Origin: Macrostomum lignano
Lineage: Eukaryota
Assembly (NCBI GenBank): GCA_002269645.1
Contig: NIVC01000822.1
Coordinates: 310,805-374,804 of the forward strand
Direction of reading: 5' to 3'
Length of the DNA stretch: 64,000 nt
A model generated the notes under the pieces. It was given only the letters and a program-made list of their open reading frames with translations, was not told where the DNA came from and searched no databases. How positions within the stretch are numbered: the stretch's first letter is position 1; each line of letters opens with the position of its first letter. Made by a program: the position numbers and the translations under genes. Shown one piece after another: positions 1 to 64,000 of this stretch.

Positions 1-617
1 ACCCGAGCTGTTTCATAGCCGCAGTCGAGGAGCTCGCCGATTTGCACGTTGTATTGCAAGTATTCTGAGACTGTTTGATCCTTGAGTTGTCTCGTTTCGA
101 GGAGATACTCGAGGATCCGGGCGTTTGCCATGATCCACTGCCCGACGGACACCGCCTCTGGTTTCATGTTGCTGCTTTTGGCTCCTCGGAGCACAAGTTG
201 GCCCTCAGCGCGCTGGGCCAGGACGGCATCGGCCGAACGGGATGCGTCCCCGAGAAAGTCCGTGACGAGCATCACCTGTCTCTGTTGCCTAACTCTGTCT
301 ATTTGGGACTTCGAGCATTGGTCCTGGGTGGCCTCATTGTTAACAGCGCTGAGTAACTCACCAAGGTCTTCCGGGTTCTCAGATGCCGCCCGGTGGGGTT
401 CGAGATCCTCCGACGCTTGGGCCTCTCTCCTGAGTTGTCGCTCTTTTGCCTGGTTTTCCAGCAGCCGGATGCGCCTCTCTGCAGCTTGGATTTCCGCTTG
501 AACATCCAGGTCTGACGCCGCCTGCCGTCCTCCCGGGCCGCTCTCTGCTCTCTCGCTGGCCGTAGATGTTCGCGTCTCATCGGTGTCCTCATGGCGTGCC
601 GATCGAAGGCCATCCAT
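1..617 (-). mobile_element. gag-like ORF1 of a DIRS/Ngaro-type tyrosine-recombinase retrotransposon, running off the left edge
   Basis: Hand translation of an open minus frame from ATG at 617 to the edge (absent from the ORF track): MDGLRSARHEDTD...EIQAAERRIRLLENQAKERQ...KPEAVSVGQWIMANARILEYLLETRQLKDQTVSEYLQYNVQIGELLDCGY. The QWxxANARI...YLxYxVxIGEL motif resembles DIRS/Ngaro ORF1 (recognised by eye, no search run). Confidence 0.6.
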
Positions 618-1425
618 GAGGATTGCCTTCTTCCCAGAACTGGACAGACCATTTTCAGTGCTTGAAGCAACTGTAGCAGTACTGTGAAATTGATGAGACA
701 GGCACTGAAGGCAAAATTTTCTTTTTCATTATTGTACAGTACAGCCAGCTCGTCAGTATATATAGAACTTTTCTTCTTTTGCCTCGGTGAGGTATAGAGA
801 CGGGAAAAATTTGCGAAGCTTCCAGTCCAGATGCTATATAGAAAAGTCCCTGATCAGTCCCTGGCTACTGTCTCTCTCTGGACTGTAACTGAATAAATAA
901 TTTATCTCCCAAAGTTGCGGGTCCAAATATGATGTTCCCCACAACCCTCTAAAAGCTAAAGGGGCCAGCATGCAGCTCACAGTGCGTCTCTCTCTTCCCT
1001 TCATCTTCCTGTCTCTCACTACACAGGCTTCGCGCTAGGCTGTAAATTGTATAGCTCCTAATAAAACTAAAACTGACGCTGCGCTGGCGTGGGTCCCATT
1101 AAGTCAGAGTAAACGCAGAGGGGGAGAGGGGGAGAGAGAGACGCAGAGCAAACGACCAAAGAATTAATGGCTTAATGCAAATTCCCAATGCATAGAGTGC
1201 AAAATTCTTCCGACCCATCCTCACTAATACTTCTGGAGCCACCCTCGGTCCAGAAAATCGATCGCTAGAGGACGTTACTATGGTCCAGTTATATTATATT
1301 CTAGCGCTATCTTCTCTACCCTACTGCAGACAGGTTTGCTGTTGTTGCGTATATTTTAAAGCGCACTGCATGAGATGGTTTGACGTAGCGCAGCATCATT
1401 TGACGTCACTCTTGAGTTTGAGGCC

Positions 1426-1792
1426 TTTTTTTATTAGAGGCAGGGGGGGGGGGGTTGTGTGCATCCTAGCGAACTTTAAGCGACATAGGCACACAACCGG
1501 CGAGAGGCATTACTGCCCATTCCGCCGACTCCCCTGAGCAGGCATACAAGCGCACGGATACGTTCGCAGGCACACACTCACACAGGAGTGCACAGCGGCC
1601 CTAACTTTATATTATCGTTAGGCATGTACACTTCACTGCGCCTTGAGGGGTAGGCTGTCAAGACCGTTAATTGCACGAGCAGAGCCAAGCCGAGATTCCA
1701 ATTCAGCCCCAAAATAATGTAACTGCACTTGGAATCGAGCCTGGGTCGCTGGCACACCAGAGCCTGCGCTAGACCGCTGGGCTACGGCCCCC
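1426..1792 (-). mobile_element. tRNA-derived SINE, copy 1
   Basis: Minus strand starts GGGGCCGTAGCCCAGCGGTCTAGCGC (A-box-like) ... GGCTCGATTCC (B-box-like) and ends AATAAAAAAA. Flanked by an imperfect 15-bp TSD: CTTGAGTTTGAGGCC (1411-1425) / CTCGAGGTTGAGGCC (1793-1807). A second copy lies at 49226-49585. Confidence 0.85.
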
Positions 1793-2338
1793 CTCGAGGT
1801 TGAGGCCTGTCTGTTAGTTGCGGTATCTCACACGATAGATCTCTCAAACTCTCTGGCCGTGACTGTTAAAAACTACATGTAGCTACAACAGAATCCCGAC
1901 TATACGGACGGTCTTGGCTTCTCGCGATTGTTTATTCTTTCCGGTCTTAGGTTGTTAAAGAAATAATCAAGTCTAATAAATCTGAGGGTTAGACTCTAAC
2001 AAAAAACAGGTAAATGAGCCCTGTGGCTAAATTATCGCTTTTATTTAATTAAATCGATCTTCTCTCTCTCCAACTCTCTGACTCATCAACGCCTCACGCA
2101 CATCAACCCCACCCCAACACACTCTGAGACGGGGACCGCCAAGCGTACACCTGCGACGCTACATATAGCAGAGGGTCGGTACGCAGGCACTCCAAATCCA
2201 ACACATAGGTGAACTTGAGCCACGATCATTAAGACAAGTGCATGTAAACATTGAAACAATTGGGGGGGGGCTGATTTTGAGACCAAACTGCATGAGCTGC
2301 GGCGAAACAAAGCAGACTCTGAAGCAGACTCAACTGAT

Positions 2339-4042
2339 TTGCTCAACTCTTCTCTAAAACTAGATTCTGAGGCTACGCCGCCTCTTGAGTACGAGTTGCA
2401 AATGGACCAGACGTTCTGTGATCCAGTGCACCAAGTTCGGAAAATGGAGTTCGGACGCGATAGTTTCTCCGGATTTGATGAGAAAGTGATTATGATCGTT
2501 GGTGAAACTGGCTCTGGAAAAACTACTCTGATCAACTCGATGGTCAACTACATCTTCGGTGTGAAGTACGAAGACCCGTTTCGCTTCAGAGTCGTTACAG
2601 ATCCAAAGGAAAAGAAACTTAAGACATTTCAGTCAATGAGTCAAACTCAATGGGTCACATCCTACACATTTCACCATCGCGATGGCTGTCAGCAACCTTG
2701 CTCGTTGACTCTGGTGGACACGCCAGGATTTGGTGACACTGGCGGCATCATGAACGACAAGAAGATTGTCGACCGAATCAGAGAGTTCTTCTCTTGTCCA
2801 AGTGGCATTGATCACTTGGATGCTGTGGGCTTTGTGGTGCCTTCGAGTGTCGCCAGACTGACGCCAACGCAGCGATACGTTTTCGACTCGATCCTCTCTC
2901 TGTTCGGTAAGGATATTGGCGAAAACATCTACATGCTAATCACATTTGCTGATGCAAATATACCTCCTGTACTCGAGTCCCTTAAGGAAGCGAGGATCTG
3001 CTACAATTTACACATCAAATTCAACAACTCTGCTGTATTTGCCAAGTGTCAGGAAATGGACCAGACGAGCCAAATGTTCAACAGAATGTTCTGGGATATG
3101 GGAATAAACAGCTTTCAAGGATTTTTCTCCCACTTGATGAAGATTACGGCAAAGAGCCTGACCCTGACCAAAGATGTTCTGAGTGAGCGACAGAGACTGC
3201 AGACTCACTTAATTGCCATCAAGGCGGAGATCGATCAAGGTCTGAACAAGTTGAATCAGCTGGAGCGCGAAATATCCGTTATCAAGGCTCACCAGTCAGA
3301 TTTGGACCGTAACCGCAACTTCACATACACAGTGGTGGAAGACACAGCAGTCTGCCAGCCGATTCCTTCCGGAACTTACATCACGAACTGTCTAACGTGC
3401 AACAGGACGTGCCACTATCCATGTGCGTTATCCGACGATGCAGACAAAATTCACTGCGTGGCGATGAAAGATGGCCATTGCCACGTGTGCGAAAGTGGTT
3501 GTGTATGGTCAGTCCACAAGAACATGATATACAAATTTGTTATTACTCAGCAAACTGTTACAAAGACGTCGGATGACCTGAAAGGTCGCTACACCGATGC
3601 GAAGGGGAAACTGCTGTCGGCCAAGCAGCTGGCGCAGCGGGTGTATGAGGAGTACCTCGGGATGAAGGCCAACGTGATGCAGCTGGTCAAGGAGAGCAAA
3701 AAGTGCATCGGGCGCCTGCAGCAGATCGCTCTGAAGCCTGACCCTCTGAACGAGGTTGACTACATTGACAAGCTGATTGACGCCGAGCAGATGAGCAAGG
3801 ATGATGGGTATCGCGACCGAATCCAACAACTGCTGGATATTCGAGAGCTCGCTGTCCGAGCTGAGAACCTGAAGAAGGACGAGCTGCTGAATGTACTGCT
3901 GCAGAGCGAAACGCGAGTTTACCGCAGGTACGAAGAGTTTTTTGTAAAGCCGAGCGCCTCTGGCATCACTGCGCACCTCCGAGGCGGCTTCAAGAGGCTG
4001 AAGCGACTGTTCTATGAAGGTGGCGGCCACTCACAGGCTTAG
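2339..4042 (+). CDS. Septin/AIG1-like P-loop GTPase with Cys/His-rich module and coiled coil; lacks the N-terminal domains of its paralog at 17608-21217
   Basis: 567-aa ORF with G1 GETGSGKT, G3 DTPG, G4-like TFAD and the Cys cluster CLTCNRTCHYPC...HCHVCESGC. First in-frame ATG is at 2402; the true 5' end is unresolved. Confidence 0.8.
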   Translation: MLNSSLKLDSEATPPLEYELQMDQTFCDPVHQVRKMEFGRDSFSGFDEKVIMIVGETGSGKTTLINSMVNYIFGVKYEDPFRFRVVTDPKEKKLKTFQSMSQTQWVTSYTFHHRDGCQQPCSLTLVDTPGFGDTGGIMNDKKIVDRIREFFSCPSGIDHLDAVGFVVPSSVARLTPTQRYVFDSILSLFGKDIGENIYMLITFADANIPPVLESLKEARICYNLHIKFNNSAVFAKCQEMDQTSQMFNRMFWDMGINSFQGFFSHLMKITAKSLTLTKDVLSERQRLQTHLIAIKAEIDQGLNKLNQLEREISVIKAHQSDLDRNRNFTYTVVEDTAVCQPIPSGTYITNCLTCNRTCHYPCALSDDADKIHCVAMKDGHCHVCESGCVWSVHKNMIYKFVITQQTVTKTSDDLKGRYTDAKGKLLSAKQLAQRVYEEYLGMKANVMQLVKESKKCIGRLQQIALKPDPLNEVDYIDKLIDAEQMSKDDGYRDRIQQLLDIRELAVRAENLKKDELLNVLLQSETRVYRRYEEFFVKPSASGITAHLRGGFKRLKRLFYEGGGHSQA

Positions 4043-4234
4043 ATGGGTTTGGCGCGCTAACATTTTTTGTTAAATGCGCTGTCATGTTTTTATGTTTCTG
4101 CAAATTGTAGCTGTGTTTTTTCAGTGTCATTTTTTCATACTCTCAATGCTAGATTAGGTTAACTGAAACAAGAAATTTTTTTTATTTTTTCAAATATTAA
4201 CGTACTTTTTGTGCGCGAAGTTCCTATAAAGTTC

Positions 4235-6090
4235 CTATTCTGCGTCCCGGGTTGCAGAAACAACTATAAAAGCAACAGCATTTGCTTCTTTATTAAAAAT
4301 GCTTCATTGCCAGACCAAGTTGCTTCAAGCTCCTTCAAGCCGAGCTGCAGAAGGAGATATTTACAGCAGCTCATGATCTTCGCTTATCTTCTGTACTCCA
4401 CCCGTGCTTCGGCTTATAAGACGATACTGGAGCAGGATGTCCTCTGTTTTCCATCTGATCGAATCCTTCGGTCTGTTTCAGCCAAAGTTGGTTCAAAGAA
4501 AGTTCTAGACATCGAAAGATACCTTCAGTTGAGAGCATCGAAGCTATCCCAGTTTGAGAAGACTGTCACACTTGTAATTGATGAGATTTACATCGCCAGC
4601 CGGGTTGAGTACAGCAACGGTCAAGTAACTGGACTGGGCGAATATGGTGCTGTTGCTTCAACGATCTGCTGCTTCATGATGAACTCTGTAGCTGGGCCAT
4701 ACAAAGATATGGTGGCGATGCATGCGGTGGCAGCCTTGACGGCAAAGAAGCTGACTGAATGGTTTCAGCAAGCCATGGATATGCTGAGAAGGCTGTCGTT
4801 TACCGTTATTGCCGCTGTGAACCGCAAATTTGTGAAGGGATTGTGCGGCAGTAGCTTCAACCCATCATTTCTAGATGAAGTAACCGGCCAGCCCATCTTT
4901 GTTTTTTTGACCCGGTGCACAATTTGAAAAATATCTACAACAATTTTCAAACTCGGGGAGTCTTCAGCTTTCTTTCGACTCCACTTCTGCCTAATGCTCG
5001 AGAAGCTCGTTTTGAGCACATCGTTCAACTCCACGAGCTGGAAGCATCGATGCCGCTGAAGTTAGCACACAAGTTGAACCTGACAGTTCTGAGTCCGAAG
5101 AGCATCGAGAGAACTTCTGTTCAAGTTGGCAGTTGATGTCTTTAATGACGCTACTCCAGATGCACTTCTCTATTACTCAGAATGGCGAGGCAAGGCCTGG
5201 AAAGCTACTGCAGACTTCATTAGCATAGTACTAAAGCTATGGACTGGAAGCTGCAGTTTCTCCACGAGTTTGCCGTTTTCCTGGACGAGTGAGAAGCATC
5301 AGCATTGGCTGGCCTGTCCAAGAAGACTTTCCTGGCATATAGAGTAACTTGTCGCGCTCTGGCTGCCTGTGCCATGCGCCTGCTCGATCGACAGGGCTTC
5401 GCCTACGTGCTCCTTGGAGCACTCCAATCGGACTGCATTGAGCGGAGATTTGGGTGGCTTCGCCAAATGTCTGGCGCCAACTACTATATTTTAGCTCGGC
5501 AAGTCAAGGAGAACAGCAGAAAGATCTCAACTGTTAGTTTGTTGAAGTACTCCAAGTTTTCCATAAAGGAGATCGACGACGCCTTTGACAAACCTAGTGA
5601 ATGTAGTCGACCCAAGGAGCTGGTCAGCTATCTGGCCAGTTTACTGGAACTGGATTGCGAGCCCCAGCAAGATGATTTTACTGTTATTTACTGCGTTATC
5701 GCTGCAGTTGGTCGAAATTTTTCGCGAAACCGAGCATGCGAGTTGTGCAAAGGCATGCTGCTGGATCCGAAGCTGCGTCGCCGCTAGAAGTTAACTGGGT
5801 TCCACCTCAGGCATCTGCATTCATTGACCAGATCAACCGAGGCGGTCTTTGCCAGCCGACGGAGCTTGTTTTTGCGTTGGCCACTCACTGCTGGAAAATC
5901 TTGGAAGAAGTTAAAAGCAAGGAGTCACTACGCAAGGAATTCCTGCACGCCCGACAGCAGCAACAAGTCTTCTGTGGACTCTTTGATGAGATGACAGACG
6001 ACCCCAAGTTTCTGGAGTGCTTTGCACATCTGACCACCTGCACAAAAAGGAGCAATCCACAACATCCAGTCAAGCACCAGGAGGAATAGG
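4235..6090 (+). pseudogene. Degraded P-element/THAP9-like transposase
   Basis: Truncated THAP start CVPGCRNNY, then LVIDEIYI (first catalytic D region), HNLKNIYNNF, LAHKL...PKSIERTSV and LQSDCIERRFGWLRQMSG (catalytic E region), spread over several frames with stops. TIRs not found. Confidence 0.8.
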
Positions 6091-6169
6091 GACGGCACAA
6101 ACGTCTATCTTCCTTAAGCACCTCAGAGGATGTCTCAAAGAAATCCGACACGCCGTCCAGTGTAAGCAC

Positions 6170-6400
6170 AGCAGCGCTCGCGCGTGCCTTGGTACAGCGT
6201 CATGACAGTGAAAATCAGCTGCTCTGGCACGTTGTTCGCACAAAACACCATTGGGAGCACGGCCCTCACGACCGAGTCGAAAGCTTTTCTGAAGTCAATA
6301 AAAAGAGCAATCAGGCTCGACTGGTGGGTCCGCGCTTCCTCGATGACTCGGCAAAGGTACCCCCTCAAGCTACTGAAAAGAGGCCAGATACGAGCTACTT
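6170..6400 (-). mobile_element. Non-LTR (RTE-like) reverse transcriptase fragment
   Basis: LIALFIDFRKAFDSVVR matches the non-LTR RT motif F(V/I)DFxKAFDSV. Confidence 0.7.
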
Positions 6401-9400
6401 CGTTAAGGCTACTCCCTGGTAAACTGGTTCAAGTAGCCTCTCACGCAGTCAATCAGCTAGAAATCCGACTGCCAGTGGCCAAAGAATCCCGAGACCTTCA
6501 GGCTTGTCACTTAAGGATCATTCAACTCTTGTTGATGATCTACGAGTAGCAGTTGATGCCGAAGATTATGTATTCTAACTTGATACGAGCGCGTATGACT
6601 CGATGGGGTGAGATGTCTCAATCCAGGGGAAGAGGAATCAACAGATGCTGGAAAAATGTCGCTCGATGAAAAACCCACACGTTTCTCGAGGGTTCCGAAA
6701 GGTGAATTTCCGAGTAGGATAAAATCTTTTCCGAGTAAGATATCGCAGCTTTTGGCTCGCGATTTGTCATACCGGAGCACACCGGTTCTGATTGGCTGAG
6801 CATGTTGCCACCCAAACTTGAAATGCCAAAAGATTTTATCAAGTCCCTTAAAAACCCTAAAAAAGTGCCATGAATCACCAACTTTTATTCAAAATGAGTT
6901 TCTATACAAGTTTCAGCAACATCAAATCGAAATTGACATTTAAAAATAAGAATCAAAAGCAGTGTGGAGATTGCAATAGAAATATCTGCAAGAAGATTAG
7001 GATTAAAACTACGAGCTAATATCGTTGTAAATTTAGGGAGGGGGAGGGCAGATGCGAAAATATCGAATTTAATTGATGGTCTCATGTCAAAAATTATAAA
7101 AAAGCGCGAATCACGTGGTTTTACCAGACTATCTGGCGCCTTACAGACTCACAGGCCCGCATGCTATGAGACCAGGTGAACAGATAGGTCACTAGAAAAG
7201 AAGAGAAGAAGCATTTGGCATTTCAGAAAAACATGCAAAGTGCTGTGTCAAATCGGGCGCATAATCACTTTCTGAGGGTTCCCCAGTGCGCAGGGCCTGA
7301 TAGGATCTCTCGGCCTTTCGGGCCTGGAGCCCAGCCAACCAGAATCTACATGTACGTGTTCCGCTAGCTATAACAAATCGCGAGTGAATTGATTCCTTTT
7401 CAAACTAAAGATACTTTCTACTCGAAACTCAACCTTCTCCTGCTCTCGGTTTTCACCTCCAGTCCGGCTACCACTTCCCCGTCGTGTGACAACAAATTAG
7501 CAAACACCACTTCGGTGTCAACTTCTAGAACTTCATCGAAAGTCGGCTACCTATTCAGGATTCTTTGGCCAACCGGCAGTCTGATTTTCTGATGGGGGAC
7601 TACTGGGTGCAATGAGCACTCTTTATCTGGCCCCGTTTTCAATAGCCTGATCATGGGTATTGCACTTTGTTTGTTTGCTTTTCATTTGCTGCACTTCCAA
7701 TGCAGAAATCCAGTGTTTACGAGCGCACTACTGAGAGTAGCTTGTTCGCTCTGTATCAGTTTATATTAGGTTAGTTCCAAGTTTTGTGAAAAGACATATC
7801 TCATCAAATTATTTATTTTTGCCTTCTTTATTTCATTCGCAATGCGAGCTCAGATGAGCAGCTAAGCTCAAGGGTGGCCAGGTTGTAATAGACCGAACGG
7901 TAAAACAGGATCCAGTGTGATCAACCAATCATTTTTAACCAGGATTCAAGCCACTGACAGTCATGTGCTTTGAAGAAGATAAGCGGCTTATTTAATGTAA
8001 TAATTCACCTGCAAAGGGTCTCAGCGGGTCTCAGAGGGTTTCAGAAAGTTTTTAGTCGCATTAAGGACTAGAAGCTAGCATATACAAAGGTGATATGATA
8101 ATACATTCCCCGACCCTGTAGTCTCGCCTTGCAAAAACCCCTTGCAAAAAGCTCTCTCTTTCTCCATACACGGTCAGTCCCAGCAGTATCCGTTCTATGA
8201 CTTCTAAATTAACCGGTTGGCTTGTATATTATTTGAGTCTTGAGAGCCCCGTAGTCGCAAACCCGATTTTGAGAGAGCTAATTTAGTTAGCTTTATCTCC
8301 GGATTATCTGATATCTACCTACCTTTCCGATTCTCCCCGCTCGCTTCTCTTTGTCTTTTCTTAGCTATCGGACCCAATGAGCTGCTATCTTGAGGCTGAC
8401 CATCTGTCAGGAGTGGGAGGCCAGAGATTAGGTGATTGATTTCCACGACAAGCCTCTCATCAAGGGCTGTAAAATGCCGTACCCATCATAATGTTGCGCA
8501 TTTGAGACTGCTTTTATTTTTAGTATATTGAGAAAAGTGCATTAAAGAGATAAGAAAAGGCTTCAAAAAATCTTCTCTAAGGAAAAGCTGTCTCTATCGC
8601 TGTTGGCGTATCTAGTTGCGTAGGTATTTTAAGGAATGATATTTTTTTCACAGCCTCCTCCTAATCGTACATAAGACTGTTATTATTACTAGCGCGTTGC
8701 TAAGTGAAGTTAGGTCGGTCCGAGGAATGTAAAATTATATCGGTTGCGTTTGAACAGTTTTAGGAGAGAAAATATTCTATTAAATGGCCATTTTCTGTCC
8801 CTCTTGTTCTGCCCAACGTGCATCTCAGTTTTTTGGGTCTATCTCTCGTTTGTCAAGCACCCGGATTTTAACTTTGAAAAGGAATCTTCGGCTGCTGGAC
8901 TGGAGGTCTTCGAATGGCAAGGACTACTAAGACAGACTAAGTGTTTTTGCGCTTGATATTGCTGCTACTGTCTGCATATGGCTCTCAAAGGGAGTGGGGT
9001 GTGCTGCTTCTGTGCAGCTACTTCTATTTGGTCCGTTTCAGGGTGCTCGAAAAACTCTGGACTGGAAACTTCTTCGCTAGCATTGTCTCAATCTATTCTA
9101 TATACCCTTTCAGTGTAGACTGTAGGCTAGATTCTCTTCTTTAGTTTTTTCTGCCCGAAGGTTTACCGCAATTTTGTACTTTTGCTGCAATTTTGATCAA
9201 TAGCTGCCAGAATTTAATATTGTACAGTCATGTGTTTTAGATTTTTTCAAATCCAAAACAATGTCTTCAGACGTCAGGCGAAATGATAAAAAGACTCATC
9301 TGCCACTCCCTCTCAGTCCTGAGCCAACAGACTCATCTTTAAGCTACCCTATTATTTTGGATCAAAAACAACGTGCATACGAGCTAAAAAGTTCAACTGA

Positions 9401-9927
9401 CTGTTAAAATAAACAAAAACTTGGGCCGAAAGCCGGCACGCGAAGGTGTATTCAGCACGCCAGTGAAGTATGAGACAGACCAGGCCTATGGGCTACGGTC
9501 TGCGATGCTTCACGCCTGCCCCTATCTTCAGCAGGTCAAGGCTGGTGGGAGGTCTGCACCCGCTATTTGCCGCTGGCAGCCGCAGACTCCCCCACGCTGT
9601 CTCGCAAGTCGACCCAGGGGTACCCGTCCCCGCGTGTGTTCAAGGCAGACCCTAGGGGGCTGCTGGACAGACTGGGCTCCGGCGCTGGCGACCCTATCCA
9701 GTGGCTTCGGCCGAATTTGGGTATGCGGGTCTGGCCCGCCAGCCTGCAGGCCATGGTGCTGCTTAACGTACCCTCTAATGCCTAAGGTGTTTGACGGTGC
9801 CGATGGGCTGGAAGGCCGGGGAGTAGTCCGGTCGCTAGCGGTCCTTTTTTCAAACCGGCTGGCTTGAGGTGTCGGCCAGTCGGGTACTCAACTCGCATAA
9901 CGAGTAGCCCTCCCCCGCTTTTCAGCT

Positions 9928-11458
9928 ATGGCCACTTTTGCCACCATTCCTAAAGAAACTGACCCGGTCGCCTCTGGCCCACCGAGATCAGCCGCTCCGG
10001 TAGCTACCACTTGTAGCTCCAACGCCCAACCTGGTCCAACCGGGCCAGCTGACGCTGCCGCCGATCACCCTGGCCGCCACTCTAGCCGACCGCGCACGGC
10101 CGAGTCCCGACGGCAGCGAAACATCCGCCGCAACCGTAAGCGGCAGGAGAAGCGGGCTGCTGTTGCGTCCGCGGAGGGAGGGCAAGCCGCGGTGAGGCCT
10201 TCGGGAGCCACCGCAGCGGGGAGGCCCTCTGGGGAGTCCGGTGGCGCGGCTGGGCCGTCAGGAACCGCCGTGTCCTCGGACTCTCAGGGGGGCAACCCTG
10301 CCGGCCTACCGCCTTCCAAGGACAAAGCGGCCCCGCTCAAGACCTCCAAGTCCTACGCCTCCAAGGTCAAGCAGCCGCTGCAACCCGCCGTGATGATCCT
10401 CGGCGGAGATTTTGACCTGACGCCCGAGCAGCTCGACGTCGCGTGGGCACCATCGACGAGGGCTTGCTTGCTCAACCTAACCCTGGAGGGCATCTTCGTG
10501 GACATCATCAAGTCCACCAAGGCGAACGGGTGCATCCTACTGTGGTGCAAATCCGAGGAAAGCACCCAGCTCCTGCGGGATCAGCTGCCCAAGTTCGACT
10601 GGCACAGCGACCTGGGCCAGCTGACCTTCGCCTTGGAGAGCGAGCGGCCGAAGACCATCCGCCATCGGATTTGGGTCCCGGCCGACAGTGCAATCAAGTC
10701 CGGGGAGCAGCTGCGGCAGCTCCTGCTCAAGCGGCACCCGGATCTCGACGCTAGTGGTCTTGTGTACCACAGCACGGTCCGCAAGGGCACGATCGGGGCC
10801 ACAGTCATCCTCGGCCTGACGGAGGGATGGGCCAAGCGGCTACCGCACGGCACAAACCTCCACCTTGGTCTCCATCAACTGACCATCCTCCGCTGTGAGG
10901 AGGGCAACGGAGACCAAGAACGGCGGGAAGCGCGCCGCTCCCGGAGTTGGGGCTCAGGCCCCGCCGGCCAAGCGGCAGCAGCAACCCGATCCCGAACCTA
11001 ACAAGGCTATTCGCGCTGCTGAATCCGCCTCGCGCGGACGTAGACCCGCCCGCAGTAACCGGCGGTCCGGGCTAATCCAGCGCGCACTTGACGAAGCTCA
11101 GTCTCTCAGACTTCACCTCGAGCAGACTCGTGCTGCTCGCAAAAACACCGAAAGCCAGCCGAGAGAACTGGACGACGGCATGGCTCAGCCTTCCAACTGG
11201 TGGGATTACCACCAGGAGGACGCTGCCGGCCGAGCTCAGACTCCCGACGGCGGGGCGCAAGGCGAAGGCAGCAGCCGTACCCCAGTCGCTGGGGGGGAGG
11301 GTGGTGTAGCGCGGCTAGGTGACTCACCTGCCGTGGGCGCCCATTCCGCCTCCGCGGCGGCTAGGGAGGCGGCTGAGCCTGAGCCAATGGAAATTGGCGA
11401 CTCAACTCTCACCGATGAGGCTGAGAATGAGTTGCTTTTCTCCTCCCCTGGACAGTAG
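9928..11458 (+). pseudogene. LINE ORF1 (DUF4780-like core, as in Loa/R1 elements), one frameshift near 10900
   Basis: ORF 9928-11001 overlaps ORF 10895-11458, which stops 2 nt before the ORF2 ATG at 11461. Confidence 0.75.
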
Positions 11459-11460
11459 AC

Positions 11461-14400
11461 ATGACTGTCTCCCAGGGCATCCACTGCTTGCAGGTCAACC
11501 TGAAGCACAGCATTGCTGCTTCAGTCAACCTCTTGAAGCACACTTACTAACTGACAAGTGACAACCGACGGCGAGATGATCCCAGTAGAGCGTGTCACAC
11601 TGGTCGAGCTCTGCTCCACCAGAAATTATGTGCTGCTTGTGGCAGGCGACATCAATGCCCACCACACCCACTGGGGCAGTTCTGATATAAACCAGAGAGG
11701 TGAAGACTTTCTGGCTTATATTGCTACTACAACCCTTGAGTTCTGTAACTCGGGTAGTACCCCTACCTTCAATAACGGACGCCGATCGGAGGTGCTGGAT
11801 GCCACCCTCGCCACGCCCAGGCTCTTCCAGAGCACTAGGGAGTGGCGGGTGCTTTCTGAGGCGTCCCTCTCCGATCACAAGTTCATCTCTTTCACGCTGG
11901 CCAGCGCCCGAAACGCAGGCCAGCTTTACTGGAAACGGAATGCTAGGAATACCGACTGGATCGCCTTCAGGCTTGCCCTGGAGGAGATCTATCGTTGCAC
12001 TAGCACTCCAGTCTCCATCAACACCTGCGAGGAAGCAGATGAATTTGCGGCCGCACTTACGGACTCGCTCACTGCTGCCTTCGAAGCCTCATGCCCACTA
12101 AAGGCAAATAAAGGCAAACAGTCGGCCCCATGTTGGAACCCGCAGCTTGGTGACCTCCGTCGCAGAGCTAAAAGGCTTCACCGTAGGGTCCAAAAAACTA
12201 AAAACCCGGCAGACCAAACCGCCTACCTGAACTCTATCCACGAGTTCAAGAGGCAGGTTAGGAACGCCAAAACCAACAAGTGGCGCGAATACTGTGAGGA
12301 ACTTGAGGGCTCCCGCCCCACCTCCAGAATCGTTAAAGCCCTCACCCTGGACAAAATGTCCAAACTCTCCTCAGTCAAGAGAGCCGACGGCTCGCTCACT
12401 GAGAACCCTGGAGAAACACTGGAAGCGATGCTAACAGCGTTTTTCCCGAACGAGCCAGCCAGGCCCGACCCCCTGATCACTCAGTGGGCGGACACGTACT
12501 GGCTGACTCAATCATCACGGAGGACCGCGTTTCTAAAGCTGTCTCCTCCTTCAAACCCTTCATATCCCCAGGACCGGACGGCGTTGTGCCAGCCTTCCTG
12601 CGGGAGGCGGTGAAATGAACCGGTTTCCTGCAGAACCTTTGCCGGCTTCTGAAAGCTTGCATTGTTTTCGGCTTTGTTCCGAAACCCTGGACCGAGGCCA
12701 AAGTGGTCTTTATCCCCAAGCCCGGCCGATCGGACTACCGGTCTATTAAATCCTTCAGACCAATTAGCCTCACCTTCTCATTGGTGAAGCTGTTAGAGAG
12801 ACTGGTGCTCTGGTGCCTCCTCTCTGTGGAACTGAAGAACAAGCCGCTCAGTGAGAACAAGCACGCCTTTCGGGCAGGCAGGTCCACGGAGAGCGCGCTT
12901 CACGTTTTGGTTGACATGCTGGAGAAAGCCGTTCTTGGTAATGGCTAAGCTCTCGCTTTCTTCCTCGACATTGTTGGAGCCTTCGATAATGTCCTCTTTG
13001 AGGCTTTTGACAGAGTTCTACGTGCTAGAGGAACCCACTCGCACCTCACCCGGTGGATCATGTATATGATCAGCCACCGTACTGCCACCGCACACCTGTT
13101 GGGCCACCAACGGACGGTAACCGTCTTCAAAGGCAGCCCCCAGGGCGGTGTCCTCTCTCCAGTTCTCTGGAACATGGTCATCGATGAGCTCCTCCAGGAC
13201 AGCCATCTTGACCCCATCCTCAAGGTCGGTTACACCGATGATGTCACAGCCGTGGCATCTGGACCGTCACCTGAAACCCTTAGGGATCTGCTGCAAAACT
13301 TTATTCGCTCTGCTGAACAATGGGCGGACAGGTGCGGCCTCAGACTCTCTGAGACCAAAACTGTCGCGATCATGTTCACCAGCAGGGTAAACTGGCTTAT
13401 TCGCCCACTAAAGCTTTACGGGGTGGAAATTCCATCCTGCAAGCAAACCAAGTGTCTCGGCGTTACGCTGGACCACCGGCTGAGCTGGTCCACATACGTC
13501 CAGGCCAAAACCAAAAAAGCCCTCGCGATTCTTGCGCAGCTGCGCAGAGCCGTCGGCACCACCTGGGGCCTCACCCCAAAACGGCTCTGGTGGATCTACA
13601 CCGCAATGGTCCGACCGGCCGTTACTTACGCCGGCCTGGTCTGGACCAGCGCCTTGCAGATTAAAACCTGCCACGAAGCCCTCAAAAAGGTGCAGGGACG
13701 TGCGTGCCGCATGATCCTGAATGCCCCGCTCTCTGCTCCCTTTGACGGCCTCAAAGCCTTTCTTTGCCTCCCGCCTCTGGACATCTTTGTCCGTCACGAG
13801 GCTGCTAAAACCACCCGCCGGCTCATCGAGGCTGGCGTTAGCTTCAAGCCACAATTGTGATGGCGAAGCGCAAGCTCCTGACGCATTCTGACCTGTGCCT
13901 TTAAGTTCTGGAGGAGAGTGGGAGTGCGGCTGTCCTTTCGGACGCTGAGCCGCGCTCCCTCAATCTCTACCAACGCTTCAAGGTCACTATCCCCTCCAGG
14001 GAGAACGCCAACGACAGCTGGGCCCTCAGGAGGTTCACTGCTTTACTGACGGATCCTCCAAAGACGGTTTATCCGGCTTTGGAGTCTGCATCCTTATTAA
14101 CGGCCGCGTGATTGCTACTCACGCCCAACACACTGGCAGACTCTCCAGCGTCTTCCAGAATGAAGTTCTTGCCATCAGCTCCTGTGCAGCTGAGCTCCAC
14201 TGCAGGGACTTCAAGGACAGAAGAATCTTCTTCCACTCTGACAGCCAGGCCGCTTTACAGGCCCTGTGTCACACCACTACGAACTCCCGAACAGTCCGCG
14301 ACTGTATCGGGCAGCTCAACAAGCTGGCTCGGAGGAACAGCGTCCGGCTTATGTGGATCCCAGGACACGCCGGCTTCAAAGGTAACGAGCTCGCCGACTC

Positions 14401-14923
14401 CCTCGCTAAGGCGGGCTGTTCCAGCTCGCCCCTTGGCCCCGTGCGCCTGGCCCCCATCCCCGCCACAGTCATTAATCGTCAGATTAACGACTGGGCGGAC
14501 ATCCTGCACTTGCGCAGATGGGATGGTATCTCCAACTGCCGCCAATCTCGTGCGGCAGTGCCCAATTCGTCCCTCAAGCTGCGGAGAATCCTTTTGAACC
14601 AAAATCGAAAAGATATCCGCGCTCTCACTATGACCTTCACAGGTCACGGTTGCTTTGCCAGGCACTGTTTCCTCCGAAGTTCCCGCCGGAGCGAACTCTG
14701 CCCTTTCTGCAACCTCGAGAACGAAGACGCCAAGCACTTCGTCTGCTACTGCCCGGCCTTCAACCGAGACCGGCTCAACCACCTCGGGCCCAACCCGTCC
14801 CTGGTCGACGTTTGCCGGCCCGAGAACATCCCACGGCTCATCCGGTTCCTCCGGGCCACCAAGCGAGCCTCCGTCTTCCCTACCGAAGACAACGCTGCAG
14901 ACAGGACCGGCAGACCTCCCTGA
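11461..14923 (+). pseudogene. LINE ORF2: APE endonuclease, RT, RNase H and CCHC finger, broken by stops, frameshifts and an EN deletion near 11545
   Basis: LQVNLKHSIAAS, GDINAHHTHWGS, LSDHKFI, FRPISLT, PQGGVLSPVLWN, YTDDV, TWGLTPKRLWWIYTAMVRPAVTY; RNase H TDGS..., SDSQAALQAL, WIPGHAGFKGNELADSLAK; CPFC...HFVCYC. Confidence 0.92.
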
Positions 14924-15034
14924 CCGGCCCCGCGCCCTAGCCTATGCGGGTTTTTCAGGGATTAGCGAAATGGGCGACGCTCGCCTCCCCGCTGCGTCTT
15001 CGGACCGCCCTGCAGCTAAGTCAAGTAAGTCAAG

Positions 15035-16261
15035 CGGCTAAGACTGCCCGCCGTCTAGCTGACGCTGGCATTCGAATCCAGCCCCATAGGGCCATGGCTA
15101 AGCGCAAGCTTCTGCCCCACGCCGACCTCTGCCTCAAGGACTTGAGAGACAGCGGCGGGCTCCACGTCCTATCTGACGGCGAACCCCGCACTCTCAACCT
15201 CTTTCAGCGCTACAAGATCACCATGCCCTCTAGGGATGCTGCCAATGACCACTGGAATTTCCAGGAGGTCCATTGCTACACGGACGGATCCATCAAAGAC
15301 GGTCGCGCCGGCTTTGGGGTCTGCTTCATCATCAACGGCCGCGTAATTGCCACGCATGCCCAGCACACTGGTAGACTCTCCACAGTCTTCGAGAACGAAG
15401 TCCTTGCCATCAGCTCTTGCGCTGCAGAGCTGAACGCCAAGGGTACGAGAGGAAAGACTATTGTCATCTACTCCGATGGCCAAGCGGCCTTACAGGCCCT
15501 TTGCCACACCAAAACGAACTCCCGGACAGTCGCCGACTGCGCTCGGCAGCTCAACCTCCTGGCCAGTAGCAATACTGTCAGGCTGAAGTGGATCCCAGGG
15601 CACGCAGGGTTTCCGGGGAACGAGCTGGCAGACACCCTCGCCAAGAGGGGCGGCTTTGGCTCTTTCTTCGGCCCTGCCCCCCCCCCGGTCCCTATGCCCT
15701 TGACAGTCATCAATCGTCAGATCGACGACTGGGCTGACTCCCTCCACAGGGACAGATGGGCGGGCACCCAAAACTGCCCCGGTAATCTCGTGCCGCGGTT
15801 CCTTGCCCGTCTCGCAGGCTCAGAAACATCCTTCTGAACCAGAATCGGAAGGATATTCGAGCCCTTGTCATGACCCTCACGGGCCATGGCTACCTCGCCA
15901 GGCAATGCTTCCTCCGAGGTGACCTCGAGAGCGAATTTTTCCCCTTTTGCGAGTGCGACAATGAAGATGCTCAGCACTTTGTTCGTCACTGCCCTTTCTT
16001 TACCAGAGACCGGCTACGCTACCCGTCTTGACGAGGTTTGCCAACCCGACAGCATCTCACGGCTCATCCAGTTCCTTCGGGTGACTAGACGAGCCAATTT
16101 CTTCCCAACGGAAGATCACGCTGCAGGACGGACCGGCGGACCACCCTGACCGGCCCCACGCCTCTGCCTGTCTGCGGGCCTTCAGGGGCTAGCGGAATGG
16201 GCGACCCTCGCCTCCCCGCTGTGTCTACGGACCACCCTGCAGCTAAGTCAAGTAAGTCAAG
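15035..16261 (+). mobile_element. 5'-truncated sister-subfamily LINE segment (RNase H, CCHC, 3'UTR and tail) fused directly behind the first element
   Basis: Starts at AAKTARRL, homologous to AAKTTRRL near 13801; CYTDGSIKDG...WIPGHAGFPGNELADTLAK; ends TAAGTCAAGTAAGTCAAG followed by the TSD GGCCGAAAGCCG at 16262-16273. Confidence 0.9.
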
Positions 16262-17607
16262 GGCCGAAAGCCGATTGAAAAAGCGAATAGTGGGGAATTA
16301 GAATTACTGGTACATCTACTGCTCTGGCTTTGGATTGGAGTGTGAACGCGCGTTTATTATTACTGCTTGTGGTTGAACGAGTTAAATAATATAGCTAGCC
16401 CAATCAATCTGGATAGGTACGCGTATAATTAGATAAATAGCCTTTTAGACATTTTTGCCCCAGCAGCATCAACGTGTACTTGGATATCTAAACAAAATTG
16501 AGCCAAAACTACGCGGGCATAAATGGCAGACAAACTTTGAAAAAGTGTCGACAAAAAATAACTGGTCACAAAAATTATCCGCATAAGCACATGAAATAAA
16601 TTGGTTACTGGAATGATATAGCTCGTAGAAAGATGCGTAAAAAATTGTTTAGTCACGGGCTCACACCTAAGAAAACGCTTAAATGTGCAAAATATTGAAA
16701 TAATATATCAATTTGTTTTAGTGTACTCACAATGAAAAATGAGAGCAAAGAGTGGTTAAAAACTAAATTAAGTTACTATGTATTGAATTTAAAAAGGTAA
16801 ATTTACTTAAATTTTAACTTTAAACAGGCAAGAATCAAACGAATTGTGGCTGTAAAAAGCCAATTAATTCGCGAGTTCTTGATAGCTGTTGATTCGGTGT
16901 GGACACAAAATTGCAGCTGAACATTTTTCTGAATGTCGAAACGATGGCTTGACACATGTGCAATAGCGATTAGTTAGTTCTGGCCATTATTCCCCAGTGC
17001 TAATAATAACACCAAGAATTTTAATCAATATGGTGATGGAAACTTGGTTGTAGATTTTTTACATAATATTTGGCTTAGGACCAAAATTTGTGCTATTTTG
17101 TGCCTTTACCGCTTTACATGTATTTGGGTGCAACTAAGTGCAACAAAATACATGTACGGTCGTAGATTGCCTGGGAAAATATAGTTGAGTATTCAGGTTT
17201 AGTTATACGAGTATCTAGATTCCAGCTGTTACAGCAAAAAGCTAGATGTCAAAGATGCAAAGAAATATCGTAATTCAAATATTATTTTTGGATTCGGATT
17301 GTTATTTGTTATTTTAAAATGAGAATTATAAAAAAGGCTGCTTGCTTTAGCTAAAGCCTTTTTAACACGTCAAGCAGCGGCAAAGATCAATATTTAAGCA
17401 GCGAAACTAAGAATTTTAATATCAAGTTCTTTTTTGCTTGAGCCATCCACTGCATATCCGATATATATGAATATATAGCTAGCTATTTTTAATTTTAATT
17501 AATTGGATGCTTAAAAATTAAGGAAATATAGAAAAACGCGACAACGCATTTAGCACAAAAAGTATCTGCACACTGAACCTGTCTAAGCCTGCGAGTCGCT
17601 GCTACCT

Positions 17608-20600
17608 TTAAGAGAACAGCCATTTGGCTAGCCTCTCGATACCTCCTCGGATGTACGCAGTGATGCCATAGACGCTCGTCGGCTTCGGAAAAAACTCTTC
17701 GTACCTGCGGTAAACTCGGGTCTCGGTCTGCAGGAGTACGTTCAGCAGCTCGTCCTTGCCTAGGTTCTCAGCTCGGACAGCGAGCTCTCGAATATCCAGC
17801 AGTTGTTGGATTCGGTCGCGATACCCATCATCCTTGCTCATCTGCTCGGCGTCAATCAGCTTGTCAATGTAGTCAACCTCGTTCAGAGGGTCAGGCTTCA
17901 GAGCGATCTGCTGCAGGCGCCCGATGCACTTTTTGCTCTCCTTGACCAGCTGCATCACGTTGGCCTTCATCCCGAGGTACTCCTCATACACCCGCTGCGC
18001 CAGCTGCTTGGCCGACAGCAGTTTCCCCTCCGCATCGGTGTAGCGACCTTTCAGGTCATCCGACGTCTTTGTAACAGTTTGCTGAGTAATAACAAATTTG
18101 TATGTCATGTTCTTGTGGACTGACCATACACAACCACTTTCGCACACGTGGCAATGGCCATCTTTCATCGCCACGCAGTGAATTTTGTCTGCATCGTCGG
18201 ATAACGCACATGGATAGTGGCACGTCCTGTTGCACGTTAGACAGTTCGTGATGTAAGTTCCGGAAGGAATCGGCTGGCAGACTGCTGTGTCTTCCACCAC
18301 TGTGTATGTGAAGTTGCGGTTACGGTCCAAATCTGACTGGTGAGCCTTGATAACGGATATTTCGCGCTCCAGCTGATTCAACTTGTTCAGACCTTGATCG
18401 ATCTCCGCCTTGATGGCAATTAAGTGAGTCTGCAGTCTCTGTCGCTCACTCAGAACATCTTTGGTCAGGGTCAGGCTCTTTGCCGTAATCTTCATCAAGT
18501 GGGAGAAAAATCCTTGAAAGCTGTTTATTCCCATATCCCAGAACATTCTGTTGAACATTTGGCTCGTCTGGTCCATTTCCTGACACTTGGCAAATACAGC
18601 AGAGTTGTTGAATTTGATGTGTAAATTGTAGCAGATCCTCGCTTCCTTAAGGGACTCGAGTACAGGAGGTATATTTGCATCAGCAAATGTGATTAGCATG
18701 TAGATGTTTTCGCCAATATCCTTACCGAACAGAGAGAGGATCGAGTCGAAAACGTATCGCTGCGTTGGCGTCAGTCTGGCGACACTCGAAGGCACCACAA
18801 AGCCCACAGCATCCAAGTGATCAATGCCACTTGGACAAGAGAAGAACTCTCTGATTCGGTCGACAATCTTCTTGTCGTTCATGATGCCGCCAGTGTCACC
18901 AAATCCTGGCGTGTCCACCAGAGTCAACGAGCAAGGTTGCTGACAGCCATCGCGATGGTGAAATGTGTAGGATGTGACCCATTGAGTTTGACTCATTGAC
19001 TGAAATGTCTTAAGTTTCTTTTCCTTTGGATCTGTAACGACTCTGAAGCGAAACGGGTCTTCGTACTTCACACCGAAGATGTAGTTGACCATCGAGTTGA
19101 TCAGAGTAGTTTTTCCAGAGCCAGTTTCACCAACGATCATAATCACTTTCTCATCAAATCCGGAGAAACTATCGCGTCCGAACTCCATTTTCCGAACTTG
19201 GTGCACTGGATCACAGAACGTCTGGTCCATTTGCAACTCGTACTCAAGAGGCGGCGTAGCCTCAGAATCTAGTTTTAGAGAAGAGTTGAGCAAATTATAC
19301 TTCATTCTGTCCGCTAATGTCGATTTTACTTCATGGGTGACATTCCTTCTCTGCTCTCCAACAGAGTTATCTGAGAGCACTGCTGAAGCAGAAAATGCAC
19401 AGCAGCCATCTCCATTGACTTCGATGGGAACAGTCTTTTGCGAAGGATCAGCCTTAACATAAGTCTCATGGCCTGAGCTGTGTCCCTGCTCGAGCACAGT
19501 GATTCGATAACCAACCAGACGGGCTTTTTGCTGCTGCAACACAGGCGGAGTCAGCTCTAGTTCCACACGAAATGGGGACACCTGCGTAACTGAAGCAATG
19601 TCCGGAGCGGCGCATGCCAATGTTGTCACCATCGGCAGATATTTCACTTCGCAGCGACCGAACATCCGAATGGTCTGATAGGACACCTGATAGGCGGTAC
19701 CCATTTTCAACTGCTCAAGTCGAGCAATTCCACCGTTTGAGCCAAAGTTTTTGATGAGCTCCATCCACTCATTGCTGTGTTCTTCCTTGTAGCGAATCGA
19801 CACACCTTGAACTTCGTTTTCTTTAAAATCAGCAGCTCTCAGAGGTGAAAATAGCAGCTCAATTGCATTTGACACAGAACGCACGGAGCCAACAGAAAGG
19901 GATGCGGAAAAACTCTCAATAGAGAATAATATTGAGTCCAGGCGTTCAAGTACAATATGAGCACGAATTATTTTTTCGGCTTGCTGTTGCAACTTTATGC
20001 AAAGATGCCAATCGTCTTGTTGATCATTAGCCTCAATTACTTTTAGCATAGCTTGCAAACTTTGGGTACAATCTTTGAGAGCAGTCGCAAGATCGAAATC
20101 CTCCCATTGCAGCAACTTTGGTGCGTTGGTTGGAAATACCAACGACACGGTGCAGCAGGTCTTGCCACCAGCTGGTTCAAAAGCTTTCGATTTTGACAGC
20201 TGCGTTATAGCCGTTAAGACATCGAGAAACTCACCCAGCATTGGCAACCAGCTAAAGCTGGGAACGAAAGGAATGCAGTCCTTCAGAGATGCGGGTGTCT
20301 GGGTGCTGTTTCTAACTCGAACTTTGTTCACTGTAACATTATTCTGCACAAACTGCAAAGCTGTAGTCAGTGTTTTGCGTAGATACGGAACATCATGTAG
20401 CACTTTGTAGCCCAGAAGCTCCTCAATACTTCGAGCCACCTTCTGACCTTCGTATAGCCGCTGCAGCACATCTGCACTGGTATTACACCCTTGAACGGAA
20501 CTCTGCTGCTTGCTGGCATCAAAAACTTTAAACAGATTGGCAGCATGAAGTGGTCCTTCGGGAGCAGCATCCATTTTTTCAAGAGAGTCTTTAAACTCAG

Positions 20601-21217
20601 ACAGACCCATTAGTATTACGGTGCCATTTAAAAATGTTTTAATCTTGGCCGTTTCAATGTCGCCATCGCCTGAAAATGAAAACATGGAACAACTAGTGAA
20701 AATTTAAAACAAAACATATTCTATGCTTTAATATCTTAGCGCGACATCAAAGGGTCGTACCTTTCACGATTCCACACAGCAGCCACCCTTGCGACACGCA
20801 GGATACTTCACCGGGCTTTACACCTCCCTGATCAACTGCACTGGCAGAGACGCATTTTTCTTGGAGAACGCCTATCACTAGCTGCTTGGAGAAGTCGCAG
20901 TTGTCCCACAGGTAATGCAGCAGGTCTTGAAGCGAGCAGTTGACATTACTCGTACTTGGCGATGCGTGGCAAATAAGCTTCAGAGCCTGCAGAGAAGTCA
21001 GGCCGAGAGCAGCGACATCGCTTAGAAATGTGTCCGAGCTGTCAAAGAATATTTCTATTTTTTTGTTGCTGACCGCATCCTTGAGTCTGAACTCTGCTCC
21101 AGGGGAGGAATCGCCATGCGAACTCTCAATAAAGCTGTCCGACTCTACTGAGTATTGCTGACCCAGGTTAACTTGTCTGTCAAATGAATGCAGCCAAGCA
21201 GATTGACGGAATGACAT
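17608..21217 (-). CDS. Two-exon gene (21217-20761, 20669-17608), 1172 aa: stonustoxin/MACPF-CDC-like N-terminus (tentative), two FN3 domains, septin/AIG1-like GTPase, Cys-rich module and coiled coil
   Basis: A 91-nt GT-AG phase-1 intron (GAAAG|GTACGA ... TTTTCAG|GC) joins the 156-aa and 1025-aa ORFs in frame (GIVK-G-DGDIE). FN3-like segments: LEQLKMGTAYQVSY and LVGYRITV. GTPase motifs: GETGSGKT, DTPG, TFAD. Confidence 0.88.
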
Positions 21218-22574
21218 TTTTACTTCTGAAATATGATCATTGTGTTTAGAATTTAATATTCAATCAAGATTTTTTTGTATGAAACAGACACACAGGACAG
21301 TTGGGTGTCTTAAATTCATTTACCACACTTTCCCAGATCTCCGTTTACCATCGGTTTTGAAATGCATGAAATTTTTTCCAAACCAATAGAACTAATTTTC
21401 TGAAATCGATCCCATGCCTAGAAACAAACAACTCATTTTTAGTATATCACACTTACTATTAGGTTCTACCTATCTAAACCCTTGTTTAAATCATGATATG
21501 TTCAAAAGAATTCAAATAATTTTTAGGGCTTCCCAAATTGAATATTTAAATTTTTTAGCAAAATTTAGCAACATTTTTTTGAAAAAGGTACTTTTGATAC
21601 GAAACAAAGTATGCATCAAACCTTAATTTAATCTAATAAATTTATAAACACGGCTGATTTTCTAATGATACATATTCGTTTCACTCATACTAACATTTCT
21701 AGTGATAAGTGACAACCATATAATATATAAGACAAGGAAAATGTCTAAGTTTAATTCTATTATCTAAACATAACCTAAGATTAGGAATAATGTTATCTAC
21801 TATCCACCAACTTTAAGTGGTGTTTTATTCAAACTGTTAGTCTTTGCTCAAAAGAAATGTTCACACAGCATTGCAACGCAATCTGCAGTTGGGCCATCAC
21901 TGATTCACGATAACAAAATAATACATGTAGGTCATTTAAAATGATTCGGGGAAATTGGTTTCAGCGGTATTGTAAACCTGCTTTTACGCTTATGAAATTG
22001 TTTAAAGTAAAAAAGTCGAATATTATATCCTACTATTTACTTATATTTTCTTTATTCTAAAACGATAAACATCCTCGCTATAAAAATAAAAGGCATTAGC
22101 TCGTATAAAGATAATCAGATCTTGGTTTTGAATGACCACACTACTTAAGTATTCAAATGCATAAATACATACAGTGAATAGGTAGTTGAGTAGATAAATA
22201 AGTGTATAAATTAATCAGCAGAGGACTCAGTAGTGACTTATTTTTTATCCACGTACAACGTGCAAGTAAATCATTTGAAAACGATGCACAAAATCCAAAA
22301 GTGGTTTTAAATATGCAAGTTTGTACGCGGATTAACAAATATCAACGCACCGTTTTTATTACGTAGCTTTGCTTGAAATAAAATCGGTGGAATTTTTATA
22401 TAATTTTTTTGTTTATTTTTGCACAAAATATAGACCTCGAGAATCGTATTTTCGCATTGAATAATAATGAGCATTTCAACTGCTCATTGAAAAGATTCGC
22501 TTTCGCCAAAATGGATTTTTCCGTTTTAAAGCCCTGATTTTAGGTTAGGCGCACTCAAGATTCTATATTAGTGG

Positions 22575-23776
22575 GATCAACTGAAACCAGATCTAGCCAA
22601 AGTGAAGGCAATTCAGGACATGACACCACCACAGAATGTCAGTGAACTTGAGTCCTTCCTGGGTCTCGTTAACTTCAGCGGAAAGTTCATCAGAAACTTA
22701 GCTGCACTGACCAAGCCGCTTAACCGCCTAAGGAAGAAAAATGAGGATTATGTGTGGACAACGGAGTGCCAGGGAGCATTCGACAAAATCAAGGCTGCAC
22801 TCTCCGATCAATCGAGTCTCCAAATATTCGACCCCGAGAAGCCGATTGAACTGGAATGCGACAGTTCTCAGCGAGCTCTAGGTGGAGTGTTGACACAAAG
22901 CGACCAAGTCGTGCTATACATGAGAAAAACATTGTCTGAAGCTGAGACAAAGTATTCGCAAATAGAACAGGAAGGTCTTGCATTGGTTTGGTGAATTCAA
23001 AGATGTCATCGGTTCTTGTACGGCCGGAAGTTCACACTGATAACCGACCACCGACCGCTCACTTTTTTATATTCGCACCAGACATAGAGTTGCCGACCAG
23101 AGTTTCAGTTCGATTGCTTTAGACACTTAGAGACAAATAAGAACTGTAGACACTCGTGGCCAGAACCGGATAATCCCTGGGAGCGAGTACACATCGACTT
23201 CGTCGGCCCAATAGAAGAAAAATACCTACTCATACCTACTCATTGGATGCATACTCGAACTACCCCGAAGTGTTCATAACAAACGACATGAAGGCCCAGA
23301 CAGTTATCACAAGACTTCGAAGACTATTCTCACAGTTGGGTGATAGTGTATCGTATCTGATAATGGCCCCAGCTTTGTTAGTGAAGCCGCGACCGGCTGG
23401 CTGGCCCAGATTGGCTGTGCGCACATCACAGCGCCCGCCCACCATCTCCAGAGCAACGGGATTGCAGAGCGGATCGTGAGGACTGTCAAGGACGCAATCA
23501 AAACATCAAAACAAACGGTTTTTCGCAAAGGAGCATTGACAGATTCCTATTGTACTACAGAGCAGCCAAAGGGAAGCAGCATGCATCACCTTCCGAGCTA
23601 CTGAACGGCAGGAAAATCCAACTGCCGATGTTGGAGAGCAAGGCTCAGTCCAAGTGGAACTCAGCAGGACAATCACTCATCTACCGCGCATATCGAATTC
23701 TCACGAGCCACGAACTGTGCGATTCGTCAAGACGCTTGGCAGCAACACAGCAATCCTATATACTAAAAATGAAAAT

Positions 23777-23825
<49 letters not shown>

Positions 23826-24179
23826 AATCGATTAGAGAAAAAATGGCTTAACCGATTTTCATGAGACTTGCACTCACTGAAGGCTCACTACGATCAACTT
23901 CGAGTCTGTGAAGGTTCCTGAGACGCAAAAGAGCTCTGAAAGTTGAAAATACTGCTCCTGAACCCAGTGAAGCTGCTACTGGATGCGATGACGATCGAGT
24001 GGTTCCATCTTTGCGAGACAGTTGGACCAAAGAAGATGGAGAACCCACAGCAGCCAAGCACTGAGGCTGGAGGCCCGCCAAGGTCATCGCCCAGGCGGAG
24101 CGAGCGCTGGGCACTGAAGCCTCGCATGTTTTATCGTACCTGAGTTCAGACCGTGCACCGCCCTGCAGAAGAGGGAGGA
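22575..24179 (+). mobile_element. Gypsy/Ty3 pol relic (RT end, RNase H, integrase) ending in a polypurine tract
   Basis: KVKAIQDMTPPQNVSELESFLGLVNF, LECDSSQRALGGVL, YSQIEQEGLALVW, KFTLITDHRPL, WERVHIDFVGP, DAYSNYPEV, SNGIAERIVRTVK, PRRSER; PPT AGAAGAGGGAGGA ends at 24179. Confidence 0.9.
23777..23824. repeat. (CTTG)n microsatellite
   Basis: About 12 perfect units. Confidence 0.95.
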
Positions 24180-24320
24180 TGTTGTGGGTGAAACAAAAGT
24201 TCCTCATAGACATTTATTTACGTGCCTGCGCAAATGTTAAATGAAGAGGTCGAACGGACCAAACTAGAAAAGAAAAAAGAATAAAATGAATTAAGAGCTG
24301 AGCTCAGCGTCAATGAGCCA
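24180..24320 (+). mobile_element. Putative short LTR (TGTTG...CA) between two Gypsy fragments
   Basis: Begins immediately after the PPT, ends in CA and is followed by PBS-like TGGATACGAG. Confidence 0.45.
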
Positions 24321-24359
24321 TGGATACGAGCTACATTGAAGGCTTAAAGACAAAATACA

Positions 24360-24772
24360 ACAGCGGCAAGATGAATCATCTGGCCAAGGCTTGCTTCAGC
24401 GGCCGCTCAAAGATCAACGCACTGCAGCCAGAGCAAGATCAGCCAGCCGACCAGTCGGTGAGCGAAGTGTTCTGCACCCTCAGCGCCAAGGACGACGGAG
24501 CCAAATTCAGCATCGGCATCAACGGACAGGAAATCCGCACCCTAATTGACAGTGGGGCAAGCTGCAACGTTCTGGACAACGCGACGTTCCGCAGAGTATG
24601 CCGCCGTAGTGGCACGCCGCTGACACCGTCCAACACCAAAGTCTTCGTACTCGGCGCCAGCGAACCGCTGGAGGTGGCGGGCCAGATCCAGCTACCAGTC
24701 AGCGCAAACCGCCACGAGTTGGAGGCCACCTTTATCATCATCAAGAGCAGCTGCACTCTGATACTCGGCTAA
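24360..24772 (+). mobile_element. Gypsy gag zinc-knuckle remnant and aspartic protease
   Basis: NHLAKAC (half CCHC) followed by INGQEIRTLIDSGASCNVL. Confidence 0.85.
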
Positions 24773-25499
24773 GTCATCAGAAGTGAAAATACCATGTTTC
24801 AGGCGCGTCGTCACCGGGGGGGGGGAGGACATGTCTCCCCAGTAGAAGCTATGGGATGACATGCCAATGCTTCCACCCATCCCACCTTGTGACTCGTGGT
24901 AATCAATAATTTTTCTTCAGGGCGTCAAAACATAGCACCTTCGGCGCCAAAAAGAGTGCCTGCGATGCCAAAAAGGATGCCTGCGGCCAAAATTAGTGCG
25001 GACAAAACGATTCTCAAAATAATGGAAATGTAGGAATTTTGTCATGTACATGTACAATATTGAATTCTTGCTTTGGTCTCCCCTCCCATTTTTTTAGCTC
25101 ACTAAAAATGAGTGAGCTATTTATTAAAAAATATTGGATGGAGCCAGAGTTGATTAGCTCCAAAACATTTTCTGCATTAGAATTTTCTGAAAGAGTCTCT
25201 GGTTCGAGAACAAAAAAGTTCATTAATACGTAGCTAATGGTTTATTGTCCTAATGTGACAAGGTACATACATGTAAAATTCTGACAATAATTTTTACAAA
25301 GGCAGCCTTAAGAAGATATAAAACTGAAAAAATGAATACGATGCGATTATATTATTTTTGTAATGAGTATTGCTAAAAATCAGGATGAATCTTGGCTTGA
25401 TTCTAAGGCCGCAATTTAATAAATTTATTTAAAATAAAAAGCAAATACCAATGAGGAGTAGCTTTATAGAGGCTGTACGATTATGGGGGTGACGTTGCT

Positions 25500-26110
25500 G
25501 TGGTCGGCGTCTCACTGTCTGCGGCTGTTGTGATCCGTTCTCAACATCCGCTGACCATGATCGCGCGAGCTGCCTAGATGTGAATGATCTCTACCTTCAT
25601 GTGGCAGGCGTCTGAGGCTGTTGTCTTCGACGCCTCGGCGTCATAGAGAGCCACGGATTCCATGTAGTTATGGTAAAGTCGTTTCAAGCATGTCCGCATC
25701 TTGTCCCCAGTCGCGTCCAGTGAGACAGCGAAGGGCGTTGAGGTGGGACTGCATACAAGCGTAGCTTTTGCATGTAATTCCTAGTCATCGCTGCGTGGTG
25801 GTGGATGATGATTCATGAGTATATGTAGACCACCCAGGAGGCGCGGCTCTCTTCGCAGGTTGCAATGTCCTTGCCAAAGTAGATTGTGGCCGGTCACGCT
25901 TGTCATTAACGTCGCGGGGTTATCAAGCGAGAGTGGTACGAAAAGACAGTCTTTAGCAGTGTCATGGGTCTCAACTTTCCAAAAGTTTGAGACCATCGCA
26001 CCAGCCAATCTAGCTGCTGCCATTTGAAAAAGTGGTTCCTTGCAGGTTTGCAGTATGGTCGCGTGATAAAAGGACCCAGAGGGGATTTCGGGAGTTTGCT
26101 GCACTTTTCG
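25500..26110 (-). mobile_element. Highly decayed RTE-like LINE remnant
   Basis: Hand translation KRLYHNYMESVALYDAEA resembles the RTE post-RT motif K(L/I)RLxxxxVESVLLYGxETW; otherwise heavily degraded. Confidence 0.35.
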
Positions 26111-26177
26111 GCAGTGTTATGATCTGCTGAAAGTCTCCACTATGTGACTATATGTAATCCGCTATGTACAAGTAATA

Positions 26178-26340
26178 TCATAAAAAGCTTAGATTATGGT
26201 AGCTGCGAGTAGTTGGGTCTAAGGCTACTGTTATATTGCACCAACCGAAGGACGTCGCTCTGAGATGGTCTGATAAAGCAAGGCTAAGCTTTCTTGAAAC
26301 ATTTAAGTCGCGGAACCTGCCAATGTTAACAATAATAATT
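26178..26340 (+). repeat. Short interspersed ~170-bp element with (AAT)n tail; second copy inverted at 30652-30805
   Basis: CTTAGATTATGGTAGCTGCGAGTAGTTGGGTC...GAAGGACGTCGCYCTGAGATGGTCTGATA...AACAATAATAATT occurs in both places. Confidence 0.8.
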
Positions 26341-27067
26341 TCCAATAGATAATTTAACACACCATGTAGTTCGCTGCCTCCAATCGAAGCTATGATAAAA
26401 TGACTGAGAAATCGCTTTCCTCACAGATGTGCGTTAAATATTAAGGACTGATTAATTGGCCTAAGATCAATAATTAAACTTATAATAGGCGAGAATATAT
26501 TAATTCCTACACAGACAGAGCTATACATTGAAAAAAGTTGTCAATCACAAAACTAATTAACAAAAACATACATTAGGTACTCGGCCTCCTGCGCCCTTAC
26601 CATCACAGTCTGTTAGAGTACGGCGAATTATTAGACTCGACACTAAACTATCAGATTAATACTTCGACATTGTAGACTGCTCAAGTTCCTATATTCAGAG
26701 TTTTATAGACTATCTATATAACCTACACTATCCTATGTGTTTTAGACTGGTATACTAACGCACGAGACCGGCGCATGAGCCAGTACATGTACGATCGAAC
26801 TGGGCCGACAAGAGCAAAAGCATGTTCGCGACGTTTGCATTCGGTGCTCGCGATATTTATACCAAAATTCCCGGTGAAGTAAAACAAACTTAATGCATGT
26901 ATTCGTAATTAACTTATCCCATATTAGTGTAGTGACTGGCTGCTAACTGGTTATTCAGCAGCATTCACTAGCTTTCCCTAAGAGTGCTGTGGTCCGCTGC
27001 ACAGTAGCTCAGTCCACCTGATCTAGTGAGAGAGATACCCTGTGCTGGGCCTAAGTGTTTACTGCCC

Positions 27068-27430
27068 GATGACTCATCGCCTGAGCAGGCGTGGGCAGCC
27101 ACACTCAATGTTTTCCCACTCGCGCTGAGGAGGCGTAGCAGGATGACTCATCACCTGCGCGGAGTGTAATGGCTGCCCAGAGGGAGTAAACAGGATGACT
27201 CATCCGCCCAAGTTCTATTTTTAGCACAGAAAAGCACGTGACTGTGCACGCACACTTTGCGTGGCCACTGACCTTGAGTCACGCCAATGCTGCGTGACAG
27301 AGTTGCCTTATTTGGAAGTTGGCCTTGAATCCCGCGTCGCTCGCATGATTTTAGTGACCAAATAAGGAAGTTTCACGCGCTCACCGCATGAAACTCACGT
27401 GACTTCTGGGGGTCCGCTCGGCTATAAATA
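27068..27430 (+). promoter_or_regulatory. Promoter-like module with four AP-1 sites and a TATA box, possibly LTR U3
   Basis: GATGACTCATC at 27068, 27142 and 27194; TGAGTCA at 27274; TATAAATA at 27423. Confidence 0.5.
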
Positions 27431-27890
27431 CGGAGCATCTGCGAGCCATTTTTCTCCAGATCGCGTCGTCCTGCCTGGGCTCGACCGGAGCTGCCTCTCT
27501 GCCTCCGAGCTCTCCTCTCTCATTTCAGGTTTTCAGGTTTTCAGGTTCGAGCAGCATTTTACTAAGACGATCGACTGTCGGGACATTTTTCAGATTTGCC
27601 TTTGCTCCGAGCGACTTCGTTATTTTATTTCAGGTGACGGATAGACAACTCTGCCGACGCGTCGAGTCCGCACACCAAGGTGGCAGCAACCCTACCAAGT
27701 CAAGGCTAACGTTTTAGGTTCATTTTCAGGCAAATCGATAGGTAGTACAACGGTGCTATCTAAGCTACTTCAGGAGCAGCGGGTTCTATTTCTAGGAACA
27801 TCTTCAAGAACCCGAGAAGGAGTAGTACTTCATTAGTAATCGTCGCTTGTGCACAAGTTTCCAGTGAATTATTAGGCGAATTATTAATTA

Positions 27891-28397
27891 ACTAGCTGTT
27901 GAAACCTGCAGATTTTGAACCCGGGGAATTCCAATCCCCGGAACTATTTTTGCATGTATTTTGAAATCCAAGGCCATACACAACAAAAACTTGTTAATAG
28001 TTAGTAGAGTAGAGGTAAATATAAAGTGGAGTACATTCGTGTAAAATTTGGATTTGAGGCAAACAGTGATATTGTTGGCTGGGGTGCTGCGCAGAATGTG
28101 AGGCAATGTCGGTCTGACTCTGAACATGTAATTGACAAACTCTGGCCTCTGCCTCTGACTCTCCCTACGTACCTTGGATCCTTTGAAACTTATATCTTCT
28201 CTTCTGTTTCCTCTCTTCTCTCTCGTCTGCTATCTCATCTCTCCTTTCTCCTCTTTTATCTCTTCTCTTTTCTCTCTGCTCTCTACTCTCTCTTCTCTCC
28301 CCTCTTCTCATTCCTCACTCTCCCCTCTCTCAACACTTCCATCTTCTCTCCTCTCTCCTCTACTCTATCTCATCTCTCCTCTCTACTCTTACCTCTC

Positions 28398-28428
<31 letters not shown>

Positions 28429-28985
28429 CTCTCTCTCACACACACACTCTCTCTCTCCCATTTCTATTCTCCTCTCTCTTCTCATCTCTGTAAGATCTTT
28501 TCTCTTATCTCTCCTCGTTCTATCTAAACTCCCATCTCCCGTCTGTTCACTCTCGTCTTTGCTGCCTCATCCCCCTCTTTCATCTGTCATCTTCTCTGAT
28601 CTCTCATTTCTCATCTCTCCTTGCACCTCTCTCATCTCTACAACCTTTGAGATGTAGAGATGTATTTTGATCTCTTCTCTCTTCCCTTTAATCTCTCATC
28701 TCTCCTTTCACCTCTTTCCTCTCTCCTCTCTGCTCCTCTCTCCTTTCTCCTCTCATCTGCAGCTCTCTGCTCTCTAATCTCTACTCTCTTCTCTCTCTTC
28801 TCTACTCGCTCCTCTCTACTCTCTCCTCTCTAATCTTATCTCTCTCATCTCGCTTCTCCTCTCTCCCCTCTTCTCCCCCTTTCTCTCTCATCGACCTCAC
28901 CCCTCGTCTTATCCCTTATTATCCTTTATCGCCTCTCCTCTCTTTTCGAAAAAGGACAGATTTTTCATTTTTTATGTATACATAT
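27891..28985 (+). mobile_element. Non-autonomous Helentron/HINE-like element with a CT-rich core
   Basis: Starts ACTAGCTGTT; a ~280-bp head is shared with 34483-34760, followed by a decayed CT-rich array; ends GGACAGATTTTTCATTTTTATGTATACATAT. Class assignment is by resemblance only. Confidence 0.45.
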
Positions 28986-29499
28986 TTAATTACCATTTAC
29001 GATACTACGTTATATCTTAGGAGCACTACCACAACTACAGAATACACAGAGACTGTGACCACAACTCTTTTCTGATCTGGACTAATGAAAAAACTAAAAA
29101 AACTAATTTGACCAATAAAGTGATTAGTAACGTTTTTTTTTCAATAGTAGTCAATAGTATTATTAATATATTCTAGTACTGTTATTATTATTATTACCAA
29201 AATAATTGTCAATATACATCGACGACCTACTATAAGAGCACGGATGACACTGTTAATTAATATCCCTCGAGCAAGGGAAACTTCACATAAAACTTAGCAC
29301 GTTACACCACTCCGATACGAAAGTAAATATACTTTATTAGTTCGACAATAAGGGTTACTGCACCAAAGCAGTCATGAAAGTTAATAAAGTAGTTATAGTC
29401 AATGACGAGATTAGCGGATTAAGTGGATGCAGTTACATGGATTAGCAATTTATTAGCTCGCTCACAGAATAAAAAAAACATTTGACAGGCTCAATTACA

Positions 29500-31945
29500 A
29501 AGTGTGACAAACCAAATAATTTCATTCACTACGGCAGCAAGGTCCGGTTGTCACTGCACTGCAGAGTCTGTCGCTCGGCCAGGACCCTAGGTAGCGCAAT
29601 CGCTGGTGGTGCAACCTTTGGCAGCGGTATCTCTTCCTGAATCTGCGCAGCCGACGTTGGTATCACGGCCCACAGCCGCTGGATTCGCTCGACTGATGCT
29701 TCTGCTATAGGCGAGATCCGGAAAGACCCGGGTCGACCCATGGACTCCGTCGTCTGGTTTGCCGACGGGTTTCCTGACGACGTCCGCTTGGCCTCTTTCG
29801 ACGCCTCTGCCTTCAAGTGTCGATTAACTATTCTGATCTTGCTCTTCTGCATCCAAGTCTATAGATTTATGTCAGTTTCACCTATGCTAGCATCTAGAGC
29901 CTGAGTATCCATTGTCCCTGTCTCTTAGGAGGAATGAGTGTAAGATTATTCAGATGAGCGAAGATTGTTTTACCAACGTACCACTCTCGTCTTGTCTCTA
30001 GGAGACAATTGTGATAATTGTTTTCAAGTTTCTAATTGAGACGCTCAACAAGTCCTGGAAAGCAACACAGATCGGAAAAGAATGAATCGAAGCCTTCGGT
30101 TCATGCCTCGGTTTACTCTCATTACCAGTCTGATGTATGCACGCACAAGGCGCTGCTAGCAGCTGGCACTTCCATTCTCTCAGTCGAAAGCACTTTACAA
30201 GTCCGTGGCGGAACTTTAGAATAACAGAGATAGGGACACAGGTCGTTTTTCAGGACAAGAGTACCTTCCGGGAACTTTAATTTAGTGTCTGACAATAACG
30301 GAGTGCGAACTGCATGCCTAGAACATTCTCGGTGTCTTGTTTGCACAACAGGAACTTAATTCAACTCAACACGGAGATCCCCGATTTGCACAAATGCTTC
30401 GGCCTCGCCGAACAACGGAATATCTACGTCATTAAAGGACAGGACCTTTTCGAAACTCGGGCGAATTCCTCTACGGTTCTCGCCAACAAAAATCCCCCCC
30501 AAGCATTTCTAGTCAAAACCTTCTTGGTTGAAGCAGTATCAAGTAAAAAGCATGTATTAACTCCGTCGACCTTAGGGTAAAAATAAGGATCTGCCGCTGT
30601 CCTAGGTCGCTCGAAGAACAATCTAGTTTCATATGTTTATGTTGTAAAGAATTATTATTGTTAATTAACATTGTGAGGTTCCGCAACTTATCAAGAAAGC
30701 TTAGCCTTTCTCTATCAGACCATCTCAGGGCGACGTCCTTCGATTGGGTTAACATGCATAACAGTATAGCATTAGACCCAACTACTCGCAGCTACCATAA
30801 TCTAAGTTATTTAGGATATTTGTCACCGGAAATAGCGCTAATTGTTAATTAGTACCCTTAAGAGTTCGGTGACATTTAGCCGACCGTTAGATTACTGCCA
30901 GACGCTGAGTCAACATCGTTAAGAGTCCAGAGACGATTAGCCCAAATTCAAACAAAGAGCTGGTGAATCATAGTGTGATAGTTTGATCCAATTAAATTTT
31001 AGAGTTCTGGAGAGCCAATTTTAAGTATTTGTCCAAATTGCATATTCTCCGGATGCTACTCGTTAGTAGCAACTCTAGGCACTCGGTGATTTCTTCCAGC
31101 TTTTCCTGTTCAACCTTCTGTTCTTGTTCTTCCTCACTCTTGGCTACTCTTATACCTAAATTCTTACGGGAAATGTTCCAGGCTGCTTTCATCCTCCATG
31201 AGCATCCTTCTGGCCTCTTGCAGATTAGCTGGTTGAGCAAAGATGAGCTTCTTATGGGTCTCAGATAGAATTCTCACACCCTGGATGAACTGTTTCACGA
31301 TCTCTTCTTCGCGCTGCTCCATATAGTCATGTTCGGGAAAGCTCACGAAGCTAGCTCAATTGGACAGTCAGTGTATGACTCCAGTGACTCGTTTAATTCC
31401 GCCTTGCATTCGACCTCTGAATTCTGCTGAACTACGTGGTCCATGCTGCCAACGTTCCACTGGGAGGTCATCTGGGATCGAGGTTTAGACGCTGAACTGC
31501 TGCAAACGCAGTAGCCATGCAGGTTGCGAGAAGCTCTTGCTTCTGGTGATCTTCTTCAATACCTTCAGCTTCACAGCGCTGGTCAAACGCGGTCAGCCAG
31601 ACCCTGGTGTCTTGGCCAGGCGTGAACTTCTCTGAATTTTCACATACATTTACATCCTTTGAGGTCATAATTTGAAGTCTGTTTCGTTGTTCTTCAGCTA
31701 GCACAGCAATCGCATCATTAGCGTTGGCCATATCTTATTTCCTATGTCCCAGTTTCTCTAATTACACAGTCATCCTCTCGCTAATCCATCGAATTCTCAC
31801 CGTTTCTCTGATGAGATCTATCGGATTTGTGCCGCTTCCTGATCTGTCAAAGTTCTGCCGTTTCTCAGAGCCTTCACGCTGCCACAAAAGTTGTCGTAGA
31901 GGTTGCCTCTGTCCTCTAAAATTCCACTAATGCCACCAAGCTGCG
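29500..31945 (-). mobile_element. Decayed Gypsy element (PBS, gag, protease)
   Basis: PBS-like TGGTGGCA near 31938; gag-like EKFTPGQDTRVWLTAFDQRCEAEG and EEEIVKQFIQGV...KLIFAQPANLQEA; protease-like KVDGVNTCFLLDTAS. Confidence 0.6.
30652..30805 (-). repeat. Second copy of the ~170-bp element, inserted in the Gypsy relic
   Basis: Reverse-complement match to 26178-26340. Confidence 0.8.
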
Positions 31946-33455
31946 CTAGGGCGAATATCTTCTGTGGGAGGGGGCAGCTCGAGAGCTTTTAAATCTTTTA
32001 AATCTTTTAAATCCTAAAAACTAAAGCCAGTAATTGCTGAAAGGCTGATTCGAAGCTGATCAGAACGAGTGGTTTTCTCATCGCCCAGATCGCGTCTATA
32101 TTATACTAAAATTTCCGTTCGTTTAAAAGAAAGAAATAAGTTACGAAAATATCTTACAAGATACGTGTATCAAAACGAAGTGTTTTTTCTTAGAAACGCG
32201 CAGATTTGAACTTGCATAGAAAGTTGGATTTTCTGGTAAAAATGATAAAAAAACCTGTAAAAAAAGAAGGCCCTTCTGGCCTTCCACTAATAATATACCT
32301 TAGTGCGTCCAAACAATTCATAGACACCCCTCATATCTCTGCATCTGTTCGATTGGTTTTGATAAACCATTAGCCTACAGAAAAATGATCTATATGTAAT
32401 GAATTCAATGCTTAAGTTTGAGCTAAATCGGGTTGACATAGCAAAAGCAATCAATCGTTTACTGAGAAACCTATAATCGTATAAATTAGAAATACAATCT
32501 TTAACTCAACAAAACTTTAACTTTGAGAAACAGATCACCAATCGTGAAAATCTTCAAAGTTATCGCCATTCTGTCGAATGAACTTGTCAATGGTTAGGCC
32601 CTATGGTATCGGCTTGCAATGTTGCAACTCTTTAATCCACGCTGACCACATGTCCTTAGGTGTCGCTTTGATCAGCCCCTCAGCAGCCGCAGCAGATCGG
32701 GGAAGCTGGCGAACTGCTTGCCTATTGGACTCATCTTGCACGATGGATCTGCTCTTGAACTTGTCTCCTAGACCAGAGTTTGAGATGAAATTGCCTCATT
32801 TGTTGTAAGCAGACTTAGTATTGGCGATAGGCCTAGGCCTACTTCTGCTCAAGAATGTGCCAGCCATTCTTGAACCACATGAAGTTGGTTCTGCATCAGC
32901 ATCTGTAACTGCTGTTGGTTTTACACATTGTCTTATGGCATAAGTCCATTTTCATTCATTTATACTGCTTGTTTTACTGCTTCATTTTTTGGCTCTTTTT
33001 TTATCTATACCTTATCTATACCTATGGCTAAACCTTCACAGCTTGCAAGTAATTATTAATCAGTATCCAGCAATGCCAAAAGTAGTGATGTGTTTTCTAA
33101 TTAATTTTTCTAAAAATTAGCAGCAATTTCCCCACTTGGGTCTAGCTAGATTTGATTTTGATATTCTTCAAAAAACAAAAATCATACTGATAATTTTGTG
33201 GGTTCCTCAGTAAATGAATGATTGCTTCTATTCTGTCAACCTAATTAGGCCTAAAATGAAAAATTAGGCCTAGCACAAAATTTAATTGTACTACATATAG
33301 CTATAGGCCAATATAGCCCCCTATGTAATATTAATAGGCCTATAATTTTTTATCAAAATTTGTAAAAGTAATAGGCCTACGTCTAAGTCTATTAAGTCTA
33401 TGTATTTTGTGCTATTTGTCTATTTGTTTATCAGTCTGTTTGTCATTGATTTAGC

Positions 33456-33832
33456 TAGAGATCGGGCGGGATTGGGATTGGGAATGATTTTTTCTCAGGA
33501 TCAGGATTGGGATTCAAGAATTGGGATCAGGTCTTTTAGTGTATTGTCCATGTAAAGACAGTTAAACAAAATTGAGAAAAGATTGTCAAGATCAAGAAGT
33601 AAAACACAACAAAATTGATATGAGTTTTTGTAACCAACAAAGTAAATAATGTAACGAGTACAAGTTAAAGCAAAATACTTTCAAGTAATCACTAATTCTA
33701 TAAATTTTTAATCAAAAGACCTGTTCCCAAATCTCAAGTTTTTTAGGGTCGGGATTCTGGTCCCATGGGAATTCAATTTTCTTTGGGATCCCAAGATTTT
33801 GGGATCAGGATCGGGATCCCGTCTGACCTCTA
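33456..33832. mobile_element. hAT-type MITE, 377 bp
   Basis: Imperfect TIRs TAGAGATCGGGCGGGAT / TAGAGGTCAGACGGGAT (rc), subterminal GGGAT repeats and an exact 8-bp TSD GATTTAGC (33448-33455, 33833-33840). Confidence 0.85.
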
Positions 33833-34482
33833 GATTTAGCTAGGTATTGACCATTTTGGTAAAAGACCACTTGGACAAAGGCCACTTTGGCAAAAGACAA
33901 TTTTGGAGAATCCATTTTGACAAATGAAATGACTACTTTGGCAAAGCCTGTGGAACTTAACGAAGCATTTTTAACAAAACAAGACCATGGAATGCTTACT
34001 AGCACGAGATTTTCTCTGGCAGAGAAATTAATCTTTGCTTCTTGGAATACTGAGTTCATCTACTAATGAGATTCTAAGATTATCTCTACATTCTAAGATT
34101 ATTGCTGCAATAATCTTAATAAAACCTAATGCACTTTTAAGTAAATTGTAAAGGGATTTTGTATGACATAATTGCCATATTTTGGGAGAAAATGCTAATT
34201 GATAGAGTATATTGTAAGACTATCAAATGAAGCTTTTTTGTAGCCTGCTTGGCAACATGTGTTGACTCTATATGATGGGATGCCATGCCATAGCGCATAA
34301 AAATGTACAAAATTAACCATGCTGTTTTGGCTTAGACTTACTCATAGGCTTATTGAAGGAATTTGGCCTAATGAAAAATCTATGCAATGAAATATACATT
34401 ATGCTTCTTTGCACAAGAATTTTCTTATATATGTACCATGGAAAGGATACCATAGTAGAGGAAGATTTGGTATATATATATA

Positions 34483-36240
34483 CAAGCTGTTGAAACCCGT
34501 AGATTTTGAACCCGGGGAACTCCATTCCCTGGAATTATTTTTGCATGTATTCTAAAATCTGAGGTAAAACTCAAACAAAAACTTGTTCCCTTGTTAATAG
34601 CTAGGATAGAGTTAAACATAAAATAGTGTACATTCATGTAAAATTAGGATTTGAGGCAAACATTGATATTGTTGCCTGGGGTGCTGCGCAGAATGTCTGG
34701 CAAACTCTGGCCTCTATGTACCTCTGCCTCTCCCTATGTCCTTTGCATCCTTTGAAACTTCCATCTTCTTTTCTGTTTCCTATCTTCTCTCTCGTCTCTT
34801 CTCTCTCTCCCCTCTTATCTCTTCTTTCTTCTCTCCTCTCTCGTCTCCTCTCTCGTCTCTTCCCTCTCCCCTCTATTCTTTTCTCTCTCTTCTCCTCTCT
34901 TCGCTCTGGTCTCTGGTCTCTCATATCTCATTTCTTCTGTTTTATCTTTTCTCATTTCTCTCTGCTCTCTACTCTCTCTTCCCTCTGCTCTCTGCTTTCT
35001 CTTCCCTCACCTCTCTTCTCACTCCTTACTATACCCTCTCTCAACACTTTCCTTATCTCTACTCTCTCCTTTTTCCTCTCTTCTCTCAACTCTTTCCTCT
35101 CCTCTGTCCACTCTTTCCTCTCATCTCTCTGCTCTCTCCTATCCTATCTCTCTTCTCTCTCTTCTCTCCCCTCTTTCCTCTCCTCTCTCGTCCTTTTCAC
35201 CAATTTCCCCTGTCCTCTCTATTCTCTCCCCCTCCTCTCTCCTCACTCACTTCTCATCTCTCCCTTGTCTCCACCTCTCATTCCTTATTTCTTATCTCTC
35301 CTCTTTTCTCTCTACTCTCCCATCTCTCGTCTGTTCACTCTCGTTTCTGCTCTCTCATCTCCCCTCTCTTATCTGTCATCCTTACTCTCATATGTTATCT
35401 CACCTCTCTTCCCTTGTACTCCTCTCTTTCCCCTTTTTGACTCAGGAGGACTCGATCCTTTCTTCTTTCTTCTCGTCTCGTCTCTTCTCTCTTCTATACT
35501 TTCTCCCTCTCTTGTCTTCTCTCTTCTTTCTCACTCTCCTCTCTCCTCTCTTATATCGTCTTTTCACTCTCATCGTTGCTCTCTCATTCCCCTCTCTCTT
35601 CTGTCATCTCTACTCTCCTCTCTACTGTGCACTCTTCTCTTTCCCCTCTTCTGACTCCTCTCTTTCCTTACTCCTCTCTTCTCTTCCCTCTTCTATACTC
35701 TCTCCCCTCTATTCTCTTTTATCGTCTCTCCGCACTCTGCTCTCTCTTCCTTCATCTCTTATCTCTACTTTACTCTCTCATATTTCCTTTCATCTCACTC
35801 ATCTCTACAATCTTATCTCTTTCCTCTCTCCTCCTCTTCCCTTTACTCTATCATCTCTCCTTTGTCCTCTCTTCTTTCTCAACTCTCTCTCTCATCTCTA
35901 TCTTCTCTCTTCTCTCTCGTCTCTCCCCCTCTTATCTCCTCTCCTCTATCCTTTCTAATCCCCCCTCTCGATACTCTCATCTCCTCGTTGTTCTCTCATC
36001 TCACTCTTCTCTACTCTCCTCTCTCATCGATCCTCTGTCTCATCTCTCCCCTCTTCTCTCCATCTTCTCACCTCTACTATTTCCTCTCCCTTCTCTCTCC
36101 CCTCCTCTCGCTTCTTCGTCCCATATTCTCTGCTCTCTCCTCAACCTCCTCGTATGTCTCTCCTGTTATCTTCTATCTTTTCTTTTATCCCCTCTTGCCC
36201 CTCCTCCCTTTCTAATAGTCTATTCCTTTTCTTTTTCACT
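34483..36240 (+). mobile_element. Second copy of the head + CT-rich element
   Basis: AGCTGTTGAAACCCGTAGATTTTGAACCCGGGGAA...GGGGTGCTGCGCAGAATGT matches the 27893-28100 head, followed by ~1.5 kb of pyrimidine-rich sequence. Confidence 0.6.
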
Positions 36241-36989
36241 CTCATCTGGCCCATAGCCATGAGTTGGATTCTTTATCTGGCCTTTGAGATAAAAATCTGC
36301 CGATCCCTGCTTCGAAAGCCAGTTTGTGGGACGTTGTACTATCATGGTTGTTATCATTTCTCATGCTTTAATCACGTCATCTTTCTGGTCAATTAGCAGC
36401 CCTGAGAGAAATTTGTATATCTCCAGCTCCACCACCATAGTCTGCAGCAGTCTAACAACCATGGAAATACGCATTTCTTAGGAGGCCATTTAAATTTCAA
36501 AGTACCTTATGCGAATCTTAATGTTAAAATTTTCATGGTGTAACTAATTTAGTAGGATTGCATTGTAATCAGTTATTCATTATTTTTTCGATATTTTTGC
36601 AAACCATCCCACATCGCCTTGATTTGCCATCCTTGTTTAACTGCTGCAGACTTGTCTATTCAGAGGACAGTGGTTTGAAATTGAATCTCTCGCTAAACTC
36701 TCTCCTCTCCACACCTCTCCACTTGCGGGGGTACAGAGAAGGCTATTAAAAAGTTATTCCAAAACACTATACATTCGCTATGTACATTGAGCCCTATCGC
36801 CTGATCCTTCGTCTAGGGGAATGAGTTGGATGAGCGGCAAACAACAGAAAAAGCAGACAGACTTCACATGCCTACAGTTTCTGTTCTGATTGAGATGCAG
36901 AGTTGAGACTTTACAATTAGACAGAGAATAAGTCAATAAAGAATTGTGTCAAATTTGAAGTTAATCGCTTCACGTGGAGCAAACTTATA

Positions 36990-37450
36990 GCAGCCGAAAG
37001 TTAGTCATTTTAAAACCTATTTACACCCTTTGTCCAGATCGGGAAAGAGAGGCAGGTGGGCGGAGGTTAGGGTGGCTGCCTCGCTGAAAAAAACAGCCAA
37101 ACTTTAAAAGTGCACAGTGCCATTCAGGATTAACTTTAAGACTCAAAATTTTACACGATTGTGTCAAAATAGTTGAAGATTGAGTGTGTCAAATTTGAAG
37201 AGAATTGGTGGAAGTGGAGCGGCGCTATGGAGGATTTAGTGAAAAAATCGCGCATTTTGAGCAGTTTTTTGCACTTTTAGGTGGGAAGACTACAATTTAG
37301 GAAAGTTTAAGGTAGCCTATGACACTTTCCATAGTGAATTTAGGGTGGGTGCAAAATTTGGTGTAATTTGGTTGAGCGGTTTGGGAGTCTATAGCGAAGT
37401 AATTTGTATACAGACAGACACACAGAGTTTTGATTTTTATAGTTAGAGAT
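36990..37450 (+). mobile_element. Possible Helentron-like non-autonomous element
   Basis: 3' end ACAGACAGACACACAGAG...TTTTTATAGTTAGAGAT and internal repeated TGTGTCAAATTTGAAG; resemblance only. Confidence 0.3.
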
Positions 37451-37533
37451 ATAAAATTAGAGATATAGAATATAGAATTCTTTAAAATAGTAATTTGTTT
37501 CCTACTATACTAATCAACAACTACATGGTAGAT

Positions 37534-37698
37534 AACTATCTTGTTTGTGCAAAAATTGTGATGGGACAATAGCAAGCATTAGAATGTGATCATTGCCTTC
37601 ATTGGCAACACAGATGTTGCAGTAATGGAATTCCCCAAGTGGAATACCACAGACTTGCTTCACTTGATGTATTCTAGTGGAGGTGTTCAGCTTGTACC
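37534..37698 (+). pseudogene. Degenerate PHD finger (C4HC3), likely transposon-derived
   Basis: Hand translation: CAKIVMGQ*QALECDHCLHWQHRCCSNGIPQVEYHRLASLDVF*WRCSAC, with two stops. Confidence 0.55.
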
Positions 37699-39524
37699 AT
37701 ACTGACTGCACTACCCACATTGGCACCCACATTGCCACCTTTACCATGAGCCTTCACATAGTATGCTCACAATTTGTGAGGTTGGTTGAATTTTATTATC
37801 TTGATAAAAGAGTAGACACATACATGGGGGGGGGGTTAAAAAGCTGGCCTAAAATTTATCAACCCCCTAAGCTGCTCTGATCTTGTTTGTCTTATTTTAT
37901 AAATACAACAGTAACAACACTGGGAAGCACAGTTGCAGATGGTGGGCAATAGCTAATAGGCCCAATTGATTCAAATTCATTTGGCAAATTGGTATATATA
38001 AAATTTCTACCAAATGTTAGGAGGTCAAATATTTGAAAAAACAAAGTTTTTAATGCTTTTGATGCTTGAATTTTTTACTTGAATGCCTACTATTGGTGGC
38101 TGAGTGTTGTAGTGTGCTTATATACTTAGCAACATCAAAAAGTTGCCATCACAAAAGATTCTGTCTGTGATTGTCACTTTTGAAAATGTAGACAAAAATT
38201 TCTTCAATCTTTGCAAGTGATGCAACTTGATACGCTGTGGCAGATTTGAATTGAAGAATAAAGTAAAGGGAGTAGTGTGCAAGGGTTTTGTTGGATGGAT
38301 TAAAGCTATCAATCAGTTTTCTTGTATCTGTTTTTTTTCAGAATAGTCCAAGAGAAATTGCTCACATGGTGCATAGAGTGGCAAATTTTCAATATTGCTA
38401 AGTAAATATTAAACAATAAAAAATCAATTTGGAAGTGTGTCAAATATGAAAAAAAAATTTTCATGCTTTTAATGTTAGAATTATGAATTTCATTACACCT
38501 ATAAGGGAAAATGCAGTAATATTAACTATTACTCATTAGTTGGCCTATATTATCTTGTATTTTGAATTCCTAGTATAATTTATATTAAAAGTTGAACTAA
38601 ACTTTAGTTCAAATTTTTTTTAAGTTTAATAATATTGGCAATGCAAAATGCATAGTTTAATAAACTATTATATAGGACTTATACATATGAGTAGTAAGGT
38701 TTGAATAATGCTTCATAATATATTTTAGAATCAATTTATTCAACACTGCCAAAAATAAAAAAACATATTTTTGGAATGATATGGCAATTTGCAAATAACC
38801 ATTTGTCACATTTTTAGAACTGTCTAATATTACACCATGGTTATAATATAACAAGGAGATTTTAAAAGTAATGCTTTAAGGCTTTTTTTAGGTTTTTTAA
38901 ATGGAATTTTAGCAAATGAGTTATTATAAAATAATTTAAGCAGTAATTTAGCAATAACAATGTCAAAAATATCTTTTTTTTGCTTTGTTCCCTTGTATTT
39001 CATAGTACTCTTCTTTTTAGTTTCATATAACAATCTTTAATTCATTTTACAATAGTGCTCTTTATATGGTGACTCTCGATAATTACATTTAGCAATATCT
39101 CTTTATAGATTGTACTTTCCTGTCATAGCACTTTAGCTTTGATATGTATACCTATCATTTTATATAGTTCCCTTTTCTCTTATCGGCAGAACTCATTTCA
39201 TAAAGCATTCCTATGTGACGCCTGATGCCCTTATTTTAACTAGGCATTCTAATGACTGGCTTTTGACATCCCTAGTATGCCCTTAGAGGCATAAACAGAG
39301 GTGCCAACACAATGCCTTGCAAATTGCAATTCCTCATATTAACCTAGGCTGAGCTTAGCAAGTTTGGTTCAAGTAATAGCAGTGGGTCAAAGATGGCTTT
39401 GTTTGGATATGGCATAAATTTAGCTCATTCTAGTAATTTTTATGTTTTACCATTCAATAGAACAGATGTGCAAGGAGTTATGGCTAAAATTAAAGTTTAT
39501 AGGGACATTCTTATCATTCACAAT

Positions 39525-39639
39525 GTCTGTCTGTCTGTCTGTATGCCTGTCTGTCTATTTGTCTGTCTGTCTGTCTGTCTGTATGCCTGTCTGTCTATTT
39601 GTCTGTCTGTCTGTCTGTATGCCTGTCTGTCTATATGCC

Positions 39640-39670
<31 letters not shown>

Positions 39671-39781
39671 ATGCCTGTCTGTCTATTTGTCTGTCTGTCT
39701 GTCTCTGTCTGTCTGTCTGTATGCCTGTCTGTCTATTTGTCTGTCTGTCTGTCTGTATGCCTGTCTGTCTGTCTGTCTGTC
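39525..39781. repeat. (TCTG)n microsatellite
   Basis: Direct inspection. Confidence 0.95.
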
Positions 39782-39982
39782 CACAGCCCAAAATCATTTG
39801 CAGCACTCTTTTTTGTCATATATTCTACTCACAGTAACACTTGGAAAATTATAATTAAATCCTGCAAGGTCTGAATTCAGCCTAGAGATCCTAACTGAAG
39901 TGGCAGCAATGTGAAACAGAACAAAAATTATTTATTGTCAAGTCTACAGAACAAAAATCCCCAATTCCCAGCCCGCCAGTCC

Positions 39983-40345
39983 ATGGCTCCCCGACGTGAG
40001 AAGAAAAAGAGCGCCCTAAAAGACGTGGTGACCCGGGAGTACACCATCAACCTGCACAAGCGCATTCACGGCGTCGGTTTCAAGCGCCGGGCGCCGCGTG
40101 CAATGACGGAGATTCGCAAATTCGCGGAGAGAATGATGGGCACCCCGGACGTGCGGCTGGACACCCGGCTGAACAAGTTCGTGTGGAGCCAAGGCGTCCG
40201 CAATGTGCCGTTCCGCGTCCGCGTCCGCCTGGCCAGGAAGCGCAACGAGGACGAGGACAGCGCGCACAAGCTGTACACCCTGGTCTCCTACGTGCCCTGC
40301 GCCGAGTTCAAGGGCAAGCAGACCATCAATGTTGAGGCCGAGTAG
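39983..40345 (+). CDS. RPL31: 60S ribosomal protein L31, intronless CDS, 120 aa
   Basis: [40 protein letters not shown]...[38 protein letters not shown]. Confidence 0.97.
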
Positions 40346-40547
40346 TGCGAGGTTAAACTTGACTAGATGGGACTGACTTGCTGATAGATTGCGAGGGCAG
40401 GTTCTTGATTGAGCATGAAATACAGGGGCTGACGCTGTTGAGCGTGTTTTTAGCTGGATTGCACTGTCTCTGCGCTTGTTCTTTACTTTCATATTATTTA
40501 GAGAGCATCTCTACCTGTGCTTGTGGCTTGTGATTAGTTCTAGAAAG

Positions 40548-41048
40548 GTAGTTGCTGTGCCAGCCTCCCAGATCCTCAGTTGCTGGGCCACCAGCCTCCC
40601 AAATCCTCAGTTGCTGGGCTATCGCCCTCCCAGACCGTCAGTTGCTGGGCCAGCCTTCCAGATCCCCAGTTGCTGGGCCAGCCTTCCAGATCCCCAGTTG
40701 CTGGGCCAGCCTTCCAGATCCCCAGTTGCTGGGCCAGCCTTCCAGATCCCCAGTTGCTGGGCCAGCCTTCCAGATCCCCAGTTGCTGGGCCAGCCTTCCA
40801 GATCCCCAGTTGCTGGGCCAGCCTTCCAGATCCCCAGTTGCTGGCTGGGCCAGCCTTCCAGATCCCCAGTTGCTGGGCCAGCCTTCCAGATCCCCAGTTG
40901 CTGGGCCAGCCTTCCAGATCCCCAGTTGCTGGGCCAGCCTTCCAGATCCCCAGTTGCTGGGCCAGCCTTCCAGATCCCCAGTTGCTGGGCCAGTCTCCCA
41001 GATCCCCAGTTGCTAGGCCAGCCTTCCAGATCCCCAGTTGCTGGGCCA
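40548..41048. repeat. 28-nt minisatellite CAGTTGCTGGGCCAGCCTTCCAGATCCC, about 17 units
   Basis: Head-to-tail units without spacers. Confidence 0.95.
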
Positions 41049-41119
41049 CCGTCACATTCCAACTTTCGAATCTCCAACATTTCACCGACCGGCTTCTTTA
41101 GACAGCCCTTTTTCTCCAG

Positions 41120-44100
41120 CTCCTACTGCGACCGTCAGCTGCCCGACTGTCGCTGCTGCTGTGCCGCAGGTTGTTCAGCAACAGCGGCGGCGGCGGCTCC
41201 GAGCTGGTGTACGGCATTCACCCGGTCTGGCAGGCGCTGTTGTCTCGCCGTCGTCGAATTGACGAAATCTACGTTGACATTCGACACCAAGGGCAAAGCG
41301 ACGTCATAGAAGACTTCGGCTGCGACAGCTCCAGCTCGGCCGAGCTGCGCCAGCTCATCGCTGCCAGCTATGCTCACCTGGTCAGGTACGCTGACAGGCG
41401 CGAACTGGCCGCTCTGTGCCGGGGTCGGGCGCATCAAGGATTCGCGCTGCGGTGCGGACACTTCCCTGTGCCTGTGCTGCCCGGCTGTGCCTCCGACTGC
41501 CGCTCTGAGCTGGCGGCGAGTCGGCTGTGTGTGCTGCTGGACCAGGTGGGGAAGAGATGCAGGGGAGAATGGGGAAGAGATGCAGGGTGAATGGGGAAGA
41601 GATGCAGGGTATAATGGGGAAGAGATGCAGGGGAGAATGGGCAAGAGATGCAGGGTATAATGGGGGAGAGATGCAGGGTATAATGGGGAAGAGATGCAGG
41701 GTAGAATGGGGAAGAGATGCAGGGTAGAATGGGGAAGAGATGCAGGGTATAATGGGGAAGAGATGCAGGGTAGAATGGGCAAGAGATGCAGGGTATAATG
41801 GGGGAGAGATGCAGGGTATAATGGGGAAGAGATGCAGGGTATAATGGGGAAGAGATGCAGGGTAGAATGGGCAAGAGATGCAGGGTATAATGGGGGAGAG
41901 ATGCAGGGTATAATGGGTGAGAGATGCAGGGGAGAATGGGCAAGAGATGCATTGGAGAGAATCGGCAAGAGATGCATTGGGGAGAATCGGCAAGAGATGC
42001 ATTGGGGAGAATCGGCAAGAGATGCATTGAAGAATGGGCAAGAGACGCATTGGAGAGAATCGGCAAGAGATGCATTGGAGAGAATCGGCAAGAGATGCAT
42101 TGGAGAGAATCGGCAAGAGATGCATTGGGGAGAATCGGCAAGAGATGCATTGGAGAGAATCGGCAAGAGATGCATTGGAGAGAATCGGCAAGAGATGCAT
42201 TGGAGAGAATCGGCAAGAGATGCATTGGAGAGAATCGGCAAGAGATGCATTGGAGAGAATCGGCAAGAGATGCATTGGAGAGAATGGGCAAGAGATGCAT
42301 TGGAGAGAATCGGCAAGAGATGCATTGGAGAGAATCGGCAAGAGATGCATTGGAGAGAATCGGCAAGAGATGCATTGGAGAGAATCGGCAAGAGATGCAT
42401 TGGAGAGAATCGGCAAGAGATGCATTGGAGAGAATGGGCAAGAGATGCATTGGAGAGAATGGGCAAGAGATGCATTGGAGAGAATCGGCAAGAGATGCAT
42501 TGGAGAGAATCGGCAAGAGATGCATTGGAGAGAATCGGCAAGAGATGCATTGGAGAGAATCGGCAAGAGATGCATTGGAGAGAATCGGCAAGAGATGCAT
42601 TGGAGAGAATCGGCAAGAGATGCATTGGAGAGAATCGGCAAGAGATGCATTGGAGAGAATCGGCAAGAGATGCATTGGAGAGAATCGGCAAGAGATGCAT
42701 TAGAGAGAATCGGCAAGAGATGCATTGGGGAGAATCGGCAAGAGATGCATTGAAGAATGGGCAAGAGATGCATTGGAGAGAATCGGCAAGAGATGCATTG
42801 GAGAGAATCGGCAAGAGATGCATTGGAGAGAATCGGCAAGAGATGCATTGGAGAGAATCGGCAAGAGATGCATTGGAGAGAATCGGCAAGAGATGCATTA
42901 GAGAGAATCGGCAAGAGATGCATTGGAGAGAATCGGCAAGAGATGCATTAGAGAGAATCGGCAAGAGATGCATTGGAGAGAATCGGCAAGAGATGCATTG
43001 GGGAGAATCGGCAAGAGATGCATTGAAGAATGGGCAAGAGATGCATTGGAGAGAATCGGCAAGAGATGCATTGGAGAGAATCGGCAAGAGATGCATTGGG
43101 GAGAATCGGCAAGAGATGCATTGAAGAATGGGCAAGAGATGCATTGGAGAGAATCGGCAAGAGATGCATTGGAGAGAATCGGCAAGAGATGCATTGGAGA
43201 GAATCGGCAAGAGATGCATTGGAGAGAATCGGCAAGAGATGCATTGGAGAGAATCGGCAAGAGATGCATTGAAGAATGGGCAAGAGATGCATTGGAGAGA
43301 ATGGGCAAGAGATGCATTGGAGAGAATCGGCAAGAGATGCATTGGAGAGAATCGGCAAGAGATGCATTGGAGAGAATCGGCAAGAGATGCATTGGAGAGA
43401 ATCGGCAAGAGATGCATTGGAGAGAATCGGCAAGAGATGCATTGGAGAGAATCGGCAAGAGATGCATTGGAGAGAATCGGCAAGAGATGCATTGGAGAGA
43501 ATCGGCAAGAGATGCATTGGAGAGAATCGGCAAGAGATGCATTGGAGAGAATCGGCAAGAGATGCATTGGAGAGAATCGGCAAGAGATGCATTGGAGAGA
43601 ATCGGCAAGAGATGCATTGGAGAGAATCGGCAAGAGATGCATTGGAGAGAATCGGCAAGAGATGCATTGGAGAGAATCGGCAAGAGATGCATTGGAGAGA
43701 ATCGGCAAGAGATGCATTGGAGAGAATCGGCAAGAGATGCATTGGAGAGAATCGGCAAGAGATGCATTGGAGAGAATCGGCAAGAGATGCATTGGAGAGA
43801 ATCGGCAAGAGATGCATTGGAGAGAATGGGCAAGAGATGCATTGAAGAATGGGCAAGAGATGCATTGGAGAGAATCGGCAAGAGATGCATTGGAGAGAAT
43901 CGGCAAGAGATGCATTGGAGAGAATGGGCAAGAGATGCATTGGAGAGAATGGGCAAGAGATGCATTAGAGAGTATCGGCAAGAGATGCATTGGAGAGTAT
44001 CGGCAAGAGATGCATTGAAGAATGGGCAAGATCACATGAATCAGCACGCACCCGCAGGTGGTGGACATCCTTAACTTCGGCAGTCTGCTCCGCACCTGTC

Positions 44101-44546
44101 TGTTCTACGGTGTCAGCCCGGTGCTCATACCGGGCACCCACAGCTGCCCCCCTCTGCCAGTGGTCTCCAAGGTGAGCTGCGGCGCTCTGGAGGCCACGGA
44201 CTTGCGCGCCCTGCCCGCCAGCAGCGCTGAGTTTGTGCGCCAATGGCGCCAGGCTGGCTGGCTGGCGCTAGGCAGCTCGGGAGGCGATGACGGCGCCCCT
44301 GGAGTGCCTTGCGCCGGCGTCGATCGGCTGACGGAGCTGCTGCCGCATCCGCCCAGCGGTCCGGTGCTTCTGCTGCTTGGCAGCGAGGGCTCCGGCCTGT
44401 CAGCTGAGCTTCTGAGCCTCTGCAACCTGGTGCTGCGGATTCCACAAGCTGGCGCCGCCTGCGCCATGCCGCATCTGAATGTGGGAGTGGCGGCCGGCAT
44501 CCTGCTGCACTGCGTCTCGGGCTGGCTGCGGTCTGCTGCTGCCTGA
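41120..44546 (+). CDS. MRM1: SpoU/TrmH-family rRNA 2'-O-methyltransferase, MRM1-like; exons 41120 (or 41102)-41545 and 44058-44546; no genomic ATG
   Basis: ELVYGIHPVWQAL, RAHQGFAL, LLDQ|VVDILNFGSLLRTCLFYGV, LLLGSEGSGLS, LNVGVAAGILLH. The phase-0 GT-AG intron joins the SpoU motif exactly. The N-terminus LLLRPSAARLSLLLCRRLFS looks like a mitochondrial presequence. Confidence 0.85.
41546..44030. repeat. Intronic minisatellite: ~24-nt units grading into ~84 copies of the 25-nt unit GCAAGAGATGCATTGGAGAGAATCG
   Basis: Fills almost all of the 2512-nt MRM1 intron. Confidence 0.95.
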
Positions 44547-44574
44547 GGCCTCCGGACTGCGGAGTTTTGCGCTT

Positions 44575-44658
44575 TGCCTGTCTGTCTGCCTGTCTGCCTG
44601 CCTGTCTGCCTGCCTGCCTGCCTGTCTGTATGTCTGTCTGTCTGCCTGCCTGCCTGCC

Positions 44659-44714
<56 letters not shown>

Positions 44715-44778
44715 CCTCTATTTGTGTCTGTCTGTCTGTCTGTCCCTCTATTTGTGTCTGTCTGTCTGTCTATCTATA

Positions 44779-44821
<43 letters not shown>

Positions 44822-44865
44822 GTCTGTCTGTCTGTCCATCTATCTGTGTCTGTCTTTGTCTGTCG
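44575..44865. repeat. (TCTG/CCTG)n microsatellite
   Basis: Direct inspection. Confidence 0.95.
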
Positions 44866-45228
44866 TCTGACTGTGTCCTGTCTGAGGATTTGTGGTTTTT
44901 AACCTGTCTAAATTCTGACTGGGCTTTCTCACCTCTGCTCTATACTTCACTCCCTGCCCTCTCTTCTATTGAAGCCTCCCCTCTCACTTCTACGGTATCT
45001 TCCTGGTTTTATACTAGATCTATAATGATGCATTTTTCCAATCCAAGCGTTTTTAAATGTAATTAATAACGAAGGAATAATCATATGAAAGTCGATTTTT
45101 GCGCCAGGATAGTTTTCATTGTTATACTCTTTTTTTTACATTTTTTCATTTGTACCGATTTTTTTCGTTTTAAGAATTAATAGATGAAATATTGAACTCG
45201 CTTTCAGAGAGACCAGAGCATCCCCACA

Positions 45229-47806
45229 ATGGCCGCTTTCTTAGACAGACAGCGAACTAACCAAAATAATAATAATTACTACTATTGCGATCCCGAGTCT
45301 CAGTCCGCACTGCAGTTGCCCATGGCAACCAGCTTTGCCACCACCGATGTTGCCTCCTCGCTGGATGACAGCCTCCTGCTGCCTCCGGATGCCTTCCTGC
45401 CGTCGGCTGCCGCTGCGGCGCCGCACTCGGTTCGGTTTGTCCCTGCCGACGCCCCTCCTGCGGCGGCTCCGTGCCGCTCCTGCCGGCAGCTGGAGCGCGA
45501 CCTCGCCCGGCAGCGTCGAGAGTTGGAGCGGCTGCGGCGGCAGCAGCTGGAGACGCAGAGCCTGCTGGATCAGGAGAGGCAGCAGCGGATGGAGCTGGCT
45601 GAGCCAACGCCGCGGGTGAGCCGAGCGCCTGTTGATGTACAGACAAATCTTTTGAGTATTAGTGTCTGTAGATATTGAGCAGACATCTGTAGGCACATGT
45701 TTTGAGCGGTAGAAAATCAGGAATCTATAGGCGCCTGTAGATCTGCAGCGGGTTTTTCTATAGACATGTGTAAACAGAAGCTTAAATCTATAGGGCATCG
45801 TGGTTACACAGGTCTCTATAGACTCGTGGATCTCCAGATATCTCTAGGTATCTATAGACACGTGTAGATCTACAGCAGGCATCTATAGACACTTGTAGAG
45901 ATCTATAACACTTTTCTATAGACGCTTGTAGATCAATGGCAAGCATTTATGAACACTTGTACGTCTATAGCCGACGTCTACAGAGATATTTAGATCTACA
46001 GTAGGAATTTATAGACACATGTTGATGTACAGCAGGCATCTATGGACACATGTAGATCTATACCACGTCTCTATTGACGCTTGTAGATCTATGACAGGCA
46101 TCTATAGACACATGTATATCTACAGACACAGAGATGTAGATCTATGACAGGCATCTATAGACACATGTAGATCTACAGACACAGAGATGTAGATCAATGA
46201 CAGGCATCTACAGACACAGAGATGTAGATCAATGACAGGCATCTATAGACACATGTAGATCTATTCGATTGTCAAGTTGTTTCTCACAACCTAGACTGCT
46301 TTACAATGCAGGACTGGGACGACAGTCGCGACGCCCTGGCCACCAGAGCCGCCCAGCTTGAGGCTGAAAACGAACGCCTTCGAGCCGACGCTGAGCTTCG
46401 GGAACGCCGGCTGGCCCTGCAGTCCGAGCTGCTTGCCGAGCCCAGCGCTGGCGGCGAGGCTGCGGCCTGGAGGCCCCGGCTGTACAAGGCGCTGGTGCAG
46501 GCCGAGGCTGAGCGCTGGGCGCACGACAGACAGCTGAGACAGACGGTAGGTGGGGCAGACAGACAGGCAGACAGACAGACACTAGGACAGACAGGCAGGC
46601 AGACATGGACACTAGGACAGACAGGCAGGCAGACATGGACACTAGGACAGACAGGCAGGCAGACATGGACACTGAGGCACACTCAAAGGTCACTGAGAGT
46701 CCCAATCCCCACCCCTGTAGGAGGCCGAAGCCGAGGCCGCAGTTTCCGACCTTCGCCGCCGCCTAGACGAGGCGGAGGCGCGCGCTGCGGCCGCCGAGCG
46801 CAAGCTGGCCGCTGCGGACCGGCTGGCGGAGCGGCTTCAGTCGGACGCCCGGCGTCTGGCAGAGCGTCGGGCGCGAGAGGCGAGCGAAGCGGCCGAGGCT
46901 GTTAAATCGGCCAGGGCAGCCTTCGAATCTGCGGCCGGGCTGTGGATGGAGCGCCTGGCCGACATGGAGGGGCGCCTCGGCCGCCTGGCCGACACCACCG
47001 ACCAGCTGGCCGCGTCCGAGAAGGTGCGGAGGCGGCATGTTTTACTGTCTGATTTAATAGTCTCAATCTTACCCACTTGGTTAATCTCACTCCTAAATTG
47101 TCAATCTCACCCCACTCCATCAATCTCATCCCACTCCATCAATCTCATCCCACTCCATCAATCTCATCCCACTCCATCAATCTCATCCCACTTCATCAAT
47201 TTCTCCCACTCCATCAATCTCACCCCAGTCCATCAATCTCATCCCACTCCATCAATCTCATCCCAGTCCATCAATCTCACCCCAGATCGTCAATTTCACC
47301 CCAGTCCACCAATCTCACCCCAGTCCATCAATCTCACCCGCTCGCAGCTGTCCGAACTCTCCTCGGTGTCCGAGCTTCGCGCCGCCCTGTCCGAAACTCG
47401 ATCAGCGCTGGACTCGGAGCGCCAGGCGCGCCGCCTCGAAGCTGGGCGCCACGCGGACGCGCTGGACGCGTCGGCGCGCGAGCAGGCGAAGCTGGCGGCC
47501 GCGCTGGCCCAGTCGGAGCGCCGGCTGCAGCGGGAACGCGAGGCCGCCGAGGCTCAAGGCCGTCAGGCTGTTGAAGACTTTCAGCTGGCCACGGAGCGAC
47601 TGCGGGATCGGCTGCGCCTGGTGGAGGGCGAGCGGAACCTCCTGCAGGCCGCGGCGGCGGCGGCCGCCTCAGAGAAGCAGCAGCAGCGAGCAGCGCGCCC
47701 GCACTCGGCGATGCCTGTCGCCGGGTCCGCCATCGAGGAGTCCGAGGACCCGCGACTGCATGCCGCTGTTCGCGACTTGAGACAGATGCTGGCCAACTCC
47801 GGCTGA
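45229..47806 (+). CDS. Coiled-coil protein, tentatively CCHCR1-like; exons 45229-45615, 46312-46545, 46721-47023 and 47348-47806 (460 aa)
   Basis: All three introns are GT-AG phase 0 and give one continuous frame. AWRPRLYKALVQAEAE and RLRLVEGERNLLQAA resemble CCHCR1 RWREKVFALMVQLKAQ and LQELERDKNLMLAT (by eye). Confidence 0.75.
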
Positions 47807-47829
47807 GCCTGCGCTGGCGCAAGCTGGTC

Positions 47830-48280
47830 AGGGTCCTAACTAGTGGGTCAAGGTCATTTTTAGTGGGGTCACATTATTACTGTGTTAATGGGTCAGGGTC
47901 ATGACTAGTGGGTCAAATTTGTAGTAATTTTTTTCCATGAACATGGTTAATTAGGTATTGTTTGTTTCAAGTGAGCCGAGGTCACAATAAGTAGATCAGG
48001 GTCGAAATTAGTAACTCAAAGTCATAAAAATTAGATCAAAGTCATAATTAGTAGGTCAAATTCTAAATTAGTAGGTCAAAGTCATTACTAGTAGGTCAAG
48101 GTCATTATAACTAAATCAAGATCATAATTGGTAGGTCAAGGTCATAATTAGTAGGTCAAGGTCATAGTAAGGTCAAGGTCAGAACTAGTAGGTCACGGTC
48201 AGAATTAGGTCAAGATCTTACTTGGTCAAGGTTACAATTAGTGAGTACAGCTGATCGCTAGTGGGTCAAGGTCATTTTTT
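47830..48280. repeat. ~20-nt degenerate repeat AGTAGGTCAAGGTCATAATT
   Basis: Direct inspection. Confidence 0.8.
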
Positions 48281-49225
48281 ATTGGACAAGAGTCCAGTTT
48301 CTCCGTAGGACAGTTTAATCCGGACAGATTCTGTATTTTCAATGTCGACTATTGACTTCTTTTTCAGCCAAAAGCTCCTCTCGAAATTGTTTGTTTGTCT
48401 TACTGTAATTTAGATGCTATTTTGATTTTTTATATGCTCTTAGTTATCTAATTGTGCTCGACTTTGAAAGTTGCGCAGGTCTTTGTTCAATCTCTGTCCT
48501 TTTGCACTTAGAATTTGCTTATGCTGTGCTGTAAGCTTGCGTTAAAAATGCTGCTTATAATGTTACCTAATAGTTTTATTCAATTTCTATACATTAAATT
48601 GCGCTTTGCTGTTGAATAACTTTAATAAATTTCAATTTGTTTCGACAGATCCACAGTATATCGACCAGTGTTTTTCGTTAATATTCGTTTGTAAAAACGT
48701 AGAATTAAAATTTCTTTGCTGAGCTTTAGAAATCTCCTTATTTTATTCTGTTGCTACTTTAAGTAGTTGGGCAGTGCGGCGAAAATTCTACTGTTCGCCA
48801 GTGAAGTGGGGCAGGTAAGTCAGTGCCTCTTCGCCGGGGTAATGCAAGCCACCTGGGCGAACTCTCTCTTGTAATTAAACGCAGAAGCTGCCGTTTGGTC
48901 TTTTCTGCTTTTAGAAGAGCGCACTTGAAGTCTTGATCGATCCGCCCGCTCCCCTTGGCAACTGAAACCTGAAGGTGGGGATGCGGATTCGTCAGGATCC
49001 TGCGCTGCGTGTGGCCTCGGGGAGTTTCTGCTTTTTTGTGCACAGCAGACAATCTCCATTATCCTTGATGGAGTTTCAATCCGCTGATAGAGGTGTATCA
49101 TAAACTGCATTGCCAGTGCAGGCCAGCTTCTTAAGTAGCTTTAGCAGGTGGGAATAGACATTTGATAGATAGTTTATGCTCTGTAGGTTATAAGTAGATA
49201 GGCAGGCAAATAGGGGAGAGTCGTA

Positions 49226-49585
49226 GGCCGTAGTCTAGCGGTCTAGCGCGGCGCTCTGATATGCCAGCGGTCCCAGGCTCGATTCCGAGTGCAGTCACAT
49301 TAATCTGAGGCTAAATTGGAATCTCGGCTTGGCTCTGCTCGTGCAATTAGCGCCCTTGAAGGCCCACCCCCATGGCGCAGTGAAGTGTACATGCCTAGCG
49401 ATAAATAAAGTTAGGGCCGCTGTACACTCCTGTGTGAGTGTGCGTATGACTGCGTACGTATCCGCGCGCTTGTGTGCCTGCTCAGGGGAGTCGGCGGAAT
49501 GGGCAGTAATGCCTCTCTCCGGTTGTGCGACAATGTCGCTTGAAGTGCGCCAGGGTGCACAGAGCATCCCTGTCTCTAATAAAAA
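49226..49585 (+). mobile_element. tRNA-derived SINE, copy 2
   Basis: GGCCGTAGTCTAGCGGTCTAGCGC...GGCTCGATTCCG...AATAAAAA; colinear with the reverse complement of 1426-1792. Confidence 0.85.
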
Positions 49586-49586
49586 C

Positions 49587-50270
49587 TAGGTAGACAGGTA
49601 GATAGATAAGCAGATAGGTAGGAAGGTAGATAAATAGGCAGGTAGATAAATAGGCAGGTAGATAAATAGGCAGGTAGATAAATAGGCAGGTAGATAAATA
49701 GGCAGGTAGATAAATAGGCAGGTAGATAAATAGGCAGGTAGATAGATAGGCAGGTAAGATAGGTAGGCGGATAGACAGGTAGATAAATAGGCAGATAGGT
49801 AGGAAGGCAGACAGGTAGATAGGCAGATGGGTAGGAATTGGTAGATAGGTAGGAAGGTAGATAGGCAGATAGGTAGGAAGGTAGATAGGCAGATAGGTAG
49901 GAATTGGTAGATAGGCAGATAGGTAGGAATTGGTAGATAGGCAGATAGGTAGGAATTGGTAGATAGGTAGATAGGTAGGAATTGGTAGATAGGCAGATAG
50001 GTAGGAATTGGTAGATAGGCAGATAGGTAGGAATTGGTAGATAGGCAGATAGGTAGAAATTGGTAGATAGGCAGATAGGTAGGAATTGGTAGATAGGCAG
50101 ATAGGTAGGAATTGGTAGATAGGCAGATAGGTAGGAATTGGTAGATAGGCAGATATGTACAAGGTACGCAGGTAGATAGGTAGGCAGGTAAGATAGGTGT
50201 ATAGAAATGCAGATGGGTAGGAAGATAGGCAGGTAATGTAGATAGACAGACATAGACATAGGTAGTTAGA
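49587..50270. repeat. Compound TAGG/TAGA/CAGG microsatellite with 16- and 20-nt higher-order units
   Basis: Direct inspection. Confidence 0.9.
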
Positions 50271-50769
50271 TACATGTTGTAGCTAGATGTAAGGTAAGAC
50301 GGACAGACAGCAGATCGCCATGTTACAGACGCCATGCATTGTCCAAGACTTCGGTATCCAGTTCCAACCAGGTTCCCGACCGCAGAGGTTCGGGAATAAC
50401 CAGCCGTTTCGAAAGACTGCTGTTATTCAGCTATCAGAAGTCGTAAATTGAAGCGTTTCCGCTGGATTTTAGCACAGCTGAGCTGATAAATTAGGCGCTC
50501 GTAATCAGGCGGTGCTGATCGATAAAAAATATCCTTGAATTCAGCCTGAAATCAGCTTGTTAGGGCGCTGCCGCCCTGATATGCAGGCCGATTCTGGGGT
50601 GCCTTGAGCAATAAATGCCAATTTAATATTTGGATAAAAGTTGCGCTTCACCTGTTTTATGGGCGAAAATCCGTTTTTGTGCTGTGTCTGCGCCTAAAAA
50701 TCTTGTCTATCTGCCTATCTATGTCCGTCTGTCTATCTATGTGTCTGGCTATGTGTCTATCTGTGTCTG

Positions 50770-50806
50770 TATATCTATCTATCTATCTATCTATCTAACT
50801 AACTAA

Positions 50807-50853
<47 letters not shown>

Positions 50854-50888
50854 ACTATCTAACTAACTATCTATCTATCTATCTATCC

Positions 50889-50925
<37 letters not shown>
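50770..50925. repeat. (TATC)n microsatellite
   Basis: Direct inspection. Confidence 0.95.
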
Positions 50926-50927
<2 letters not shown>

Positions 50928-51619
50928 CGCAGAGGAATCGCCAATCAGCAGACCAAGCACATTTCCCAGCACGGTCCTCAATCGATGGAACACCTTATTG
51001 AATCAGTTGCTGGGCGCAGAAAATCAGTGGAGTTTTATTGCTCCAATCGCAACAATCCCCTTGTCGCCAAGGCGGCTCTTCCACAGCTGCGGGACATTGC
51101 AGGAGCGGCACAGCGTTTGGTATTTGGCAAATAATCCGATTGTTAAAAGCAGAGCCGGGCAGCCGAAGCAGAAATTCGGCCAGTCAACTTTCATTAGTAT
51201 GAAATGGAATGAAACCGCGACTTCTGTTCTCTTTGCCCTCCTTGCTTCATCGCCTGCTGCTTTAACAGTTCCGCCATCGTGGCAGTGTATTGAGTGCGTG
51301 CCGGTCCTTATCGATGCTCCACATCTCCCTGCAATGTTCAAAACCTTGGCTGGATGTCCTGATTAGCGGTTTTTCAGCTTTATGTATGCGTACCACCGAA
51401 TGCCCGACTTCTGCAACTAAAGAACTGGCGCCCTGCTGCCGATATGTATCGAAAACTTATTCAAATCATATTTACATCGAGTGCGGCTGAATTAACCGGA
51501 TTTATTTAGGATGCTGTCAAGGACTACTAGACATTCCAGTGGTGCTTGGATATTGTATGAGTACTTTAAAACTGCAGTAGTGCTTCAGGGACTTTATTAG
51601 AGAAACTTTAGCGACCCAC

Positions 51620-52160
51620 TTCAGTACTTCAGGAGAGATTTCAGTAACCCACTTCATGACTTCAGGAGAGACTTCAGTAAGCCACTTCAGAATTTTTGAG
51701 AGATTTCAGCTCCCACACCTCAGGACTTCAGGAGAGACTTCAGCTCCCCACTTGCGGGCTTCAGGAGAGACTTCAGCTCACCACCTCAGGACTTTAGGAG
51801 AGACTTCAGCTTCCACACTTCAGGACTTCAGGAGAGATTTCAGCTCCCCACCTCAAGACTTCAGGAGAGACTTCAGCTCCCACTTGCGGGCTTCAGGAGA
51901 GACTTCAGCTCCCCACTTGCGGGCTTCAAGAGAGACTTCAGCTCACCACCTCAGGACTTTAGGAGAGACTTCGGCTCCCACACCTCAGGACTTCAGGAGA
52001 GACTTCAGCTTCCACACATCAGGACTTCAGGAGAGACTTCAGCTCCCACACCTCAGGACTTCAGGAGAGACTTCATGAGAGACTTCAGCTCCCACACCTC
52101 AGGACTTCAGGAGAGATTTCAGCTCCCCACTTTATGACTTCAGGAGAGACTTCAGCTCCG
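51620..52160. repeat. ~33-36-nt minisatellite CAGGACTTCAGGAGAGACTTCAGCTCCCCAC
   Basis: Direct inspection. Confidence 0.9.
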
Positions 52161-53319
52161 TATTTAAAGACGTCAGCACTGGCTCCGCAACAGCCCGCAG
52201 CCTACCAGGCTTAAGAGGCATTAAACCAGAGAATCGCTTTGATCGCGAAAGAATCTTAAGATAACAGGCAGAGCCAAGATCGAGGGCTGGGGCGGCAGGC
52301 CCGGCAACATTTGAAAACGAGGCTTATTGATGGCTGGCTCGCTGACGGAAACGGGCAGTCGAAGCTGTGGGGGGGGGGGGGGGTTAGCGCTCTCCTCCTG
52401 CAGGCAGATAAGACAGACGAAAGATGGAAGGGCGAGAATGCGAGGAGGGAAGGCTGCCCCCCGCCCTTAAGTCTGACTTTATCCGGCAGTCCAAGAACTT
52501 AATCCCGGGTTTTTCTGTTTGTTTAAGCGGAATAACCGGGATGTATCTATCTGCCTTCAGCTGTTGCTAGGTAGGGCTTATATGTCTCTCCTGCCTGCGT
52601 TATTTATGCTTTTCTGTTTGCTTCTTTGTTTGAAAAGCTTTGGTAGGCTAGCGAATTCTAATGAAATAGAGTAGGGACGATCGTGTGACAAACAGAGTGA
52701 CAAACAGAGTGACAAACAGAGTGACAAACAGAGTGATAAACAGTGTGACAGAAAGACAAACAGAGTGACAAGCAGCTCAAAAATGAGAATAATTACTTCT
52801 GAGAGTGACAAAAGTGTGACAATGAGAGTGAAACTATGCTAGCAAGAGTCCAAATCCCAAAATCTGAACTTTTGCACCAAACAGCTCAGCATAGAGGCGA
52901 TAAAGAAGCCATCAGTCGGCAGGATGCGGGTGTCTGGTCGGGTCGCATTTTGCCGGCCGCTCATCAGAGGCTCGGACGCAACTGTCCCGGGCTCGTCAGC
53001 CAGAGCTCCGTTTCCTAGAAATGCCGCCGCTATTTCTTAGAAAAAGTAGGCCACTAAAGATAGCGGGAAAAGGGGTTCAACGAGAGTGCGACCTCGCGCC
53101 ACGTTGTTTGGATGCTTGGCTTGGCTTGTTTTAGTCTTCCTGAAATCGGGCGGCCCAAGATTGACAGAAAATTTGCGGTGCAGCTGAGCTGCACTTTGAA
53201 ACAGTTGATGCTGGCGCCTCCTGTAATTGGCTTGCACCCAAGCATATTCCATAGTGGCTTCTGCCTGCTTTTAACTTTATTGTTGAGACAGTGAGTTAAA
53301 ACTCACAGTTAAGACAGTG

Positions 53320-54450
<1,131 letters not shown>

Positions 54451-55029
54451 TTCCCCAATTCTAGAATAGCTTCTCGAAGTACTCGTACTTTGCCAGCCTT
54501 CTTCAGACTCAATATAACGAGTCTGCACAAGAAAGTTTACCAGTAATTCAATTGCTGACTGTCTGCCCCAGACAAGTCTGCCAATTTATGAGTCACCGTC
54601 ATCACCATGCATTTCGTTTTCAAATTTGACGCAACAGAAATTGGACAGTTCAACGCAAATTATAGTTGTTTCAACGGCTGCTGCTGCAGGATTTATTGCC
54701 TTCTGCCTGCAGACTCTTTGAGGTGGCTTCATTGCTGCAGGATATGCTTGTGCGCAGCAGCAGCAGCAGCAGCAAGCCGTACAAGAGTTAAAAAATCGAA
54801 TGAAAAAGCAGACAGAAGTACAAAATTTTACAGTGGAGAAGACAGATGGGACCAAAGGTGTTCAAGCATTCAGTCCTGTCCTTGAGCATAGGTGACGAAG
54901 TCTGCACTTTTCACAATGCTCAGCTTCACTCTTCACTCTCTGCCACTCGCCAAGTATAACAGGCGCGTACTTCTTCTTTTTAAGAGTTGCCTGGTCTGAT
55001 TATCAGGAGTTCGTTCCTCTCACTCCTCT

Positions 55030-55200
55030 CCATGCGTCACTCTCACCCTGTGTCACTCTCACCCTGTGTCACTCTCACCCTGTGTCACTCTCACCCTGTG
55101 TCACTCTCACCCTGTGTCACTCTCACCCTGTGTCACTCTCACCCTGTGTCACTCTCACCCTGTGTCACTCTCACCCTGTGTCACTCTCACACCCTGTCAC
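55030..55200. repeat. 16-nt minisatellite TCACTCTCACCCTGTG
   Basis: About 10 units. Confidence 0.95.
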
Positions 55201-56044
55201 TCACCCTCTGCCATCCTTCCGCTCATTCTCACCTTCTATAACCTCCACTTGAACATCTCTCCTGTCCTGCCCCAAGCGTGACTTACCAGTACCAAACAGT
55301 TATCAAGGCAAGAGGCATCTGTGGCTTTTTGTAAATTTTCATCAAAATCGCAAAGCACTGTTAGTTTTAAAAATTTCACAGCCCCAGAATCCAGACAGTC
55401 CCCCCACCCAGTCACCCTGCAGCCAAGGAAAACCCCTGGCTTACTTTAAAAAAACTAATTGAACAAAATCTCTCCACAGGATTCGGGCCGGAGGCGCTGG
55501 CTTGAATTTCTCAGTTCGTGCCTTCGCATGGCAGCTGGGCAGCCTCTCTGGACCATTCATCATCACCCGCCCACCCCCAGCGCCTCGATAATGAAACCCG
55601 AAGCTAAGAAAGATGAAGAATCAGAACAAAACAGAAAATACCTCTCTACAAGCGAACGGAGGCTTCCGTCTTGTCTGGCAGCAAAAGAAGCCGACAGCCC
55701 AAGCAACCCTCAGGTCCCGTCTGGTTATCCGTCTGTCTGCGATTCGCGGAGACCCCGGCTGCCCGGTGCTCTGATAAATTGCTTCTAGGAAACCATCCCA
55801 GCAGTTCCGCCGGCTTTTAAGTGCAAAAATTGCCCGCTTCTAAAAGCAGTTGTAAATTCTGCCATATTCGGCGACCACTTGAAGCAGCCTCGGAGCCACT
55901 TTAAAGTTTTTTACGTTGAAATTGCTACTTAGGTTGCAATGCGCTTCTGCTGTCTGCTTTGACTCCGGACTGTTGGGGGCTTAGCGTTTGGAAATACGGA
56001 ATCTCTTTAGTGTTTCCCTGTCTGGTGGATAAAAGACTTCCGTA

Positions 56045-58675
56045 AGGAGTTCAGTGGGTCGAGCAGTTCCGTGGGTCAAGGAGTTCCGTGGGTCAAGGAG
56101 TTCAGTGGGTCAAGGAGTTCAGTGTGTCAAGGAGTTCAGTGGGTCAAGGAGTTCAGTGGGTCAAGCAGTTCAGTGTTTCAAGGAGTTCAGTGGGTCAAGG
56201 AGTTCAGTGGGTCAAGGAGTTCAGTGGGTCAAGGAGTTCAGTGGGTCAAGGAGTTCAGTGTTTCAAGGAGTTCAGTGGGTCAAGGAGTTCTTTGGGTCAA
56301 GAAGTTCAGTGGGTCAAGCAGTTCAGTGTTTCAAGGAGTTCAGTGGGTCGAGCAGTTCCGTGGGTCAAGGAGTTCAGTGGGTCAAGGAGTTCCGTGGGTC
56401 AAGGAGTTCTTTGGTTCAAGGAGTTCCGTGGGTCAAGGAGTTCAGTGGGTCGAGCAGTTCCGTGGGTCAAGGAGCTCAGTGGGTCAAGGAGTTCCGTGGG
56501 TCAAGGAGTTCCGTGGGTCAAGGAGTTCTTTGGGTCAAGAAGTTCAGTGGGTCAAGCAGTTCAGTGTTTCAAGGAGTTCAGTGGGTCGAGCAGTTCCGTG
56601 GGTCAAGGAGTTCCGTGGGTCAAGGAGTTCTTTGGTTCAAGGAGTTCCGTGGGTCAAGGAGTTCAGTGGGTCGAGCAGTTCCGTGGGTCAAGGAGTTCAG
56701 TGGGTCAAGGAGTTCAGTGGGTCAAGGAGTTCCGTGGGTCAAGGAGTTCTTTGGGTCAAGAAGTTCAGTGGGTCAAGCAGTTCAGTGTTTCAAGGAGTTC
56801 AGTGGGTCAAGGAGTTCAGTGGGTCAAGGAGTTCAGTGGGTCAAGGAGTTCAGTGGGTCAAGGAGTTCCGTGGGTCAAGGAGTTCCGTGGGTCAAGCAGT
56901 TCTGTGGGTCAAGCAGTTCAGTGTTTCAAGGAGTTCAGTGGGTCAAGGAGTTCTTTGGGTCAAGGAGTTCAGTGGGTCAAGGAGTTCAGTGGGTCAAGGA
57001 GTTCTTTGGGTCAAGGAGTTCTTTGGGTCAAGAAGTTCAGTGGGTCAAGCAGTTCAGTGTTTCAAGGAGTTCAGTGGGTCAAGGAGTTCCGTGGGTCAAG
57101 GAGTTCAGGGGGTCGAGCAGTTCCGTGGGTCAAGGAGTTCAGTGGGTCAAGGAGTTTAGTGGGTCAAGGAGTTCCGTGGGTCAAGGAGTTCAGTGGGTCA
57201 AGGAGTTTAGTGGGTCAAGGAGTTCAGTGGGTCAAGGAGTTCCGTGGGTCAAGGAGTTCCGTGGGTCAAGGAGTTCAGTGGGTCAAGGAGTTCAGTGGGT
57301 CAAGGAGTTCAGTGGGTCAAGCAGTTCCATTGGTCAAGGAGTTCAGTGGGTCAAGCAGTTCCATTGGTCAAGGAGTTCAGTGGGTCAAGGAGTTCCGTGG
57401 GTCAAGCAGTTCAGTGTTTCAAGGAGTTCAGTGGGTCAAGGAGTTCCGTGGGTCAAGCAGTTCAGTGGGTCAAGGAGTTCAGTGGGTCAAGGAGTTCTTT
57501 GGGTCAAGAAGTTCAGTGGGTCAAGCAGTTCAGTGTTTCAAGGAGTTCAGTGGGTCAAGGAGTTCAGTGTTTCAAGGAGTTCAGTGGGTCAAGGAGTTCT
57601 TTGGGTCAAGAAGTTCAGTGGGTCAAGCAGTTCAGTGTTTCAAGGAGTTCAGTGGGTCAAGGAGTTCAGTGTTTCAAGGAGTTCAGTGGGTCAAGGAGTT
57701 TAGTGGGTCAAGGAGTTCAGTGGGTCAAGGAGTTCAGTGGGTCAAGGAGTTCAGTGGGTCAAGCAGTTCCATTGGTCAAGGAGTTCAGTGGGTCAAGCAG
57801 TTCCATTGGTCAAGGAGTTCAGTGGGTCAAGCAGTTCTTTGGATCAAGGAGTTCAGTGGGTCAAGGAGTTCCGTGGGTCAAGGAGTTCTTTGGTTCAAGG
57901 AGTTCCGTGGGTCAAGGAGTTCAGTGGGTCGAGCAGTTCCGTGGGTCAAGGAGTTCAGTGGGTCAAGAAGTTCAATGGGTCAAGGAGTTCAGTGGGTCAA
58001 GGAGTTCCGTGGGTCAAGGAGTTCCGTGGGTCAAGGAGTTCAGTGGGTCAAGGAGTTCAGTGGATCAAGGAGTTCAGTGGGTCAAGGAGTTCCGTGGGTC
58101 AAGGAGTTCTTTGGTTCAAGGAGTTCCGTGGGTCAAGGAGTTCAGTGGGTCGAGCAGTTCCGTGGGTCAAGGAGTTCAGTGGGTCAAGGAGTTCAATGGG
58201 TCAAGGAGTTCAGTGGGTCAAGGAGTTCAGTGGGTCAAGGAGTTCAGTGGGTCAAGGAGTTCTTTGGGTCAAGAAGTTCAGTGTGTCAAGGAGTTCAGTG
58301 GGTCAAGGAGTTCTTTGGGTCAAGAAGTTCAGTGGGTCAAGCAGTTCAGTGTTTTAAGGAGTTCAGTGGGTCAAGGAGTTCAATGGGTCAAGGAGTTCAG
58401 TGGGTCAAGGAGTTCTTTTGGTCAAGCAGTTCCATTGGTCAAGGAGTTCAGTGGGTCAAGGAGTTCTTTGGATCAAGGAGTTCAGTGGGTCAAGGAGTTC
58501 CGTGGGTCAAGGAGTTCAGTGGGTCAAGCAGTTCTTTGGATCAAGGAGTTCAGTGGGTCAAGGAGTTCAGTGGGTCAAGGAGTTCTTTGGTTCAAGGAGT
58601 TCAGTGGGTCAAGGAGTTCAGTGGGTCAAGGAGTTCAGTGGGTCAAGGAGTTCAGTGGGTCAAGAAGTTCTGTGG
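56045..58675. repeat. 17-nt satellite GGGTCAAGGAGTTCAGT, about 155 units with variants
   Basis: Direct inspection; explains all long ORFs in this interval. Confidence 0.97.
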
Positions 58676-59309
58676 GTCCTTTTTAGCTGAACTACTCAAA
58701 CTTTAAACAGTCAAGCTAAAATCGAACTCAGGACGACGCTGTACAGCCGATGCAAGCGATGCACACAAAAAGTTAGCCAACAAGTTTTTGTTGTTCATTT
58801 TTTATTTTTCAGCGCATTCCAATTCTGATTGCCCTTCAGAGTGGCTTGTAAAAGCAGTCTTGCAGCTAAGTGGAGCAAAACAGCATCACGGCCAGCGCTG
58901 AAACGCCCACCAGCGGCTTCAGGACACGAAGGTCAGGCCCGAGTCTGCCAGTGATTAGTCACAGCCGACCGGGTGCAGCCACTGCCCGCTTGTATTTTGC
59001 GGAAGTGCGACTTTCACAATGAACATGCAAGTCGGCTCCGCTTTGCTGCGCTGCCCGAATCAGAGCCAGACTTTTTTCTTGAGGCCCGATCCCCCGGTCG
59101 GAGCGCATTCCTCAGCTGTGATCTATCGGCACCCTCTTCAGCCGCGCACCCACAGCTTTTATAACCCTCCATGCAGCTGTCTGAGAGGCCCGGGCACGAG
59201 GGACTTCCTGATGCATTCCTGACTGTGTGCTGGCGCCCTGCCGCTGCCGTGGCTGTCTGCTGCGGATCCACCGGAGCTCAGAGATCTCCGAACGTCTGCC
59301 TCCGGCTTC

Positions 59310-59815
59310 TCGTCTTTTCTCCTCTCTTATCATTCCTATCTCATCTCTCCTCTCTTATCACTCATATCTCATCTCTCCTCTCTTATCATTCCTATCTCAT
59401 CTCTCCTCTCTTATCACTCATATCTCATCTCTCCTCTCTTATCATTCCTATCTTATCTCTCTCCTCTCCTCTCCTCTCCTCTCATCTCATCTCCTCTCCT
59501 CTCCTCTCCTCTCCTCTCCTCTCGTCTCCTCTCCTCTCCTCTCCTCTCCTCTCCTCTCCTCTCATCTCCTCTCCTCTCCTCTCCTCTCCTCTCGTCTCCT
59601 CTCGTCTCCTCTCCTCTCCTCTCCTCTCCTCTCCTCTCCTCTCATCTCCTCTCCTCTCCTCTCTTCTCTCTCATCTCCTCTCCTCTCCTCTCCTCTCCTC
59701 TCGTCTCCTCTCCTCTCCTCTCCTCTCCTCTCCTCTCCTCTCATCTCCTCTCATCTCCTCTCCTCTCCTCTCTTCTCTCTCATCTCCTCTCCTCTCCTCT
59801 CGTCTCCTCTACTCT
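59310..59815. repeat. (CTCCT)n pyrimidine-rich microsatellite
   Basis: Direct inspection. Confidence 0.95.
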
Positions 59816-60486
59816 CCACAAAGCAATTAAACAAAACAATTTTATTGTGTTGTCATTCTCGAAGATTTGTGTACAGGAAGCAATATAATTAATGATTTTT
59901 ATATTTTTTACAGAGGTTCCGGAGTTTCGAAAACACGAGAAAATCAGGGCAGAGTGTCAGCAATGAAACTTATTGCAAGCCGTGAGGTTGAAAATGATTC
60001 AATAAATATCGTTTCATCAGTTAAAACAAATATTATTGCTTTAAGTTGAAGCAAATAAGACGGTCACTTCAGCGAGGATCTCACAGCTGAGCAAGAAATG
60101 ACTGAGCTTGAGATAATTTATGGACAGGTGCTAAAAGTCTACATTAAAATTCTATAATTATAAAGTTAGCAGTCAAAGCCAGTGGACGAATACGTTAAGA
60201 GCAAATGATTTGTGCAAATTAAAGTTGCGGTCGGTGATTTGAGAGTCCAGTTAAACAAAATTGGCCTTATTAATTCAAATGATAATTTCTAGGAACTAAC
60301 TAGTAACTTAAAGTTTTCAAAGAAAAATGAGCAGTGATTTTTTGTTAAACTTTATTATCCAATTTAAACTTATTTGATTGATAATTGGTCTCCACTCTGC
60401 AAAGAGTTATTCTACTAAACATATTTAAAATTTATACTCAAAGTATAACAACTTCCTAGTGAAGTCCTTTTTGGATTCTAGGCAGC

Positions 60487-60976
60487 TCACACGTAGTTCT
60501 CAATGGCCTCCATGTTGGACTCGAGGTGCGGCGTCAGCGGCGACGCCACGAAGGTCGGCTGCTGCTGCAGGCTGTGCAGAGCGGCGCCGATGTCCGACAG
60601 GCCGCCGTTGCCGGCAACGATGCGAAATCGCCGCCGCCGCCACCTCCGCCGCCGCTGGGGAACGCGAAGGCCGTCTCAGCGGTGGCGCTAGTGACCGGCG
60701 GCGCCGAAGAAGCGCCAGTTGCTGCTGGCGTTGACGTCGCAGCCGCACTGGAGGTCGCCGGGATGACGCTGAAGCCGCTGCGGCTGCTCGCCAAGGAGAT
60801 GCGGCTGCTGTACCTGATCAGCTCCGTTGCGCCCGCCGGAGTCTCCGACTGGACCAGGTCGGGCGTCAGCATCCTGCCGTGCTGCTGCTGCGGCTGCTGG
60901 CTGTTCAGGAGCCGTTGCTAGTGCCGTTAGTCGCTGGCGGGAGGCGGCGGCGGCAGCTGCCATCATCAACATGTGG

Positions 60977-61025
<49 letters not shown>

Positions 61026-64000
61026 CGGCCAGGTGATATGAGTAGTACGACGGGTGCAGCGGCGCCTCCTGAGCCGACATCCGGGAGCCCGGCGAGAAGC
61101 CTCCGCCGCCGCCGCCGCCACCATAGCCGTAGCCGCCGCAGACGCCGCCGTTGCCGCAGCCGCAGTCGGAGCCCAGGGCCGGGGGCGGCGGGCAGTAGTA
61201 GCCGTCCTGCGGTGCCATCCCGCTGGACAGGCTGGCGCGGTAGCCCAGCTGCACCGCCTGGCCGCACACCGGGTGGCCCGCAGCGATGGCCGCCGGCGAA
61301 CCGCCCGACCCGTTGGTGACGTCGCTGGAGTTGGTCGACCGCATCGACTTGCCGACGCCCGGGCCGCCGCCTCCGTCGCCGCCGCCGCGACGGCACTGCA
61401 GGATGGCGGTGACGATGACCGCGGCCAGCAGGATGGCCACCACCACGGCGCTGCCGATGGAGATGCCAGCACGATCTCGAAGGACAGGCCGGCGCTGGCG
61501 GTGCTCGCCTGAGTGGTCGACGCGGCGGCATTCAGCGGGCGTCGAAGCTGCGGGTCTCGTAGACGGTGACCGGGCCGTCCAGCACCAGCAGGGAGAAGCT
61601 GTAGGCCGCCTGCGGGTCGGGCAGCAGGATGCTGGCGCGGCCTGAGCGGACCTCCGACTCCAGCAGCTGTCGCAGGACGCAGCCGGGCTGCACAGCTTCA
61701 CGTACACCCCGGTGTAGTGCGGCGACATCGGCGCTGTGAACTGGATCTCCAGCTGCCCGGAGGTCACCTGGGCCGCCACCGATGCGTCCGGGATCAGCGG
61801 CAGCTTCCGGGTGGTCAGCGCCACCTCGTCGGTGAAGGGGCTGACGTTGATCGCGCCGCCGTAGAAGTTCTCTGCTCGGACTCGCGCATAGTAGGTGGCC
61901 TGCGACTCCAGCGCGGTGACGGTCTCGGTGACGGGCAGGCCGAAGCCGGGGTCCCGCAGGCCGGTCTTCTGGTTGGCGACGCTCCACACGGAGCTGCCGA
62001 GCGGCCGCCACTGCAGCGTGAAGGTCTGCTCGAAGCCGCCGTTGAATTCACTGCGCCAGCGCAGGTTGGCGGACACCGCCGTGGTGTTCAGCACCTGCAG
62101 GCCGCTGGGGGTGGCGGGCGGCCCCGGCCGGTTCAAGCTGAAGGTGAAGTCGCGAGTGCCGACTGAGTTGGCCACGGTGCACACATAGTTGCCGTAGTCA
62201 GCCGAGGTCACCTCCGGGATGACGAGGCGGTAGGTGAGGTTCACCGCGCTGCTGACGGTGGACAGGCGCGGGTTCAGCGCCTGCTTGGTGCCATCGGCTC
62301 CGAGGCGCTGCCAGACGGCCCCGCTGGGCGGCGGGTTGGCCGTCACCCGCAGGAGCAGCTCGGCCGGCTGTCCGAGTGGGGAAGACACGGCCAACTGGGT
62401 GCCCGGCCAGGCGGCCGGGGCGAAGGTCAGGTTAAGGGCGGCCGAGGCTGTGGCGGAGCCACCGCGGGACCCCACCGAGCACTGGTAGACGCCGTTGTCT
62501 CCTGAGCTGGCCGACGCGATGCTCAAAGTGGACGTTGCGCTGGCGAGCGTCGCCCAGACGCCGCTGGCATTCCGATGTCGCCATACGAAGGTGAAGCCGC
62601 CGCCTGCCGTCGGGACTCCCGCCGGTTGTCAGGCAGCTCAGCGTCACCGGGTCGCCTTCGCGAGGCGAGCTGGGCGACACTGTGACGTTGACGGATGGCG
62701 GGTACAGCACCAGCACGGAGGTCGACTTGGACAGGGCGCCGATTGCGGCGCTGTCGTAGACGATGGTGCAGGTGTACACCGTGCCGTTGTCTGCCCGCCT
62801 GGTCTGCGTGACGAGCAGGCGGCTGCTGACTGCAGTGCCGAGGTTCTCCGCCGGCTCCGTCGTTGCCACCGCCTGCACGGTGACATTCTCGGCCGAGCTG
62901 GCGCCGCCGCGGACTGCCGGAACCAGTGCACCCGGGCTGGCGGGTTCGCGGAGCCGGCGCGGCACAGCAGGGTCAGCGCCGTGTTCTCCAGCACCCCGTC
63001 GGCCGGGCTAGCCGTCAGCGCGGAGCTGCTCGGCAAAAATTTCACCTCCAGGGCGACGTCTTTGCGGCCGATCTCGCGCGAGTTGTACAGCAGGACGCAG
63101 CGGAATTTGAAGCCGTTGAGGTCGCGGCTGGCGGCGATGTCCAGCCGGCTCTGCAGCTGCTTGGCCGAGTTCGGCCCGTCTGTCTGGCTGACGGACACGC
63201 GGCTGTCCGAGATTTGCTCCTGCAGGCCCAGCGGGCTGATGGAGTACCAGGCGGCCGAGCTGGGCGGGTTGCTGCTGGAGGTGGCCGAGCAGCTGAACTG
63301 CTTGGCCGGCCCGCCATCGGTCGCCGGCCCGGCGGCTGCTGCAGCAGCTCGAGGCCGCTGGGCGGAAAGGAGACCGAAAAGGCGATCGGGGAGCTCCAGA
63401 CCTCCGTGCCGATGATGCCGACGCTCTCCGCTTTGCAGTAGAATTTCGCCGCGTTGTCGGCCGCCTCCAGAGTGACGGTGGCCGCCGGCAGCTCCTCGCG
63501 CGACTGTCCGAGGCGCTCCCGGTAGAACCGGCGCAGCGGCTCCGGCCGGCCGCCGCCCACCTGGCAGGCGAAGGTCACGGAGACGCCGGCCTGCAGCGGC
63601 GACGACAGGCTGCTGGACAGGCGCACGGAGCTTGGCGGATAGTTGACGGTGAGGCCGGCCTCCCGGCTGGCGCTGACGCCGACTTCGTTCTCGACGGTGC
63701 ACACGTAGACGGCGTCGTCTGTGCGCTGAGCGCTGGCGATGGTCAGGCGAGAGGCGGTGGCGTTGGGCCCGGAGCTGGAGTGCGGGATGCTGAGGCCGTC
63801 GCGCCGGGTCCAGGAGAACCGCAGGCTGCCCACAGTGGGCTGGGCGACGCACAGGGCGGCTGTCGACTGCGACTCCACGACGGTGGCGGCGGTGAAGTCC
63901 AGGGAGTCGATGGCGGGGCTGGGGTAGACTGTGAGGCTCCTCGGGGTGCTCTCGTAGGTCACGTGCTTGCACCCCCAGTCGCCGGAGAAGCCGGTGTCCA
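60487..64000 (-). CDS. Nephrin-like Ig-superfamily receptor, 3' part: at least 6 Ig, FN3, TM and a polyQ/Gly-rich tail; several apparent 1-nt frameshifts
   Basis: Ig signatures DDAVYVC, DNAAKFYC, DLNGFKFRC, DNGTVYTC, DNGVYQC, DYGNYVC; FN3 LRWRSEFNGGFEQTFTLQW...YYARVRAEN; TM ISIGSAVVVAILLAAVIVTAILQC. The last frame reads ...ESNMEAIENYV* with the stop at 60487-60489. Confidence 0.85.

Follow-up and report, generated by a model that had tools for sequence, protein, structure and literature searches.

A two-exon Macrostomum gene for a 1172-residue protein with a predicted AIG1/Toc34-like GTPase core, a helical stalk and an invariant Cys/His knob

The window, which is the whole stretch of 64,000 nucleotides of Macrostomum lignano DNA that was analysed, contains on its minus strand an intact, expressed-looking gene that is predicted to encode a soluble, cytosolic multidomain GTPase. 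The working engine of this protein seems to be its conserved C-terminal half (aa ~610-1172), which would consist of a G domain of AIG1/Toc34 type, a long stalk of two antiparallel helices, a Cys8His2 β knob and a closing helical bundle. The N-terminal ~600 residues, an orphan and probably largely helical domain followed by two FN3-like domains, appear to be a flatworm-specific add-on. By analogy with related GTPases, we lean slightly toward the view that the protein is a cytosolic, nucleotide-regulated and oligomerising scaffold with lineage-specific adaptor domains.

Gene structure

Two minus-strand open reading frames are present, at 20747..21217(-) and 17608..20685(-). The earlier note had joined them through a hidden 91-nt intron into a protein of 1172 residues, and this was borne out. 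Exon 1 (20761..21217(-)) starts with the ATG at 21217, the first in-frame ATG downstream of an in-frame TGA (21262..21260), and encodes aa 1-152 together with the first base of codon 153. A tttcag, at which a spliced leader might be joined, lies 10 nt upstream of this ATG. The intron (20670..20760(-), 91 nt) has GT..AG ends and is in phase 1. Exon 2 (17608..20669(-)) encodes aa 153-1172 and ends with the stop codon at 17608..17610. At the junction, the minus strand reads ...GTGAAAG at the end of exon 1, GTACGACC... at the start of the intron, ...TTTCATTTTCAG at its end, and GCGATGGC at the start of exon 2. Excision of 20760..20670 keeps the frame and gives a coding sequence of 3519 nt for 1172 aa with a single terminal stop; reading into the intron leads to a TGA after four codons.

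The M. lignano protein P0001, which is 89% identical over the full length, reads ...LLCGIVKGDGDIET... without interruption over the junction. Its locus (L001) has a homologous intron of 77 nt at the same site and with the same ends. At the equivalent position, to within one codon of the alignment, a phase-1 intron of 1234 nt also interrupts the gene of the paralogue P0004, which is only 28% identical in the N-terminal domain. The two-exon Macrostomum gene for a 1172-residue protein is thus confirmed. The window protein has no entry of its own on record, nor did an exact look-up find the exon-2 reading frame.

Structure of the G domain

The conserved core begins with a lead-in (aa 606-655; 19162..19311(-)), in which a helix and short strands pack on the G domain. 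This lead-in is conserved family-wide, and the confidence of the AlphaFold2 (AF2) model is high from about aa 597. The G domain itself (aa 656-877; 18496..19161(-)) belongs to the AIG1/Toc34/septin class, as the earlier note had proposed. It contains conserved G1 (GETGSGKT, aa 666-673; 19108..19131(-)), G3 (DTPG, aa 738-741; 18904..18915(-)), G4-like (TFAD, aa 813-816; 18679..18690(-)) and G5-like (NNSA, aa 840-843; 18598..18609(-)) motifs. All four are invariant or nearly so in 122 homologues, and their positions were verified against the coordinates; G1, G3 and G4-like had previously been described as intact.

Two Pfam families match this domain above their cut-offs. The Septin match (E 2.2e-8) covers only positions 7-75 of 280, whereas the AIG1 match (E 3.5e-8; 33.5 bits against a cut-off of 27) covers positions 3-128 of 212. 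In the AF2 model of the core, pLDDT is mostly >90. A Foldseek search with this model gave Toc34 (1h65; E 7.8e-7, TMt 0.55) and GIMAP2 (2xtp; E 2e-6, TMt 0.54), with septins below them at ~1e-4, and a search of BFVD placed AIG1 proteins of giant viruses at the top. The G domain is real, and its modelled fold is closer to Toc34 and GIMAP2 than to septins.

In structure, the G domain is most like Toc34/Toc33 and GIMAP2/GIMAP7, although the likeness to Toc34 and GIMAP2 is moderate (identity 16-19%, TMt ~0.55). These AIG1/Toc34 proteins, called "paraseptin" GTPases, are characterised by nucleotide-dependent dimerisation, established for Toc34, GIMAP2 and GIMAP7. The C-terminal membrane anchor or amphipathic helices of GIMAP and Toc34 are absent from the window protein, which has no hydrophobic segment there. 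Instead, its C-terminus is formed by the stalk, the knob and the helical bundle; the long stalk and the Cys/His knob are lacking in both Toc34 and GIMAP. The septins are alike from the P-loop to switch II, and septins in the PDB match at E ~1e-3. However, these alignments end after G3, and the G domain of septins, with its septin unique element, is not matched over its full length. In addition, the G4 motif is AKAD in septins and TFAD in the window protein, where G1 and G3 are present.

Stalk and Cys/His knob

An outgoing stalk helix of 50 residues (aa 886-935; 18322..18471(-)) follows the G domain, modelled with pLDDT >90. At its tip, a β-rich Cys/His module (aa 940-1021; 18064..18309(-)) is delimited by conservation and by the AF2 model. 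A returning helix of 52 residues and the C-terminal helical bundle (aa 1022-1172; 17611..18063(-)) complete the protein, as seen in the model and in the family alignment.

The Cys-rich module named in the earlier note turned out to be strongly conserved: eight cysteines and two histidines (C962, C965, C969, H970, C973, C984, C992, C995, C999 and H1004) do not vary across 122 sequences. They are arranged as C-x2-C-x3-C-H-x2-C ... C ... C-x2-C-x3-C ... H. From this residue pattern alone, we infer a zinc site in the knob. A profile of the stalk and knob found no relative among PDB sequences, and none of the Foldseek matches in the PDB was specific to this part.

The core family and its spread

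Word-indexed searches, whether the query was the full protein or an alignment of three sequences, returned just three M. lignano proteins; the wider family was uncovered only by a core query beginning after the P-loop. The core (aa ~610-1172) then gave 547 matches, the best 120 of which have 41-49% identity, 92-100% coverage and E values of 1e-114 to 1e-138. These 120 come from fish, prawns (Macrobrachium), a sea anemone (Exaiptasia), a mussel (Potamilus), an ostracod (Darwinula) and a cyanobacterium (Microcoleus).

The family has no name of its own. Its members appear as si:ch73-170d6.2 in zebrafish, as "AIG1-type" or "Septin-type G domain-containing proteins" in UniProt, and as "GTPase" in Microcoleus anatoxicus. 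The ~545-aa core aligns end to end with these proteins, and the G motifs, the stalk and the eight Cys and two His are common to all. They are 410-670 aa long, whereas the window protein has an extra ~600 aa seen only in Macrostomum. Literature searches with the zebrafish gene name and the M. lignano locus tags gave nothing relevant. This is a large conserved and uncharacterised GTPase family, no member of which is studied in the literature searched.

In M. lignano, the hypothetical proteins BOX15_Mlig028320g2, Mlig002341g1 and Mlig027469g1 have the full architecture and the same intron site as the window protein. None of the M. lignano proteins is identical to it (P0004 has 44% identity overall), and its C-terminal tail differs from theirs. 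Identity between the two M. lignano subfamilies is only 28% for the N-terminus and likewise for the FN3 region, but 65% for the core. This comparison of sequences indicates that the ~600-residue N-terminal extension evolves much faster than the core.

A second copy, inverted and 5'-truncated, is located in the window at 2337..4091(+) and is equivalent to aa 607-end; the M. lignano copies are in tandem. Its reading frame is open over 2339..4042. It has 96.9% nucleotide identity to 17532..19295 and 95% amino acid identity (tblastn), with dN/dS of 0.49, and over its last ~70 aa it shows no difference from M. lignano P0007. This copy begins almost exactly at the core boundary, which fits a self-sufficient core.

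Such a distribution brings to mind the ancient conflict or immunity modules common to bacteria and aquatic animals. The core might be the NTPase switch of one of these, but we regard this as unlikely. The same low credence applies to its corollary, that the N-terminal position is occupied by exchangeable domains with effector or anchoring roles, among which the Macrostomum N-terminus would be a new effector. The patchy occurrence in organisms as different as a cyanobacterium and fish, with identities of 41-49%, is in accord with this idea. So are the several copies located on one chromosome in prawns and cyprinids, as in M. lignano and in the window, and the tight three-gene cluster in which the cyanobacterial gene lies. 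The N-termini of the homologues also differ: that of P0011 is hydrophobic, P0090, P0105, P0106 and P0128 have MG..S myristoylation-like starts, P0110 has a weak SAM-like match, and P0126 has FN3. Furthermore, AIG1/GIMAP relatives are linked to immunity. However, the PADLOC models of defence systems, like NCBIfam, gave nothing beyond P-loop-level matches, and a scan across the genomes of bacteria and archaea was uninformative, being saturated by the P-loop pattern with three irrelevant weak matches. A bacterial origin is backed by nothing longer than contigs of 3-7 kb. Moreover, selection on the Macrostomum N-terminal domain is purifying, not diversifying (dN/dS 0.31).

A bolder version is less probable still. 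In this version, the GTPase-stalk-Cys8His2 core would be an undescribed, anciently mobile switch of cyanobacteria and aquatic animals used in cell-autonomous defence or in conflict, and the fast-evolving Macrostomum N-terminal domain of 425 aa would be a new effector fold, conceivably membrane-active, under control of the GTPase. It should be mentioned that a Rosetta-stone link between the flatworm N-terminus and the 532-aa protein encoded upstream of the cyanobacterial homologue was rejected because the hhalign probability was 0.1%. Likewise, no homologue of the Macrostomum N-terminus was found upstream of the mussel gene for FN3 and core.

The N-terminal extension

The region of aa 426-605 (19312..19851(-)) probably comprises two tandem FN3-like domains. 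Its profile matched almost exclusively FN3-containing proteins in the PDB (fibronectin, MER, NCAM2, Tie2, contactin, Dscam and titin), and UniProt names P0002 and P0009 "Fibronectin type-III domain-containing". The PDB matches have E values of 0.003-1, the Pfam fn3 match (E 1e-3, 19.5 bits) is below the cut-off of 25, and the AF2 model of this region is unreliable (pLDDT <50). The two FN3 domains of the earlier note are thus plausible but weakly supported: the profile matches agree with them, and the scores fall short.

The domain in front of them (aa 1-425; 19852..21217(-)) spans the intron. An exhaustive phmmer search of 1.84 billion representatives found it only in Macrostomum (P0003 and P0004). 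Two marginal phmmer matches, the TIR-repeat protein P0005 and P0006 with its tandem 20-aa motif, were spurious, since tblastn on L007 matched just the repeated 20-aa stretch. Neither a signal peptide nor a transmembrane helix was found in the protein, whose hydropathy over 19 residues peaks at 1.37. The AF2 model of the full length, built on a six-sequence alignment, has a mean pLDDT of 40.9; aa 1-425 are mostly <50 and at best in the 50s. This low-confidence model shows ~52% helix and 7% strand in aa 1-425 and places short hairpins (aa 138-174) between stretches of helix. Foldseek with the unreliable full-length model found GTPases only and was uninformative on the N-terminus.

It was proposed earlier that this domain forms pores as MACPF/CDC domains of the stonustoxin type do, and that under gating by the GTPase it acts as a toxin or immune effector. 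This is very improbable. The first of two motifs recognised by eye has 6/16 identities at the very N-terminus, but the same level was reached somewhere in 258 of 2000 shuffles (13%). The second has 2/11 identities at the site given, a score that all 2000 shuffles exceeded. Pfam gave 0 families at E<=10 for aa 1-437, the stonustoxin-specific models in the Pfam copy used not being confirmed by a positive control. At E<=10, the PDB sequences matched by a four-sequence N-terminal profile included no MACPF/CDC chain. The MACPF signature (Y/W-G-T/S-H-F/Y-x6-G-G) is absent from both the query and P0004, although divergent members can lack it. The hairpins might be taken as a trace of the MACPF/CDC fold, in which a bent sheet of four strands lies between two helical clusters that can refold into hairpins, but the predominance of helix in the same low-confidence model does not favour it.

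The lack of a signal peptide is compatible with the proposal, since stonustoxin-type cytolysins are likewise large, soluble multidomain proteins without one; beyond this, one motif resemblance at chance level is shared. The domain order is unlike: in stonustoxin, MACPF is followed by helical, thioredoxin-like and PRYSPRY domains, whereas the window protein has an orphan domain, FN3-like domains and a GTPase. Families combining a stonustoxin-like head, FN3 and a septin-type G domain, said in the earlier note to be established in aquatic animals, were not recovered. None of the best 120 core homologues has room for such a head, their N-terminal extensions measuring 45 aa in the median and 144 aa at most, and no paper on a stonustoxin and septin/AIG1 combination was found in the literature library searched. 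A stonustoxin/MACPF-like N-terminus is therefore not supported, and the GTP-gated immune or toxin effector built on it was pure inference.

Selection and integrity of the locus

Comparison with the M. lignano copy gave dN/dS of 0.29 overall, 0.23 in exon 1 and 0.15-0.41 in every domain, at dS of 0.19. These values indicate that both exons are under purifying selection. The window is rich in transposons and repeats, in agreement with the transposon-dense neighbourhood noted before, and the homology to L001 reaches no farther than ~340 bp on the upstream side and ~200 bp on the downstream side of the gene. That the gene is a duplicate in repeat-rich DNA, decaying or misassembled, and its long frame without functional consequence, is scarcely credible, for despite the nearby LINE and TNP-like transposase fragments, satellites and truncated second copy, the frame of 3519 nt is uninterrupted, dN/dS is low in every domain, all family-invariant residues are kept and the flanks are conserved over the ~340 and ~200 bp. 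A transposon-borne gene was also considered but rejected: the paralogues lie at unrelated loci, one of them beside MAPEG genes, and the ends of the L001 homology also argue against it.

Proposed function

The reading we prefer remains that of a scaffold. Binding of GTP would most likely lead to dimerisation or oligomerisation of the G domain, by analogy with Toc34 and GIMAP2/7, and this would make the protein a nucleotide-switched scaffold. Dimerisation is carried over here at 16-19% identity, with moderate TM-scores and partial coverage of the Pfam Septin and AIG1 profiles. The knob at the tip of the stalk is presumably zinc-bound. The N-terminal extension is most likely a protein-interaction or targeting module and not a pore-forming domain; the roles of the N-terminal domain and the FN3 region are guesses, as pLDDT there is mostly <50.

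A GTP-gated perforin-like toxin would have been a striking find, but the sequence and profile tests gave it no support. Left in its place is an unstudied, conserved family of AIG1/Toc34-like GTPases whose coiled-coil stalk carries an invariant Cys8His2 knob at its tip. The family occurs patchily between a cyanobacterium and fish and has multiplied in several aquatic animals, and Macrostomum has fused its core to ~600 residues without relatives elsewhere. Macrostomum lignano is a tractable laboratory flatworm, in which RNAi and transgenesis are available. It would therefore be a reasonable place to learn what the family does and whether it belongs among the immunity-associated GIMAP/AIG1 proteins.

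Gene structure and relatives in Macrostomum

The DNA of the window is eukaryotic and rich in repeats. On its minus strand, two open reading frames (ORFs) of 156 aa (20747..21217) and 1025 aa (17608..20685) are joined by a 91-nt GT..AG intron (20760..20670). The first exon ends in ...GTGAAAG, the intron runs from GTACGACC... to ...TTTCATTTTCAG, and the second exon begins with GCGATGGC. Excision preserves the frame and leads to a 3519-nt CDS encoding 1172 aa with a single terminal stop; unspliced reading meets a TGA four codons on. This predicted CDS is exactly the fusion claimed in the earlier note. Past an in-frame TGA (21262..21260), the first ATG in frame is that at 21217. The sequence "tttcag" occurs 10 nt before the start codon (21221..21230, minus strand), and could be the splice acceptor of a 5'-UTR intron or one used in trans-splicing of a spliced leader, a process that M. 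lignano is known to have.

Database searches gave M. lignano hypothetical proteins as the nearest relatives, and no identical entry was found in the protein collection searched. P0001 (BOX15_Mlig028320g2, 1175 aa) shows 89% identity over the full length and is continuous across the junction. Its annotation omits five residues (SEKIK) of the Cys-rich module that are present in the genomic coding sequence. Its locus (L001, M. lignano assembly GCA_002269645.1) has 89% nucleotide identity to 21554..17404 and contains a homologous 77-nt intron with the same site and ends. P0004 (1179 aa), from a second M. lignano subfamily, has the same architecture, an N-terminal domain of only 28% identity, and a phase 1 intron of 1234 nt whose aligned position agrees to within one codon. 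Between the window gene and the L001 copy, dS was 0.19 and dN/dS was 0.29 overall: 0.23 in exon 1, 0.31 in the N-terminal domain, 0.36 in the FN3 region, 0.15 in the G domain, and 0.41 in the Cys module. This means that the window gene is a constrained coding gene; it is a new copy of annotated but unstudied Macrostomum proteins. On NIVC01002038.1 of M. lignano, L001 and another family member (L011) are in tandem on one strand, 12 kb apart (about 51.6-55.3 kb and 67.3-70.3 kb).

Second copy and genomic surroundings

An inverted, 5'-truncated duplicate of the 3' half of the gene is located at 2337..4091 (plus strand), with 96.9% nucleotide identity to 17532..19295. It starts almost exactly at the boundary of the conserved core (aa ~610-1172) and has an open frame of 567 codons (2339..4042). 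From its first Met, it would yield a "core-only" protein like the short members of other animals. Since its last ~70 aa exactly match those of a different M. lignano paralogue, P0007, and not the full copy in the window, it seems to be a mosaic, which suggests that gene conversion shaped it. A plus-strand ORF for a TNP-like (P-element/THAP9-type) transposase RNase H N-terminal domain (4211..4927; E 3.7e-10) begins 120 bp past the end of the duplicated segment. This ORF may be linked to the origin of the truncated copy.

Remains of a non-LTR retrotransposon (endonuclease, reverse transcriptase, and two RNase H ORFs) occupy 11558..15837 on the plus strand; this block is GC-rich (56-62%), and a related fragment lies at 16021..16261. 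A retroviral-type aspartyl protease fragment (24320..24772, plus strand) gave two Pfam matches, both just under the curated cut-offs. Large satellite arrays and long CT-rich microsatellite tracts are found at 41552..44031, 56044..58678, 40550..41048, 28211..28875, 34767..36142, and 53327..54407. The array units are 25 bp (x101), 17 bp (x155), and 28 bp (x17), and arrays and tracts yield many spurious long ORFs. The neighbourhood is thus transposon-rich, as had been proposed. A minus-strand ORF in very GC-rich sequence (60688..62526; 61-70%) encodes an immunoglobulin I-set domain (E 7e-12) with a weak fn3 match behind it; this ORF is probably one exon of a gene of the cell-adhesion type.

Structure and distribution of the conserved core

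The AlphaFold2 model of the core, based on a 122-sequence alignment, has pLDDT mostly above 90. The G domain (aa 656-877) is followed by a 50-residue helix (aa 886-935), a beta-rich Cys/His module (aa 940-1021), a returning 52-residue helix (aa 1023-1074), and four closing helices. The two long helices are predicted to form an antiparallel stalk, and the module at its tip is a probable zinc knob. In the same alignment, G671 and K672 of G1 (GETGSGKT), the switch-I residue Thr714, the G3 DTPG, the G4-like TFAD, and the G5-like NNSA are invariant or nearly so, as are eight Cys and two His residues (C962, C965, C969, H970, C973, C984, C992, C995, C999, and H1004).

In the Foldseek search of the PDB, the core matched Toc34 best (E 7.8e-7, TMt 0.55), then GIMAP2 (2e-6, TMt 0.54) and Toc33, with septins after these at about 1e-4. 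None of the matches listed was specific to the stalk or knob, and a sequence profile of these parts found no PDB relative. In a viral structure library, giant-virus AIG1 proteins lead. The GTPase and the Cys-rich module of the earlier note are both real features. The Pfam Septin match is limited to model positions 7-75 of 280; therefore, the protein is not a septin proper, and "AIG1/Toc34-like" is the better label.

A core query beginning after the P-loop retrieved 547 homologues, of which the best 120 show 41-49% identity over 92-100% of the query and are mostly 410-670 aa long. They include vertebrates (many fishes, zebrafish si:ch73-170d6.2 among them, a bichir, and a catshark), invertebrates (Macrobrachium prawns, the anemone Exaiptasia, the mussel Potamilus, and the ostracod Darwinula), many metagenomic contigs, and the cyanobacterium Microcoleus anatoxicus. 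The Microcoleus homologue (665 aa, 45% identity to the query) is intron-less and comes last in a compact cluster of three genes on one strand (contig JBBLXT010000331.1, 520..4927). The other two encode a protein of 238 aa that matches beta-flower weakly and a coiled-coil-like protein of 532 aa with no family match. NCBIfam and PADLOC gave only P-loop matches to the window protein, and no paper mentioning the core family was found in a literature search. Within the AIG1/Toc34-like GTPases, the core falls in a large branch that is still uncharacterised.

A role in defence or conflict would fit the patchy distribution of this family, its bacterial relatives, its multiple copies per chromosome, the differing N-termini of its members, and the link of AIG1/GIMAP proteins to immunity. 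However, selection on the N-terminus is purifying, not diversifying (dN/dS 0.31), and such a role seems rather unlikely.

N-terminal region and possible function

Residues 426-605 likely form two FN3-like domains. The Pfam fn3 score (19.5 bits) was below the cut-off of 25. A profile of the region matched almost only FN3-containing proteins in the PDB (E 0.003-1): fibronectin, MER, NCAM2, Tie2, Cdon, contactin, Dscam, and titin. The best alignment covers two consecutive fibronectin repeats. In addition, two M. lignano models are named "Fibronectin type-III domain-containing" by UniProt, and the mussel homologue also has FN3 immediately before the core. AlphaFold confidence was low over this region.

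The stonustoxin/MACPF reading of residues 1-425 is unsupported. Pfam found no family in residues 1-437 even at E<=10, and exhaustive phmmer against 1.84 billion representative proteins found only the M. lignano cluster itself and P0004; two marginal matches were spurious on follow-up. Run against the full set of PDB sequences at E<=10, a profile of four Macrostomum N-termini retrieved no chain of MACPF/CDC or stonustoxin type, its sole match being an unrelated orphan protein (E 0.18). Neither the window protein nor P0004 contains the canonical MACPF signature. The first of the two motifs likened to stonustoxin has 6/16 identities, reached by 13% of shuffles of the protein, and the second has 2/11 at the cited site, a score that every shuffle exceeds. 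With a shallow alignment, AlphaFold2 gave pLDDT below 50 over most of the domain, in a low-confidence model of about 52% helix and 7% strand. Neither a signal peptide nor a transmembrane helix was found in the protein. Overall, a GTP-gated pore-former is very improbable.

In the best 120 of the 547 homologues, the stretch that precedes the core is 45 aa long at the median and 144 aa at most, so that the ~600-aa Macrostomum extension is a lineage-specific addition; the combination of SNTX-like, FN3, and septin-type G regions, taken earlier as an established family, does not hold among them. Some homologues start with a hydrophobic segment, others with an MG..S sequence resembling a myristoylation signal, and one has a weak SAM-like match. 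The two M. lignano subfamilies share 28% identity in the N-terminus and FN3 region versus 65% in the core; the extension evolves faster than the core.

Overall, a soluble cytosolic GTPase that works as follows is somewhat favoured. GTP-driven dimerisation or oligomerisation is established for Toc34 and GIMAP2/7. By analogy, GTP binding would probably cause the window protein to dimerise or oligomerise via the G domain, and the stalk and Cys/His knob would offer another surface for interactions. Flatworm-specific adaptor or targeting modules are the probable role of the FN3-like domains and of the orphan domain at the N-terminus.

What the first reader, a model, noticed from the sequence alone, without database searches (positions are those of the whole stretch)
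41095..41545. MRM1-like gene has no AUG of its own; the start codon may be donated by the spliced leader
Seen: the coding exon has no in-frame Met, and an in-frame TAG lies at 41099-41101. Two AG acceptors (ending 41101 and 41119) both open in phase 0 onto a presequence-like N-terminus. Established: flatworm SL exons end in AUG, which can act as the initiator Met. Inference: SL-AUG spliced to 41120 gives MLLLRPSAARLSLLLCRRLFS... (305 aa), or to 41102 gives MTALFLQLLL... (311 aa). Trans-splicing would then create the mitochondrial targeting peptide. The acceptor at 45207 is likewise in frame with the next gene's ATG (21 nt upstream). Alternative: a cis intron from the GT at 40548 links it to the RPL31 3' region, but I found no usable ATG there either.
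Basis: partly seen in the sequence, partly recalled or inferred. Interest (0 to 1): 0.72.

Follow-up and report, generated by a model that had tools for sequence, protein, structure and literature searches.

The report
Flatworm MRM1 gene borrowing its start codon
A mitochondrial rRNA methyltransferase (MRM1) gene of the flatworm Macrostomum lignano has no start codon of its own and most likely takes it from the AUG at the end of the trans-spliced leader. This trick is already documented in other flatworms, so it is a well-supported but unproven new example, not a new mechanism.

Summary
The window is the last 64 kb of Macrostomum lignano contig NIVC01000822.1. The reading frame opens right after TAG 41099-41101. 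AG acceptors end at 41101 and 41119, both in phase 0. There is no in-frame ATG before codon 284.

The two-exon gene (41120-41545 and 44058-44546) encodes an intact RlmB/MRM1-type 2'-O-methyltransferase: AlphaFold pLDDT 87, best fold match E. coli RlmB, best sequence matches animal and flatworm MRM1. It is missing from the GenBank annotation.

The M. lignano spliced leader ends in ATG. Acceptor 41119 (CTCCAG after a pyrimidine tract) is the only nearby AG that fits the published trans-acceptor motif [T/C]TNCAG. Both neighbouring genes have annotated CDSs that begin at, or 2 nt after, an AG acceptor. No ATG-bearing cis exon fits between RPL31 and the acceptors.

A 98.7%-identical paralog keeps the ORF and acceptor 41119. 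The closest ortholog, from a reef metagenome, also lacks an ATG and has a phase-0 CTGCAG acceptor giving M-LRRALSAVLL.

No transcript data could be reached, so trans-splicing here is inferred. The paralog also has an in-frame upstream ATG, which is a real rival. SL-AUG initiation is established in flatworms (Cheng et al. 2006), so this is a new member of a known kind.

The parts
39972..40345 (+). Upstream gene RPL31 (eL31). The inferred mRNA 5' end is at 39972, after AG 39970-71; its own ATG is at 39983 and the stop ends at 40345. The SL-ATG would be out of frame here.
   Evidence: the GenBank CDS is 5'-partial ('RQSMAPRR...') from 39974, which is 2 nt after ttcccAG|. Pfam Ribosomal_L31e. 97% identical to M. 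lignano BOX15_Mlig004813g1.
40346..41119 (+). Intercistronic region / presumed outron, 774 nt. Of this, 499 nt (40550-41048) is a 28-nt tandem repeat x17.5. It holds no usable ATG.
   Evidence: The paralog L001 has only 2 repeat units and 351 nt in total. The repeat-adjusted distance is about 275 nt, under the 1-kb operon threshold of PMC8629364.
41099..41101 (+). In-frame TAG that closes the frame upstream.
   Evidence: It is CAG (CTTCAG|, motif match) in paralog L001.
41106..41119 (+). Pyrimidine tract plus CTCCAG: the most likely SL trans-splice acceptor (junction 41119|41120, record position 351923|351924).
   Evidence: it is the only AG in 41040-41200 matching [T/C]TNCAG (PMC8629364), and it is in phase 0. 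It is identical in L001.
41120..41545 (+). Coding exon 1. It has no ATG of its own. It encodes the presequence-like residues LLLRPSAARLSLLLCRRLFSNSGGGG (41120-41197) and then the SpoU_sub_bind domain.
41546..44057 (+). Cis intron (GTGGGG...CCGCAG), 2512 nt. Nearly all of it is a 25-nt tandem repeat x101 (41552-44031).
   Evidence: The intron is 339 nt in L001. The exon join restores the conserved motif LLDQ|VVDILNFGSLLR.
44058..44546 (+). Coding exon 2: SpoU methylase (SPOUT knot) domain, with stop TGA at 44544-44546.
44547..45207 (+). 3' UTR (end not determined) with (CTGT)n at 44578-44874, then the intercistronic region up to the next acceptor TTTCAG| at 45202-45207.
45208..45231 (+). 5' end of the downstream coiled-coil gene. 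The GenBank CDS starts flush at 45208 and the gene's own ATG is at 45229. The SL-ATG would be in frame, 8 codons upstream.
   Evidence: L002 15235 corresponds to window 45208.

Best explanation
The locus is an unannotated M. lignano ortholog of MRM1, the mitochondrial large-subunit rRNA guanosine 2'-O-methyltransferase (bacterial counterpart RlmB). It sits second in a same-strand, operon-like run: RPL31, MRM1, then a coiled-coil gene.

The proposed mechanism has three steps. First, the pre-mRNA is resolved by spliced-leader trans-splicing. Second, the 35-nt SL (...TTATTGCATG) is joined to the acceptor CTCCAG| at 41119/41120, so its 3'-terminal AUG becomes codon 1 of a 305-codon ORF (MLLLRPSAARLSLLLCRRLFS...). 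A minor form may use 41101/41102 and give 311 aa. Third, the first ~20-27 residues act as a mitochondrial presequence, perhaps cut after RRLF|S, which fits an R-3 motif.

Without trans-splicing at one of these two sites, no AUG-initiated MRM1 protein can be made from this copy.

Shown here: the organism, the SL sequence (from the literature), the frame, the absence of an ATG, the motif match, the MRM1 identity, the fold, and conservation in the paralog. Inferred: that this gene is transcribed, that it is trans-spliced at 41119, that translation starts at the SL AUG, and that the product is imported into mitochondria.
For: (1) Organism and SL. The window is M. lignano NIVC01000822.1. Its single SL is CGGTCTCTTACTGCGAAGACTCAATTTATTGCATG, and about 30% of genes are trans-spliced (PMC8629364).

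(2) Only 41119 among the 7 AGs in 41040-41200 fits [T/C]TNCAG, and it is in phase 0.

(3) In the modelled mRNA the SL AUG is the first AUG and opens the full ORF. All other AUGs give ORFs of 97 aa or less.

(4) Neighbouring GenBank CDSs begin at AG| acceptors: flush at 45208, and at 39974, 2 nt after the AG at 39970-71. Other M. lignano genes do the same (RPS21 and NAC in L003/L004). The annotation pipeline set such boundaries from SL-containing reads (PMC5730564).

(5) Intergenic distances after subtracting repeats are about 275 and 364 nt, within the published operon criterion.

(6) No ATG-started ORF segment ending at a GT in phase 0 exists between RPL31's stop and the acceptors.

(7) In paralog L001 the ORF is intact, with 12 substitutions in 933 nt, no indels and dN/dS 0.27. 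Excluding the 18 nt upstream of acceptor 2, which carry none of the substitutions, that is 12/915 (1.3%), against 4.0% plus many indels in the flanks (Fisher p = 5e-4). Acceptor 2 is identical.

(8) The closest ortholog, P0165/L005 (36% identity, reciprocal best hit), also has no in-frame ATG after its upstream stop. It has one phase-0 acceptor, CTGCAG|, which gives M+LRRALSAVLLTQRS.

(9) The N-terminus has 27 residues before the conserved core, with 4 Arg, no Asp or Glu, and 67% L/A/S/R. AlphaFold predicts a helix at residues 6-19 with low pLDDT ahead of a confident core. Its length matches schistosome MRM1 presequences.

(10) SL-AUG initiation is established in flatworms (Cheng et al. 2006, as cited in PMC9851317, PMC12582326 and PMC3510090).
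Against: No transcript, SL-junction read or protein evidence for this gene was reachable. The gene is absent from the GenBank annotation, although that annotation deliberately dropped transcripts overlapping repeats.

Paralog L001 has CAG instead of the TAG and an in-frame ATG at L001 10587, open through to the ORF. An own-ATG start is therefore possible there if a transcript keeps that region.

The two copies are too similar (dS 0.028) for ORF intactness alone to prove that this copy is functional.

The organism behind L005 is unidentified (a coral-reef metagenome), so its SL is unknown.

The SL AUG has a weak Kozak context (U at -3). Motif 3 reads HLN instead of the near-invariant SLN. No mitochondrial-targeting predictor was available.
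Confidence: 0.6

Rival explanations
1. This copy is a recently disabled duplicate. The functional copy is the paralog on NIVC01001319.1, which starts at its own genomic ATG (L001 10587), about 40 codons upstream. The window copy lost that start (ATG to TTG at 40552), gained the TAG, and had its frame broken by expansion of the 28-nt repeat.
For:: L001 has an in-frame ATG directly after a stop, open through to the MRM1 ORF, and CAG where the window has TAG; 2 repeat units in L001 against 17.5 in the window. dS is only 0.028, so a dead copy would still look intact.
Against: The L001 extension runs through an unstable 28-nt repeat whose unit is not a multiple of 3. An ATG somewhere in a ~40-codon open upstream stretch has roughly a 1-in-2 chance expectation. 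Acceptor 2 is perfectly conserved and would remove that ATG if used. The distant ortholog L005 also lacks an own ATG. The CDS is about 3-fold less diverged than the flanks and has no indels. The ATG lies only 215 nt after RPL31's stop, leaving little room for a separate promoter.
Confidence: 0.13
2. Translation starts at a near-cognate codon in exon 1, whether or not the mRNA is trans-spliced. Candidates are in-frame CUG at 41126, 41147, 41153, 41156 and 41159, or UUG at 41171.
For: One search lists six in-frame CUG/UUG codons upstream of the conserved core. Non-AUG initiation of mitochondrial isoforms is known in other eukaryotes (general knowledge). PMC9851317 reports NUG starts in SL contexts.
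Against: All have poor context (C or T at -3, except UUG 41171). If the mRNA is trans-spliced, scanning ribosomes meet an in-frame AUG first. Starts at or after 41147 would shorten or remove the presequence.
Confidence: 0.1
3. A cis-spliced upstream exon, upstream of or overlapping RPL31, supplies the ATG and joins acceptor 41101 or 41119.
For: Parasitic flatworms share acceptors between cis- and trans-splicing (PMC12582326). One ATG segment with a consensus GTGAG donor in phase 0 exists at 37746-37775.
Against: No candidate lies between RPL31's stop and the acceptors. The one consensus candidate would need an intron spanning the whole RPL31 gene.
Confidence: 0.05
4. Both copies are untranscribed or non-functional relics.
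For: No GenBank gene model and no protein from this gene in 5.8 billion database sequences. Motif 3 has a Ser-to-His change.
Against: No other MRM1 homolog from M. lignano appeared in any search. Both ORFs are intact, with dN/dS 0.27 and a confident fold. The annotation excluded repeat-overlapping transcripts by design.
Confidence: 0.07

Closest known systems
Flatworm SL 3'-terminal AUG used as initiator methionine (Cheng, Cohen, Ndegwa & Davis 2006, J Biol Chem 281:733; seen here only through citations in PMC9851317, PMC12582326 and PMC3510090)
   Same: The SL ends in AUG, the AUG is in frame with the main ORF, and there is no other usable AUG. In S. mansoni 28% of trans-spliced mRNAs are in frame and more than 40 cDNAs need the SL AUG. 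In E. granulosus 143 of 187 SL clusters are predicted full-length from the SL ATG, including mitochondrial proteins (an NADH-ubiquinone oxidoreductase subunit and COX6B), and this usage is conserved across Neodermata.
   Different: This case is in a free-living, early-branching flatworm (Macrostomorpha), a group for which none of the papers I read reports SL-AUG initiation. It is inferred from genome sequence only.
MRM1 / RlmB (23S rRNA Gm2251; human mt-16S Gm1145; yeast Pet56) 2'-O-methyltransferases
   Same: It has the SpoU_sub_bind plus SpoU_methylase architecture. The best fold match is E. coli RlmB (1GZ0). The best sequence matches are animal and trematode 'rRNA methyltransferase 1, mitochondrial'. 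The motif residues N148, R154, E252 and N283 are invariant.
   Different: It is very divergent (about 31-36% identity to any relative). Motif 3 has His in place of the near-invariant Ser. Like other flatworm proteins, motif 1 reads D-[IV]-x-N-F instead of D-P-x-N-L. Trematode orthologs have their own genomic ATG 0-10 nt after a likely acceptor.
M. lignano SL-resolved operons (Ustyantsev & Berezikov 2021, PMC8629364; Wudarski et al. 2017, PMC5730564)
   Same: Same-strand genes have repeat-adjusted spacing under 1 kb. The intergenic regions are inflated by simple repeats. Both neighbours have annotated CDSs beginning at AG acceptors (flush, or 2 nt downstream for RPL31).
   Different: The middle gene is missing from the GenBank 'coregenes' annotation, so its operon membership is inferred.
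Alternative trans-splicing that sets mitochondrial versus cytosolic isoforms in Trypanosoma brucei (IleRS; PMC3273800)
   Same: The choice of trans-splice acceptor decides whether a presequence is translated.
   Different: In trypanosomes the SL carries no start codon and the AUGs are genomic. Here both candidate acceptors keep the presequence, and the SL supplies the AUG.

Membership tests
SL-AUG-initiated flatworm mRNA | The organism's spliced leader ends in AUG | tested here: met
   The window is M. lignano. The published SL is ...TTATTGCATG and contains a single ATG. No SL RNA gene lies in the window itself.
SL-AUG-initiated flatworm mRNA | The mRNA is actually trans-spliced at the proposed acceptor | not testable with these tools
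   No M. lignano RNA-seq or cDNA is reachable. Indirect support only: the motif match at 41119, neighbours whose CDSs start at AG|, and the operon-like spacing.
SL-AUG-initiated flatworm mRNA | The SL AUG is in frame with the main ORF, with no intervening stop | tested here: met
   both 41102 and 41120 are in phase 0, giving ORFs of 311 and 305 codons.
SL-AUG-initiated flatworm mRNA | No genomic in-frame AUG could give an N-terminus that covers the conserved domain | tested here: met
   the next in-frame AUG is codon 284 of 305. This is not met in paralog L001 if the region upstream of the acceptors is retained.
SL-AUG-initiated flatworm mRNA | Translation starts at the SL AUG in vivo | not testable with these tools
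   This needs ribosome profiling, N-terminal proteomics or reporter assays.
MRM1 / RlmB family | N-terminal SpoU_sub_bind (L30e-like) domain plus C-terminal SPOUT methylase domain | tested here: met
   Pfam PF08032 (31 bits) and PF00588 (73 bits). AlphaFold pLDDT 87, pTM 0.86. The top Foldseek hit is RlmB 1GZ0, E = 3.7e-18.
MRM1 / RlmB family | Closer to MRM1 orthologs than to MRM3, TARBP1 or TrmH | tested here: met
   In the profile search, trematode, echinoderm and vertebrate 'rRNA methyltransferase 1, mitochondrial' score E = 1e-39 to 1e-33, ahead of bacterial RlmB. No sequence hit to MRM3 chains appears even at E <= 10. By fold, MRM3 ranks 28th or lower. The NCBIfam RlmB equivalog scores 91 bits, below its 160-bit cut-off, as expected for a divergent eukaryotic member.
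MRM1 / RlmB family | Conserved SPOUT motif residues: motif 1 N..G...R, motif 2 G.EG.G, motif 3 SLN | tested here: inconclusive
   N148, R154, G250, E252, G255 and N283 are invariant across 40 sequences. The near-invariant S281 is His in both M. lignano copies.
MRM1 / RlmB family | Mitochondrial localisation through an N-terminal presequence | tested here: inconclusive
   Composition and helix only: 27 residues, 4 Arg, no acidic residues, RRLF|S fitting an R-3 motif, helix at residues 6-19. TargetP and MitoFates were not available.
M. lignano operon (PMC8629364 criterion) | Same-strand genes, repeat-adjusted intergenic distance under 1 kb, downstream genes trans-spliced | tested here: inconclusive
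   The distances (about 275 and 364 nt after removing repeats) and strand are met. The trans-splicing status of the middle gene is unknown.

The most novel reading that the evidence does not exclude
MRM1 lost its genomic start codon before M. lignano and the unidentified GC-rich reef animal behind contig L005 diverged (their proteins are only 36% identical). On this reading the gene has depended on the SL's AUG ever since. Synthesis of a mitochondrial-ribosome maturation factor would then be hard-wired to trans-splicing in a deep flatworm lineage. Standard annotation pipelines, which trim the SL and then look for ATG-started ORFs or drop repeat-overlapping models, would systematically miss or truncate such genes.
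Probability: 0.3. Interest if true: 0.45.

Novelty: new member of a known kind. Interest (0 to 1): 0.3.

Why it matters
If confirmed, this would extend obligatory SL-AUG initiation from parasitic flatworms to the free-living model M. lignano. That species is genetically tractable (transgenesis is available), so the coupling between trans-splicing and translation start could be tested directly there.

It also recovers an MRM1 ortholog that is missing from the public annotation. And it flags a practical problem: gene models built from SL-trimmed transcripts will call such ORFs 5'-partial or miss them altogether.

It does not reveal a new mechanism.

Tried and rejected
(1) An exact look-up of the 120-aa RPL31 found nothing. 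The annotated product is 5'-partial (123 aa, P0044), and that version did locate the contig.

(2) An Rfam scan of the window gave no hits, and no SL RNA gene or SL sequence lies in the window or the fetched loci.

(3) I searched for transcript evidence. The databases hold no M. lignano protein or Logan contig for this gene. The supplements of PMC5730564, PMC5816591 and PMC5173321 do not list MRM1. PMC8629364 has no supplements held.

(4) Mlig006560 is a 'TRANSSPLICED' gene with a SpoU Pfam score of 74 and two copies. I considered it as this gene and rejected it. It is a reciprocal best hit of human RNMTL1/MRM3 (E = 7e-16), whereas this protein has no detectable sequence match to MRM3 chains and is RlmB/MRM1-like by fold.

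(5) By my own slip, the single representative-library search was run with exon 1 alone. It gave only 6 weak hits, but one of them, P0165, turned out to be the closest ortholog.

(6) The second RPL31 locus (P0045; L003/L004) is a different neighbourhood (RPL31-RPS21-NAC) without an MRM1 gene.

(7) Cheng et al. 2006 and Wasik et al. 2015 are not held. They are cited only through other papers.

(8) I recalled the S. mansoni phytochelatin synthase paper as a possible precedent for an SL-made mitochondrial isoform. The paper itself says there is no evidence that those transcripts are trans-spliced, so I dropped it.
Full report
**Origin of the window.** An eL31 (RPL31) ORF at 39983-40345 is 97% identical to an annotated Macrostomum lignano protein and 100% identical to a 123-aa 5'-partial product (P0044). 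P0044 lies on two contigs of assembly GCA_002269645.1 (Mlig_3_7). Locus L002 from NIVC01000822.1 is an exact substring of window 29974-50345. The window is therefore the last 64 kb of that contig, and record position = window position + 310,804.

**The observation.**
- TAG at 41099-41101 closes the frame.
- AGs end at 41101 and 41119, both in phase 0.
- Exon 1 runs to 41545 (CAG|GTGGGG). A 2,512-nt intron follows, almost entirely a 25-nt tandem repeat x101. Exon 2 runs from 44058 to 44546.
- Between RPL31's stop and the end of exon 1 the only ATGs are 40367 and 40415, each followed by a stop within six codons, and the out-of-frame 41370.
- I modelled the mRNA with the published SL attached. 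The SL AUG is then the first AUG and the only one that opens the 305- or 311-codon ORF. The next in-frame AUG is codon 284.

**What the gene is.**
- Pfam finds SpoU_sub_bind plus SpoU_methylase.
- The best NCBIfam model is RlmB (91 bits, below the equivalog cut-off).
- The best solved relative by sequence and by fold is E. coli RlmB, 1GZ0.
- AlphaFold with a 40-sequence alignment gives pLDDT 87 and pTM 0.86. The core from residue 28 onward is confident. The first 27 residues have low confidence but include a predicted helix at 6-19.
- A single-sequence search found only about 31% identical bacterial and dinoflagellate proteins. A profile built with the closest homolog ranks animal MRM1 first: trematode, starfish and vertebrate 'rRNA methyltransferase 1, mitochondrial', E = 1e-39 to 1e-33, ahead of bacterial RlmB.
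- MRM3 chains give no sequence hit and rank 28th or lower by fold.
- Flatworm sequences share D-[IV]-x-N-F in motif 1 where others have D-P-x-N-L.
- N148, R154, E252 and N283 are invariant. The near-invariant Ser of motif 3 is His in both M. lignano copies.

So the gene is a divergent but structurally intact MRM1 ortholog. It is not in the GenBank annotation. That annotation excluded transcripts overlapping repeat annotations (PMC5730564). This gene has a repeat-filled intron and a (CTGT)n 3' UTR, so its absence says little about whether it is expressed.

**The trans-splicing context.**
- M. lignano has one 35-nt SL, CGGTCTCTTACTGCGAAGACTCAATTTATTGCATG. About 30% of genes are trans-spliced and about 15% lie in operons. 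The top motif at trans-acceptors is [T/C]TNCAG. Operons are defined by a repeat-adjusted spacing under 1 kb (PMC8629364).
- Of the seven AGs between 41040 and 41200, only 41119 (CTCCAG, after CCCTTTTT) fits that motif, and it is in phase 0. 41101 is CTTTAG.
- Spacing to the neighbours is 774 and 661 nt, or about 275 and 364 nt after subtracting tandem repeats.
- The GenBank CDS of the downstream gene starts flush at 45208, right after TTTCAG|. RPL31's CDS starts 2 nt after TTCCCAG|. The same flush pattern appears at RPS21 and NAC in loci L003 and L004.
- The annotation pipeline cut transcripts at sites defined by SL-containing reads and then called ORFs. I therefore read these flush 5'-partial CDSs as experimentally mapped trans-splice sites. 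That reading is my inference.

**Cis-exon alternative.** No ATG-started segment ends in phase 0 at any GT between RPL31's stop and the acceptors. In the 6 kb upstream only one candidate has a consensus GT[AG]AG donor (37746-37775), and it would need an intron spanning the whole of RPL31.

**Paralog.** NIVC01001319.1 (L001) carries a second copy.
- The MRM1 ORF is intact, with 12 substitutions in 933 nt (7 synonymous, 5 non-synonymous, dN/dS 0.27) and no indels.
- Excluding the 18 nt upstream of acceptor 2, which carry none of the substitutions, the CDS shows 12/915 (1.3%). Non-repeat flanks differ by 31/772 (4.0%) and have many indels (Fisher p = 5e-4).
- The intron is 339 nt there and the upstream 28-nt repeat has 2 units instead of 17.5. 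The repeats have expanded without touching the exons.
- Acceptor 2 and its pyrimidine tract are identical in both copies.

Two differences matter for the interpretation. The TAG is CAG in L001, which makes acceptor 1 a motif match there. L001 also has an in-frame ATG at 10587, immediately after a stop and open through to the ORF. The window has TTG at the equivalent position (40552), and its expanded repeat breaks the frame. This is the strongest rival: an own start codon in one copy and a disabled second copy. Four points count against it:
- That ATG lies in an unstable 28-nt repeat region.
- It is about as likely as not to occur by chance in a 40-codon open stretch.
- It sits only 215 nt after RPL31's stop.
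- Trans-splicing at either acceptor would remove it.

**Orthologs.** The closest relative found is P0165 (36% identity over the full length, reciprocal best hit). It comes from Logan contig L005 of run ERR14224705, a Tara Pacific coral-microbiome sample. Its ORF GC3 is 86%. Its annotated 'M' is a TTG chosen by a bacterial gene caller. After the in-frame stop at positions 97-99 there is no ATG before the conserved core. The only phase-0 AG is CTGCAG| at 157, which would give M+LRRALSAVLLTQRS..., a textbook presequence start. The organism is unknown, but the protein shares the flatworm-type motifs. This is suggestive evidence that the no-ATG architecture is conserved. Trematode MRM1 genes do have genomic ATGs. 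They sit 0 nt (Fasciola...gcatAG|ATG) and 10 nt (Heterobilharzia...tttcAG|gtgtctacca ATG) after likely acceptors. In such a layout an in-frame SL AUG could make the genomic ATG dispensable.

**Presequence.** With the junction at 41120, 27 residues precede the conserved SELVYGIHPV. They contain 4 Arg, no Asp or Glu, and 67% L/A/S/R, with peak helical hydrophobic moment at ARLSLLLCRRL. RRLF|S fits the R-3 cleavage pattern (general knowledge, not tested). Schistosome MRM1 proteins have 24-residue basic N-termini ahead of the same core motif. No dedicated targeting predictor was available.

**Comparison with what is known.** SL-AUG initiation in flatworms is established (Cheng et al. 2006; I could not read the paper itself).
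- PMC9851317 reports that the SL AUG is in frame in 28% of S. mansoni trans-spliced mRNAs and that more than 40 cDNAs require it.
- PMC12582326 states that all reported flatworm SLs end in ATG.
- PMC3510090 shows that 143 of 187 E. granulosus SL clusters are full-length from the SL ATG, including mitochondrial proteins, and that this use is conserved in Neodermata.
- None of the M. lignano papers I read discusses the SL AUG as a start codon.

The case is therefore a new member of a known kind. It is plausible and well supported by indirect evidence, but unproven because no transcript data were reachable. I put 0.6 on SL-AUG initiation at 41119|41120 and split the rest among the rivals listed.

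Noticed in passing
window 40550-41048 and 41552-44031; L001 10577-10650 and 11151-11488: Two tandem arrays have expanded massively in this copy compared with the paralog. One has a 28-nt unit (x17.5 here, x2 there) and the other a 25-nt unit (x101 here, filling a 2.5-kb intron that is 339 nt there). The adjacent exons are untouched. This fits the published remark that repeats inflate M. lignano operon spacers.
   Followed up: partly
window 45208-45231; L003 11623; L004 12678: The GenBank CDSs of several M. lignano genes are 5'-partial and start flush after a CAG acceptor, with the gene's own ATG 7-10 codons downstream in the same frame. Examples are the coiled-coil gene here and RPS21 and NAC in L003/L004. 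The SL AUG would add a short N-terminal extension to each unless ribosomes skip it.
   Followed up: partly
window 39972-39985: RPL31's inferred trans-splice site (TTCCCAG|CC) puts the SL AUG out of frame, 11 nt before the real ATG. This would create a short overlapping upstream ORF ([16 protein letters not shown]) on a highly expressed mRNA, which implies leaky scanning past the SL AUG.
   Followed up: no
window 44484-44492 (MPH in ...ACAMPHLNVGVAAG...): Motif 3 of the methyltransferase reads HLN instead of the near-invariant SLN. The change is in both M. lignano copies but not in the reef ortholog or in trematodes.
   Followed up: partly
L005 (Logan ERR14224705 contig 7949633), 1-1289: A coral-reef metagenome contig encodes the closest MRM1 relative (GC3 86%, no intron, no ATG of its own). 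It is probably from an unidentified reef-dwelling flatworm or similar animal.
   Followed up: partly
window 2255-4039 (+) and 17611-20703 (-): Two copies, in inverted orientation, of an AIG1/septin-like P-loop GTPase ORF (595 and 1031 codons open) share near-identical stretches.
   Followed up: no
window 11555-15834 (+); 22572-24769 (+); 4163-6086 (+): Transposable elements are present: a GC-rich non-LTR retrotransposon (endonuclease, RT, and RNase H twice), LTR/gypsy-type RT-RNaseH and protease fragments, and a THAP9/P-element-like TNP ORF.
   Followed up: no
window 60691-63999 (-): A very GC-rich (61-70%) immunoglobulin I-set plus fibronectin-III cell-adhesion gene runs off the end of the contig.
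   Followed up: no
supplement of PMC5816591 (Mlig006560.g1/.g2): M. lignano also has a separate trans-spliced, neoblast-enriched SpoU gene annotated as RNMTL1/MRM3. The species therefore appears to keep both mitochondrial SPOUT rRNA methyltransferases.
   Followed up: partly
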